A DNA stretch of 64,000 bases from the NCBI GenBank assembly GCA_002269645.1, contig NIVC01000073.1, positions 558,001 through 622,000 of the forward strand. The letters are read 5' to 3'. Positions within the stretch are counted from its first letter, which is position 1. Each line of letters starts with the position of its first letter. The position numbers and the translations under genes are program-made. Below, in pieces: positions 1 to 64,000 of this stretch. The notes beneath the pieces were generated by a model. That model saw only the letters and a list, made by a program, of their open reading frames with translations. It did not search any database and had not been told where the DNA came from. Source of the DNA: Macrostomum lignano. Its lineage: Eukaryota.

Positions 1-668
1 GATATTGTTTGAATTATAGAGTTAGGCATATAGATATAAGACTAGCAGTGTAGAGCCCCCTTTAGGGCACCAAATAAGCAAAGAGCAAAAATTATTCATG
101 CATATCCATTAAATTAAAAAAAGCACATTTTCTTAAAAACCAACTCTTTTTTCAGTTTTATAAATCACCTTATTCAAGTGAAATTGTCATTGACAAAGAT
201 GCTTGCTATGAATCTCTTTTCTAAAAGTAACAAAAGTATACAAGAAATAAAAGCCTTCACAAAAATAACAAGCATTCCCATAAGTCAAATGCATTCTCTA
301 GATAGCAAGCTTCTCCTAATAGGAAGCATCCCCCAGATCTTGAATATAAATGTTTGATCAGATCAAGTTTTATGGTTGAGCAAGATTGGGATCCTTTTTT
401 TGCTAGGATTTTTGGATTGTTGGGGATTAGGATGCCTAAGTAATATATCAGCACATTGAGATATCATATTTGATCATTAGCAGGATTCCATCCTACCTAT
501 ACTTGGGTAGCATATCATACTCCATTTTGTAAAGTATAAAGAAGTTAAAATTAACCATAATCTTTGCTCTAATGCATTGCTCAGTGTTCATCTTGACTTG
601 ATGATGTGTGCAATATTTCTAAATCTAACTTATCTAACAAATCTAAACACTTTCCCACCCAATTGCAG

Positions 669-15521
<14,853 letters not shown>

Positions 15522-16951
15522 CGTGGGCCTTGTCGTGGGCTAAATATCGATAAATTACGCACATATTTGGTACACCACTAACTGATAATTAATAGCATTT
15601 TTCCTTTACGTTTGGCGTTTTGTTTTGCAGACCATAGTAACTGCACGAGAGGGTGCGCGATTTTTCTGTGTCACTCGTGTTCTGTTGTTCTCTTTTCTAT
15701 TGACGTGTATATTTTTCATAAATAGAATTCACTTTTTAGCTGCTAAGAGGCCTCTTTCAATGCCTTGGTAATTCGTATTTACAGTAGTTTTATTATTATT
15801 ATTAAACCAACAAGACATATCTTGTCGCTTTATTCTATATTATAATCTAACCTCTCTCGGTTATGCTGATAGCTTTAAATATTCTGTAATCAGTTTTTTT
15901 TACTTCAAAGACTTTCATTTTCTTACCTTATTATTGTTGCTGTATTGATAAATGAAACCGCCAACTGCAGACGGTAGCTAATAAGACCAGGGTGGAAATC
16001 ATTGTTTTTTTATACAAAACGAAGCACCAAATGAAAATGCCTTGATTATAACCATATATATATATTATTCTTATTCGATTGATGCCTTTGACTTACATTG
16101 TGAGTGTTGCATTCGCTTAGTTTATACCACACGGTCTTCTATTTTGCAGTTGCAAAAATTTATTATGCATTGGAATTGTGCACCAGCTAATTTTGTCTAT
16201 CTCGATATTTGGCCTTCAAAAAGTTTTTCTAACTATGCGCGCATGGTTAGCCAACGTTTTTTTGTATTTTTCTGTGCCTATTTCTTGTAAATAGTTGATA
16301 TTTTGCAAATTAAATACATGAAACACCCTCAGTGTTTATTACTATTACAATTTCATGCCTTAAGGCGGATTGCCAAATTTAAAATATTCCTTGTTTGTTT
16401 CGTAGATAATTCCTTTTTTCGAACAAAACGACAGCGGCACGTTTTAACGGTAGCTAGATTTTTTTGTTGATAATCTGAGTATCTGAGTACTAAGTCGGAT
16501 TACTAAACTTTCGACGTTTCTAGATGTGCTTCTGGCACCATAAAGTTGCGGCAGACTATTTAAAATGGAAACCTCATCTATGCCGGTATATCCTATCGAA
16601 TGCGCGATACTTGTGCAGCGGTCTGTTATGCAGCCTAATTAAATATACTAAGTTTCCAATTTATATTTTCTTCAAAAATTATATAATGACGTCACGCTAG
16701 AGGATTCTCTCTGAAATCTAAACTCAGCAAGAAAGTATACCACAACGGACAGCCTTTTAAGTAGGATTCGGCAAATCAGTTCACAGTATAATTTTAATTT
16801 TAATTTTAATTTTAATTTAAGGTTGTAGTTCAAAGCTTTTTCATCTTATTTAATCTTAAAATCCTCGACGGATTGAGTTACAACGTCGTTATTACGGATA
16901 TACACGAAAACTAAGTAACATTTCAAATATCAATAAAAACGCTTAAATAAC

Positions 16952-17598
16952 TATAGCATTTTGCAGTCAAGTTTGAACTGCGGGCATTCAAATTAGACGC
17001 TTGACCAGATCTCACTGCTGGCACAAATGCTATCTATGGCCTAGACAAAATCACACTGGTGGGCACTCAATTTAGACAAGGGGCATTCAAATTAGACAAG
17101 TTCTCAGGCGCATTGGCTGGGCAATTCAAGATCGTGTTGCGTCTGTTGTCAGACAACCATTCTGTGAACCCTGAACTATGAAGATAAGAACAAGTTATAA
17201 CAAAGTAAGCATGTGTGAACAAACAAAACAGGGTGCTCAGCACATCAATGAACAAGAGTCTCACAAGAGTCTCATCTGATACATCCAACATGTTGGCAAT
17301 TTCAGCCACAGAGTCACCACGTTGGCATGCCCCAATAATGAGGTCACGCTTCTCTCTGGAAATTCTTGCATAGCGACGAATCGGATTGTCCATGGTCTTT
17401 CTCTCTGGCACACATAGACTTTCCGCTGCTTGTCTAATTTGAATGCCCGTTGTCTAAATTGAGTGCCCGTCAGTGTGTTTCAGTTTGTGCCACAGACATA
17501 AAGTTCTGCTTGACTTGGGGACGGATTCTGAAATTTGGCTCTTCCCTTCTTGTCTAATTTGAATGCCCGCAGTTCAAACTTGACTGCAAAATGCTATA
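16952..17598 (-). mobile_element. Non-autonomous Tc1/mariner-like element (MITE) with an HTH transposase remnant
   Basis: Perfect 47-bp inverted repeats at 16952-16998 and 17552-17598, ending in TA. Inner inverted copies of the GGGCA(T/C)TCAA(A/T)TTAGAC motif at about 17060-17100 and 17430-17468. Minus ORF 17411-17067 reads ISREKRDLIIGACQRGDSVAEIANMLDVSDETLVRL (paired-like HTH). Confidence 0.8.
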
Positions 17599-18794
17599 AT
17601 AGAATATATTGCGTGAATTATACTTCGCCGCGTGAATTATGCTCAAGTTCGTGGCAGTGGCAGGGCCTAACTACAGTAGCGCAACCTGAAATTTTTTGTG
17701 GGGGGGGCAGATTCTTGAGGGTAAGGCCAAGGGGGGCGGAAGGGGTGGCTCAAATCGCTTGGTTCCCCCTTTGATTTTTTAGGTCCGCCCAAGGGGGGGC
17801 GGGCAACCTGTCGAACTTAACTGAGTTTGAATTGGCTCAACAGTCTCAACTCTGGTCTGTTGAACTTGAATAATATCTGACTTTTCATTATTGATAGTAT
17901 AATTGTTTTTGTGTCAATTCAATCAAATTGTCTTTTGTTGGGCCTGGAAAGCTTAAATTAGGCCCTTAATTTGCTTAAATTAGGCAAGCAAGGATGGTTA
18001 AGCTATTATATTTTTAAAACAAAAGCTTTTCTGCTAATTCCTTATTGAATGGTAGTGATGCTAGTAGTTTTTATAAGAACAATAACAGATAGGCATGCAT
18101 AAGCTGAGGCTAAAAGGTATATATCATCATGACATTAGATTTAATATGGTATGCCAATTGCCATCATTGGCATTGTTAAGGAATATAATTATCAATCAGT
18201 AATTTATTTAAAGCCTTTGGCTTTTATAAGCTATCTAGAATGATTGAATTATTTCAAATTAATAGTATGTTAACCTTACTTAACAATAAATTAAACATTC
18301 TAGGTATATTTAAAAACTATTTAAAAACTATATTTAAAAAACTATAGAGGAATCCTATGATCTTAATATAGCCTAGGCCCTAATATAAAAGTTAATTATT
18401 TTTGTCTTTACTTGAAAAAAGCTATTAATTAGTTTCAAGTTAAAGTTTATATAATACTAATAATAAATAAGCTTTAAAAATTTGTTTATTATTTAATACA
18501 TTAGGAGACTTAGGATTAGCCAATAAAATATACATTAATATTGATTGTGATTAAAATAAATTTGTATGTTTAATTTAATAGATATTTTTAGGCATGAGAA
18601 ATTTTGAAGGAAATAAGTATATTTAATTTAGGCTACTATTATTAATATCTTTAAGGTCATACTAGGAAAAATTTGTAGCAATAACACTGTGATGACAAGT
18701 AACAGACAATAGTTAAAGACAATAGCCTTGTCAATTTACTATTGATTTACTAAAATAAGTTTTATTTGTTCAAGTCAGTAGTATTATATTAATG

Positions 18795-19257
18795 TGCTCA
18801 TGTGCCATAGCTGGGAAGGTGGCAGTTTTTGGTGAATTTTCCAGTGCAAATTGGCCCTTTTTTGGCACACAGGGCGCAGCGCACACGGCATACAAGGAAA
18901 AATTGAAAATGCTCTGGCGGCGCACATGGTGCATGGCGCTAAAAAATATATAGTTACACTTCATTATACTTTGCAAAATATATAGTGTCAGGCCTAATTC
19001 CATAATTTGTAAAATAAAATGTTATACTATCAAAGAGTACTAAAATTACGTAAATCACGATATAAAATATGTAAATGAAATTCAAATTTGTCTACCGTAA
19101 ATTCAAATTTACCTTACCTTACCTTAGACTTACCTTATCATGGCGCGCTGCGGCGCACAAAATCCTTTCTTCACGGCGCACAGCGCACAGTGCTCAAAAG
19201 CTATCAAAATAGTTCCGGCGCACACTGTGCCACCTTCCCGACTATGGCTCATGTGCA
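18795..19257. mobile_element. Candidate MITE with imperfect 30-bp terminal inverted repeats
   Basis: 18795-18824 and the reverse complement of 19228-19257 match at 26 of 30 positions; GCGCAC-rich subterminal repeats. Confidence 0.5.
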
Positions 19258-19989
19258 ATTCCAAATCTGCTTTGCTGCCTACTTTCTATTGGACTCTGAT
19301 TGATCAACTTGCCATGATAACAATAGGGTGACTTATTGTCAACCTATTATCAACTTATTATTATTAGGGGCCTAGCTTGTTATCATTGCAAACTTTTTCC
19401 TAGCAGGGTTAAATTTTTCAATGAATTTTATTGATTTGAATCTTTCATAAAAAATTTCAAAGTGGATATTAATTTGAACAAATTCCCAAATTGATATAAA
19501 AAAAGCTTTGCTAGGGGCCCCAAGTTATAATTGAGGTTAAGCCATCCAAAGAGGCTGCTTGATGCTTAAGAGCTATAGTTGTTTGATTAGAATTGAATTT
19601 GGCTAACACTTGTTGGCTTCTATTTTTTCTCCCAAACTCAAAGGATAAATGCCTTCTAGGCTACTATTTGTAGCTTGATTTCACCTCAGACTTCTAGGTC
19701 TACTACTAAACTACTATATATAAGTAGTGTAGCAAAAACCACCTAGTGTAGCAAAATACACACTTATAAAATTCTATTCTACAATTGAAAATTTAGAACA
19801 CTCCAAAGTATATTAGACATTTGTCTTTCCATATTTTTGCATGGAGAATTCAAAAAACAATAGCAGTGCTGAAGAGTTCAAGGCTCAGGGCCATAAGTAT
19901 CGTCATGAGTCTTCAACTGAGAGCTACACTGGAGGCAGTGAGTGTTATTGTTCAACTGTTAATTCACACTGTTTGTGTGTTACCTGAGA

Positions 19990-21350
19990 ATTGCCCTCAA
20001 ACCTACCTGAAAATCGCCTCCCCTCAACCCTTACCTGAGAATCACCTCCCCTCAACCCTTACCTGAGAATCGCCTCCCCTCAACCCTACCTGAGAATCGC
20101 CTCCCCTCAACCCTTACCTGAGAATCGCCTCCCCTCAACCCTTACCTGAGAATCGCCTCCCCTCAACCCTTACCTGAGAATCGCCTCCCCTCAACTCTTA
20201 CCTGAGAATCGCCTCCCCTCAACCCTTACCTGAGAATCGCCTCCCCTCAACCCTTACCTGAGAATCGCCTCCCCTCAACCCTTACCTGAGAATCGCCTCC
20301 CCTCAACCCTACCTGAGAATCGCCTCCCCTCAACCCTTACCTGAGAATCGCCTCCCCTCAACCCTTACCTGAGAATCGCCTCCCCTCAACCCTACCTGAG
20401 AATCGCCTCCCCTCAACCTTACCTGAGAATCGCCTCCCCTCAACCCTACCTGAGAATCGCCTCCCCTCAACCCTACCTGAGAATCGCCTCCCCTCAACCC
20501 TTACCTGAGAATCGCCTCCCCTCAACCCTTACCTGAGAATCGCCTCCCCTCAACCCTACCTGAGAATCGCCTCCCCTCAACCCTACCTGAGAATCGCCTC
20601 CCCTCAACCCTACCTGAGAATCGCCTCCCCTCAACCCTTACCTGAGAATCGCCTCCCCTCAACCCTTACCTGAGAATCGCCTCCCCTCAACCCTTACCTG
20701 AGAATCGCCTCCCCTCAACCCTACCTGAGAATCGTCAATCCTCAGCCCTTACCTGAGAATCGCCTCCCCTCAACCCTTACCTGAGAATCGCCTCCCCTCA
20801 ACCCTTACCTGAGAATCGCCTCCCCTCAACCCTTACCTGAGAATCGCCTCCCCTCAACCCTACCTAAGAATCGCCTCCCCTCAACCCTTACCTAAGAATC
20901 GCCTCCCCTCAACCCTTCCTAAGAATCGCCTCCCCTCAACCCTACCTGAGAATCGCCTCCCCTCAACCCTACCTGAGAATCGCCTCCCCTCAACCCTACC
21001 TGAGAATCGCCTCCCCTCAACCCTACCTGAGAATCGCCTCCCCTCAACCCTTACCTGAGAATCGCCTCCCCTCAACCCTACCTGAGAATCGCCTCCCCTC
21101 AACCCTTACCTGAGAATCGCCTCCCCTCAACCCTACCTGAGAATCGCCTCCCCTCAACCCTTACCTGAGAATCGCCTCCCCTCAACCCTACCTGAGAATC
21201 GCCTCCCCTCAACCCTACCTGAGAATCGTCAATCCTCAGCCCTTACCTGAGAATCGCCTCCCCTCAACCCTTACCTGAGAATCGCCTCCCCTCAACCCTA
21301 CCTGAGAATCGCCTCCCCTCAACCCTACCTGAGAATCGTCAATCCTCAGT
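19990..21350. repeat. 27/28-bp minisatellite (about 48 copies)
   Basis: ACCTGAGAATCGCCTCCCCTCAACCCT(T). Confidence 0.95.
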
Positions 21351-21769
21351 TGTTGGTTGGGTTAGCCTTCTAGATTCTCGTATCAACATTTAATAACAAA
21401 TTTCACATGACAAGTTTCCATTTTTCCCAGTGTTATTGTGTGTCACGTGCTGTTTTTTTCCTGAAGAAAAGTAATTGCTACCTCTGTGCGAGTGTGAAAA
21501 TCGGGGAGCTAGGCTAATAAGCCTACAATTAGAAGCCCGCCCACCCCGAAACTGGCAAAATATTCCTCAAATTTTCTCTGCCTGGTATGTTTTTTCCCAT
21601 TTTTTGTTTTTTACACTCCTAGGTTGTTTACTCCGTCTGGCTTCACGCAGTTAACGCGTTTAATGAACCGAGAATGTAATAATTCAGGGATTCCTTGTGT
21701 TTTTAATACTTTCATCCCACTCTGCTCGTAGTGGGCTTCGTCAGTTTACAGTAGTTAAAAGGGAATGAA

Positions 21770-22140
21770 GCCCTCCCAGATCTTCAGTTGCTGGGCTAGC
21801 CTCCCAGAGTGTCAGTTGCTGGGCCAGCCTCCCAGAGTGTCAGTTGCTGGGCCAGCCTCCCAGAGTGTCAGTTGCTGGGCCAGCCTCCCAGAGTGTCAGT
21901 TGCTGGGCCAGCCTCCCAGAGTGTCAGTTGCTGGGCCAGCCTCCCAGAGTGTCAGTTGCTGGGCCAGCCTCCCAGAGTGTCAGTTGCTGGGCCAGCCTCC
22001 CAGAGTGTCAGTTGCTGGGCCAGCTTCCCAGAGTGTCAGTTGCTGGGCCAGCCTCCCAGAGTGTCAGTTGCCGGGCCAGCCTCCCTTATCCTCAGTTGCC
22101 GGGCCAGCCTCCCAGATCCTCAGTTGCTGGGCCAGCCTCC
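21770..22140. repeat. 28-bp minisatellite
   Basis: CTGGGCCAGCCTCCCAGAGTGTCAGTTG. Confidence 0.92.
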
Positions 22141-22316
22141 CTGATATGCTTAATTGCTGGGGCTGCAACCATAGCAACATTTCAGCAGCAGAATCATTGA
22201 ATTCTGATGGGTTCGCTATGATTGGGTAAATCAGATTTCACCTATGGCTGGCCTGGCAGAGTAACTTAGTTTTAGACTCGGTTAAACAGCTTTTCCTTGC
22301 ATTAGTAACTATGCAG

Positions 22317-29251
<6,935 letters not shown>

Positions 29252-30204
29252 TTAATCAATTTAAACTAATTAAATTAGAAATTTCAATTTCAATTTTTAA
29301 GATATTACCGACGCATCTCTAATTTACGAGCTAAAAACCCGCACAATTGCTTGTTCATGTCAGTGTGCAATTATAAAGTTTTTTAGGTATCTATAAATAT
29401 ACAAAGTTACTATGATTATTATTTTCGTTGCAATAAATTTTACTAACAGTATATAAATTTCAGCTACTATTAGTAGGGCAATAGTTTTTTAATTTAATAA
29501 TTTTGATGGTTTTTTCTCCGTGTTTTTCAACCGTTGCGCATATCGACGCCTGTTTTTTCGACGCAGCTTTTAGATATTGAAAGTTAATTATTATACAATC
29601 CCCCATTCCGTGCAATCTTGCTTCTCCGTTATAATGTTATAGAATTATATGTGATTAATAATTATTATTTTAAAAATCACCATACCTCTTTAAAATCGCC
29701 CACGCTACTTCTTTCATAGCTTCATAGCTTCAAATATTTTCATCTGTTCACTTTTTTTGCTGACTATCAAGAGACTTTGAATGTTTTGTTAGTTTTCTTA
29801 GTGCAGGAGTGTTCTTTGTAAAAAGAAATTTTAAAATGCAGGTTTCTAAAAGCAAACGCAGCTTTTATGATGTTTGTTGTAATAGTCTGCACGTAGCATT
29901 AGTGTAGTAATGCATAATGAAATATATTTGAAATATGATATTTAATATTGACCGACAAATATGGATTGATAAAATCGGCATAATTAACGCCTTTTCCGTT
30001 AATTTTCAGTTTTAAATTGATGCGATCAAGTGCCTACTAATAGTAGGCCAATAAGTGCAAAATCAAATTGAGCCCGAAAAGGGCCGTTTTTAATACTGCT
30101 ATGGGATAGAATTTATCAATCAAGCTTGGCCAAAATCGGAAAAAAATCTATTTTCAATAAAGAATGTTGGCAATAATCTCAGGATTAAGAAAGACTCGTT
30201 GTTC

Positions 30205-31122
30205 TCAGGCTTGCACTGAGCTGTCGCTCAGGTCATTTGGAATGACTCTCTGCAGGCGGGCCACTTGCTCTGCGAATGCTTTGTCGCTAAGCAAGCTGCT
30301 GGCCAGGCCGATGTTGCAGCCGGGCCGCCCCACCACCGTCACCACCAGCGGCTGGCAGCTCATCTGCACTACCTGACAGGTGGGGCGAGGGCAGTCGCTA
30401 AGTTATACAGCATTCACAAACATGCCCGATTCACACCTCCGGTACATGTATGTATCAACTATATATCAGCATTCACACAAACCAATCAGCTACATTCACA
30501 AATCTCATCAGCTACATTCACACAAACCAATCAGCTGCATTCACACAAATCAATCAGCTACATTCACAAATCTCATCAGCTACATTCACAAAACCAATCA
30601 GCTACATCTCATCAGCTACATTCACACAAACCAATCAGCTGCATTCACAAATCTCATCAGCTACATTCACACAAACCAATCAGCTGCATTCACACAAATC
30701 AATCAGCTGCATTAACAGATCTAATCAGCTACATTCACACAAATATAATCAGCTGCATTCACACAGATCTAATCAGCTACAATCACACAAACGAATCAGC
30801 TACACTCACACAAATCTAATCAGATACATTCACACAAATCTAATCAGATACATTCACACGAGTCCCTGTGCGAGCTCACGGTCATCTGATTGAACTGGCA
30901 GATGGCGCAGTCTGGGGCTCCCAAGCCAGCCCTGTTCGCGTGATCCCCGGCCTGACAGAAGCTGGGCACCAGGCCTCGCTTCACCACCAGATCCACCGTC
31001 CAGTGCCGCTCAGGCAAAGCGGCACTGATCAAAGGCACACCGCAGCGATCCGACAATAATATGGCGTCAATACCGTCCAAGCTGGATAGATAGCTTTCAA
31101 AGAAACGCCGTAAGGCATCCAT
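30205..31122 (-). CDS. LAMTOR3: Ragulator subunit LAMTOR3 (MP1)-like, 136 aa, 2 exons
   Basis: Exons 31122-30880 and 30372-30205 (phase 0, GTGAGC...CAG). MDALRRF..LDGIDAILLSDRCGVPLI...FNQMT|VVQMSCQPLVVTVV resembles LAMTOR3 (LKRFL..VEGLHAIVVSDRDGVPVI...VVQFNRLPLVVSF). Confidence 0.85.
30460..30860. repeat. About 20-bp minisatellite in the LAMTOR3 intron
   Basis: AATCAGCTACATTCACACA units. Confidence 0.85.
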
Positions 31123-31714
31123 CACACTAGGCAAGTTTGACGCGCATGCAAATAGAGAAAACCGATATGTGGCGCGTTATTAAATTTCGATCATAATGTC
31201 CAAAGAATTCTACTGTTTGACTATTCAGTAGCATCATAGGCGTAGAGTATGTTTAAATTTAGTTAGATACGAAAATTGAAATCTCGATTAACTGTTACAT
31301 CAATGGAATCGTTGAGTGCTTTTTAATACTATATTTAAGGCAGTTGAAGAAAACAAACTTCCGCATTTATTGATCTTAAACAGCAAGCGAGAGAAAAAAG
31401 CAATTATTGACATCAAAACTGGAAACATGTATGAGCGAGTCTCACTGTGAAATATGTCTTGGAAAGAATTGAAGGTCACAGCTATTCATTTTTCAAATAA
31501 TAAAAAATCACAGTAAAGTTGAACCACATGGAAGTGGAATTTATGAGAATTTCGACTATAAAAAAATTAGATAAAAAATTTCACGTTCTTCGATTCTCAG
31601 CCGTTACCAGGTGCATTTAGATCTGATATGAATGTGCTTGCCAAAATAGACTCAGAGTACTCGAATGTTTTTAGGTCGCGAAAAAAGAATAAAAAAATCT
31701 ACGTTTAATAATAA

Positions 31715-32275
31715 ACAAATGGAGCTTGAGCGTACATTCGGGGGAAGGAATTGATAGGAGCTTGAGTGTACATTCGGGGGAAGGAATTGATAGGAGCTTG
31801 AGTGTACATTCGGGGGAAGGAATTGATAGGAGCTTGAGTGTACATTCGGGGGAAGGAATTGATAGGAGCTTGAGTGTACATTCGGGGGAAGGAATTGATA
31901 GGAGCTTGAGTGTACATTCGGGGGAAGGAATTGATAGGAGCTTGAGTGTACATTCGGGGGAAGGAATTGATAGGAACTTGAGTGTACATTCGGGGAAGGA
32001 ATTGATAGGAGCTTGAGTGTACATTCGGGGGAAGGAATTAATAGGAGCTTGAGTGTACATTCGGGGGAAGGAATTGATAGGAGCTAGAGTGTACATTCGG
32101 GGGAAGGAATTGATAGGAGCTTGAGTGTACATTCGGGGAAGGAATTGATAGGAGCTTGAGTGTACATTCGGGGAAGGAATTGATAGGAGCTTTAGTGTAC
32201 ATTCGGGGAAGGAATTGATAGGAGCTTGAGTGTACATGTACATTCGGGGAAGGAATTGATAGGAGCTTGAATGTA
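31715..32275. repeat. 36-bp minisatellite
   Basis: GAATTGATAGGAGCTTGAGTGTACATTCGGGGGAAG. Confidence 0.92.
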
Positions 32276-32862
32276 CTTTTGAAGATAGGAATTGTTGGGC
32301 GCTTGTGCGCTTTCCTATTTTCCGAATCTAATCGGAGAAAAAAAACTAGAAAAGCAAAACAATAATGAATAAAACGATAATTATAAACTTCGATAGGCTA
32401 TGTATGAAAAAATTAATATAATGATATTCGCTAGAATAATAGAGAAAACATATGATAGAGATTAATAATTATACACATTACACTACTAACATGAAATCCA
32501 CTGGAGGAAAAAACAGAAGTGAAGAAGTTGGAAAGCCATTTAATTATAGACAAATGTACGAGCCATAATATTTTTTTTATCAACTAAAATGCAGTTTTTA
32601 AAATTGCACTTTTAAAATTATTTTTGGACAGAAAGCATAAAATATCATAAATATTAAGCTGTGCATATTGGTTTACCCGAAAGTTAGCTTTACACTACAG
32701 TTATAATAAATCTATTTCCCAATGAGATCCTTCCCCAATCCCCTTCCTAATATATCGTCAGCGAAAAAATATTTTGTAATGCTAAGCTGTCAAAATATCA
32801 ATAAAGGTCAAATTGTCACTGACAGCAACAACAACAACAAATTCACTGTCAGAGAATCAATA

Positions 32863-35800
32863 CTAGATAGCCGAGTCAACATCAATGCCATTCAAATAGA
32901 CTTCTTCTGGATCGTTCGATGGCACTTTGCTGTACTGCACACCGCGATGACTGAATGCCGAGCTGGAAGACGATGCTGCAGATGCCGTCGCCGCCGCCGT
33001 TGCTGAAGATCCCAAGCCGCCGACAATCACTGGCAGAGCTGGCAGGCCGCGTTCATCGCGAAAGAGGCAACGGCTGCGAAGAAGCAGCGCGGCCAGAGCA
33101 GCCAGGATGCACACCAGTGCCAGCACTGTCCAATTGCGAGTGTTATGGACAAGCATTAGGCATTGATTGAGACCCAATCAGCCTCACTTTCAGTGCCCAA
33201 TCAGCCTCACTTTCAGTGCCCAATCAGCCTCACTTTCAGTGCCCAATCAGCCTCACTTTCAGTGCCCAATCAGCCTCACTTTCAGTGCCCAATCAGCCTC
33301 ACTTTCAGTGCCCAATCAGCCTCACTTTCAGTGCCCAATCAGCCTCACTTTCAGAGCCCAATCAGCCTCACTTTCAGTGCCCAATCAGCCTCACTTTCAG
33401 TGCCCAATCAGCCTCAATTTCAGTGTCAAATCAGCCTGACTTTCAGTGCCCAATTAGCCTCACTTTCAGTGCCCAATTAGCGCCCTAATGTCAGTGCCGA
33501 ATTAGCGTCACTCACCAACAAGCGTGACAACCGCAGCAGTGACAGCAACATCCCTATTAACCAAGTGACCAGTGCCACTGGGATGCAAATAGAACTGAGC
33601 CAAATCCAAGCGAGCAATAGCCAGAGCAGCTTGGCTAACCCGATAGATATCAGTATGATTAACGTAGCCAGCAGCTGCCAATCGGAGGGAATAGACACCT
33701 GGAGACAATAGGAAATAGAATTCGCCATTCGGATTAGTCAGCCGACTGTATGGCACCCCATCGATGCTCACGCTGGCTGCAACAATCGGCTTGCCATCTC
33801 TCGAATCAGTCAGCCGACCTCGGATGCCAATAAGCAGCTGAAAGTTTGTTTATTTTTTGTTTTATTTTAAAAAAATGACAAAATACTTGTTAGCGTTTTT
33901 GCTACACTACTTATATAGTAGCGCGTAAAGGATGTTCCGAGTATTTTAAGGATAGAACAGTTAAAAATTATAAAAATTTTTATGTAAGTACAATGTGACT
34001 CAAAAGTACCTGGAAACTAGGATTACAAAAAACCTGAATAATAGGATCGCTAATTAAGGAATTAACACCTGAATAATAATCACTAATTAAGGGATTAACA
34101 CCCGAATAATAGGATCACTAATTAAGGGATTAACACCAGAATAATAGGATCACTAATTAAGGGATTAACACCAGAATAATAGGATCACTAATTAAGGGAT
34201 TAACACCAGAATAATAGGATCACTAATTAAGGGATTAACACCAGAATAATAGGATCACTAATTAAAGGAATAAAACCTGAATAATAGGATCACTAATTAA
34301 GGGATTAACACCAGAATAATAGGATCACTAATTAAGGGATTAACACCTGAACAATAGAATCACTAATTAAGGGATTAACATCTGAATAATAGGATCGCTA
34401 TAATTAATGTATTAACACCTAAATAATAAAAATCACTAATTAAGGGATTAACATCTGAATAATAGGATCGCTAATTAATTTATTAACACCTAATAATAAA
34501 AATCACTAATTAAGGTATTAACACCTGAATAATAGGATCGCTAATTAAGGGATTATTACACAGATAATGAGACCGCTAACAAAGGAATAATTCAATTGAA
34601 CTCAACTACTCCAGGAGATTACTACCACCCCAACACGCATACGCGAATCATACTACTTACAGCGGCAGACAGAGAGTGCAACAAAGCGTCGGAATTAGCC
34701 GCCCACGCAATCATAGACGAAGAGTCCGCAGATTTGCAACAGTTGGGCGCCGCAGCGGCCAATTGTAAATCTAATCCAGTCTGATTTAATCTCACGCCTA
34801 AGCAGCGCAGAATTGGCGCCGATTCTGTAGTACAAGCGGCGCCAGGCGCCAATGGAGGCGGACTTGAGCTGGACAATCGATGACACCGATCAATAGTATA
34901 CCGTCTGGCAGATACGGGCAGTCTCGTATTGACTGACTCCGCCATAGCAACAGCGTTAGAAGCATCGGGACCGGCCATAACCACAGCAATTCTAACATCA
35001 TCCTTGGCATTGTTATAATCGGCAGCTTGGAATATTTGCATCGACTCGGGATTGGAATTCTTATTAGTACTATTAGTAGTATCGCTGCAAGCTGGTGCGG
35101 ATTTAGTAACAATCAAACGCAGCCGATCCAAACCCGCGGCCAATTCGTTCAGACGAAAATCTCGGCCACTATCGGCTTGGCGACACAGTTGCACTGCGAG
35201 GCCTAACAGAAGGCGAGGGTGCGACTGGGTTGCCAGGGTAGCTCGGGGCCTACTGGCTGCAGAGTCTGCTTCTGCTGCTGCTATACCGCTGCTGCTGTTC
35301 GAGTTGAAGAAGTCCAAACGGAACTGGGACTGATCTGGGAAGCTGGCAAGAGTGGGATGCATGACTTGGTTCAGGGGCGATTCTTCAGGTAGGGTTCAGG
35401 GGCGACTCTTCAGGTAGGGTTCAGGGGCGATTCTTCAGGTAGGGTTCAAGGGCGACTCTTCAGGCAGGGTTCAAGGGCGATTCTTCAGGTAGGGTTCAAG
35501 GGCGATTCTTCAGGTAGGGTTCAGGGGCGACTCTTCAGGCAGGGTTCAAGGGCGATTCTTCAGGTAGGGTTCAGGGGCGATTCTTCAGGTAGGGTTCAGG
35601 GGCGATTCTTCAGGTAGGGTTCAGGGACGATTCTTCAGGTAGGGTTCAGGGGCGATTCTTCAGGTAGGGTTCAGGGGCGACTCTTCAGGCAGGGTTCAAG
35701 GGCGATTCTTCAGGTAGGGTTCAGGGGCGATTCTTCAGGTAGGGTTCAGGGGCGATTCTTCAGGTAGGGTTCAAGGGCGATTCTTCAGGTAGGGTTCAGG

Positions 35801-38800
35801 GGCGATTCTTCAGGTAGGGTTCAGGTGTGATTCTGCAGGTAGGGTTCAGGTTTTCTAAAAAGCACTTTTAAAGGCTGTACGCATTTGTCCCAGCTGAACT
35901 GCACACTGCGATCAGTGCAATTGAGTAAACAAAGAGGAACAAAGACTCGTAAATAATTTCGTCATGTTATGACTGCTGCAAGCACGAGAAAAACACAGCT
36001 TCTGGAGCTGATGCGCTTGTTTAGCTTTTGCAGCAGCTTCGAGCATGACAGATTAGTGACATGATCAATGATTTATTGAGCTTCTTGAGGGCGATTTAGT
36101 GCGGCTATTAAATGGGCAGGGGGCCAATTATGGAGGTCAATTAGGGAAGGGGTCAATTAGAGAGGGGGTCAGTTAGGGAAGTCAATTAGGGACGGTTAAC
36201 TAGAGGGGTCAATTACTTCATAGAAAGTGTAGATTGATTGGGGGTCAACAAGGGATGATAAAAGGTAAACTAGGGACAGTTCGATAAGGGAGGTGGTCAA
36301 TTAGAGGGTGTCAATTAGAGGGTGTCAATTAGAGGGGTCAATTAGGGGTCAATTAAGGAGAGGGCCAATTAGAGGGGTCTCGATTGGGGAGGGTAAATTA
36401 GAAAGGAAGGGGTCAATTAGAGAGGGAGGGTCAATTAGAGAGGGAGGGTCAATTAGAGAGGGAGGGTCAATTAGAGAGGGAGGGTCAATTAGAGAGGGAG
36501 GGTCAATTAGAGAGGGATCGATTAGAGGGGGTCAATTAGGAAGGTGTGGCTCGTATAGTTAGGGGTCAACTAGGATTTAGTGAAGAGAACACACAACTCA
36601 CACATCAAAATGAACTCGCATCGAACAGTGCCCAGTTCCAAATAGATTTTGCAATTTTGCCATCGTCTCAGATCGACTACCAGATTGAGCCAGCAGGTCA
36701 TTCAACAACGCCTCAGTCACTTCGTCCATGGAAGTCGACAGTCCGCCTTGTTGCAGTCGAAACTCCAATATTGACGCCGGAACCGACTCTCGAGAATAGG
36801 ACGACAAAGAATTACAAGCGTAGCCTTTAGAGCAGGCTGTGAGGACAGAGTGGGAGCTACGATTGGCTAATACGCAGAATCTACCAGCAGCTGCCAGACT
36901 GGCAGAGGCTGATGAATACACCAGCCTGTTGGATGGTGTCTGGTCGACACCGAGCCACATGGTGACAGAGTTGCTACCGGCTGATGATGCTGCTGTTGTT
37001 GCTAGGGGAATTGGAGAGCCAGTTTTCGCGTCGAGAATTCGACCGCATGCCACTGGGGAGTGGGGGTTTGGAAAACAGGATTAATAGCAGAGATTGAGAA
37101 AACCATCAATTCATTTACGTGCTACAACTTTAGATTTCAAGGCACGGACTCAAACTTTTACACAAGTTGTCAAGATAATGAAGCTGAGGAGTCTGGCCCA
37201 GCAACTGAGGATCTGAAAGTCTGGCCCAGCAATTGAGATCTGGGAGGCTGGCCCAGCAATTGAGGATCTGAAAGTCTGGCCCAGCAATTGAGGATCTGGG
37301 AGGCTGGCCCAGCAACTGACACTCTGGGAGGCTGGCCCAGCAATTGAGATCTGGGAGGCTGGCCCAGCAACTGACACTGGGAGGCTGGCCCAGCAACTGA
37401 CACTCTGGGAGGCTGGCACAGCAGCAGACACTCTTGGAGGCTGGCACAGCAGCAGACACTCTGGGAGGCTGGCACAGCAACAGACACTCTGGGAGGCTGG
37501 CACAGCAGCAGACACTCTGGGAGGCTGGCACAGCAACTAAGTAATTTGATGCACTATTTAAATTAAGTAGTATGCTAGACTTATTATTGTATTTATAAAG
37601 GGTCAGTGGATTACCGTATCGCTTGTAGAAGTTGGTCAGAACATTTAACAGCGCCAGCTGATTGTCTCTGTACAGGCCGGGCAGACTACCAGCAGCCGGT
37701 GTAGAACAGCTGTTTAATCGGAGCGACATCTGCGAAAAATTTATTGTGAAATTCAATTAATAAATATAATTTTACTGAGGACTGCATTGAGGATCTGGGA
37801 TCACAGAATTATATTGAGGATCTGTGGGACTCTATTGAGGATCTGGGGATTCTATTGAGATCTGGGGATTCTATTGAGATCTGAGGATTCTATTGGGGAT
37901 CTGGGGATTCTATTGAGATCTGGGGATTCTATTGAGGATCTGGGGATTCTATTGAGATCTGGGGATTCTATCGAGATCTGGGGATTCTATTGAGGATCTG
38001 GGGATTCTATTGAGAATCTGGGGATTCTATTGAGGATCTGGGGATTCTATTGAGGATCTGGGGATTCTATTAGGGATCCGGGGATTCTATTGAGGATCTG
38101 GGGATTCTATTGAGATCTGAGGATTCTATTGAGATCTGGGGATTCTATAGAGGATCTGGGGATTTTATTGAGGATCTGGGGATTCTATTGAGATCTGGGA
38201 TCTGGGGATTCCATTGAGATTTGGGATCTGGGGATTCTATTGAGGATTTGGGATCTGGGGATTCTATTGAGATCTGGGATCTGGGGATTCTATTGAGATC
38301 TGGGATCTGGAGATTCTATTGAAATCTGGGATCTGGGGATTCTATTGAGATCTGGGATCTGGAGATTTTATTGAGGATTTGGGATCTGGGGATTCTATTG
38401 AGGATCTGGGATCTGGGGATTCTATTGAGGATATGGGGATTCTATTGAGGATCTGGGGATTCTATTGAGATCTGGGGATTCTATTGAGATCTGGTGATTT
38501 TATTGGGGATCTGGGGATTCTATTGAGGATCTGGGGATTCTATTGAGATCTGGGATCTGGGGATTCTATTGAGACCTGGAATCTGGGGATTCTATTGAGG
38601 ATTTGGGATCTTGGGATTCTATTGACGATTTGGGATCTGGGGATTTTATTGACGATCTGGGATCTGGGGATTCTATTGAGATCTGGGATCTGGGGATTCT
38701 TTTGAGATCTGGGATCTGGAGATTCGATTGAGGATTTGGGATCTGGGGATTCTATTGAGGATTTGGGATCTGGGGATTCTATTGACGATTTGGGATCTGG

Positions 38801-41800
38801 GGATTTTATTGACGATCTGGGATCTGGGGATTCTATTGAGATCTGGGATCTGGGGATTCTATTGAGATCTGGGGATTCTATTGAGATCTGGGATCTGGGG
38901 ATTCTATTGAGATCTGGGATCTGGGGATTCTATTGAGATCTGGGATCTGGGGATTCTATTGAGAGCTAAACGTGAAGTGTAGAGCTCACAGACGCAGCGC
39001 CAAGACTATTCTGAAAGTGGTTCAACAACTGCAGCTCTCTAGAGTCGCCACCGCCTCCAGCCGTGACCGCAGAGTCAGCAATCGGTCTAACCAAAGCTCC
39101 ATCAACCAGCTTGCTGGAGATGAAGTGCTTAGCCAAAGATTTAACCAATCTAACAACAGTGCTCAAATTCTGCGATAGATCAGTCGATGCCAATCTTGCA
39201 ATACTCGAGTCGTTAGTGAACCCAGTCCGAAGCGCCATAAATAGTACTGGCGAAGTCAATTGCTCAGTAGAGTTTTGCATGACAGACATTAGCGATTCCA
39301 CAGCTGTAGCGGAGCTCAACAACTCAGTGTTGGAGCAATCAGCTGATGATCCATTGGTGATTGACAGTTTAGTAGAATTATTACTGCTACTGAATAGCAC
39401 CGGGACAATTGTAATTCGTAAATTGTTTAGTAGGCTGCGCAGCTCGTCTGATTGGTTGTAGCCTGAGGTGGGAAGAAAGATCGACGGCGGTTTAGGTGGG
39501 GGGTCAAGTGACCTCTCTGGTGCAATCCTAAACTCAAATATTTTTGTCGTCACTATCCTATATTCACAGATGATAACCGCTAAGTCAGAAGGGTCAAATG
39601 ACCTCCAAAAAGCAGTTAATAATAAAGCTACTAATCTGTCTCTTAACTATCCAATAGTCTCCGTTATTTCAATGGGGGGGTGATCAAATGACCTCCTTAG
39701 AGCAGTTAATAAAGAAGCAACCAATGTATCTTCACTACCCACTAGTGTCCGTTATTTAATGGGGGGGTCAAATGACCTCCCTCAGCTGCAGTTAAAAATA
39801 AAGCTTCTAATCTATGTCTCTTAACTATCCAAAAGTCGAGGCTATTCAGAGAGGGGTCAAACGACCTGAGAGCAGTTAATAAAGAAGCAACTAATGTCTT
39901 CACTACCCACTAGTGTCCGTTATTTCATGGGGGGGGGGGTCAAATGACCTCCCTAGAGCAGTTAATAATAAAGCTACTAATCTATGTCTCGACACTATCC
40001 AACAACCAACTGGATTAGAAGGGGGGGTCAAGCGACATTTTATTTTATTCTCACAGGCTAACATAATTGAATCTTAGAGGGGGGGGGTCAAATCAAATGA
40101 CCTCCACCGTAAACAAGCGCACGCACCTGCAGCCAAATGCCTAGCCAATCGTAACAAAACTTCGCCAGTTGCGCTCTCAAATTTGTTCAGCGTGCCAACA
40201 AGCAGAGCGCCTGGTAGGCTATTTTTAGCATCATCGTCATCGATTCGTCCGCACAGAGTTAGAGCGGTCACCCCATCTGCTAGACTGCGCACAGTCACCA
40301 GGCCAGGATACTGCCTAGCTAAATCTTTCAACTGCTGTCGATAATCGGCAATTGTTGGCAAATATTCTGAAGCTAAATTGGCCTTCAAACTGAAATCCTG
40401 AGCTGCTGACCAATCGGCAAATGGGCGAATGCGTAGAGTCGCATTCAGCTGCACTGCCGCCTCGTCTGTGACGGTCACGGTAGCTGAGTAGCTCGAGTAC
40501 CTGCGGCCGGGTGGTTAATGTCCAGGTGATTAGTTCGGTGTCCGAAAACTTCATCTAAGGATCTGCCTAGCAACTGAGGATCTGGGAGGCTGGCCCAGAA
40601 ACTGACACTCTGGGAGGCTGGCCCAGCAACTGAGGATCTGGGAGGCTGGCCCAGCAACTGAGGATCTGGGAGGCTGGCCCAGCAACTGACACTCTGGGAG
40701 GCTGGCACAGCAACTGAGGATCTGGGAGGCTGGCCCAGCAAATGAGGATCTGGAAGGCTGGCCCAGCAACTGACACTCTGGGAGGCTGGCCCAGCAACTG
40801 ACACTCTGGGAGGCTGGCCCAGCAACAGACACTCTGGGAGGCTGACACAGCAACTGACACTCTGGGAGGCTGGCCCAGCAACTGAGGATCTGAGAGGCTG
40901 GCCCAGCAACTGAGGATCTGGGAGGCTGGCCCAGCAACTGAGGATCTGGGAGGCTGACACAGCAACTGACACTCTGGGAGGCTGGCCCAGCAACTGAGGA
41001 TCTGAGAGGCTGGCCCAGCAACTGAGGATCTGGGAGGCTGGCCCAGCAACTGAGGATCTGGGAGGCTGGCCCAGCAACTGACACTCTGGGAGGCTGGCCC
41101 AGCAACTGAGGATCTGGGAGGCTGGCCCAGCAACTGACACTCTGGGAGGCTGGCACAGCAACTGAGGATCTGGGAGGCTGGCCCAGCAAATGAGGATCTG
41201 GAAGGCTGGCCGAGCAACTGACACTCTGGGAGGCTGGCCCAGCAACTGACACTCTGGGAGGCTGGCCCAGCAACTGACACTCTGGGAGGCTGGCACAGCA
41301 ACTGAGGATCTGAGAGGCTGGCCCAGCAAATGAGGATCTGGAAGGCTGGCCCAGCAACTGACACTCTGGGAGGCTGGCCCAGCAACTGACACTCTGGGAG
41401 GCTGGCACAGCAACTGACACTCTGGGAGGCTGGCCCAGCAAATGAGGATCTGGAAGGCTGGCCCAGCAACTGACACTCTGGGAGGCTGGCCCAGCAACTG
41501 ACACTCTGGGAGGCTGGCCCAGCAACTGACACTCTGAGAGGCTGACACAGCAACTGACACTCTGGGAGACTGGCCCAGCAACTGAGGATCTGGGAGGCTG
41601 GCCCAGCAACTGAGGATCTGGGAGGCTGGCCCAGCAACTGACACTCTGGGAGGCTGGCACAGCAACTGAGGATCTGGGAGGCTGGCCCAGCAAATGAGGA
41701 TCTGGAAGGCTGGCCCAGCAACTGACACTCTGGGAGGCTGGCCCAGCAACTGACACTCTGGGAGGCTGGCCCAGCAACTGACACTCTGGGAGGCTGGCAC

Positions 41801-44800
41801 AGCAACTGAGGATCTGAGAGGCTGCCCCAGCAACTGAGGATCTGAGAGGCTGGCCCAGCAACTAAGGACAGTTGAAGCCGGCCAAGCCCCAACAAACTCA
41901 CCCGCGCTTAACAAACCGCAGCGTGTACGACCCAGGAGCCAACAGTCTCCAATAGTCGCCATCCTGAGCAGTCAGCACAGCGTGATCAATGCCATCGACC
42001 AGGACGCTAACAGCAGACAAGGGTGCTCCAGTATCGAAGTCCAGCACGAACCCGCGGACGCCCTTGTGCACAGCGGACATGAACACTAACAGGGGGTAGA
42101 AATTCTCAGACCAATACCTGGGCAGCTCGGCAGCGTAGGGATGCTTATTACAGCTGAGCTCTAGCGTCAGTTCAAAGCAGTTCGTATTCAGATAATTGTA
42201 GTCCTGCATGCCGCCGTACAGGCTGTACCACTGGGCCCCGTTAGTGATGCCGTCTGTGAATCGTTCTGTGAGGTAAGCTGGACATCTGTGCTGGCTGGTC
42301 ATCCGGGGGTGACTGCTGGAGTAGGCTCTGGCCAGCTGGCGAAATGTGGCATCGTCTGGAGCTCTGGAATTCACAGTGTTGCGACGCGATCGATCAATTA
42401 TGAAATTTGATGCCATATAGCATTGATCTGTTTGGGTATTATGGCTAATAAGTATTATAAAAATGTAATTTAACTTGATCTTAAGGATTTAAGGATTGCG
42501 TCATAACTCATAAGGAACCAAGGATTGAGTCACAAGAATTCAAGGATTGGGTCATAAAGAATCAAATATTGCGTCATAAGGAACCAAGGATTGGGTCATA
42601 AGAATTCAAGGATTGGGTCATAAGAATTCAAGGATTGGGTCATAAGAATTCAAGGATTGGGTCATAATTAGGAATCTAGGATTGAGTCACAAGAATTCAA
42701 GGATTGGGTCATAAAGAATCAAATATTGCGTCATAAGGAACCAAGGATTGGGTCATAAGAATTCAAGGATTGGGTCATAATTAGGAATCTAGGATTGAGT
42801 CACAAGAATTCAAGGATTGGGTCATAAAGAATCAAATATTGCGTCATAAGGAACCAAGGATTGGGTCATAAGGATTCTGGGAATGAATATGAAGATTTTC
42901 TGTGTCATTCGAATTTAGGGATTGGATCATAGGGATTTTCTGATTAGATTAAAAAACGCTTTTACAAGATTGGTCATAGAAATTTTTCTACTGGTCCTTT
43001 ACGACTACGGCCCGATTACATTCGTATTATAACAATCAAAGCATCGCAGCTTACTTAGAGTAGACGCTAGCGCCCTCCTTGGTGCCGTCGAACGGATAGT
43101 TTGCAACAACGGCGCCGCCGTGCAAATTAGCGCTGAGGACAAACGGCCATCTGAGTATGCGCGAAGGAAGTGAAATATAGAGTTTAAAAAGAAATGCTAT
43201 TATGTCTCGCTTTTACATGTCGTCAAGGTCAATCGGAATTTCTTAAAGTCAAACAATCGGAATTTTCCAAAGTCAAACAATTAGGAGCTTTTAGGGTCAA
43301 ACGATTGAATTTTTCAAAGTCAAACAATTAGGAGCTTTTAGGGTCAAACGATTGAATTTTTCAAAGTCAAATAATCAGAACTTTTGAGGTCAAACAATCT
43401 GATGTTTTATAAGGTCAAAAAATTAATTTTTTTCAAGGTCAAACAGTTGAAATTTTTCAAGGTCAAATAATCGGCATTTTCCAAGGCCAAACAATCGGAA
43501 TTTTACAAGGTCAAACAGTTGGAATTTTCCAAGGTCAAACAATTGGAATTTTCTAAGGTCAAACAATCGGAATTTTACAAGGTCAAACAGTTGGAATTTT
43601 CCAAGGTCAAACAATCGGAATTTTACAAGGTCAAATGATCGGTACTTTTCAAGGTCAAACTATTGGAATTTTTTTAAGGCCAAACAATTTTACTTTTTAA
43701 GGTCAAACAATCGGAATATTCCAAGGTCAAACAATTGGAATTTTCCAAGGTCAAACGCGGAAATTTCCAAGGTCAAACAATCGGGTTTCTCCAAAATTTT
43801 CTCAGGGTATTTCAGGGTATCTCAGATATCTCATCTCAGGTATTTCAGGGTATCTAAGAGTACTTATTTCTAAAAGCTCAGCAAAAACGAAACCCCCTAA
43901 CCTGGCCAGCCAGGCGCGCACAGCCGCAGTCTCCGGCTGCTCCGGTTTCTCGTCCGGTTCGCCGGCGCGAAATTGATCGGGAAAATTTCTATTCAAATCG
44001 ATGCCATTAGCGTTAGACCGGCCAACAACGCCGTTAGAATCGCCAGCATGGGAACTCTCGTATCCGTCTGGGTTCATGCTGGGCATGATGTGCACCCGAG
44101 TGCTGGCCAGCAGATCTTTGACTAACGGAGTTCGGTCGTAATTGCGGCAAAGAAAATCGGCTAAATAAAGAAGCACTTCCCGGCTCACTACTTCGTTGCC
44201 GTGCATGTTGCCAACGTACTTGAATTCGGGTACGCCTGGCAACAGTGAAGTCAAGGTGGGGTGTGCATATATAAGTTGCGAGAATTTCCAATAAAACTTG
44301 AGGAACTTGGAAATTCGCCTATATCAAGATCAAATAAGTTTTTTAGTCCCTATCAAGGTCAAGCTATCTGAAAATCCCCATTGAAGTCAAGTTATTTGGA
44401 ATTCCCCATCAAGATTGAGTTATTTGGAATTCCCCATCAAGATTGAGTTATTTGGAATTCCCCATCAAGATAGAGTTATTTGGAATTACCCATTAAGATT
44501 GAGTTATTTGGAATTCCCCATCAAGATAGAGTTATTTGGAATTCCCCATCAAAGTCAATTAATATGGAATTTCCTATCAAGGTCACGTTTTTTGGAATTC
44601 CCCACCAAGGTCAATTTTTGGAATTTCCCACCAAGGTTATTTTTTTGGAATTTCCTATCAAGGTCAAGTCATTTATAATTATCTAGATAGTTATTATCTA
44701 TCAAGATTAATATAAAAACTCAGTAGGCATATAAAAAATTTAATACTACTACATCGATCGACACTAGCTACCGATATGTATCGAACGGAAAAAAATAACC

Positions 44801-47800
44801 AACGGAGAAAAGGCACAAACCTGGCCTATGCGATCCAGGCAACTGGCCGGAAAACTCAATAACCCACAGTTCTCGATTTTGAACAGATTTTCCAATCGAA
44901 TAAAGGCGAGTCACGCTTGGACAAGCTGAATGAATTCTGTGCAGGTAGGCCGTCAGAGCGTCGTAATTATGGTGCCTGGAGGAAATCCGATTAGTAACGA
45001 TTATTAAGTCAGTATTTGAATATAATACTTAAATTTCGCATTACTGCCCATAGACAGAATTTCTGTTGGCCTCTCTTTAACTGTCTCTCCCTCTACCTGT
45101 CTCCCTCTACCTGTCTCCCTCTACCTGTCTCTCTCTACCTGTCTCTCCCTCTACCTGTCTCTCTCTATCTGTCTCTCTCTACCTGTCTCTCTCCCTCTAC
45201 CTGTCTCTCTCCCTCTACCTGTCTCTCTTCTACCTGTCTCTCCCTCTGCCTGTCTCTCTCCCTCTACCTGTCTCTCTTCTACCTGTCTCTCCCTCTACCT
45301 GTCTCTCTCTACCTGTCTCTCTCTCTACCTGTCTCTCTCTACCTGTCTCTCCCTCTACCTGTCTCTCTCTACCTGTCTCTCTCTACCTGTCTCTCTCTCT
45401 ACCTGTCTCTCTTCTACCTGTCTCTCCCTCTGCCTGTCTCTCTCCCTCTACCTGTCTCTCTTCTACCTGTCTCTCCCTCTACCTGTCTCTCTCTACCTGT
45501 CTCTCTCTACCTGTCTCTCCCTCTGCCTGTCTCTCTTCTACCTGTCTCTCTCTCTCTACCTGTCTCTCTCTACCTGTCTCTCTCTACCTGTCTCTCTCTA
45601 CCTGTCTCTCTTCTACCTGTCTCTCCCTCTGCCTGTCTCTCTCCCTCTACCTGTCCCTCTTCTACCTGTCTCTCCCTCTACCTGTCTCTCTCTACCTGTC
45701 TCTCTCTACCTGTCTCTCCCTCTGCCTGTCTCTCTTCTACCTGTCTCTCTCCCTCTACCTGTCTCTCTCCCTCTACCTGTCATTCTCTACCTACATCTCT
45801 ATCTCTATAAAATAAAAAACAGTAAGCAAACTCACACAAGCGACTTGCTATCAACTGGAACATAGTCTTTGAACACTTTCCGTTCTCGATCTGATCGCAT
45901 TTGATTTGTAAATTTGACAAGCCTCAATATTGGCGAAGATTCGTTCCGCGGGTACTGATCGCCGACACTAAGAATTGAGAAGGCGGATAAAAAACCTATC
46001 AGCAGCATAGCAACTAGTATGTCTCGTCAGCTAATATGTCATCGTTAGTACTCGTAATTCAAAAACATTTTAATTTGAAAATCAGACAAATGCTTATTAT
46101 TAATTCATACTGAAGCATAGATAGTCGCTATACCAGTCATTCTCGTAATCTACTTTGTCATAATATTTAAAAAGCGAAGGACTTACAGACTCTAGATAAA
46201 GTCTGGTATAGTAGTACAATTATGGAAAACAACATATAAGCGAAACTCGATATCAGACAAATGCCTCATTGAAATTTCATAACTGGCACAAACTGAAATT
46301 TGCACCTGTCAATCTCGTCATCTATTCTGTCATCATTAGCGAGTTTATATAAATACTAACTATTCCCTACATTAGAGTCTCGTTCTCAGACAAATGCCTC
46401 ATTAAGATCACGGAGCAGACACTGATTATGCCTGTCAGTTCGTCATCTAAATTGTCATCACTGCTCACACAATGACCTAAAGCACTCTATGTACTTGATA
46501 AGCTCATAAATCATATAAATCTAAGATATAAACTCAGGACTCAGGGCTCAGACAAATGCCTCATTAAATTTCACTAATTGGCACAAACTACTCGAGTTTG
46601 CACCTGTCAATCTCGTCATCTATTGTCATCACAGCGAGTCCGCATAGTCACTAACAATGTGCATTGAGCAATCAAGTCTGTAAGCCGGAATTAACATCCA
46701 CCAGCAGCCAGGCAGCTCTGAAGTCAGCGACAGCTGCAGCGGTGTGCTGTTGCCAGCTGGGTTGCTCTGGCACCAGTATTAAACTTGACCGGGCTTGACA
46801 ACTAATTGCATGGCAACTAGCACCCATTGGTCAAGGGATCAAATCTGGTGCCGTGTGCTTATCTAATTGCATGGCAACTAGCACCCATTGGTCAAGGGAT
46901 CAAATCTGGTGCCGTGTGCTTATCTGATTACATGGCAACTAGCACCCATTGGTCAAGGGATCAAATCTGGTGCCGTGTGCTTATCTAATTGCATGGCAAC
47001 TAGCACCCATTGGTCAAGGGATCAAATCTGGTGCCGTGTGTTTATCTGATTGCATGGCAACTAGCACCCATTGGTCAAGGGATCAAATCTGCTGCCGTGT
47101 GTTTATCTGATTGCATGGCAACTAGCACCAATTGGTCAAGGGATCAAATCTGGTGCCATGTGTTTATCTGATTGCATGGCAACTAGCACCCATTGGTCAA
47201 GGGATCAAATCTGGTGCCGTGTGCTTATCTAATTGCATGGCAACTAGCACCCATTGGTCAAGGGATCAAATCTGGTGCCGTGTGCTTATCTGATTGCATG
47301 GCAACTGGCACCCATTGGTCAAGGAATCAAATCTGGTGCCGTGTGCTTATCTAATTGCATGGCAACTAGCACCCATTGGTCAAGGGATCAAATCTGGTGC
47401 CGTGTGTTTATCTGATTGCATGGCAACTAGCACCCATTGGTCAAGGGATCAAATCTGGTGCCGTGTGCTTATCTGATTGCATGGCAACTAGCACCAATTG
47501 GTCAAGGGATCAAATCTAGTGCCGTATCGCATTTACACTGGTACCCGTTAGTTTTTTATTAGAGACAAGGGCTGTGTGCATCATAGCGCACTTTAAGCGA
47601 CATTGTTACACAACGGGCGAGAAGCATTTTGTCTGTTCCGCTGACCCCCCTGAGCAGGCACACAAGCGCGCGGATACGTACGCAGTCACACGCACATGCA
47701 CACACTCACACAGGAGTGTACAGAGGCCCTAACTTATTTATCGTTAGGCATGTACACTTCACTGCGCCTTCGGGTGGCCCTTAATGCAGGCGTTAATTGC

Positions 47801-50800
47801 ACGAGCAGAGCCAAGCCGAGATTTAAATTTAGCTCTAGTAAATCAATGTGACTGCACTTGGAATCGAGCCTGGGCCGCTGGTACATCAGAGCGCCTGTTA
47901 GGCTACGCCCCAGAGCACTAATTATATTGTTGCCGCGTGTTTATCTACTCCTACTCGTCAGATTGCGTGGCAACTAGCACTCATCGGTGCCATGTGCTTA
48001 TGTAATTGAATAACACCCATTGGTCAAAAGGTATTTAAATCTTCAAGTCAGTGAGACATTCAAGGCACTAGCCATAAAAAAGATTGCATCGAAATCCACG
48101 AAGGTCGAAGGCCCTGAATTTTTTGGTGCATTATTAAGACAGAGACAGTAAAGCTGGTGCCTAACTAAGAACTGAAATTATTTAACATTTCAGGTACAAA
48201 ATTAGTCATACGCTTTTTAAACAAAATCTAGACAGCTTGGTGCTATGATGTATTAGGCAGTAAAATCCTGCTATACGAGTAATACGCTCGCACTTAAGAC
48301 TTCATTCAAAATTAGATACACCGATACTTCATTTTCAGGACAGGTAAGGCTTACTTGTCTTACCAGCTCTCTGACTTAGTTTTAAATTGAAAATCAGACA
48401 AATGCCTCATTATTAATTCATTCTCTGACATAGATAGTCGCTATGCCATTCATTCTCGTCATTTATTTTGTCATCATTTTTATAGAACAAGAATTTACAA
48501 ACTCTACAAACTTTAGTGTGTGTAACAATCACACATTAGGAAAATATAATATCGTGACACTCGCTATCAGACAAATGCCTCATTGAAATTTCATAACTGG
48601 CACAAACTGAAATTTGCACCTGTCAATCTCGTCATCTATTCTGTCATCACAAGCGAGCTAATGATAAAAACTGACTAAACTCATAAGCATTATGCAATAA
48701 GGGTCTCGTTCTCAGACAAATGCCTCATTAAGATCACAGAGCAGACACTGATTATGCCTGTCAGTTCGTCATCTAAATTGTCATCACTGCTCACACAATG
48801 ACCCAAAGAACTCTATGTACTTGATAAGCTCATAAATCATATAAATCTAAGATATATACTCAGGACTCAGGGCTCAGACAAATGCCTCATTAAATTTCAC
48901 TGAATGGCACAAACTACTCGAGTTTGCACCTGTCAATCTCGTCATCTATTGTCATCACAGCGAGTCCGCACAGTCACTAACAATGTGCATTGAGCAATCA
49001 AGTCTGTAAGCCGGAATTAACATCCACCAGCAGCCAGGCAGCTCTGAAGTCAGCGACAGCTGCAGCGGTGTGCTGTTGCCAGCTGGGTTGCTCTGGCACC
49101 AGTATTAAACTTGACCGGGCTTGACAACTAATTGCATGGCAACTAGCACCCATTGGTCAAGGGATCAAATCTGGTGCCGTGTGTTTATCTGATTGCATGG
49201 CAACTAGCACCCATTGGTCAAGGGATCAAATCTGGTGCCGTGTGCTTATCTGATTGCATGGCAACTAGCACCCATTGGTCAAGGGATCAAATCTGGTGCC
49301 GTGTGCTTATCTGATTGCATGGCAACTAGAATTTTAAATAGCGTCTTAAATAAAACGAAGACAACTTGATTTTTTAAGCAGTGAATTTGCTGCACTACTT
49401 ATACTGCTTAATTTATCATTCATACTGAAGCGTAGTTTGTTAGTCGCTATGCCAGTCATTCTCGTCATCTATTTGTATAAGTTACATATAGTTAAATAAA
49501 ACACCCGCTTAGCTGTTTCAACAGTTTTTTGAGAAGGGTGCGTGAACACCCCAGCAGGACTAAAAGCAAGACCTGTAAAAAGGCAAATCACCTCCTTGGA
49601 GCCAACAGCCTTCACACCAATCAGAGAGGAGATAGGCTTCACCGATGGTGATCTTGAGTCTATTGAAACACCGATGAAATGAGAACGACAAGCCAACCAT
49701 GTACCGGGTGGGTTGAGGCCCAGGTCAACAACGGTTGCACTGCCCTTTGAACTCCCCAGAGGATGCAGTGGAAAATGGACTGCTGGAGTGCAAAGTAAGG
49801 GAATAAGACTAGTGAAATTGAACACTATGGTCGGTGGTTGGAATGTGGAATCGCTGCGCCAGGCAAGATGGAGGAAATGCTGGCTGAAGAGATGGCCCGT
49901 ATACACTGGAACATCCTTGACATGTCTGAGATGCGTTGGAAAGGAATCGGTGAAGGACTAAGAGACAGGACACAAAGTTTGGTTATTGTGGCGATGACAA
50001 GGAGGACTTTCGTTCATGGAGTTGAATTTCTTGGTTCACAAAACTCGTAAACACCAAACACTCTATCTTGGAATTTATCCCGGTGAATGACAGAATAGTT
50101 GCAATTAAAGTTACGGGAAAATGTGAAAAGAACAATCCCTAAAGGACGTATTTTTGGTGCAATGGGACAATTAGGGAAAGTTAGACTGGGTGATATCAAC
50201 ATTTTTCAACCACAAAACATTCGGAAAGACAAAATGGCACTCAAAAGATGCAAGAGTTCACAATCAATCTGACTAAAAAATCGTTTCGAGCAGACATGCT
50301 ACCGAAGTGAACAGAATAACGTGAATATTCTATAAACCGGACATTATCAGTGACCATGACTGGCTGATGATGCCATTAAAAGTAAAAATGAAGAAAAACA
50401 AATAAGCAGGATGACGAGAACGTGCTTTGACTTAGGCAAGATGAAGGACAAGAGAATCGTTAAAAATCTTCAAGGAGACTCAGCAAAGCCTAACTTGGTA
50501 TCAAATTGAAAATCAGACAAATGCCTCATTATTAATTCATACTCTGGCATAGATAGTCGCTATGCCGTTCATTCTCGTCATTTATTTTGTCATTTTTCAT
50601 AGAACAAAATTTACAAACTTTAGTGTAATAATCACATATTGGGAAACATAAAATTTTGACACTCGCTATCAGACAAATGCCTCATTGAAATTTCATAACT
50701 GGCACAAACTGAAATTTGCACCTGTCAATCTCGTCATCTATTCTGTCATCATTAGCGAGTTTATATAAATACTAACTATTCCCTACACTAGGGTCTCGTT

Positions 50801-53800
50801 CTCAGACAAATGCCTCATTAAGATCACGGAGCAGACACTGATTATGCCTGTCAGTTCGTCATCTAAATTGTCATCACTGCTCACACAATGACCCAAAGAA
50901 CTCTATGTACTTGGTAAGCTCATAAATCATATAAATCTAAGATATATACTCAGGACTCAGGGCTCAGACAAATGCCTCATTAAATTTCACTAATTGGCAC
51001 AAACTACTCGAGTTTGCACCTGTCAATCTCGTCATCTATTGTCATCACAGCGAGTCCGCACAGTCACTAACAATGTGCATTGAGCAATCAAGTCTGTAAG
51101 CCAGAATTAACATCCACCAGCAGCCAGGCAGCTCTGAAGTCAGCGACAGCTGCAGCGGTGTGCTGTTGCCAGCTGGGTTGCTCTGGCACCAGTATTAAAC
51201 TTGACCGGGCTTGACAACTAATTGCATGGCAACTAGCACCCATTGGTCAAGTATCAAATCTGGTGCCGTGTGCTTATCTAATTGCATGGCAACTAGCACC
51301 CATTAGTCAAGGGATCAAATCTGGTGCCATGTGTTTATCTGATTGCATGGCAACTAGCACCCATTGGTCAAGGGATCAAATCTGGTGCCGTGTGTTTATC
51401 TGATTGCATGGCAACTAGCACCCATTGGTCAAGGGATCAAATCTGGTGCCGTGTGCTTATCTGATTGCATGGCAGCACCCATTGGTCAAGGGATCAAATC
51501 TGGTGCCGTGTGCTTATCTGATTGCATGGCAACTAGAATTTTAAATAGCGTCTTAAATAAAACGAAGACAACTTGATTTTTTAAGCAGTGAATTTGCTGC
51601 ACTACTTATACTGCTTAATTAATCATTCATACTGAAGCGTAGTTTGTTAGTCGCTATGCCAGTCATTCTCGTCATCTATTTGTATAAGTTACATATAGTG
51701 AAATAAAACACCCGCTTAGCTGTTTCAACAGTTTTTTGAGAAGGGTGCGTGAACACCCCAGCAGGACTAAAAGCAAGACCTGTAAAAAGGCAAATCACCT
51801 CCTTGGAGCCAACAGCCTTCACACCAATCAGAGAGGAGATAGGCTTCACCGATGGTGATCTTGAGTCTATTGAAACACCGATGAAATGAGAACGACAAGC
51901 CAACCATGTACCGGGTGGGTTGAGGCCCAGGTCAACAACGGTTGCACTGCCCTTTGAACTCCCCAGAGGATGCAGTGGAAAATGGACTGCTGGAGTGCAA
52001 AGTAAGGGAATAAGACTAGTGAAATTGAACACTATGGTCGGTGGTTGGAATGTGGAATCGCTGCGCCAGGCAAGATGGAGGAAATGCTGGCTGAAGAGAT
52101 GGCCCGTATACACTGGAACATCCTTGACATGTCTGAGATGCGTTGGAAAGGAATCGGTGAAGGACTAAGAGACAGGACACAAAGTTTGGTTATTGTGGCG
52201 ATGACAAGGAGGACTTTCGTTCATGGAGTTGAATTTCTTGGTTCACAAAACTCGTAAACACCAAACACTCTATCTTGGAATTTATCCCGGTGAATGACAG
52301 AATAGTTGCAATTAAAGTTACGGGAAAATGTGAAAAGAACAATCCCTAAAGGACGTATTTTTGGTGCAATGGGACAATTAGGGAAAGTTAGACTGGGTGA
52401 TATCAACATTTTTCAACCACAAAACATTCGGAAAGACAAAATGGCACTCAAAAGATGCAAGAGTTCACAATCAATCTGACTAAAAAATCGTTTCGAGCAG
52501 ACATGCTACCGAAGTGAACAGAATAACGTGAATATTCTATAAACCGGACATTATCAGTGACCATGACTGGCTGATGATGCCATTAAAAGTAAAAATGAAG
52601 AAAAACAAATAAGCAGGATGACGAGAACGTGCTTTGACTTAGGCAAGATGAAGGACAAGAGAATCGTTAAAAATCTTCAAGGAGACTCAGCAAAGCCTAA
52701 CTTGGTATCAAATTGAAAATCAGACAAATGCCTCATTATTAATTCATACTCTGGCATAGATAGTCGCTATGCCGTTCATTCTCGTCATTTATTTTGTCAT
52801 TTTTCATAGAACAAAATTTACAAACTTTAGTGTAATAATCACATATTGGGAAACATAAAATTTTGACACTCGCTATCAGACAAATGCCTCATTGAAATTT
52901 CATAACTGGCACAAACTGAAATTTGCACCTGTCAATCTCGTCATCTATTCTGTCATCATTAGCGAGTTTATATAAATACTAACTATTCCCTACACTAGGG
53001 TCTCGTTCTCAGACAAATGCCTCATTAAGATCACGGAGCAGACACTGATTATGCCTGTCAGTTCGTCATCTAAATTGTCATCACTGCTCACACAATGACC
53101 CAAAGAACTCTATGTACTTGGTAAGCTCATAAATCATATAAATCTAAGATATATACTCAGGACTCAGGGCTCAGACAAATGCCTCATTAAATTTCACTAA
53201 TTGGCACAAACTACTCGAGTTTGCACCTGTCAATCTCGTCATCTATTGTCATCACAGCGAGTCCGCACAGTCACTAACAATGTGCATTGAGCAATCAAGT
53301 CTGTAAGCCAGAATTAACATCCACCAGCAGCCAGGCAGCTCTGAAGTCAGCGACAGCTGCAGCGGTGTGCTGTTGCCAGCTGGGTTGCTCTGGCACCAGT
53401 ATTAAACTTGACCGGGCTTGACAACTAATTGCATGGCAACTAGCACCCATTGGTCAAGTATCAAATCTGGTGCCGTGTGCTTATCTAATTGCATGGCAAC
53501 TAGCACCCATTAGTCAAGGGATCAAATCTGGTGCCATGTGTTTATCTGATTGCATGGCAACTAGCACCCATTGGTCAAGGGATCAAATCTGGTGCCGTGT
53601 GCTTATCTAATTGCATGGCAACTGGCACCCATTGGTCAAGGGATCAAATCTGGTGCCGTGTGCTTATCTAATTGCATGGCAACTAGCACCTATTGGTCAA
53701 GGGATCAAATCTGGTGCCGTGTGCTTATCTAATTGCATGGCAACTAGCACCTATTGGTCAATAGTCCACCAGTCCAGCTTATCTTTGACATTTCTAGTTA

Positions 53801-54583
53801 GATTGTTAAAGTCTTTATATTAAAAAAAAGACAAACTTTATTCCCAATGGAGGGACAAAAAGAACTTCAGTTGTGCAGCTTCGCTTACCTGACGTCTCGT
53901 CGCAATCTCAGTCCGTATTCATGGTCATCAGCCAGGCCTCCCGAGTTGATAAACTGCCATTGCAAGTAATTAGTCAAATTAAACGCCCGATGCTTCGCTT
54001 TCAACGCGCCGCTTCGATGGCAATTGTCTATGGTAATAATCGATTTAACCTTGCAGCCATTGTCAGCAAGATTGTTAACAAACTGTTCAACTAACTCAGG
54101 CTGTTCGCTTAAATCTTTTTCGCAGGCAAGAATTTGACATATTCGCTTCTTAGTTATGGATTCATAACCGACCAAGTCTAATTGACGCAATGCTTTTAAA
54201 ACGTTTGTATTGTTGCTCCTAGTTGGTAGTAGAAATTCAGCAACAATTTTACTCCTTGTCGATGTTGAAGATGGCAAATTAATAAAGTCTTTTAGTAGCA
54301 CCAGTTGCTTAGCAACTGAACTAGCAGCAGCTTGACTAGTCGCTGCGTAGGTTAATATCAGCATTGGTTTGACTGACACCTGATCAGCGCTATTATCGCT
54401 GATTGATAACCGATAAATATTAACATCTTCGATGTTACTGATTGCGAATCTTGGCTGAGTTGCAACATTTTCAGCTAATAATAACGTCACCTGTGATAGC
54501 CGCAACAACAGAATTGTCAGCATTATAAGCCATCGGTTGCCATGGAAACGGGAAAGACGATTGGCATTTGAATTTGGCAGCAT
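32863..54583 (-). CDS. CPD: Carboxypeptidase D-like multidomain M14B metallocarboxypeptidase, type I membrane protein, about 1517 aa
   Basis: Exons 54583-53889, 45967-45836, 44975-44821, 44235-43902, 43150-43055, 42363-41902, 40500-40127, 39462-38990, 37729-37615, 37052-36602, 35342-34661, 33837-33516, 33125-32863; total 4554 nt, in frame. Domain 1 has [43 protein letters not shown] and FELTLELSC. Three transthyretin-like subdomains ([26 protein letters not shown]), a TM segment and a YSKV tail follow. Linkage of the first exon is inferred. Confidence 0.85.
33170..33480. repeat. 23-bp minisatellite
   Basis: CCCAATCAGCCTCACTTTCAGTG. Confidence 0.92.
34030..34555. repeat. 35-bp minisatellite
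   Basis: ATAATAGGATCACTAATTAAGGGATTAACACCAGA. Confidence 0.9.
35365..35850. repeat. 25-bp minisatellite
   Basis: GGGTTCAGGGGCGATTCTTCAGGTA. Confidence 0.92.
36110..36545. repeat. Degenerate G-rich GGGTCAATTAGA repeat
   Basis: Direct reading. Confidence 0.75.
37185..37540. repeat. 28-bp minisatellite (reverse complement of the 21770 family)
   Basis: CAGCAACTGACACTCTGGGAGGCTGGCC. Confidence 0.9.
37785..38965. repeat. 19-27-bp minisatellite
   Basis: GATCTGGGGATTCTATTGA units. Confidence 0.92.
39560..40105. repeat. About 85-bp degenerate tandem repeat
   Basis: GGGGGTCAAATGACCTCC...AGCAGTTAATAA units. Confidence 0.75.
40560..41870. repeat. 28-bp minisatellite (about 46 copies; same family as 21770 and 37185)
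   Basis: CAGCAACTGA(GGATC/CACTC)TGGGAGGCTGGCC. Confidence 0.95.
42480..42880. repeat. 22-bp minisatellite
   Basis: CAAGGATTGGGTCATAAGAATT. Confidence 0.85.
43230..43790. repeat. 24-bp minisatellite
   Basis: AAGGTCAAACAATCGGAATTTTCC. Confidence 0.85.
44300..44670. repeat. 28-bp minisatellite
   Basis: GGAATTCCCCATCAAGATTGAGTTATTT. Confidence 0.8.
45075..45800. repeat. CT-rich minisatellite (about 16-18 bp)
   Basis: CTACCTGTCTCTCCCT units. Confidence 0.9.
46082..46164 (-). pseudogene. U15-like box C/D snoRNA, type A, degenerate (cassette 1)
   Basis: D box is present, but both guides are mutated (plus strand caaatgcttatt, ctcgtaatct) and the C box reads ATTATGA. Confidence 0.65.
46253..46336 (-). 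ncRNA. SNORD15: U15-like dual-guide box C/D snoRNA, type B (cassette 1)
   Basis: Minus strand: C ATGATGA, guide TAGATGACGAG, D' TTGA, guide GAGGCATTTG, D CTGA, terminal stem. Confidence 0.85.
46386..46461 (-). ncRNA. SNORD15: U15-like box C/D snoRNA, type C (cassette 1)
   Basis: C GTGATGA, guide TTAGATGACGA, D' CTGA, C' GTGATCT, guide GAGGCATTTG, D CTGA. Confidence 0.85.
46548..46632 (-). ncRNA. SNORD15: U15-like box C/D snoRNA, type D (cassette 1)
   Basis: C GTGATGA, guide TAGATGACGAG, D' TTGA, guide GAGGCATTTG, D CTGA. Confidence 0.85.
46804..47525. repeat. 61-bp minisatellite (about 12 copies), cassette 1
   Basis: Unit ATTGCATGGCAACTAGCACCCATTGGTCAAGGGATCAAATCTGGTGCCGTGTGCTTATCT(A/G). 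Confidence 0.92.
47530..47912 (-). mobile_element. Candidate tRNA-derived SINE inserted in a 61-bp repeat array
   Basis: Minus-strand head TGGGGCGTAGCCTAACAGG (A-box-like) ... GGCTCGATTCC (B-box-like, 47870-47860); degenerate 61-bp units resume after it (about 47930-48035). Confidence 0.5.
48394..48477 (-). ncRNA. SNORD15: U15-like box C/D snoRNA, type A (cassette 2)
   Basis: C ATGATGA, D' guide with one mismatch (TAAATGACGAG), D' ATGA, intact D guide and CTGA. Confidence 0.78.
48567..48650 (-). ncRNA. SNORD15: U15-like box C/D snoRNA, type B (cassette 2)
   Basis: All boxes and both guides intact; C GTGATGA. Confidence 0.85.
48712..48787 (-). ncRNA. SNORD15: U15-like box C/D snoRNA, type C (cassette 2)
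   Basis: Same boxes and guides as 46386-46461. Confidence 0.85.
48874..48958 (-). ncRNA. SNORD15: U15-like box C/D snoRNA, type D (cassette 2)
   Basis: Same boxes and guides as 46548-46632. Confidence 0.85.
49130..49330. repeat. 61-bp minisatellite, cassette 2
   Basis: Same unit, about 3 copies. Confidence 0.9.
49820..50450 (+). pseudogene. Decayed RTE-like LINE AP-endonuclease fragment
   Basis: Frameshifted motifs GWNVESL / [20 protein letters not shown] / [14 protein letters not shown] / [14 protein letters not shown] / FDLGKMKD. Confidence 0.72.
50513..50596 (-). pseudogene. U15-like snoRNA, type A, C box damaged (cassette 3)
   Basis: D box and D guide intact; plus strand reads tgtcattttt instead of tgtcatcatttt, so the C box is lost. 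Confidence 0.65.
50669..50752 (-). ncRNA. SNORD15: U15-like box C/D snoRNA, type B (cassette 3)
   Basis: All boxes and guides intact; perfect ACTCGCTA/TAGCGAGT terminal stem. Confidence 0.87.
50802..50877 (-). ncRNA. SNORD15: U15-like box C/D snoRNA, type C (cassette 3)
   Basis: Boxes and guides as in the other type C copies. Confidence 0.85.
50964..51048 (-). ncRNA. SNORD15: U15-like box C/D snoRNA, type D (cassette 3)
   Basis: Boxes and guides as in the other type D copies. Confidence 0.85.
51220..51535. repeat. 61-bp minisatellite, cassette 3
   Basis: Same unit, about 5 copies. Confidence 0.9.
52027..52657 (+). pseudogene. Decayed RTE-like LINE endonuclease fragment (duplicate)
   Basis: Same sequence at +2207. 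Confidence 0.72.
52720..52803 (-). pseudogene. U15-like snoRNA, type A, C box damaged (cassette 4)
   Basis: Copy of 50513-50596 at +2207. Confidence 0.65.
52876..52959 (-). ncRNA. SNORD15: U15-like box C/D snoRNA, type B (cassette 4)
   Basis: Copy of 50669-50752 at +2207. Confidence 0.85.
53009..53084 (-). ncRNA. SNORD15: U15-like box C/D snoRNA, type C (cassette 4)
   Basis: Copy of 50802-50877 at +2207. Confidence 0.85.
53171..53255 (-). ncRNA. SNORD15: U15-like box C/D snoRNA, type D (cassette 4)
   Basis: Copy of 50964-51048 at +2207. Confidence 0.85.
53427..53760. repeat. 61-bp minisatellite, cassette 4
   Basis: Same unit, about 5-6 copies. Confidence 0.9.
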
Positions 54584-55079
54584 GTCCCTTTATGTATTAC
54601 GATGCGTGCATGCAAAAAGCACTCTAGATGGAATGTAGCTCGAAGATATTCTGAAATGTCAAAGTATAAAAAGTAATTGATAGTTCAGAAATTATCATTC
54701 TACAGAAAAGTAACTAACTAAAAAAATTACTATTATTACAGACATCTAATACTAAAAGCTAATGGGACATTTTTATAATTACTGACACTCAATAGTTTTA
54801 AGGCACTCACTGACACCTAACACTTTACAAGTTAAATGTACCCTAAATAATAATAAAAATATAATATGTTCTGTGCTATACTAAAACCGAAATCATTAGT
54901 AAATTAAACAACCCACCATTTGAACGATGATATTAAAATAGCGGCAAATGTCCTTTTACCCGATACAAATGGTATTTTTTATTTATTCATAATAGGAAAA
55001 AGTTTACAAGTCGTTAAAAAAGTCGCTTGAGTAAGAGAAAAATTAACCTTGAAAACTAGATTCATAATAATTTTTGCAA

Positions 55080-55490
55080 CACTGAGGATCTGGGAGGCTT
55101 GCCCAGCAACTGAGGATCTGGGAGGCTTGCCCAGCAACTGAGGATCTGGAAGGCTGGCCCAGCAACTGAGGATCTCGAAGGCTGGCCCAGCAACTGAGGA
55201 TCTGGGAGGCTGGCTCAGCAACTGAGGATCTGGGAGGCTTGCCCAGCAACTGAGGATCTGGGAGGCTGGCTCAGCAACTGAGGATCTGGGAGGCTTGCCC
55301 AGCAACTGAGGATCTGGGAGGCTGGCTCAGCAACTGAGGATCTCGAAGGCTGGCCCAGCAACTGAGGATCTGGGAGGCTGGCTCAGCAACTGAGGATCTG
55401 GGAGGCTTGCCCAGCAACTGAGGATCTGGAAGGCTTGCCCAGCAACTGAGGATCTGGAAAGCTGGCCCAGCAACTGAGGATCTGGAAGAA
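55080..55490. repeat. 28-bp minisatellite (same family as 40560)
   Basis: CAGCAACTGAGGATCTGGGAGGCT(G/T)GC(C/T). Confidence 0.9.
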
Positions 55491-56255
55491 ATACAATTTG
55501 TTTTGCCGTTCAAAGACGTAACAAAGACGTTCTAGTAGACTCCAAATGGATTTTAACTAATTTGCATCAGATTGCATAATAGCTACTACAAAATGGCGCA
55601 AGGCAAAAGTTTTAATATACGTAAATTCGGATCACTTTAGTACAAAAATACTCTAACTACTACTTGTTACTATTAGTAGTACGAGTATTACTAATTGATT
55701 TAAAGTATGCAAGCAATATAAACTGGGACAGCGAAGTTGCACCCGGGTAGCGAGAGTAATAAAATGCGGCAAGCAGAAACACCTACTGGATAATATTTAA
55801 TAAATTGAACAGGTGTGGCAGAGGTACAAAAAGTACAGTTTGTTTACATAAATCTTTATTTAAAAAACTTTGCAAAGTAATGTTTGAAAAAAATTGACGG
55901 TATTATTATAAATAAATGTGAAGACAGCAACGGGTTACTAAAAAGAAATTAATGCCTTACTTCCATACGACACACTTTTACAATAATAGAACTTACATGT
56001 ATAGCCATGTTTATATTATAACTGAATAAATCACAGACTATATTCAACACAAAGACCATTTTTAACACAAAGACCCTATAAAGCACAGACTCCACCCTAC
56101 TCAACACTAAGACCCTACTCAACACAAAGACCCAAGTTATATTCAAAGAAGTGCACCGGGAACCAGGGGAATTTAAAGTTCGCGCATTTAAGTCAGGTCA
56201 ATAAAAAACGGACACAACGAACATGATCAGATAGACTGAGATGCAATCTCGGCAT

Positions 56256-59104
56256 TCAATGAGAGATCTCTGGCACCGGATTCTCGTACAGAGGATCAAA
56301 ATGAAGCAGGAGAAAAGCTACAGCGCCAATCAGAGCCAGGGCTAGAATGCAGTTGAGCAGAGACGGACGAAACCGACTGGGAGCTGCGGCGGCTCCTGGG
56401 GCCGGACGAGCGCCAGACGGCGAGCCCACGTTACCATAGTAACCAGTTCCGGCGTCATTCTCGTGCAACGGGCGTCGGCGATAGGTTTCGCGGAAAACTG
56501 AACCGCCACCGCTGCCGAAGCTGCCATCGTCGGCTGGTGAAGCTCCGGGACGTTGAGGAGGGGAATCGAACCTGCGACCTGCTGGGCTGGATGCGGCAGC
56601 GGCGGCTGCGCCTGCGGCGGAGAATATCGAAGCGTCGCGAGTGCCCGGACTGCGAATAAACAATGGGAAAGACTGGTTGGGCAAAATTACACTGATAAGT
56701 ACTTGTTAGCTAAAGTACACTGACAAAGATTTGTTTGTAAATGTACATAGAAAAAGTCTGAATTGCCCAATGTACACTGACAAAGACTCAATGGCCAATG
56801 TACACTGCCAAAGCCTCAATGGCCAAATATACACTAACAAAGACTCAATGGCCCAATGTACACTGAAAAAGACTCAATGGCCCAATATACACTGACAAAA
56901 AGAATCAATGGTTGAATGTACACTCAAAAAGACTCAATGGCACAATGTACACTCAAAAAGACTCAATGGCACAATGTACACTCAAAAAGACTCAATGGCA
57001 CAATGTACACTGACATACTCAATACTCCAATGTACACCAACAGAAAAAGTTATATCTTTAAATACTTGTTAAGAATCTCAAAAAGCTACCTGTTGTAAAC
57101 TCAAACAAATAGCCAAAACTGAAAATGTTCATAAATAACATTTTTATTCCAGCACCGAAAAAACTTATACATAATAATATAATCGCTGATAACCATTACC
57201 AACTAGAATTTTCCTACCAAATAGCTATAGTGACAGGAACACAGCAGTCACAGATAGTAATGTTGATCGACAAGTCGTACTTTAAATTAGATGGCCTGTG
57301 TGGTTGTTCAATCAGATTCTTTACGTTTTTACTGATAATTAAGGTGAGAAAAGTGCAAAATATTCTACTCTTAAAGTAACAATATTTAAAGACACCAACC
57401 AATTTCCTATATATTATGAGTTTCACACATCCCAAGTAGTAAAGTTGAGTTCAATAAAACAAACGATTTATTACCTTACTGGCTGTCTTCTGGCGCCGTC
57501 TCCGTCACTGACATCGCTTTCGCTAAAAAATACAATAAGTATTATTTATATTTATAACTCTCCATAATAAATCAATAATGGAATGAAAATCCATAGAATA
57601 TACAATAAATTAAGCTTTTGGACTCAGACAAATGCCTCATTAAGATCACTTTATAAAGGCAAAAGTTATGCCTGTATCAGTTCGTCATCTAAATTGTCAT
57701 CATTGTAGTTTAGGCTATTATCAAACATAAAATATCGCGACACTCGCTATCAGACAAATGCCTCATTGAAATTTCATAACTGGCACAAACTGAAATTTGC
57801 ACCTGTCAATCTCGTCATCTATTCTGTCATCATTAGCGAGTTTATATAAATACTAACTATTCCCTACACTAGGGTCTCGTTCTCAGACAAATGCCTCATT
57901 AAGATCACGGAGCAGACCTGATTATGCCTGTCAGTTCGTCATCTAAATTGTCATCACTGCTCACACAATGACCCAAAGAACTCTATGTACTTGGTAAGCT
58001 CATAAATCATTTAAATCTAAGATATATACTCAGGACTCAGGGCTCAGACAAATGCCTCATTAAATTTCACTAATTGGCACAAACTACTCGAGTTTGTACC
58101 TGTCAATCTCGTCATCTATTGTCATCACAGCGAGTCCGCACAGTCACTAACAATGTGCATTGAGCAATCAAGTCTGTAAGCCGGAATTAACATCCACCAG
58201 CAGCCAGGCAGCTCTGAAGTCAGCGACAGCTGCAGCGGTGTGCTGTTGCCAGCTGGGTTGCTCTGGCACCAGCATTAAACTTGACCGGGCTTGACAACTA
58301 ATTGCATGGCAACTAGCACCCATTGGTCAAGGGATCAAATCTGGTGCCGTGTGCTTATCTAATTGCATGGCAACTAGCACCCATTGGTCAAGAGATCAAA
58401 TCTGGTGCCGTGTGCTTATCTAATTGCATGGCAACTAGCACCCATTGGTCAAGGGATCAAATCTGGTGCCATGTGTTTATCTGATTGCATGGCAACTAGC
58501 ACCCATTGGTCAAGGGATCAAATCTGGTGCCATGTGTTTATCTGATTGCATGGCAACTAGCACCCATTGGTCAAGGGATCAAATCTGGTGCCATGTGTTT
58601 ATCTGATTGCATGGCAACTAGCACTTATTGGTGCTAGGGGTCGAATCTGAGTGATTATTCAGCATATTAAGCTGCATGGCAACTAAGCGGACTAAGACTA
58701 GGACTAAGACTTAACCAATGGGATAAAGACAACCCTACTATAATTACTAGTTTAAATCCTGCCTCAAAATCAGACAAATGCCTTATAAAAATTCACATTA
58801 AAAAGCATAGATTTATTTGCTATGCCAATCATACTCGTCATCTATTTTGTCATCATTTTTGAGAGCAGATTTTTTGCACAAAAAGAATCAAATCCTTGAG
58901 TTGTAAATAAAACAACACTTACCTATCTTCAGCTTGGTCGTTGCTGCACACAGACACAAACTGTTGTCCGGAGCGCAGTCTATATAATTTACGACGCATC
59001 AAGTGCCTAGTAGTGTCAGTAACTGGGGGCACATTTGCGTCGCCCATGTGTACAGCAAGTTCATCGCGTAGTTCCGCATCATTTAGTTGATTAATTTCGT
59101 CCAT
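56256..59104 (-). CDS. LEM-domain inner nuclear membrane protein (emerin/LAP2-like), about 207 aa
   Basis: Exons 59104-58923, 57522-57475, 56649-56256; phases are consistent. N-terminal LEM motif (LNDAELRDELAVHMGDANVPPVTDTTRHLMRRKLYRL), low-complexity middle, C-terminal TM segment (LLNCILALALIGAVAFLLLHF). Confidence 0.85.
56770..57010. repeat. About 28-bp minisatellite in LEM intron 2
   Basis: CAATGTACACTCAAAAAGACTCAATGGC. Confidence 0.85.
57624..57703 (-). ncRNA. SNORD15: U15-like box C/D snoRNA, type E (C-like variant; cassette 5, LEM intron 1)
   Basis: C ATGATGA, guide TTAGATGACGA, D' CTGA, C' GTGATCT, guide GAGGCATTTG, D CTGA; the internal spacer differs from type C. Confidence 0.85.
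57750..57833 (-). ncRNA. SNORD15: U15-like box C/D snoRNA, type B (cassette 5)
   Basis: All boxes and guides intact; 8-bp terminal stem. Confidence 0.87.
57883..57957 (-). ncRNA. SNORD15: U15-like box C/D snoRNA, type C (cassette 5)
   Basis: Boxes and guides intact. Confidence 0.85.
58044..58128 (-). ncRNA. SNORD15: U15-like box C/D snoRNA, type D (cassette 5)
   Basis: Boxes and guides intact. Confidence 0.85.
58300..58630. repeat. 61-bp minisatellite, cassette 5
   Basis: Same unit, about 5 copies. Confidence 0.9.
58770..58856 (-). ncRNA. SNORD15: U15-like box C/D snoRNA, type A variant (LEM intron 1)
   Basis: C ATGATGA, guide TAGATGACGAG, D' ATGA, D guide AGGCATTTG, D CTGA; CTCAAAA/TTTTGAG terminal stem. 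Confidence 0.82.
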
Positions 59105-59763
59105 TATTGTTTTTTATTACTTAGTAAATTTTATAGCTGCAATATTTTAGGAAATAACAAAAACTGTAGCTGTTGTAAAATATGCAAAACTACGTTTGTA
59201 ACTGAATAATCATTTTTGAGATGTTATAAGATAAATGTGTTATTTTTTTTCACAAAAATAAGACCAGATCCTTTTTTGTCTTTACTAGACCAAGACATTT
59301 GACCAGAATCTGACAAAATTTATTAACCAGGTATCTAAAATGCTTGGTTTGTGCTAGATGATAGCATTACTATTCATACTTCTATTTCAACCCACTACCA
59401 CTAGTTTCTTAGTGATGCTTTCAGTGATAATAGAGCAATTAGTAGGTTTTATACCACACATTCACTTGCTAGTATTAGCTTGGGTGTCAAAAATGAAGTT
59501 TGCACATTTGACTTCAACCAGTTTTTAAAGTTAAAAACCTAATATTTGGTTTTAAACTGGACTTACGGCTTTGTAATCTAAACTATACTGCTCTGACCTT
59601 TGAGACAAAGTGCTGCCTTTGTCTGACTGCTTCACTGTAATCTCCAATTAGACTCAAGAGTAAAAACTACACTTACATCAGAGATGAACATAAGCCTATG
59701 CTTAGAGAGGCAATTGAAGGAACAAACCCCAAAACTGCTGCATATCACAAGAACTGATGCATA

Positions 59764-59790
59764 TCCCTCTCTCTCTCTCTCCTCTCTCCC

Positions 59791-59865
<75 letters not shown>

Positions 59866-59890
59866 CTCTCTCTTTCTCTCTCTCTCTCTT
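59764..59890. repeat. (CT)n microsatellite
   Basis: Direct reading. Confidence 0.95.
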
Positions 59891-61729
59891 TCAGTCTTCA
59901 CTAGGCCCAGTCATGAGGTCTTTTGGCCTTAGTTCTTTGTCCATATGACAAAGTTCATATGTCTGTTTTCTGTCTAATTATCTATGTACTGTTTACTGTC
60001 AGTTTGTTAGTTGGCCTGTCTATGGATTACACTATCTTCGTAAGACAGCACAAGTTCGTTGTAAAATGTTTTTAGTTGAGTAGCGTTAAAACATTAATAT
60101 TTTCCAGTAGCGCAATAGCGTTAGCGCAAACGGAGTATAATTAGGATTTTTTACAAATATTAACAAAGTTTAACAAATTAGCCTAAACAGTTTTATAAAT
60201 TAACGTAATTAAATTGCCATATTGTGACTCCTGTCAGAGTGTATTCTACTTATATTAGCAGCTAAGCTTTGCTACTCTCCCTTTTGAGTACTTTTTTATT
60301 CCGTTTCTTAAAAAATACAATTTTCATTTTAATATAATTTTATAAAATTTTGAATTCGTTCCATTTAATTTATAAAAGTTGATAAGGTAAAGTAATGTTC
60401 GTGATTAGCCTATTGAGAATTTATACGAGCAGTGCAGTCTATGTACAGACGACACATTACAGACAGACAGTCACACAGCTAATTGTGGTGATCCAGCGTA
60501 GCTAGCATAGGCTGCTCCTGGGATCCCCCCTTAGTCAGTTAGTGCTTGGGCTGCAGCAGTGGGAGCTGGGCATAGGGCTGTCCCTTCCTCCTCTTCCCTT
60601 GTGCAGGCTCAGGTGTGCAGCTGTCGCGGGACAGGGAGAGAAACTCTCTCCCCCTCTCCCCCTGGCGCAGTCTGCAATGGGCTAAAAATAGAAACATTAG
60701 TCAGTGGGATATTTCTCCTTTAGTACAGGCTTATTTAGTCAGCGGGAGTGAGAGCATAGCTCTCCGCCCGGGGTAGGCTCTCGTGGGGTCTTGGTTGCAC
60801 TCCTTGCATGCGGCAACATGCAAGCAGTGTACCAGCAGGCCATGCGGAGGCTGCATGATGAGGCAGATGTCTTATGGACATCTCCAAGATCGCTCCTGGC
60901 TCCGGGTAGTCCACGGAACTGCCATGGGATCTGCCACGGAACTGCCTCTGAGCTTCCCATTGGCCCTGAGACCCCCGAATTTTAGTATAAATACAGAGTA
61001 GGTGAAGGCCCAAAGAGACCATCTTTTCGGAGACCGCCTGCTTGGCTTCGAGCAAAGGCTAGTATTCCTAGATGCTTTTCCTAGACGAACTAGCTTAGGC
61101 AGATCGCTAGACGCTTTTCCTAGGGATAACCTGCTAACAAATCTTTGTTGCAGCTGCCATTTGCTCATTAAGATTGCCGCAGGTCTTTGTGTCAGCAGCT
61201 CGCCAGACCTTCAACACCGTCTGGACCTGGTCTCGTGGCCTACAACCTACACTGTTGGGCAACATCAACTGACGCACAGTACAGCTTAGGGCGTTTACTG
61301 CGACACCAGTTGAGCTACTAAACGATATTTTAGGATCGGCCTGTGACCGTTACTCACATTAATAAACGTTTAACTGACTTGTTTGTCTTATTTATTTTCT
61401 ACTTATCAGTAGGCCTACCTAGGGGTAACCTGTCGAGGATATCACCTGTAGACCTACAAGGTGGCAGCAACCCAACTACCAATACTCGGTTATTATCTAA
61501 CTGTACTCAGTGGAGACTAAGAGGGGTTAATTCGGACCATAGTGCTAGACCACTCAGGCCAGCTACCGGCCGTGCTAGATAGCGAGGACAGACAGAGGAA
61601 GTAGTAGGCAACAGCAGTAATCACCAAAGAGACGGGGATCCACAAGGCCATTACATTGGTTACATTGGTGGGATTCGGCACCAGCATTACATTGGTGGCA
61701 GCGGAGAGCAGTAGGCACAGCCATCACAC

Positions 61730-61747
61730 TGGTGGCAGCGGTGGGAT
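61730..61747 (+). promoter_or_regulatory. Primer-binding site complementary to the tRNA-Leu 3' end
   Basis: TGGTGGCAGCGGTGGGAT is the complement of ...AUCCCACCGCUGCCA-CCA (tRNA-Leu AAG/UAG type, from recall). Confidence 0.75.
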
Positions 61748-61814
61748 AACAAGACCTACCCGACCACCCAGGGAAATCCTTGTTCTATCTCGGGCGAAAG
61801 CCACGGCATCACAC

Positions 61815-61832
61815 TGGTGGCAGCGGTGGGAT
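61815..61832 (+). promoter_or_regulatory. Second full-length tRNA-Leu primer-binding site
   Basis: Identical 18-mer, again preceded by ATCACAC. Confidence 0.75.
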
Positions 61833-61897
61833 CCGGTAAAACGACCACGTCAATCCTTCGTCCACCTACGTCTTAGTCTCACTTAGTAATCATAGCA

Positions 61898-62863
61898 ATG
61901 TCTATTGCCAGCAGTCGTGCTTCAATGGCACCACCTGACGATGGTGCTGGAGCAGGAGCTGAGGAACCGGTACTAGGCGAACGTCTTGATCGTCTCGCTG
62001 ATGCACTGGAGCGCCAGCTTGGTATAGGCCAAGTCAGGCAGCATGTCAAGATGGCTAAATACACGCCATCCCAAGACATCCGCACGTGGATCAAAGCCTT
62101 CGATCTTCGCTGCGATACCGAAGACATTCGTGCCTGCCACAGGAAGGCGGAGTTGCTCGCCAACCTTGACGTGCACACGGCGTATGCTTCGGTCTTGCGC
62201 CTGAATTTGCCAGATCATCTGGATTATGAAGAGTTTAAGGAAGCGCTGATTGAGAGATTCTCAAAGAGAGGCGGCTCACAGGAATTCCGAGAAGATTTCC
62301 GCTGCCGAACTCAGCGCAAGAACGAGGACATTGACGAGTTTGCAGATGCTCTCCGCGAACTTGGAGAACTCGCTTATCCTTATCTCTTGCCAGCTCAGCT
62401 CGAATCAGAACTTGTTGATCAGTTCCTGAAAGGTGTCAGAACTACAATTGAGGCGAGAGAACGGCTGTACTGGGGTCGTCCAGAGACTCTACAGGACGCC
62501 AAGTTCGCCTTCAAGCGCATCGAGACAGCGCGTGAGCTTGCTGCCCGCAGTAAAGACGCACCCTGTCGCAGCCTGGGTGGGGACAAAGCTACGGTTCCCC
62601 GACAGGACGATGAGCTTAAGAATCTAATCAGGCATCAGAATGAGGTTCTGCAGAAGCAGCAGCAGATGCTTGAGCAGCTTCTCAAGCAGACGCCAGCCGC
62701 ACCTGTCAGAGATAGGCTGCAAGGCATTGTGTGCCACGAGTGCGGCAAACCAGGCCACAAGAGGCCTGACTGTCCTAAGTTCAAGGCTCAGAAGCCGGGA
62801 AACGTCCGGGCGGGGGTTGCCAACCAGGACCCTCTCCAGGGCCAACCCCCGAAGTCGCACTAA
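61898..62863 (+). CDS. gag: Ty3/Gypsy gag (capsid-like domain + CCHC zinc knuckle)
   Basis: 321-aa ORF with a retrotransposon gag-like core (QRKNEDIDEFADALRELGELAYP..LVDQFLKG) and the knuckle CHECGKPGHKRPDC. Confidence 0.9.
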   Translation: MSIASSRASMAPPDDGAGAGAEEPVLGERLDRLADALERQLGIGQVRQHVKMAKYTPSQDIRTWIKAFDLRCDTEDIRACHRKAELLANLDVHTAYASVLRLNLPDHLDYEEFKEALIERFSKRGGSQEFREDFRCRTQRKNEDIDEFADALRELGELAYPYLLPAQLESELVDQFLKGVRTTIEARERLYWGRPETLQDAKFAFKRIETARELAARSKDAPCRSLGGDKATVPRQDDELKNLIRHQNEVLQKQQQMLEQLLKQTPAAPVRDRLQGIVCHECGKPGHKRPDCPKFKAQKPGNVRAGVANQDPLQGQPPKSH

Positions 62864-64000
62864 AGCAGTCTGGAGAGTCTGGCGATACCGTAGACTCTTC
62901 CTTTGTAAATAATGTATATAACTCTGGTGCTGATCCTTATGTAACTGCGCTTATTTTCGGCCAACAGGTTCCCTTGCTTCTCGACAGCGGGAGCAGACTG
63001 AACCTGATGGGCCTTTCTACTTGGCGATTGTTATCGCGCAGTACTGCACATGCATGCGTAGTTACACCTACTTATTCCGATCGTATTCTAACCTATGATG
63101 GTTCTGAATTACAGCTAACCGGTAAGGTTATGCTTGATGTTGTCTTCGGAGATTTCTCAGCTGAAGCTGAATTCTACATTGTAAGCGGCGATCAGGAGAA
63201 TCTCCTAGGCATTGATTTTATGAGGAAGCACTGTCGGACCTTGGAGTTCCAGACAGGAATGCTTACCCTCACTACTGGTACTTGTGTACCCGTGCGCTAT
63301 ACGCGCCGTGAGCCAACCTCGTGCAGAGTCTATGTTGCCGGAAAACATCAGATTCCTGCTCGAAGTTCTGGCCTCATATCTGTGCAACTGGCACGTGGCA
63401 AAGAATCGAATTATGGAGTGCCAGCAGTGGTTGAACCACTCAGATCTGGACTCCGCGCTGGGCTTTCCCAGGTCCGCGCATCTGCAGCATTGGTAACGAT
63501 GCATGAAGGCAAAGGCTGCATGGAAGTTGTTAATCCTAACAACTTTCCAGTTAATATAGCCAAAGGAGCCTTGGTGGGCCTTGCCACACCGCTCCGAACG
63601 CAAGACCTCGAGTACTATCCAGAACTGAAAGCAACACCTGTGCGCAAGTTGCACCTAGACGATAACATCAATTCAGCCAGTGACGATTGGATCAATGAGA
63701 TAGAGATAGGCGATTCGATCACGGAGGACCAGAAGTCCCAGGTTCGAGAGCTGATCAGAGAGTCGCGTAATGCGTTCTCCACGCACACTCTTGATCACGG
63801 TCTGACTCACCTGGTGACCCATCAGATTGTCATGCGAGACGAGACTCCAGTTAGGATCCCAGCTCGCAGGGTCCCCCCGCACTTGCAGGATCAGGTCAAT
63901 CAGCTGCTAGATGAGATGCTAGAGAAGGGCTTGATCAGGCCATCTTATTCAAGCTACAGCTCTCCTATCTTAGTAGTGCCTAAGAAGGACAAATCTGTCC
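62779..64000 (+). CDS. pol: Ty3/Gypsy pol (aspartic protease, then start of RT), -1 frame to gag, runs off the window
   Basis: Manual translation shows an open frame from 62779 to the window end: LLDSGSRLNLM (protease), NLLGIDF, HQIVMRDETPVRIPARRVP, GLIRPSYSSYSSPILVVPKKD (RT N-terminus). It is absent from the ORF track because it has no stop within the window. Confidence 0.92.
62797..62851 (+). promoter_or_regulatory. -1 programmed ribosomal frameshift signal
   Basis: G GGA AAC heptamer in gag register (62797-62803), followed after 7 nt by a perfect 9-bp stem CGGGGGTTG (62811-62819) / CAACCCCCG (62843-62851). Confidence 0.8.

What the first reader, a model, noticed from the sequence alone, without database searches (positions are those of the whole stretch)
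46386..57957. Type C/E paralogues have a D' guide shifted by one nucleotide: predicted new methylation site
Seen: types A, B and D read TAGATGACGAG-N-D', so position +5 is C and pairs with the G. Types C and E read TTAGATGACGA-A-CTGA, so +5 is A and pairs with the next U (yeast U2289-equivalent); the duplex gains a base at the distal end and stays at 11 bp. Inference: duplication followed by neofunctionalisation to methylate the adjacent nucleotide, preserved in all six C/E copies.
Basis: inference. Interest (0 to 1): 0.75.

Follow-up and report, generated by a model that had tools for sequence, protein, structure and literature searches.

The report
Flatworm snoRNA copies with shifted guide
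In a flatworm (Macrostomum lignano) gene cluster of small RNAs that direct methylation of ribosomal RNA, six copies have lost one base next to a guide sequence, which by the standard spacing rule should move the methyl mark to the neighbouring U; this is a plausible but untested example of a well-known way for such RNAs to evolve.

Summary
The window is Macrostomum lignano contig NIVC01000073.1. Its minus strand carries 21 full and 2 truncated copies of a dual-guide box C/D snoRNA of the U15 / snR75+snR13 type. They lie in intron 1 of a LEM-domain gene and intron 1 of the neighbouring carboxypeptidase D gene.

All copies keep a D guide for the A2281-equivalent (yeast numbering). Sixteen full copies keep the eukaryote-wide register GACGAG-N-NUGA, which puts the G2288-equivalent at +5; four of these are decayed. 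Six copies (five "gamma", one "epsilon") read UUAGAUGACGA-A-CUGA. That is one base fewer before D', one extra distal pair, still 11 bp, and the next U at +5.

The boxes of the six copies are intact, and their C'/D' pair is the most canonical in the family. Gamma and epsilon differ at 1 of 53 box and guide positions but at about half of the spacer positions.

Three caveats apply:
- The five gamma copies sit in 97–99.8 % identical recent duplications, so only two lineages are independent.
- Epsilon has no terminal stem and gamma's is displaced.
- No expression or methylation data, and no related genome, could be reached.

This U is not methylated in the published maps I read for fly, human, yeast, plants and Dictyostelium. 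It is a new variant of a known kind. My confidence that the U is actually methylated is about 0.5, and interest is modest.

The parts
Box C GUGAUGA, D' guide UUAGAUGACGA, +1 A, D' CUGA, C' UGAUCU, D guide AUGAGGCAUUUG, D CUGA.
53009..53084 (-). gamma copy, tandem unit U1 in carboxypeptidase D intron 1. The D' guide UUAGAUGACGA is at 53073-53063, the +5 nucleotide (A) at 53066 and the D' box CUGA at 53061-53058.
50802..50877 (-). gamma copy, tandem unit U2. It is identical to the U1 copy.
48712..48787 (-). gamma copy, tandem unit U3. It has one C-to-U change, located in the spacer hairpin.
46386..46461 (-). gamma copy, tandem unit U4.
It has the same shifted D' guide, D' box, C' box and D guide as gamma, but a different spacer hairpin and unrelated flanks. 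No terminal stem was found.
58044..58128 (-). alpha copy with the canonical register GACGAG-A-UUGA (G at +5), in LEM intron 1. Further alpha copies are at 53255-53171, 51048-50964, 48958-48874 and 46632-46548.
57750..57833 (-). beta copy with the canonical register and a 7-8 bp terminal stem, in LEM intron 1. Further beta copies are at 52959-52876, 50752-50669, 48650-48567 and 46336-46253.
58770..58856 (-). delta' copy with the canonical register GACGAG-U-AUGA and an 8 bp terminal stem. It gives the best Rfam scores in the cluster (snoMe28S-Am2589 29.2 bits, snR75 24.1 bits). Decayed delta copies are at 52801-52720, 50594-50513, 48477-48394 and 46163-46082. Truncated copies lie near 51690 and 49483.
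56256..59104 (-). Host gene 1, a LEM-domain protein of 207 aa (BOX15_Mlig005543g1). Exons are at 59104-58923, 57522-57475 and 56649-56256. Intron 1 carries delta', a 61-bp satellite, then alpha, gamma, beta and epsilon, all in sense orientation.
44835..54583 (-). Host gene 2, carboxypeptidase D. Exon 1 runs from 54583 to about 53890 and exon 2 from about 44975 to 44835. Intron 1 carries four tandem units (61-bp satellite, alpha, gamma, beta, delta) in sense orientation.

Best explanation
Gamma and epsilon are intron-encoded, dual-guide box C/D snoRNAs of the U15 / snR75+snR13 type. They arose by duplication inside a local snoRNA cluster of Macrostomum lignano. Their D guide still places the conserved Am on the A2281-equivalent.

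One G between the D' antisense element and the D' box has been lost, and an A-to-U change has extended pairing by one base at the far end. The result is an 11-bp duplex with 28S rRNA in which the U immediately 3' of the conserved Gm occupies position +5. This U is the yeast U2289-equivalent, the second base pair of helix 71.

Fibrillarin bound at the C'/D' motif would therefore 2'-O-methylate that U. The alpha, beta and delta' paralogues continue to methylate the G.

Shown here: the sequence anatomy, the register, the integrity of the boxes, the sense intronic location and the pattern of conservation. Inferred: expression, snoRNP assembly, the M. lignano 28S sequence at this site, and the methylation itself.
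For: (1) The register shift is exact and present in all six copies. Rfam consensus sequences of yeast snR75, plant SNOR75, Tetrahymena TtnuCD10 and Plasmodium snoR21 all read GAUGACGAG-N-NUGA, and Dictyostelium DdR15 carries the same UAGAUGACGAG element. Gamma and epsilon therefore depart from a register conserved across eukaryotes.

(2) The fifth nucleotide upstream of D/D' sets the methylated position (PMC8522698).

(3) Gamma and epsilon have the most canonical internal motifs of the family: D' CUGA and C' UGAUCU. Alpha and beta have UUGA with UGAAAU, and delta has AUGA.

(4) The lost proximal pair is replaced by a new distal pair, so the duplex stays at 11 bp over +2 to +12 (direct reading).

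(5) Gamma and epsilon differ at 1 of 53 box and guide positions, and that difference is R to R in RUGAUGA. They differ at about 13 of 27 spacer positions, and their flanks are unrelated. Fisher's test gives 7e-7 overall. For the D' guide plus D' box alone (0 of 19 differences) it gives 2e-4.

(6) Each paralogue type keeps a hairpin between D' and C' built from different sequence.

(7) Among the five alpha-gamma-beta blocks, the six variable sites inside snoRNAs all avoid guides and box cores (five are in the D'-C' spacer and one is the first, R, position of a C box). In the same arrays the delta copies have lost their C boxes, so decay is visible on this timescale.

(8) All copies lie in sense orientation within introns of two protein-coding genes.
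Against: - No expression or methylation data exist, and none could be reached with these tools.
- The five gamma copies are very recent duplicates. U1 and U2 are 99.8 % identical over about 2.1 kb. Their identity therefore says nothing about selection.
- The spacer difference between gamma and epsilon could come from one or two replacement events rather than many substitutions. The Fisher values are therefore generous.
- Epsilon has no terminal stem. Gamma has only a stem displaced about 11 nt from box C, whereas beta, alpha and delta' have good stems.
- In the minimum-energy folds the shifted D' guide pairs with the C' region, and the GA of D' is drawn into the spacer hairpin.
- Sequence-based predictions often fail. 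Of 75 predicted Drosophila sites, 31 were not confirmed. Some snoRNAs with good complementarity do not modify endogenous rRNA.
- No map read here reports this U as methylated: D. melanogaster, a review table covering plants, human, yeast and two further columns I could not identify, and Dictyostelium.
- The D' change could be tolerated simply because the copies are still needed, or are redundant, for the D guide.
Confidence: 0.5

Rival explanations
1. Gamma and epsilon are expressed and functional, but only through their D guide (the Am at the A2281-equivalent). The shifted D' element is a tolerated, inactive or very inefficient variant, so no new methylated site exists. The G is served by the ten alpha and beta copies and by delta'.
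For: All 17 undecayed copies carry a D guide for the same A, identical in 16 and one pair shorter in delta', which alone could explain why the RNAs are kept. Predicted guides frequently do not act on endogenous rRNA. The U is unmodified in every published map read here. The D' guide can pair internally with the C' region.
Against: A neutral D' element would be expected to drift. Instead the guide and D' box are identical between gamma and epsilon, while the adjacent spacer is about 50 % different. The C'/D' boxes are the best in the family. The distal compensating pair keeps the duplex at 11 bp.
Confidence: 0.27
2. Gamma and epsilon are unexpressed or unstable pseudogene copies, carried along in a recently amplified satellite-plus-snoRNA repeat. 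The shift is simply a deletion in a dead copy.
For: The cluster sits in a repeat-rich region with 61-bp satellites and near-identical 2.1-2.2 kb tandem units. The neighbouring delta copies are clearly decaying or truncated. Epsilon lacks a terminal stem and gamma's is displaced. No Rfam family reaches its gathering score.
Against: All four boxes are intact and canonical in all six copies, and no box or guide substitution occurs in any of them. Gamma and epsilon have diverged in spacer and flanks but not in functional blocks. They share introns with well-formed alpha and beta copies, so they are transcribed whenever the host genes are.
Confidence: 0.18
3. Gamma and epsilon still direct methylation of the G, which is now at +4, or they act on another nucleotide or another RNA altogether.
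For: Some guides methylate two adjacent nucleotides; yeast snR13 gives Am2280 and Am2281 (PMC4174444).
Against: The +5 rule is described as exact. No alternative NUGA motif lies one base further downstream that would restore G to +5; the next tetramer is UGAC. The 11-bp match to the helix 71 strand is perfect. As far as I recall, methylation at +4 has not been described.
Confidence: 0.05

Closest known systems
Yeast snR75 (Gm2288) and snR13 (Am2280/Am2281)
   Same: The two antisense elements are the same. UAGAUGACGAG sits upstream of D' (snR75 consensus UAGAUGACGAG-U-CUGA). GAGGCAUUUG sits upstream of D and targets the A that lies 7 nt 5' of the G. The target region is H70/H71 of domain IV (PMC4174444).
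   Different: In yeast the two guides are on separate RNAs; here they are on one RNA. Gamma and epsilon have one base fewer before D', so U rather than G is at +5. Rfam scores are below gathering (24.1 bits against 40).
Vertebrate SNORD15 (U15A/B) and plant U15 / SNOR75
   Same: U15 is listed as the homologue of snR75 in human and Arabidopsis (PMC2780460). AtU15 is assigned to both the Am and the Gm. The plant SNOR75 consensus carries both GAUGACGAG-U-CCGA and GAGGCAUUUGUCUGA, the same dual-guide design.
   Different: Those RNAs keep the canonical register. Human U15 sits one per intron in a ribosomal-protein gene (from memory). Here several copies share one intron of a LEM-domain gene and one intron of a carboxypeptidase D gene. 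Scores are far below gathering (SNORD15 20 bits against 75, SNOR75 21 against 50).
Tetrahymena TtnuCD10, Plasmodium snoR21 and Dictyostelium DdR15
   Same: These give the best-scoring Rfam alignments. TtnuCD10 and snoR21 carry the same two guides in the same order, with the canonical GAUGACGAG-N-AUGA register, exactly as in delta'. DdR15 shares the D' element UAGAUGACGAG.
   Different: All scores are 26-31 bits against gathering scores of 70-90, so the resemblance is confined to the boxes and guides. None shows the shifted register.
Drosophila snoRNA:CD7 (Gm2666) and CD51a-c (Am2659, formerly Me28S-A2589a-c)
   Same: They target the same two positions, 7 nt apart, and both sites are conserved in all six species compared. 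snoMe28S-Am2589 is the Rfam family closest to its gathering score here (29.2 bits against 37).
   Different: The fly uses separate RNAs for the two sites, and no Um is reported at 2667.
snoRNA isoforms that predict new methylation sites after gene duplication (plants)
   Same: The evolutionary mode is the same: local duplication of C/D snoRNA genes yields isoforms whose altered guides predict new rRNA sites. See Barneche et al. 2001, J Mol Biol 311:57, cited in PMC2780460.
   Different: Here the new site is produced purely by a one-base change of register against an unchanged target strand, next to a universally conserved Gm, and in a flatworm.

Membership tests
Box C/D snoRNA (2'-O-methylation guide) | Box C (RUGAUGA) near the 5' end and box D (CUGA) near the 3' end | tested here: met
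   Gamma has GUGAUGA ... CUGA and epsilon has AUGAUGA ... CUGA, in all six copies.
Box C/D snoRNA (2'-O-methylation guide) | Internal D' and C' boxes | tested here: met
   D' is CUGA and C' is UGAUCU, separated by a spacer hairpin.
Box C/D snoRNA (2'-O-methylation guide) | Antisense element of at least 10 nt ending next to D or D', complementary to rRNA | tested here: met
   The D' element gives 11 bp at +2 to +12. The D element gives 10 Watson-Crick pairs plus G·U and A-U. Both were tested against the universally conserved H70/H71 sequence; the M. lignano 28S itself was not available.
Box C/D snoRNA (2'-O-methylation guide) | Terminal stem that brings boxes C and D together | tested here: inconclusive
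   Beta and delta' have 7-8 bp stems, and alpha has a stem close to the boxes. Gamma has only a 9-bp stem displaced about 11 nt from box C. Epsilon has none.
Box C/D snoRNA (2'-O-methylation guide) | Stable expressed RNA bound by fibrillarin, Nop56, Nop58 and Snu13 | not testable with these tools
   No RNA-seq or immunoprecipitation data are reachable.
U15 / snR75 family (guide for the Gm at the base of H71) | D' guide places the G2288-equivalent at +5 (GACGAG-N-NUGA) | tested here: not met
   Gamma and epsilon read GACGA-A-CUGA, so the G is at +4 and the U at +5. Alpha, beta and delta' do meet this feature.
U15 / snR13 family (guide for the Am in H70) | D guide places the A2281-equivalent at +5 (GAGGCAUUUG-U-CUGA) | tested here: met
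   The D guide is identical in all alpha, beta, gamma and epsilon copies.
Rfam families SNORD15, snR75, SNOR75, snoMe28S-Am2589, TtnuCD10, plasmodium_snoR21 | Covariance-model score at or above the curated gathering threshold | tested here: not met
   There are no matches at gathering. The best scores are 29.2 against 37, 24.1 against 40, 21 against 50, 20 against 75, 31 against 85 and 30 against 90.

The most novel reading that the evidence does not exclude
Macrostomum lignano ribosomes carry a lineage-specific 2'-O-methyl-U directly next to the universally conserved Gm at the base of helix 71, which forms intersubunit bridge B3. It would be installed by register-shifted U15/snR75 paralogues. 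No map read here reports that position as modified, and this would show a new rRNA modification site created by a single-base deletion in a guide RNA.
Probability: 0.45. Interest if true: 0.4.

Novelty: new variant of a known kind. Interest (0 to 1): 0.3.

Why it matters
If the U is methylated, this is a clean natural example of how the set of rRNA modifications grows. A guide RNA is duplicated, one base is lost next to the D' box, and a new methyl group appears beside an old one, with the intermediate paralogues still sitting side by side.

The site lies in helix 71. In yeast, loss of the neighbouring Gm together with m5C2278 destabilises the 60S subunit (PMC4174444). An extra methyl group there could therefore affect ribosome stability.

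It would also be the first guide-to-site assignment in domain IV of a flatworm 28S rRNA. The only flatworm RiboMeth-seq study found lists 28S sites only up to position 1600.

If the U is not methylated, the locus is just one more variant copy in a repeat-rich snoRNA cluster.

Tried and rejected
1. Rfam at gathering thresholds gave no hit. Only sub-threshold matches appeared at E-value cut-offs. I used them for their consensus guide sequences, not as proof of membership.

2. Comparative genomics failed.
   - The LEM host protein has a single match in 5.8 billion proteins, namely itself.
   - It maps to a single contig.
   - No orthologous locus from another Macrostomum species or another flatworm could therefore be fetched.

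Only two had a C-box-like motif upstream, none had the D guide, and the one locus with two matches is not a snoRNA. This was a dead end.

4. Literature searches found little.
   - No paper covers Macrostomum snoRNAs.
   - No paper names a Um at the equivalent position under the six species-specific position names I tried.
   - The planarian RiboMeth-seq study does not reach domain IV.
   - The zebrafish paper's main text gave nothing usable.

5. The conserved ~170-nt segment upstream of each alpha copy was folded as a possible further non-coding RNA. It folds no better than shuffled sequence (z = -0.85).

6. I looked for an alternative D' box that would restore G to +5. None exists; the next tetramer is UGAC.

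7. I rejected copy number as evidence of selection, because the units are 97-99.8 % identical including their intergenic DNA.
Full report
**Source of the window.** A spliced open reading frame on the minus strand encodes a 207-aa LEM-domain protein with a C-terminal membrane anchor. Its exons are at 59104-58923, 57522-57475 and 56649-56256. The protein is 100 % identical to BOX15_Mlig005543g1 of Macrostomum lignano and is the only match in the protein collection. It maps to contig NIVC01000073.1 of assembly GCA_002269645.1. The window is therefore nuclear DNA of a free-living flatworm. By my coordinate arithmetic it covers bases 558001-622000 of that contig.

**What is in the region.** TAGATGACGA occurs 19 times, all on the minus strand, against 0.04 expected. 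Reading the minus strand shows 21 full-length and 2 truncated copies of one box C/D snoRNA design:
- box C (RUGAUGA);
- an antisense element containing AGAUGACGA;
- a D' box (NUGA);
- a spacer hairpin;
- a C' box;
- a second antisense element (AUGAGGCAUUUG);
- box D (CUGA).

I call the sequence classes alpha, beta, gamma and delta (5 copies each) and epsilon (1 copy).

**Genomic arrangement.**
- Intron 1 of the LEM gene holds delta', a 61-bp satellite, then alpha, gamma, beta and epsilon.
- The next gene downstream on the same strand is carboxypeptidase D. Its exon 1 runs from 54583 to about 53890 and exon 2 from about 44975 to 44835.
- Intron 1 of that gene holds four tandem units, each made of satellite, alpha, gamma, beta and delta.
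- All copies are in sense orientation within introns.

**Targets of the canonical copies.** The D element GAGGCAUUUG-U-CUGA pairs with CAAAUGCCUC of domain IV of 28S rRNA and puts the third A at +5. The D' element UAGAUGACGAG-N-NUGA pairs with CUCGUCAUCUA and puts the G, 7 nt further 3', at +5.

These are the yeast sites Am2281 (snR13) and Gm2288 (snR75) in H70/H71 (PMC4174444). The same pair of sites, 7 nt apart, is mapped in:
- Drosophila, Am2659 and Gm2666;
- Arabidopsis, Am2282 and Gm2289;
- human, Am3785 and Gm3792;
- Dictyostelium, Am2547 and Gm2554.

No Rfam family reaches its gathering score. The sub-threshold alignments are still informative. The consensus sequences of yeast snR75, plant SNOR75, Tetrahymena TtnuCD10 and Plasmodium snoR21 all read GAUGACGAG-N-NUGA, and Dictyostelium DdR15 carries the same UAGAUGACGAG element. 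SNOR75, TtnuCD10 and snoR21 also carry the GAGGCAUUUG D guide. The dual-guide design and its register are therefore ancient, and alpha, beta and delta' conform to them.

**The observation.** GAUGACGAACUGA occurs exactly six times: five gamma copies and epsilon. They read CAAUUUAGAUGACGA-A-CUGA.
- MAFFT places a one-base gap opposite the last G of GACGAG.
- cmscan places the same deletion against SNOR75.
- Counting from D': +1 is A (mismatch), +2 A-U2286, +3 G-C2287, +4 C-G2288 and +5 A-U2289, continuing to +12 U-A2296.
- In alpha and beta the pairs run from +2 G-C2285 to +12 U-A2295.
- Both registers give 11 pairs. The pair lost next to D' is replaced by a distal pair created by an A-to-U change.

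One correction applies. The delta copies in the carboxypeptidase D intron do not carry the intact 11-mer: they read UAAAUGACGAG or UAGAUUACGAG. Three of the four have damaged C boxes.

**Evidence that gamma and epsilon are working genes.**
- All four boxes are intact in all six copies.
- Their D' (CUGA) and C' (UGAUCU) are closer to consensus than those of alpha and beta (UUGA with UGAAAU) or delta (AUGA).
- Gamma and epsilon differ at 1 of 53 positions in boxes and guides, a G/A at the R of RUGAUGA. About 13 of 27 spacer positions differ and the flanks are unrelated. Fisher's test gives 7e-7 overall, and 2e-4 for the D' guide plus D' box alone.
- Each class keeps a hairpin between D' and C' built from different sequence.
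- Across the five alpha-gamma-beta blocks, the six variable sites inside snoRNAs all avoid guides and box cores: five are in the D'-C' spacer and one is the first, R, position of a C box.

**Evidence against, or neutral.**
- The five blocks are 97-99.8 % identical including intergenic DNA. The five gamma copies therefore count as one lineage, and "preserved in six copies" reduces to two.
- The gamma/epsilon spacer difference may come from very few replacement events.
- Beta and delta' have 7-8 bp terminal stems, and alpha has one close to the boxes. Gamma has only a 9-bp stem displaced about 11 nt from box C, and epsilon has none.
- In the predicted folds the shifted guide can pair with the C' region.

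**Mechanism.** In box C/D snoRNPs exactly the fifth nucleotide upstream of D or D' fixes the methylated position (PMC8522698). From memory, the classical experiments of Kiss-László et al. 1996 and Cavaillé et al. 1996 showed that changing the spacing moves the site.

The prediction follows: gamma and epsilon should direct 2'-O-methylation of the U next to the conserved Gm and keep directing the Am through their D guide. By complementarity of GUCA with UGAC, that U is the second base pair of helix 71. Its base carries the Gm, and the helix forms bridge B3.

The step from sequence to modification is inference. In Drosophila 31 of 75 predicted sites were not confirmed. Some guides with good pairing do not modify endogenous rRNA.

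**Is the site known elsewhere?**
- The Drosophila map shows nothing at this U.
- The same is true of a review table covering plants, human, yeast and two further columns I could not identify.
- The same is true of the Dictyostelium table.
- A full-text search for six species-specific position names of this Um found nothing relevant.
- The only flatworm RiboMeth-seq study lists 28S sites only up to position 1600 and so does not reach domain IV.
- No paper on Macrostomum snoRNAs was found.

**Comparison and novelty.** Duplicated snoRNA isoforms that predict new sites have been described in plants since 2001 (Barneche et al., cited in PMC2780460). The kind of event is therefore known.

What is specific here is a pure register shift against an unchanged target strand, next to a universally conserved Gm, with canonical and shifted paralogues side by side. 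I rate it a new variant of a known kind.

My confidences are:
- 0.5 that the U is methylated;
- 0.27 that the RNAs work only through the D guide;
- 0.18 that they are dead copies;
- 0.05 for another target or continued methylation of the G.

Interest is modest (0.3). It is a sound, cheap-to-test prediction in a laboratory flatworm rather than a surprise.

**What could not be done.** No related genome, no M. lignano rRNA sequence and no RNA data were reachable. The decisive tests are listed separately.

Noticed in passing
window 46805-47525, 49131-49329, 51221-51536, 53425-53761, 58298-58649: A 61-bp satellite (consensus ATTGCATGGCAACTAGCACCCATTGGTCAAGGGATCAAATCTGGTGCCGTGTGCTTATCTG, 3-12 copies, 93-99 % matches) precedes every alpha-gamma-beta block, in both host introns. 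Satellite and snoRNAs seem to have been amplified together as one unit.
   Followed up: partly
window 52801-52720, 50594-50513, 48477-48394, 46163-46082; truncated copies near 51690 and 49483: The delta-class copies in the carboxypeptidase D intron are decaying. Their C boxes read AAUGACA or UUAUGACA, their guides have mismatches (UAAAUGACGAG, UAGAUUACGAG, AAUAAGCAUUUG), and two copies lack box C and the D guide altogether. They serve as an internal contrast to the intact alpha, beta and gamma copies.
   Followed up: partly
window 51700-52720 and 49490-50513 (minus strand): A ~1.0-kb insert lies between the delta copy and the truncated delta copy in units U1 and U2. It contains a 145-aa ORF (51676-52113 and 49469-49906). 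I did not examine its origin.
   Followed up: no
window 53009-53084 and 57624-57703 (minus strand): In gamma and epsilon the shifted D' guide (AUU.AGAU.ACG) is complementary to the C' box region and the start of the D guide (CGU.AUCU.AAU). This gives a predicted internal helix around the spacer hairpin. Whether it matters is unknown.
   Followed up: no
window 45974-46047 (minus strand): There is a weak snR75-like match (20.7 bits). The sequence CGAUGACAUAUUAGCUGACGAGACAUA looks like one more degenerate copy at the distal end of the array.
   Followed up: no
window 55081-55485; also 40475-41962, 37130-37756, 21765-22229: A 28-bp minisatellite (ACTGAGGATCTGGGAGGCTGGCCCAGCA) lies downstream of the LEM gene. 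Related arrays elsewhere in the window give long spurious ORFs ([17 protein letters not shown]...). One of these arrays sits within the span of the carboxypeptidase D gene.
   Followed up: no
window 61898-62863 (+): A 321-aa ORF carries a CCHC zinc knuckle (CHECGKPGHKRPDC) and looks like a retrotransposon Gag. It was not examined further.
   Followed up: no
window 53262-53445 and the equivalent segment in each unit: A ~170-nt segment between the satellite and alpha is conserved among the units. It gave weak mir-191 hits, but it folds no better than shuffled sequence (z = -0.85), so there is no evidence for a further RNA gene.
   Followed up: yes
window 25904-28170 (+) and 10600-15521 (+): Exon-like ORFs resemble an S-adenosylhomocysteine-hydrolase-like protein and a leucine-rich-repeat / immunoglobulin-domain membrane protein with long polyglutamine tracts. 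Many simple-sequence repeats occur throughout the window.
   Followed up: no

Follow-up and report, generated by a model that had tools for sequence, protein, structure and literature searches.

An intronic array of putative U15-type box C/D snoRNA genes in the flatworm Macrostomum lignano

A 64,000-nt stretch of Macrostomum lignano DNA (assembly Mlig_3_7, contig NIVC01000073.1), here called the window, carries many copies of a box C/D snoRNA-like motif, raising the question of what these copies are and how many could function. They are very likely box C/D snoRNA genes encoded within introns and the flatworm equivalent of U15/SNORD15, in an array grown by tandem duplication, with boxes and guides under selection and presumably with a role as rRNA-methylation guides.

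Units, host introns and repeats

A sequence-only reading had placed 21 copies on the minus strand between 46082 and 58856, and both motif parsing and a covariance-model scan bear this out. On the minus strand at 58856-46082, from the C-box start of the first unit to the D-box end of the last, there are 21 full-length box C/D units, plus three fragments; no similar units were found elsewhere in the 64,000-nt window. All 21 units were parsed in the order C box, guide 1 (UAGAUGACGAG), D' box, internal hairpin, C' box, guide 2 (GAGGCAUUUGU), D box. With the boxes, an internal D'/C' pair and two antisense elements present, their description as dual-guide box C/D snoRNA genes holds. The D box is CUGA in every unit, and the C box is canonical RUGAUGA in 18, AAAUGAC in units 9 and 13, and UUAUGAC in unit 21. 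For D', types B and D have CUGA, types A and C have UUGA and type E has AUGA; the C' consensus is RUGAWNU. A hairpin between D' and C' is retained, with differing sequences, in six of the seven subtypes (z-scores -1.9 to -4.5). Terminal stems, which had been called frequent, are found in types A (7 bp), C (8 bp), E' (7 bp) and E (4-5 bp), their sequences differing among types, but a box-proximal stem is absent from types B and D, where B has only a distant 5-bp external stem and D none.

Motif counts agree with the parsing. With at most one mismatch allowed, TAGATGACGAG has 24 minus-strand matches from 58844 to 46023, about 1 being expected in the whole window. GAGGCATTTG has 20 exact minus-strand matches from 58058 to 46258 (its expectation of 5.7 belongs to a search allowing 1 mismatch, not to the exact search). 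For AGGCATTTGTCTGA, which joins guide 2 to the D box, there are 20 exact occurrences and one more with 1 mismatch. A covariance model (R1), whose source was 50 unrelated environmental sequences, recovered the 21 parsed units and three fragments (51697-51613, 49490-49406 and 46054-46021) with no further match in the window, scoring 20 units at 52-64 bits and unit 21 at 37.5 bits. As the R1 training sequences were picked by a pattern fixing 26 bases of guides and boxes, its high scores largely restate the motifs, and its use was limited to copy counting and fragment detection.

The units lie on the sense strand of one intron in each of two genes:

56256-59104, minus strand: host gene 1, LEM-domain tail-anchored protein, BOX15_Mlig005543g1
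59104-58923, 57522-57475 and 56649-56256, minus strand: host gene 1 exons
58922-57523, minus strand: host gene 1 intron 1, five units on the sense strand
53889-54583, minus strand: host gene 2 exon 1, annotated 1517-aa carboxypeptidase-D-like (M14) protein, 3' end AG then GTAAG
45968-53888, minus strand: host gene 2 intron 1, 7921 nt, 16 units on the sense strand
45838-45967, minus strand: host gene 2 exon 2, in frame with exon 1 (AG then T = Ser), conserved in the paralogous locus L002
44905-44816, 44239-43898, 43206-43054 and 42416-41901, minus strand: host gene 2 Peptidase_M14 exons

The LEM protein spliced from the window is 100% identical to PAA91803.1, and the next annotated gene is the M14 carboxypeptidase, whose annotated start is at window position 54583; the hosts are therefore, as had been proposed, two neighbouring non-ribosomal genes. 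The coding status of carboxypeptidase-gene exon 1 rests on public annotation and a consistent reading frame; no homologue of this exon outside M. lignano was detected in a search of 5.8 billion proteins. Exact-sequence look-ups of three window ORFs gave no match. Each of the two spliceosomal introns holds at least two sense-strand snoRNA genes, the layout that defines polycistronic organization, and the public annotation places no exons between units.

The individual units and fragments are as follows; all 21 units were recovered by both parsing and R1, which is noted where no other detail is given:

58770-58856, minus strand: unit 1, type E', C box AUGAUGA, guide 1 UAGAUGACGAG, D' AUGA, guide 2 AAGGCAUUUGU, D CUGA, 7-bp terminal stem CUCAAAA/UUUUGAG, start 66 nt downstream of the 5' splice site; 62.1 bits
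58044-58128, minus strand: unit 2, type A, C box GUGAUGA, D' UUGA, 10-bp internal hairpin, terminal stem GGACUCG/UGAGUCC; 57.2 bits
57883-57957, minus strand: unit 3, type B, canonical D' CUGA, guide 1 GACGAA with a one-base shift, sole terminal pairing the distant external stem GGGUC/GACCC; 52.3 bits
57750-57833, minus strand: unit 4, type C, 8-bp terminal stem ACUCGCUA/UAGCGAGU immediately beside the boxes, z -3.4; 63.6 bits
57624-57703, minus strand: unit 5, type D (B-like), without terminal stem, end 100 nt upstream of the 3' splice site of LEM intron 1; 56.4 bits
53171-53255, minus strand: unit 6, type A, parsing and R1
53009-53084, minus strand: unit 7, type B, parsing and R1
52876-52959, minus strand: unit 8, type C, parsing and R1
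52720-52803, minus strand: unit 9, type E, 3-nt C-box deletion (AAAUGACA) and G-to-A in guide 1, probably impaired; 54.2 bits
51613-51697, minus strand: truncated E2-type fragment without C box, guide 2 and D box; 14 bits
50964-51048, minus strand: unit 10, type A, parsing and R1
50802-50877, minus strand: unit 11, type B, parsing and R1
50669-50752, minus strand: unit 12, type C, parsing and R1
50513-50596, minus strand: unit 13, type E, C-box deletion as in unit 9
49490-49406, minus strand: twin of the truncated E2-type fragment
48874-48958, minus strand: unit 14, type A, parsing and R1
48712-48787, minus strand: unit 15, type B, parsing and R1
48567-48650, minus strand: unit 16, type C, variant 5' flank, C box GUGAUGA
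48394-48477, minus strand: unit 17, type E, C box intact, guide 1 UAAAUGACGAG with one A-C target mismatch; 60.8 bits
46548-46632, minus strand: unit 18, type A, parsing and R1
46386-46461, minus strand: unit 19, type B, parsing and R1
46253-46336, minus strand: unit 20, type C, single terminal-stem mismatch
46082-46164, minus strand: unit 21, type E2, C box UUAUGAC and mutations in both guides, probably a pseudogene; 37.5 bits
46021-46054, minus strand: short fragment with C box and partial guide 1, directly upstream of the 3' splice site; 12.9 bits

The five sequence types recognized earlier are correct; on a finer division, seven subtypes fall into three deep families (A/C, B/D and E/E'/E2). 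Judged by their motifs, about 17 of the 21 units appear competent, and four are defective: units 9 and 13 (C-box deletion), 21 (degenerate) and 17 (guide 1 mismatch).

The array is built from one block of about 2.2 kb, comprising satellite, linker and A, B, C and E units, which is present as five nearly identical repeats:

53761-51537, 51536-49330, 49329-47526 and 47525-46068, minus strand: higher-order repeats in host gene 2 intron 1
58298-58649, minus strand: 61-bp satellite, 5.8 copies
46805-47525, minus strand: 61-bp satellite, 11.8 copies
53425-53761, 51221-51536 and 49131-49329, minus strand: further 61-bp satellite arrays
51698-52712, minus strand: insert of about 1.05 kb, repeated at about 50505-49491

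Every A-B-C group is preceded by the 61-bp satellite, and each satellite array runs into a linker of some 166 nt, conserved and G+C-rich (53427-53263 is one instance). Over 2410 bp, repeats 53747-51342 and 51536-49131 share 99.3% identity; for the others the figure is 92-97%. Because the copies are near-identical repeats of one block, the 21 units are not 21 independent genes and most copies carry no independent evidence of function; by sequence, the copy number is a product of recent tandem or segmental duplication in a very repeat-rich genome. Two other candidate features were rejected: the ORFs of the 1.05-kb insert have no Pfam match that would make it a retrotransposon fragment, and a tRNA-like stretch at about 47930-47860 is not an intact tRNA, as ARAGORN found no tRNA genes.

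Guides and predicted 28S rRNA targets

Both guides match the conserved 28S segment CCAAAUGCCUCGUCAUCUA in helices 70/71, so that the two antisense elements correspond to one contiguous segment. Against 28S TAGCCAAATGCCTCGTCATCTAATTAG, UAGAUGACGAG forms 11 bp and GAGGCAUUUG forms 10 bp, or 12 bp with one G-U pair. This target sequence, printed in PMC12222951 and PMC3024428, was taken from other eukaryotes, and its conservation in M. lignano is assumed. Under the D+5 rule, the target is the base paired to the fifth nucleotide upstream of the D or D' box. All 21 units have GCAUUUGU followed by CUGA, the fifth base upstream pairing with the third A of CCAAAUG; the D guide is thus predicted to select the A equivalent to yeast A2281 and human A3764. 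Types A, C, E, E' and E2, 15 units in all (GACGAGN then NUGA), have the equivalent of G2288 at the fifth position, and the D' guide of the A, C and E types is predicted to select the G of CUCGUC, which corresponds to G2288 in yeast and G2278 in Arabidopsis. In yeast, snR13 guides A2280/A2281 and snR75 guides G2288 (PMC4174444). In Arabidopsis a single RNA, U15, serves both Am2271 and Gm2278, and in human U15a serves Am3764 (PMC3511168, Table 1).

The six B and D units have GACGAA followed by CUGA, so that the fifth base pairs not with the G but with the U that follows it. The D' guide of these types, shifted by one base, is predicted to have this adjacent U as its target. Accordingly, the proposal that the guides address the equivalents of yeast A2281 and G2288 stands for the A in 21 of 21 units and for the G in 15, but not for the six shifted units. 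Types B and D hold the best internal boxes (CUGA and UGAUCU), and in one copy at the paralogous locus L003 a newly acquired G compensates for the shift, making pairing in that register complete again. It is conceivable, although we think it unlikely, that the types divide function, with A, C and E directing the ancient Gm and B and D a lineage-specific Um right next to it in 28S helix 71, and that in addition each satellite-linker-snoRNA block is an autonomous polycistronic gene nested in the host intron. Such nested genes, if true, would be an organization otherwise known from plants and protists, not animals.

Selection, copy number and expression

Boxes and guides are 92% identical between types, against 54% for the internal region and 41% for the flanks. 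As the five repeats in the window are too similar for a selection test (about 5 variable columns in the snoRNA bodies and 3 of 166 in the linker), the window was compared with its paralogous loci L002 and L003. Across the three loci, 2 of 223 box and guide columns vary (0.9%) versus 49 of 498 columns (about 10%) of non-snoRNA intron (p about 1e-6) and 29 of 696 of coding exon; counted as events, the numbers are 2 of 223 versus 30 of 498 (p = 0.0013). This difference points to purifying selection on the boxes and guides, and with the comparison between types it supports the earlier argument that conserved guides beside diverged spacers imply selection.

The same comparison bears on whether the units are a decaying snoRNA-derived repeat, that is, pseudogenes carried by a satellite-like higher-order repeat with a working U15 elsewhere in the genome. 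The 92-99% identity of the repeats indicates recent duplication, the genome is extremely tandem-repeat-rich, and signs of decay include the truncated units, the C-box deletions of units 9 and 13, the degenerate unit 21, the 1.05-kb insert and a guide mutation in one A copy of L003. However, the variability of boxes and guides is about one tenth that of the adjacent intron and lower even than that of the coding exon, the five-unit LEM-intron cluster is present in all three loci with an identical unit 1, and types about 50% different internally retain guides, boxes and hairpin, making this explanation very improbable.

Equally doubtful is that long-read assembly errors have inflated or deflated the copy number so that 21 is not the true one. 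Consistent with such errors, two repeats are 99.3% identical over 2.4 kb, and L002 has one repeat where the window has four in host gene 2 intron 1, the 3' part of L002 being the same as the window's last repeat. Yet diagnostic positions and satellite copy number set the repeats apart from one another, the independent contig L003 also has at least three, and the smallest locus version still has 9 units.

A further possibility, which we regard as quite unlikely, accepts the units as real snoRNA genes but makes each higher-order repeat its own polycistronic transcription unit nested in the host intron, as in plants, yeast and trypanosomatids, with a promoter in the 61-bp satellite, whose monomer has the CCAAT-box-like GACCAATGG, or in the 166-nt linker. 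Satellite and linker do lie ahead of the A unit in all five window copies and in L002 and L003, the linker is well conserved among the five copies (the 3 of 166 variable columns above, versus 6 in the A-B spacer of about 70-80 nt), and in L003 a 1-nt deletion breaks the LEM reading frame while the units are intact. On the other hand, a CCAAT pentamer is expected by chance in about one in ten 61-bp monomers, and the satellite may be a passenger, given about 50 unrelated minisatellites in the window. The linker, considered as a structured RNA, folds no better than shuffled sequence (z = -0.11), with no convincing H/ACA layout by eye. Moreover, the satellite is preceded by unit 1, and the distances of units 1 and 5 from the splice sites (66 and 100 nt) are those expected of snoRNAs processed from introns.

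For intron-encoded snoRNA genes, the favoured reading, the host pre-mRNAs would be transcribed by Pol II, and Snu13, Nop58, Nop56 and fibrillarin would assemble on each C/D motif. From the layout, the units would be released by an endonuclease cutting within the 45-170-nt spacers, after which exonucleases would trim the pieces; cuts between units would be needed because internal units stay trapped when a debranched intron is trimmed only from its ends. At about 85-95 nt, the mature RNAs would direct 2'-O-methylation of 28S rRNA. The high copy number may most simply reflect unequal crossing-over in a repeat-rich, partly polyploid genome, the extra copies possibly being tolerated or used as extra dosage.

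Significance and comparison with known snoRNAs

The RNA family and its targets are established, as are snoRNA clusters in introns or in tandem as a general idea; new are the tandemly duplicated layout seen here and its presence in a flatworm. The locus therefore extends rather than changes known biology. Hardly any snoRNAs have been annotated in flatworms. In Schistosoma, U3 was the one snoRNA for which a homology search gave a clear homologue (PMC2770079), and our literature search found no study of Macrostomum snoRNAs. The locus supplies an orthologue, assigned with confidence, of a methylation guide that is among the oldest, and loss of methylation in the predicted-target LSU region destabilizes yeast 60S subunits (PMC4174444). 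It also illustrates expansion, homogenization and decay of a snoRNA array in a repeat-rich, partly polyploid animal genome, with 1, 4 and at least 3 repeats at three loci. Finally, it offers two testable predictions: a multi-snoRNA intron requiring cuts between units, and a possible new Um site from the shifted guides.

At Rfam gathering thresholds, the whole window gave no match. The best sub-threshold scores were 20.2 versus 75 for SNORD15 (a partial match), 24.1 versus 40 for snR75 and 29.2 versus 37 for snoMe28S-Am2589. Those sub-threshold matches that span a whole unit all have the same two guides (TtnuCD10, plasmodium_snoR21, snoMe28S-Am2589, snR75, SNOR75, DdR15 and SNORD15); matches to mir-191, mir-251, mir-297, HSR-omega, IsrM and salivarius-1 are at chance level. 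Since no Rfam model reaches its gathering score, the name U15-like rests on shared targets and architecture, not on a match to a curated covariance model. By predicted targets and architecture, the units are functional orthologues of U15/SNORD15 (yeast snR13 and snR75, Rfam clan CL00045), which likewise guide a neighbouring A and G, 7 nt apart, in LSU helices 70/71. The guides of the units (GAUGACGAG before D' and GAGGCAUUUGU before D) are presumably the same as those of human U15. However, the internal sequence is unrelated to SNORD15, the units are far shorter than its 146-position model, and D' differs in being UUGA or AUGA in types A, C and E. Vertebrate U15 is found as single copies in RPS3 introns, whereas the M. 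lignano hosts are LEM-domain and carboxypeptidase genes with 5 and 16 copies per intron. Arabidopsis U15 resembles the M. lignano units in addressing both sites from one RNA (PMC3511168). With Tetrahymena TtnuCD10, Plasmodium snoR21, Dictyostelium DdR15, plant SNOR75 and Drosophila Me28S-Am2589, guides and boxes align end to end, but these dual-guide orthologues reach only 21-31 bits against gathering scores of 37-90, their internal regions being unaligned.

The intronic snoRNA clusters of rice (Liang et al. 2002) and the H/ACA clusters of Drosophila (Huang et al. 2004), cited in PMC3089462 and PMC5932544, resemble the M. lignano array in having several sense-strand snoRNAs in one host intron. 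The shared layout implies that processing is not by splicing alone; the Drosophila clusters are H/ACA, whereas the M. lignano array is C/D. The rice and Drosophila clusters are reportedly mixtures of different snoRNAs, in contrast to the single target specificity and much higher copy number (16 per intron) of the M. lignano array. The mammalian SNORD115/SNORD116 and SNORD113/114 arrays also comprise tens of near-identical C/D copies arising by tandem duplication of a unit of a few kb. Those copies are imprinted, each lies in its own intron between non-coding exons, and they are not known to have an rRNA target. The M. lignano array does not have one snoRNA per intron of a repeated exon-intron unit without an rRNA target; it has many copies in one intron of a protein-coding gene, with a canonical rRNA target.

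The same dual-guide architecture was found in 83 environmental DNA stretches, and head-to-tail arrays of U15-type dual-guide units occur in environmental eukaryote contigs (L024, L032/L057, L071, L075, L077 and L038), of which L024 has 12 units at a mostly ~130-nt period. These arrays differ from that of M. lignano in their much shorter spacers and in lacking the satellite-linker module. The description of the locus as unusual for an animal is true but overstated, because multi-snoRNA introns and tandem snoRNA arrays both have precedents.

Unit anatomy and rRNA targets

The repeated box C/D motifs reported for the minus strand were recovered between the same outer coordinates, 58856 and 46082. 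Within this interval TAGATGACGAG matches 24 times with at most one mismatch (about one is expected for the whole window) and GAGGCATTTG 20 times exactly; AGGCATTTGTCTGA has 20 exact occurrences and a further one with a single mismatch. Parsing gave 21 U15-type dual-guide units, besides two truncated units and one short fragment. The units read RUGAUGA, 3-5 nt, UAGAUGACGAG(N), NUGA, a 23-32-nt internal segment, RUGAWNU, 4-6 nt, GAGGCAUUUGU and CUGA.

The seven subtypes fall into three deep families. Types A and C share the D' box UUGA and the hairpin GGUGCAAA.../...UUUGUGCC, types B and D share GACGAA|CUGA and the C' box GUGAUCU, and types E, E' and E2 share the D' box AUGA and the hairpin GGCAUAG.../...CUAUGCC. 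Terminal stems differ from type to type: 7 bp in A and E', 8 bp in C with the boxes directly flanked (z = -3.4), 4-5 bp in E, only a distant 5-bp external stem in B, and none in D. The D'-C' hairpin is kept in six of the seven subtypes despite differing sequence (z from -1.9 to -4.5). Between types, identity is 92% in boxes and guides, 54% in the internal segment and 41% in the flanks, in agreement with the sequence-only reading of conserved guides and diverged spacers. Some copies are defective: the C box lacks 3 nt in units 9 and 13, guide 1 has an A-C mismatch in unit 17, unit 21 combines a degenerate C box with mutations in each guide, and unit 1 has lost the distal base pair of guide 2. 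Judged by sequence, some 17 of the 21 appear competent.

The two guides overlap at GAG and are jointly complementary to a single contiguous segment, CCAAAUGCCUCGUCAUCUA, matched by TAGCCAAATGCCTCGTCATCTAATTAG in 28S rDNA (PMC12222951) and by the Drosophila 28S primer GCCTCGTCATCTAATTAGTGACGCGC (PMC3024428). The fifth base upstream of the D box pairs with the third A of CAAAUG. Its counterpart upstream of D' pairs, in types A, C and E, with the G of CUCGUC, 7 nt downstream of that A. The yeast equivalents are A2281 (snR13) and G2288 (snR75) (PMC4174444). Arabidopsis U15 guides both Am2271 and Gm2278 and human U15a guides Am3764; these two, snR13 and snR75 all belong to Rfam clan CL00045 (PMC3511168, Table 1). 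The two sites originally predicted thus hold for the A throughout and for the G in types A, C and E, but not for the G in the six B/D units, where GACGAA|CUGA is one base shorter and the fifth base therefore pairs with the U after the G. In the D unit of L003, a paralogous locus of the assembly, the guide reads GACGAG|CUGA and pairing is restored in the shifted register.

Host introns and array growth

The array occupies introns of two neighbouring non-ribosomal genes, as had been proposed, on their sense strand.

58298-58649, 53425-53761, 51221-51536, 49131-49329, 46805-47525: 61-bp satellite arrays, one before every A-B-C group
59104-58923, 57522-57475, 56649-56256, minus strand: LEM-domain gene exons; splicing matches PAA91803.1
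54583, minus strand: annotated start of the carboxypeptidase-D-like gene (1517 residues; Peptidase_M14 and CarboxypepD_reg domains)
54583-53889, minus strand: its exon 1, ending AG|GTAAG
45967-45838, minus strand: its next open exon, after a polypyrimidine tract and AG, in frame, identical in paralogous locus L002
52712-51698 and 50505-49491: 1.05-kb insert in two of four repeats, flanked by a complete E and a truncated E2 unit

The hand-spliced LEM protein is 100% identical over 207 residues to PAA91803.1 (BOX15_Mlig005543g1, NIVC01000073.1, GCA_002269645.1). Its exon positions therefore place units 1-5 inside LEM intron 1 (58922-57523), with unit 1 starting 66 nt past the 5' splice site and unit 5 ending 100 nt ahead of the 3' splice site. 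Units 6-21 lie in the 7921-nt carboxypeptidase intron between 53889 and 45967. The best match of the M14 exon is a Macrostomum lignano protein, with long identical stretches. Downstream (33600-37750, minus strand), tblastn suggests more carboxypeptidase-D-like repeats, including a second regulatory-like domain, consistent with the 1517-residue multi-domain product.

The sequence itself establishes the unit anatomy, the complementarity to the target, the place on the sense strand of introns, the history of duplication and the constraint on boxes and guides; the steps from there to methylation are inferred. The host genes are probably transcribed, core proteins would assemble on every C/D motif, and the precursor would be cut between units and then trimmed. 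The products would methylate 28S rRNA at two positions, with a third added should the B/D guides work. Because the guides overlap on the target, one snoRNP would be unable to use both on one rRNA molecule simultaneously.

Self-comparison of the long intron resolved four higher-order repeats containing the satellite (3.3 to 11.8 copies per array), a 166-nt linker and units A, B, C and E. The linker follows the satellite, is G+C-rich and is less variable than the spacers between snoRNAs. Repeats 1 and 2, which additionally hold the insert and the truncated E2 unit, are 99.3% identical over 2410 bp (period 2211 bp); the others are 92-97% identical, and the LEM-intron block is about 97% identical to the long-intron repeats. 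The insert has short ORFs on both strands, and a Pfam search of it gave zero matches. The same gene pair occurs at L002 and L003, where LEM intron 1 retains E', A, B, C and D; the long intron has one repeat in L002 and at least three in L003. One L003 unit (21865-21970) is chimaeric, with a type C 5' half (flank, C box, spacer) and a type A 3' half, evidence for unequal recombination between units. In its B-C spacer, the window's LEM intron is closer to the window's long-intron copies than to the L002 and L003 LEM introns, a sign that the two arrays have exchanged sequence.

Several other features accompany the array. The satellite monomer includes GACCAATGG, a CCAAT-box-like motif. The window (1-64000) is crowded with unrelated minisatellites, many in introns of its genes; Tandem Repeats Finder gave 85 rows, representing about 50 separate arrays whose periods run from 14 to 61 bp. 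A tRNA-like stretch (ggggcgtagcctaacaggcg...ggctcgattcc; 47930-47860, minus strand) within the 850-bp unique segment of repeat 3, where ARAGORN called no tRNA, may be a SINE remnant. A 321-aa ORF (61898-62863, plus strand) upstream of the LEM gene weakly matches Retrotrans_gag and a zinc knuckle, and probably encodes an LTR-retrotransposon gag. ORF translations suggest further genes at 10600-15521 and 23844-28170 (plus strand), one with leucine-rich repeats, immunoglobulin-like sequence, a transmembrane segment and a poly-Q tail, and one with adenosylhomocysteinase-like exons.

Constraint on boxes and guides

Variable columns in the LEM-intron cluster across three loci (window, L002, L003)
Boxes and guides: 2 of 223
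Internal segments: 16 of 147
Non-snoRNA intron: 49 of 498
LEM exons: 5 of 230
Carboxypeptidase exon 1: 29 of 696

Boxes and guides vary less than the non-snoRNA intron whether columns (Fisher p ~1e-6) or events (2/223 versus 30/498, p = 0.0013) are counted, which supports the earlier suggestion of selection. Unit 1 shows no differences among the three loci, versus five in the neighbouring exon 1. In L003, LEM exon 1 (9897-10076) carries a 1-nt deletion, and its annotated product is only 172 residues long and has no recorded LEM domain; the intron nevertheless keeps its five snoRNA units intact. Together, the constraint, the identity of unit 1 and the L003 case argue against the units being dead repeats.

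Relatives and precedents

No family reached its gathering score in an Rfam search of the window. In a permissive search, all whole-unit matches were to snoRNA families with the same two guides.

Best Rfam scores in bits (gathering score)
TtnuCD10: 31.2 (85)
plasmodium_snoR21: 30.3 (90)
snoMe28S-Am2589: 29.2 (37)
DdR15: 26.2 (70)
snR75: 24.1 (40)
SNOR75: 21.0 (50)
SNORD15: 20.2 (75), alignment confined to the SNORD15 3' part

SNORD15 and snR75, the models proposed for the check, both stay below their gathering scores. Metagenome contigs scanned for an exact pattern of the dual-guide layout yielded 83 stretches from varied eukaryotes. In these, too, the C box lies 4-9 nt upstream, the internal hairpin is variable, and a C' box and complementary termini are present. 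A covariance model from 50 of these, run on the window, found the 21 units and fragments and nothing else; it serves for counting and not as independent proof, because the selecting pattern fixed 26 bases.

The U15-type family and its targets are ancient and already well described, and snoRNA tandem arrays in mammals are a precedent for the layout. Environmental eukaryotes have arrays of the same family; one contig (Ga0126342_10019434, 1-1700) carries 12 units head to tail, mostly with a ~130-nt period, up to the contig end. A different box C/D-like unit is interleaved twice in that array. PMC3089462 and PMC5932544 cite further precedents: rice introns that contain more than one snoRNA, and H/ACA clusters of this kind in Drosophila. 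Flatworm snoRNAs are otherwise essentially without annotation (PMC2770079). New here are the number of same-target box C/D copies carried by a single animal intron, the variation in copy number among paralogous loci and the shift of the guide in one type, together with the phylum and the hosts.
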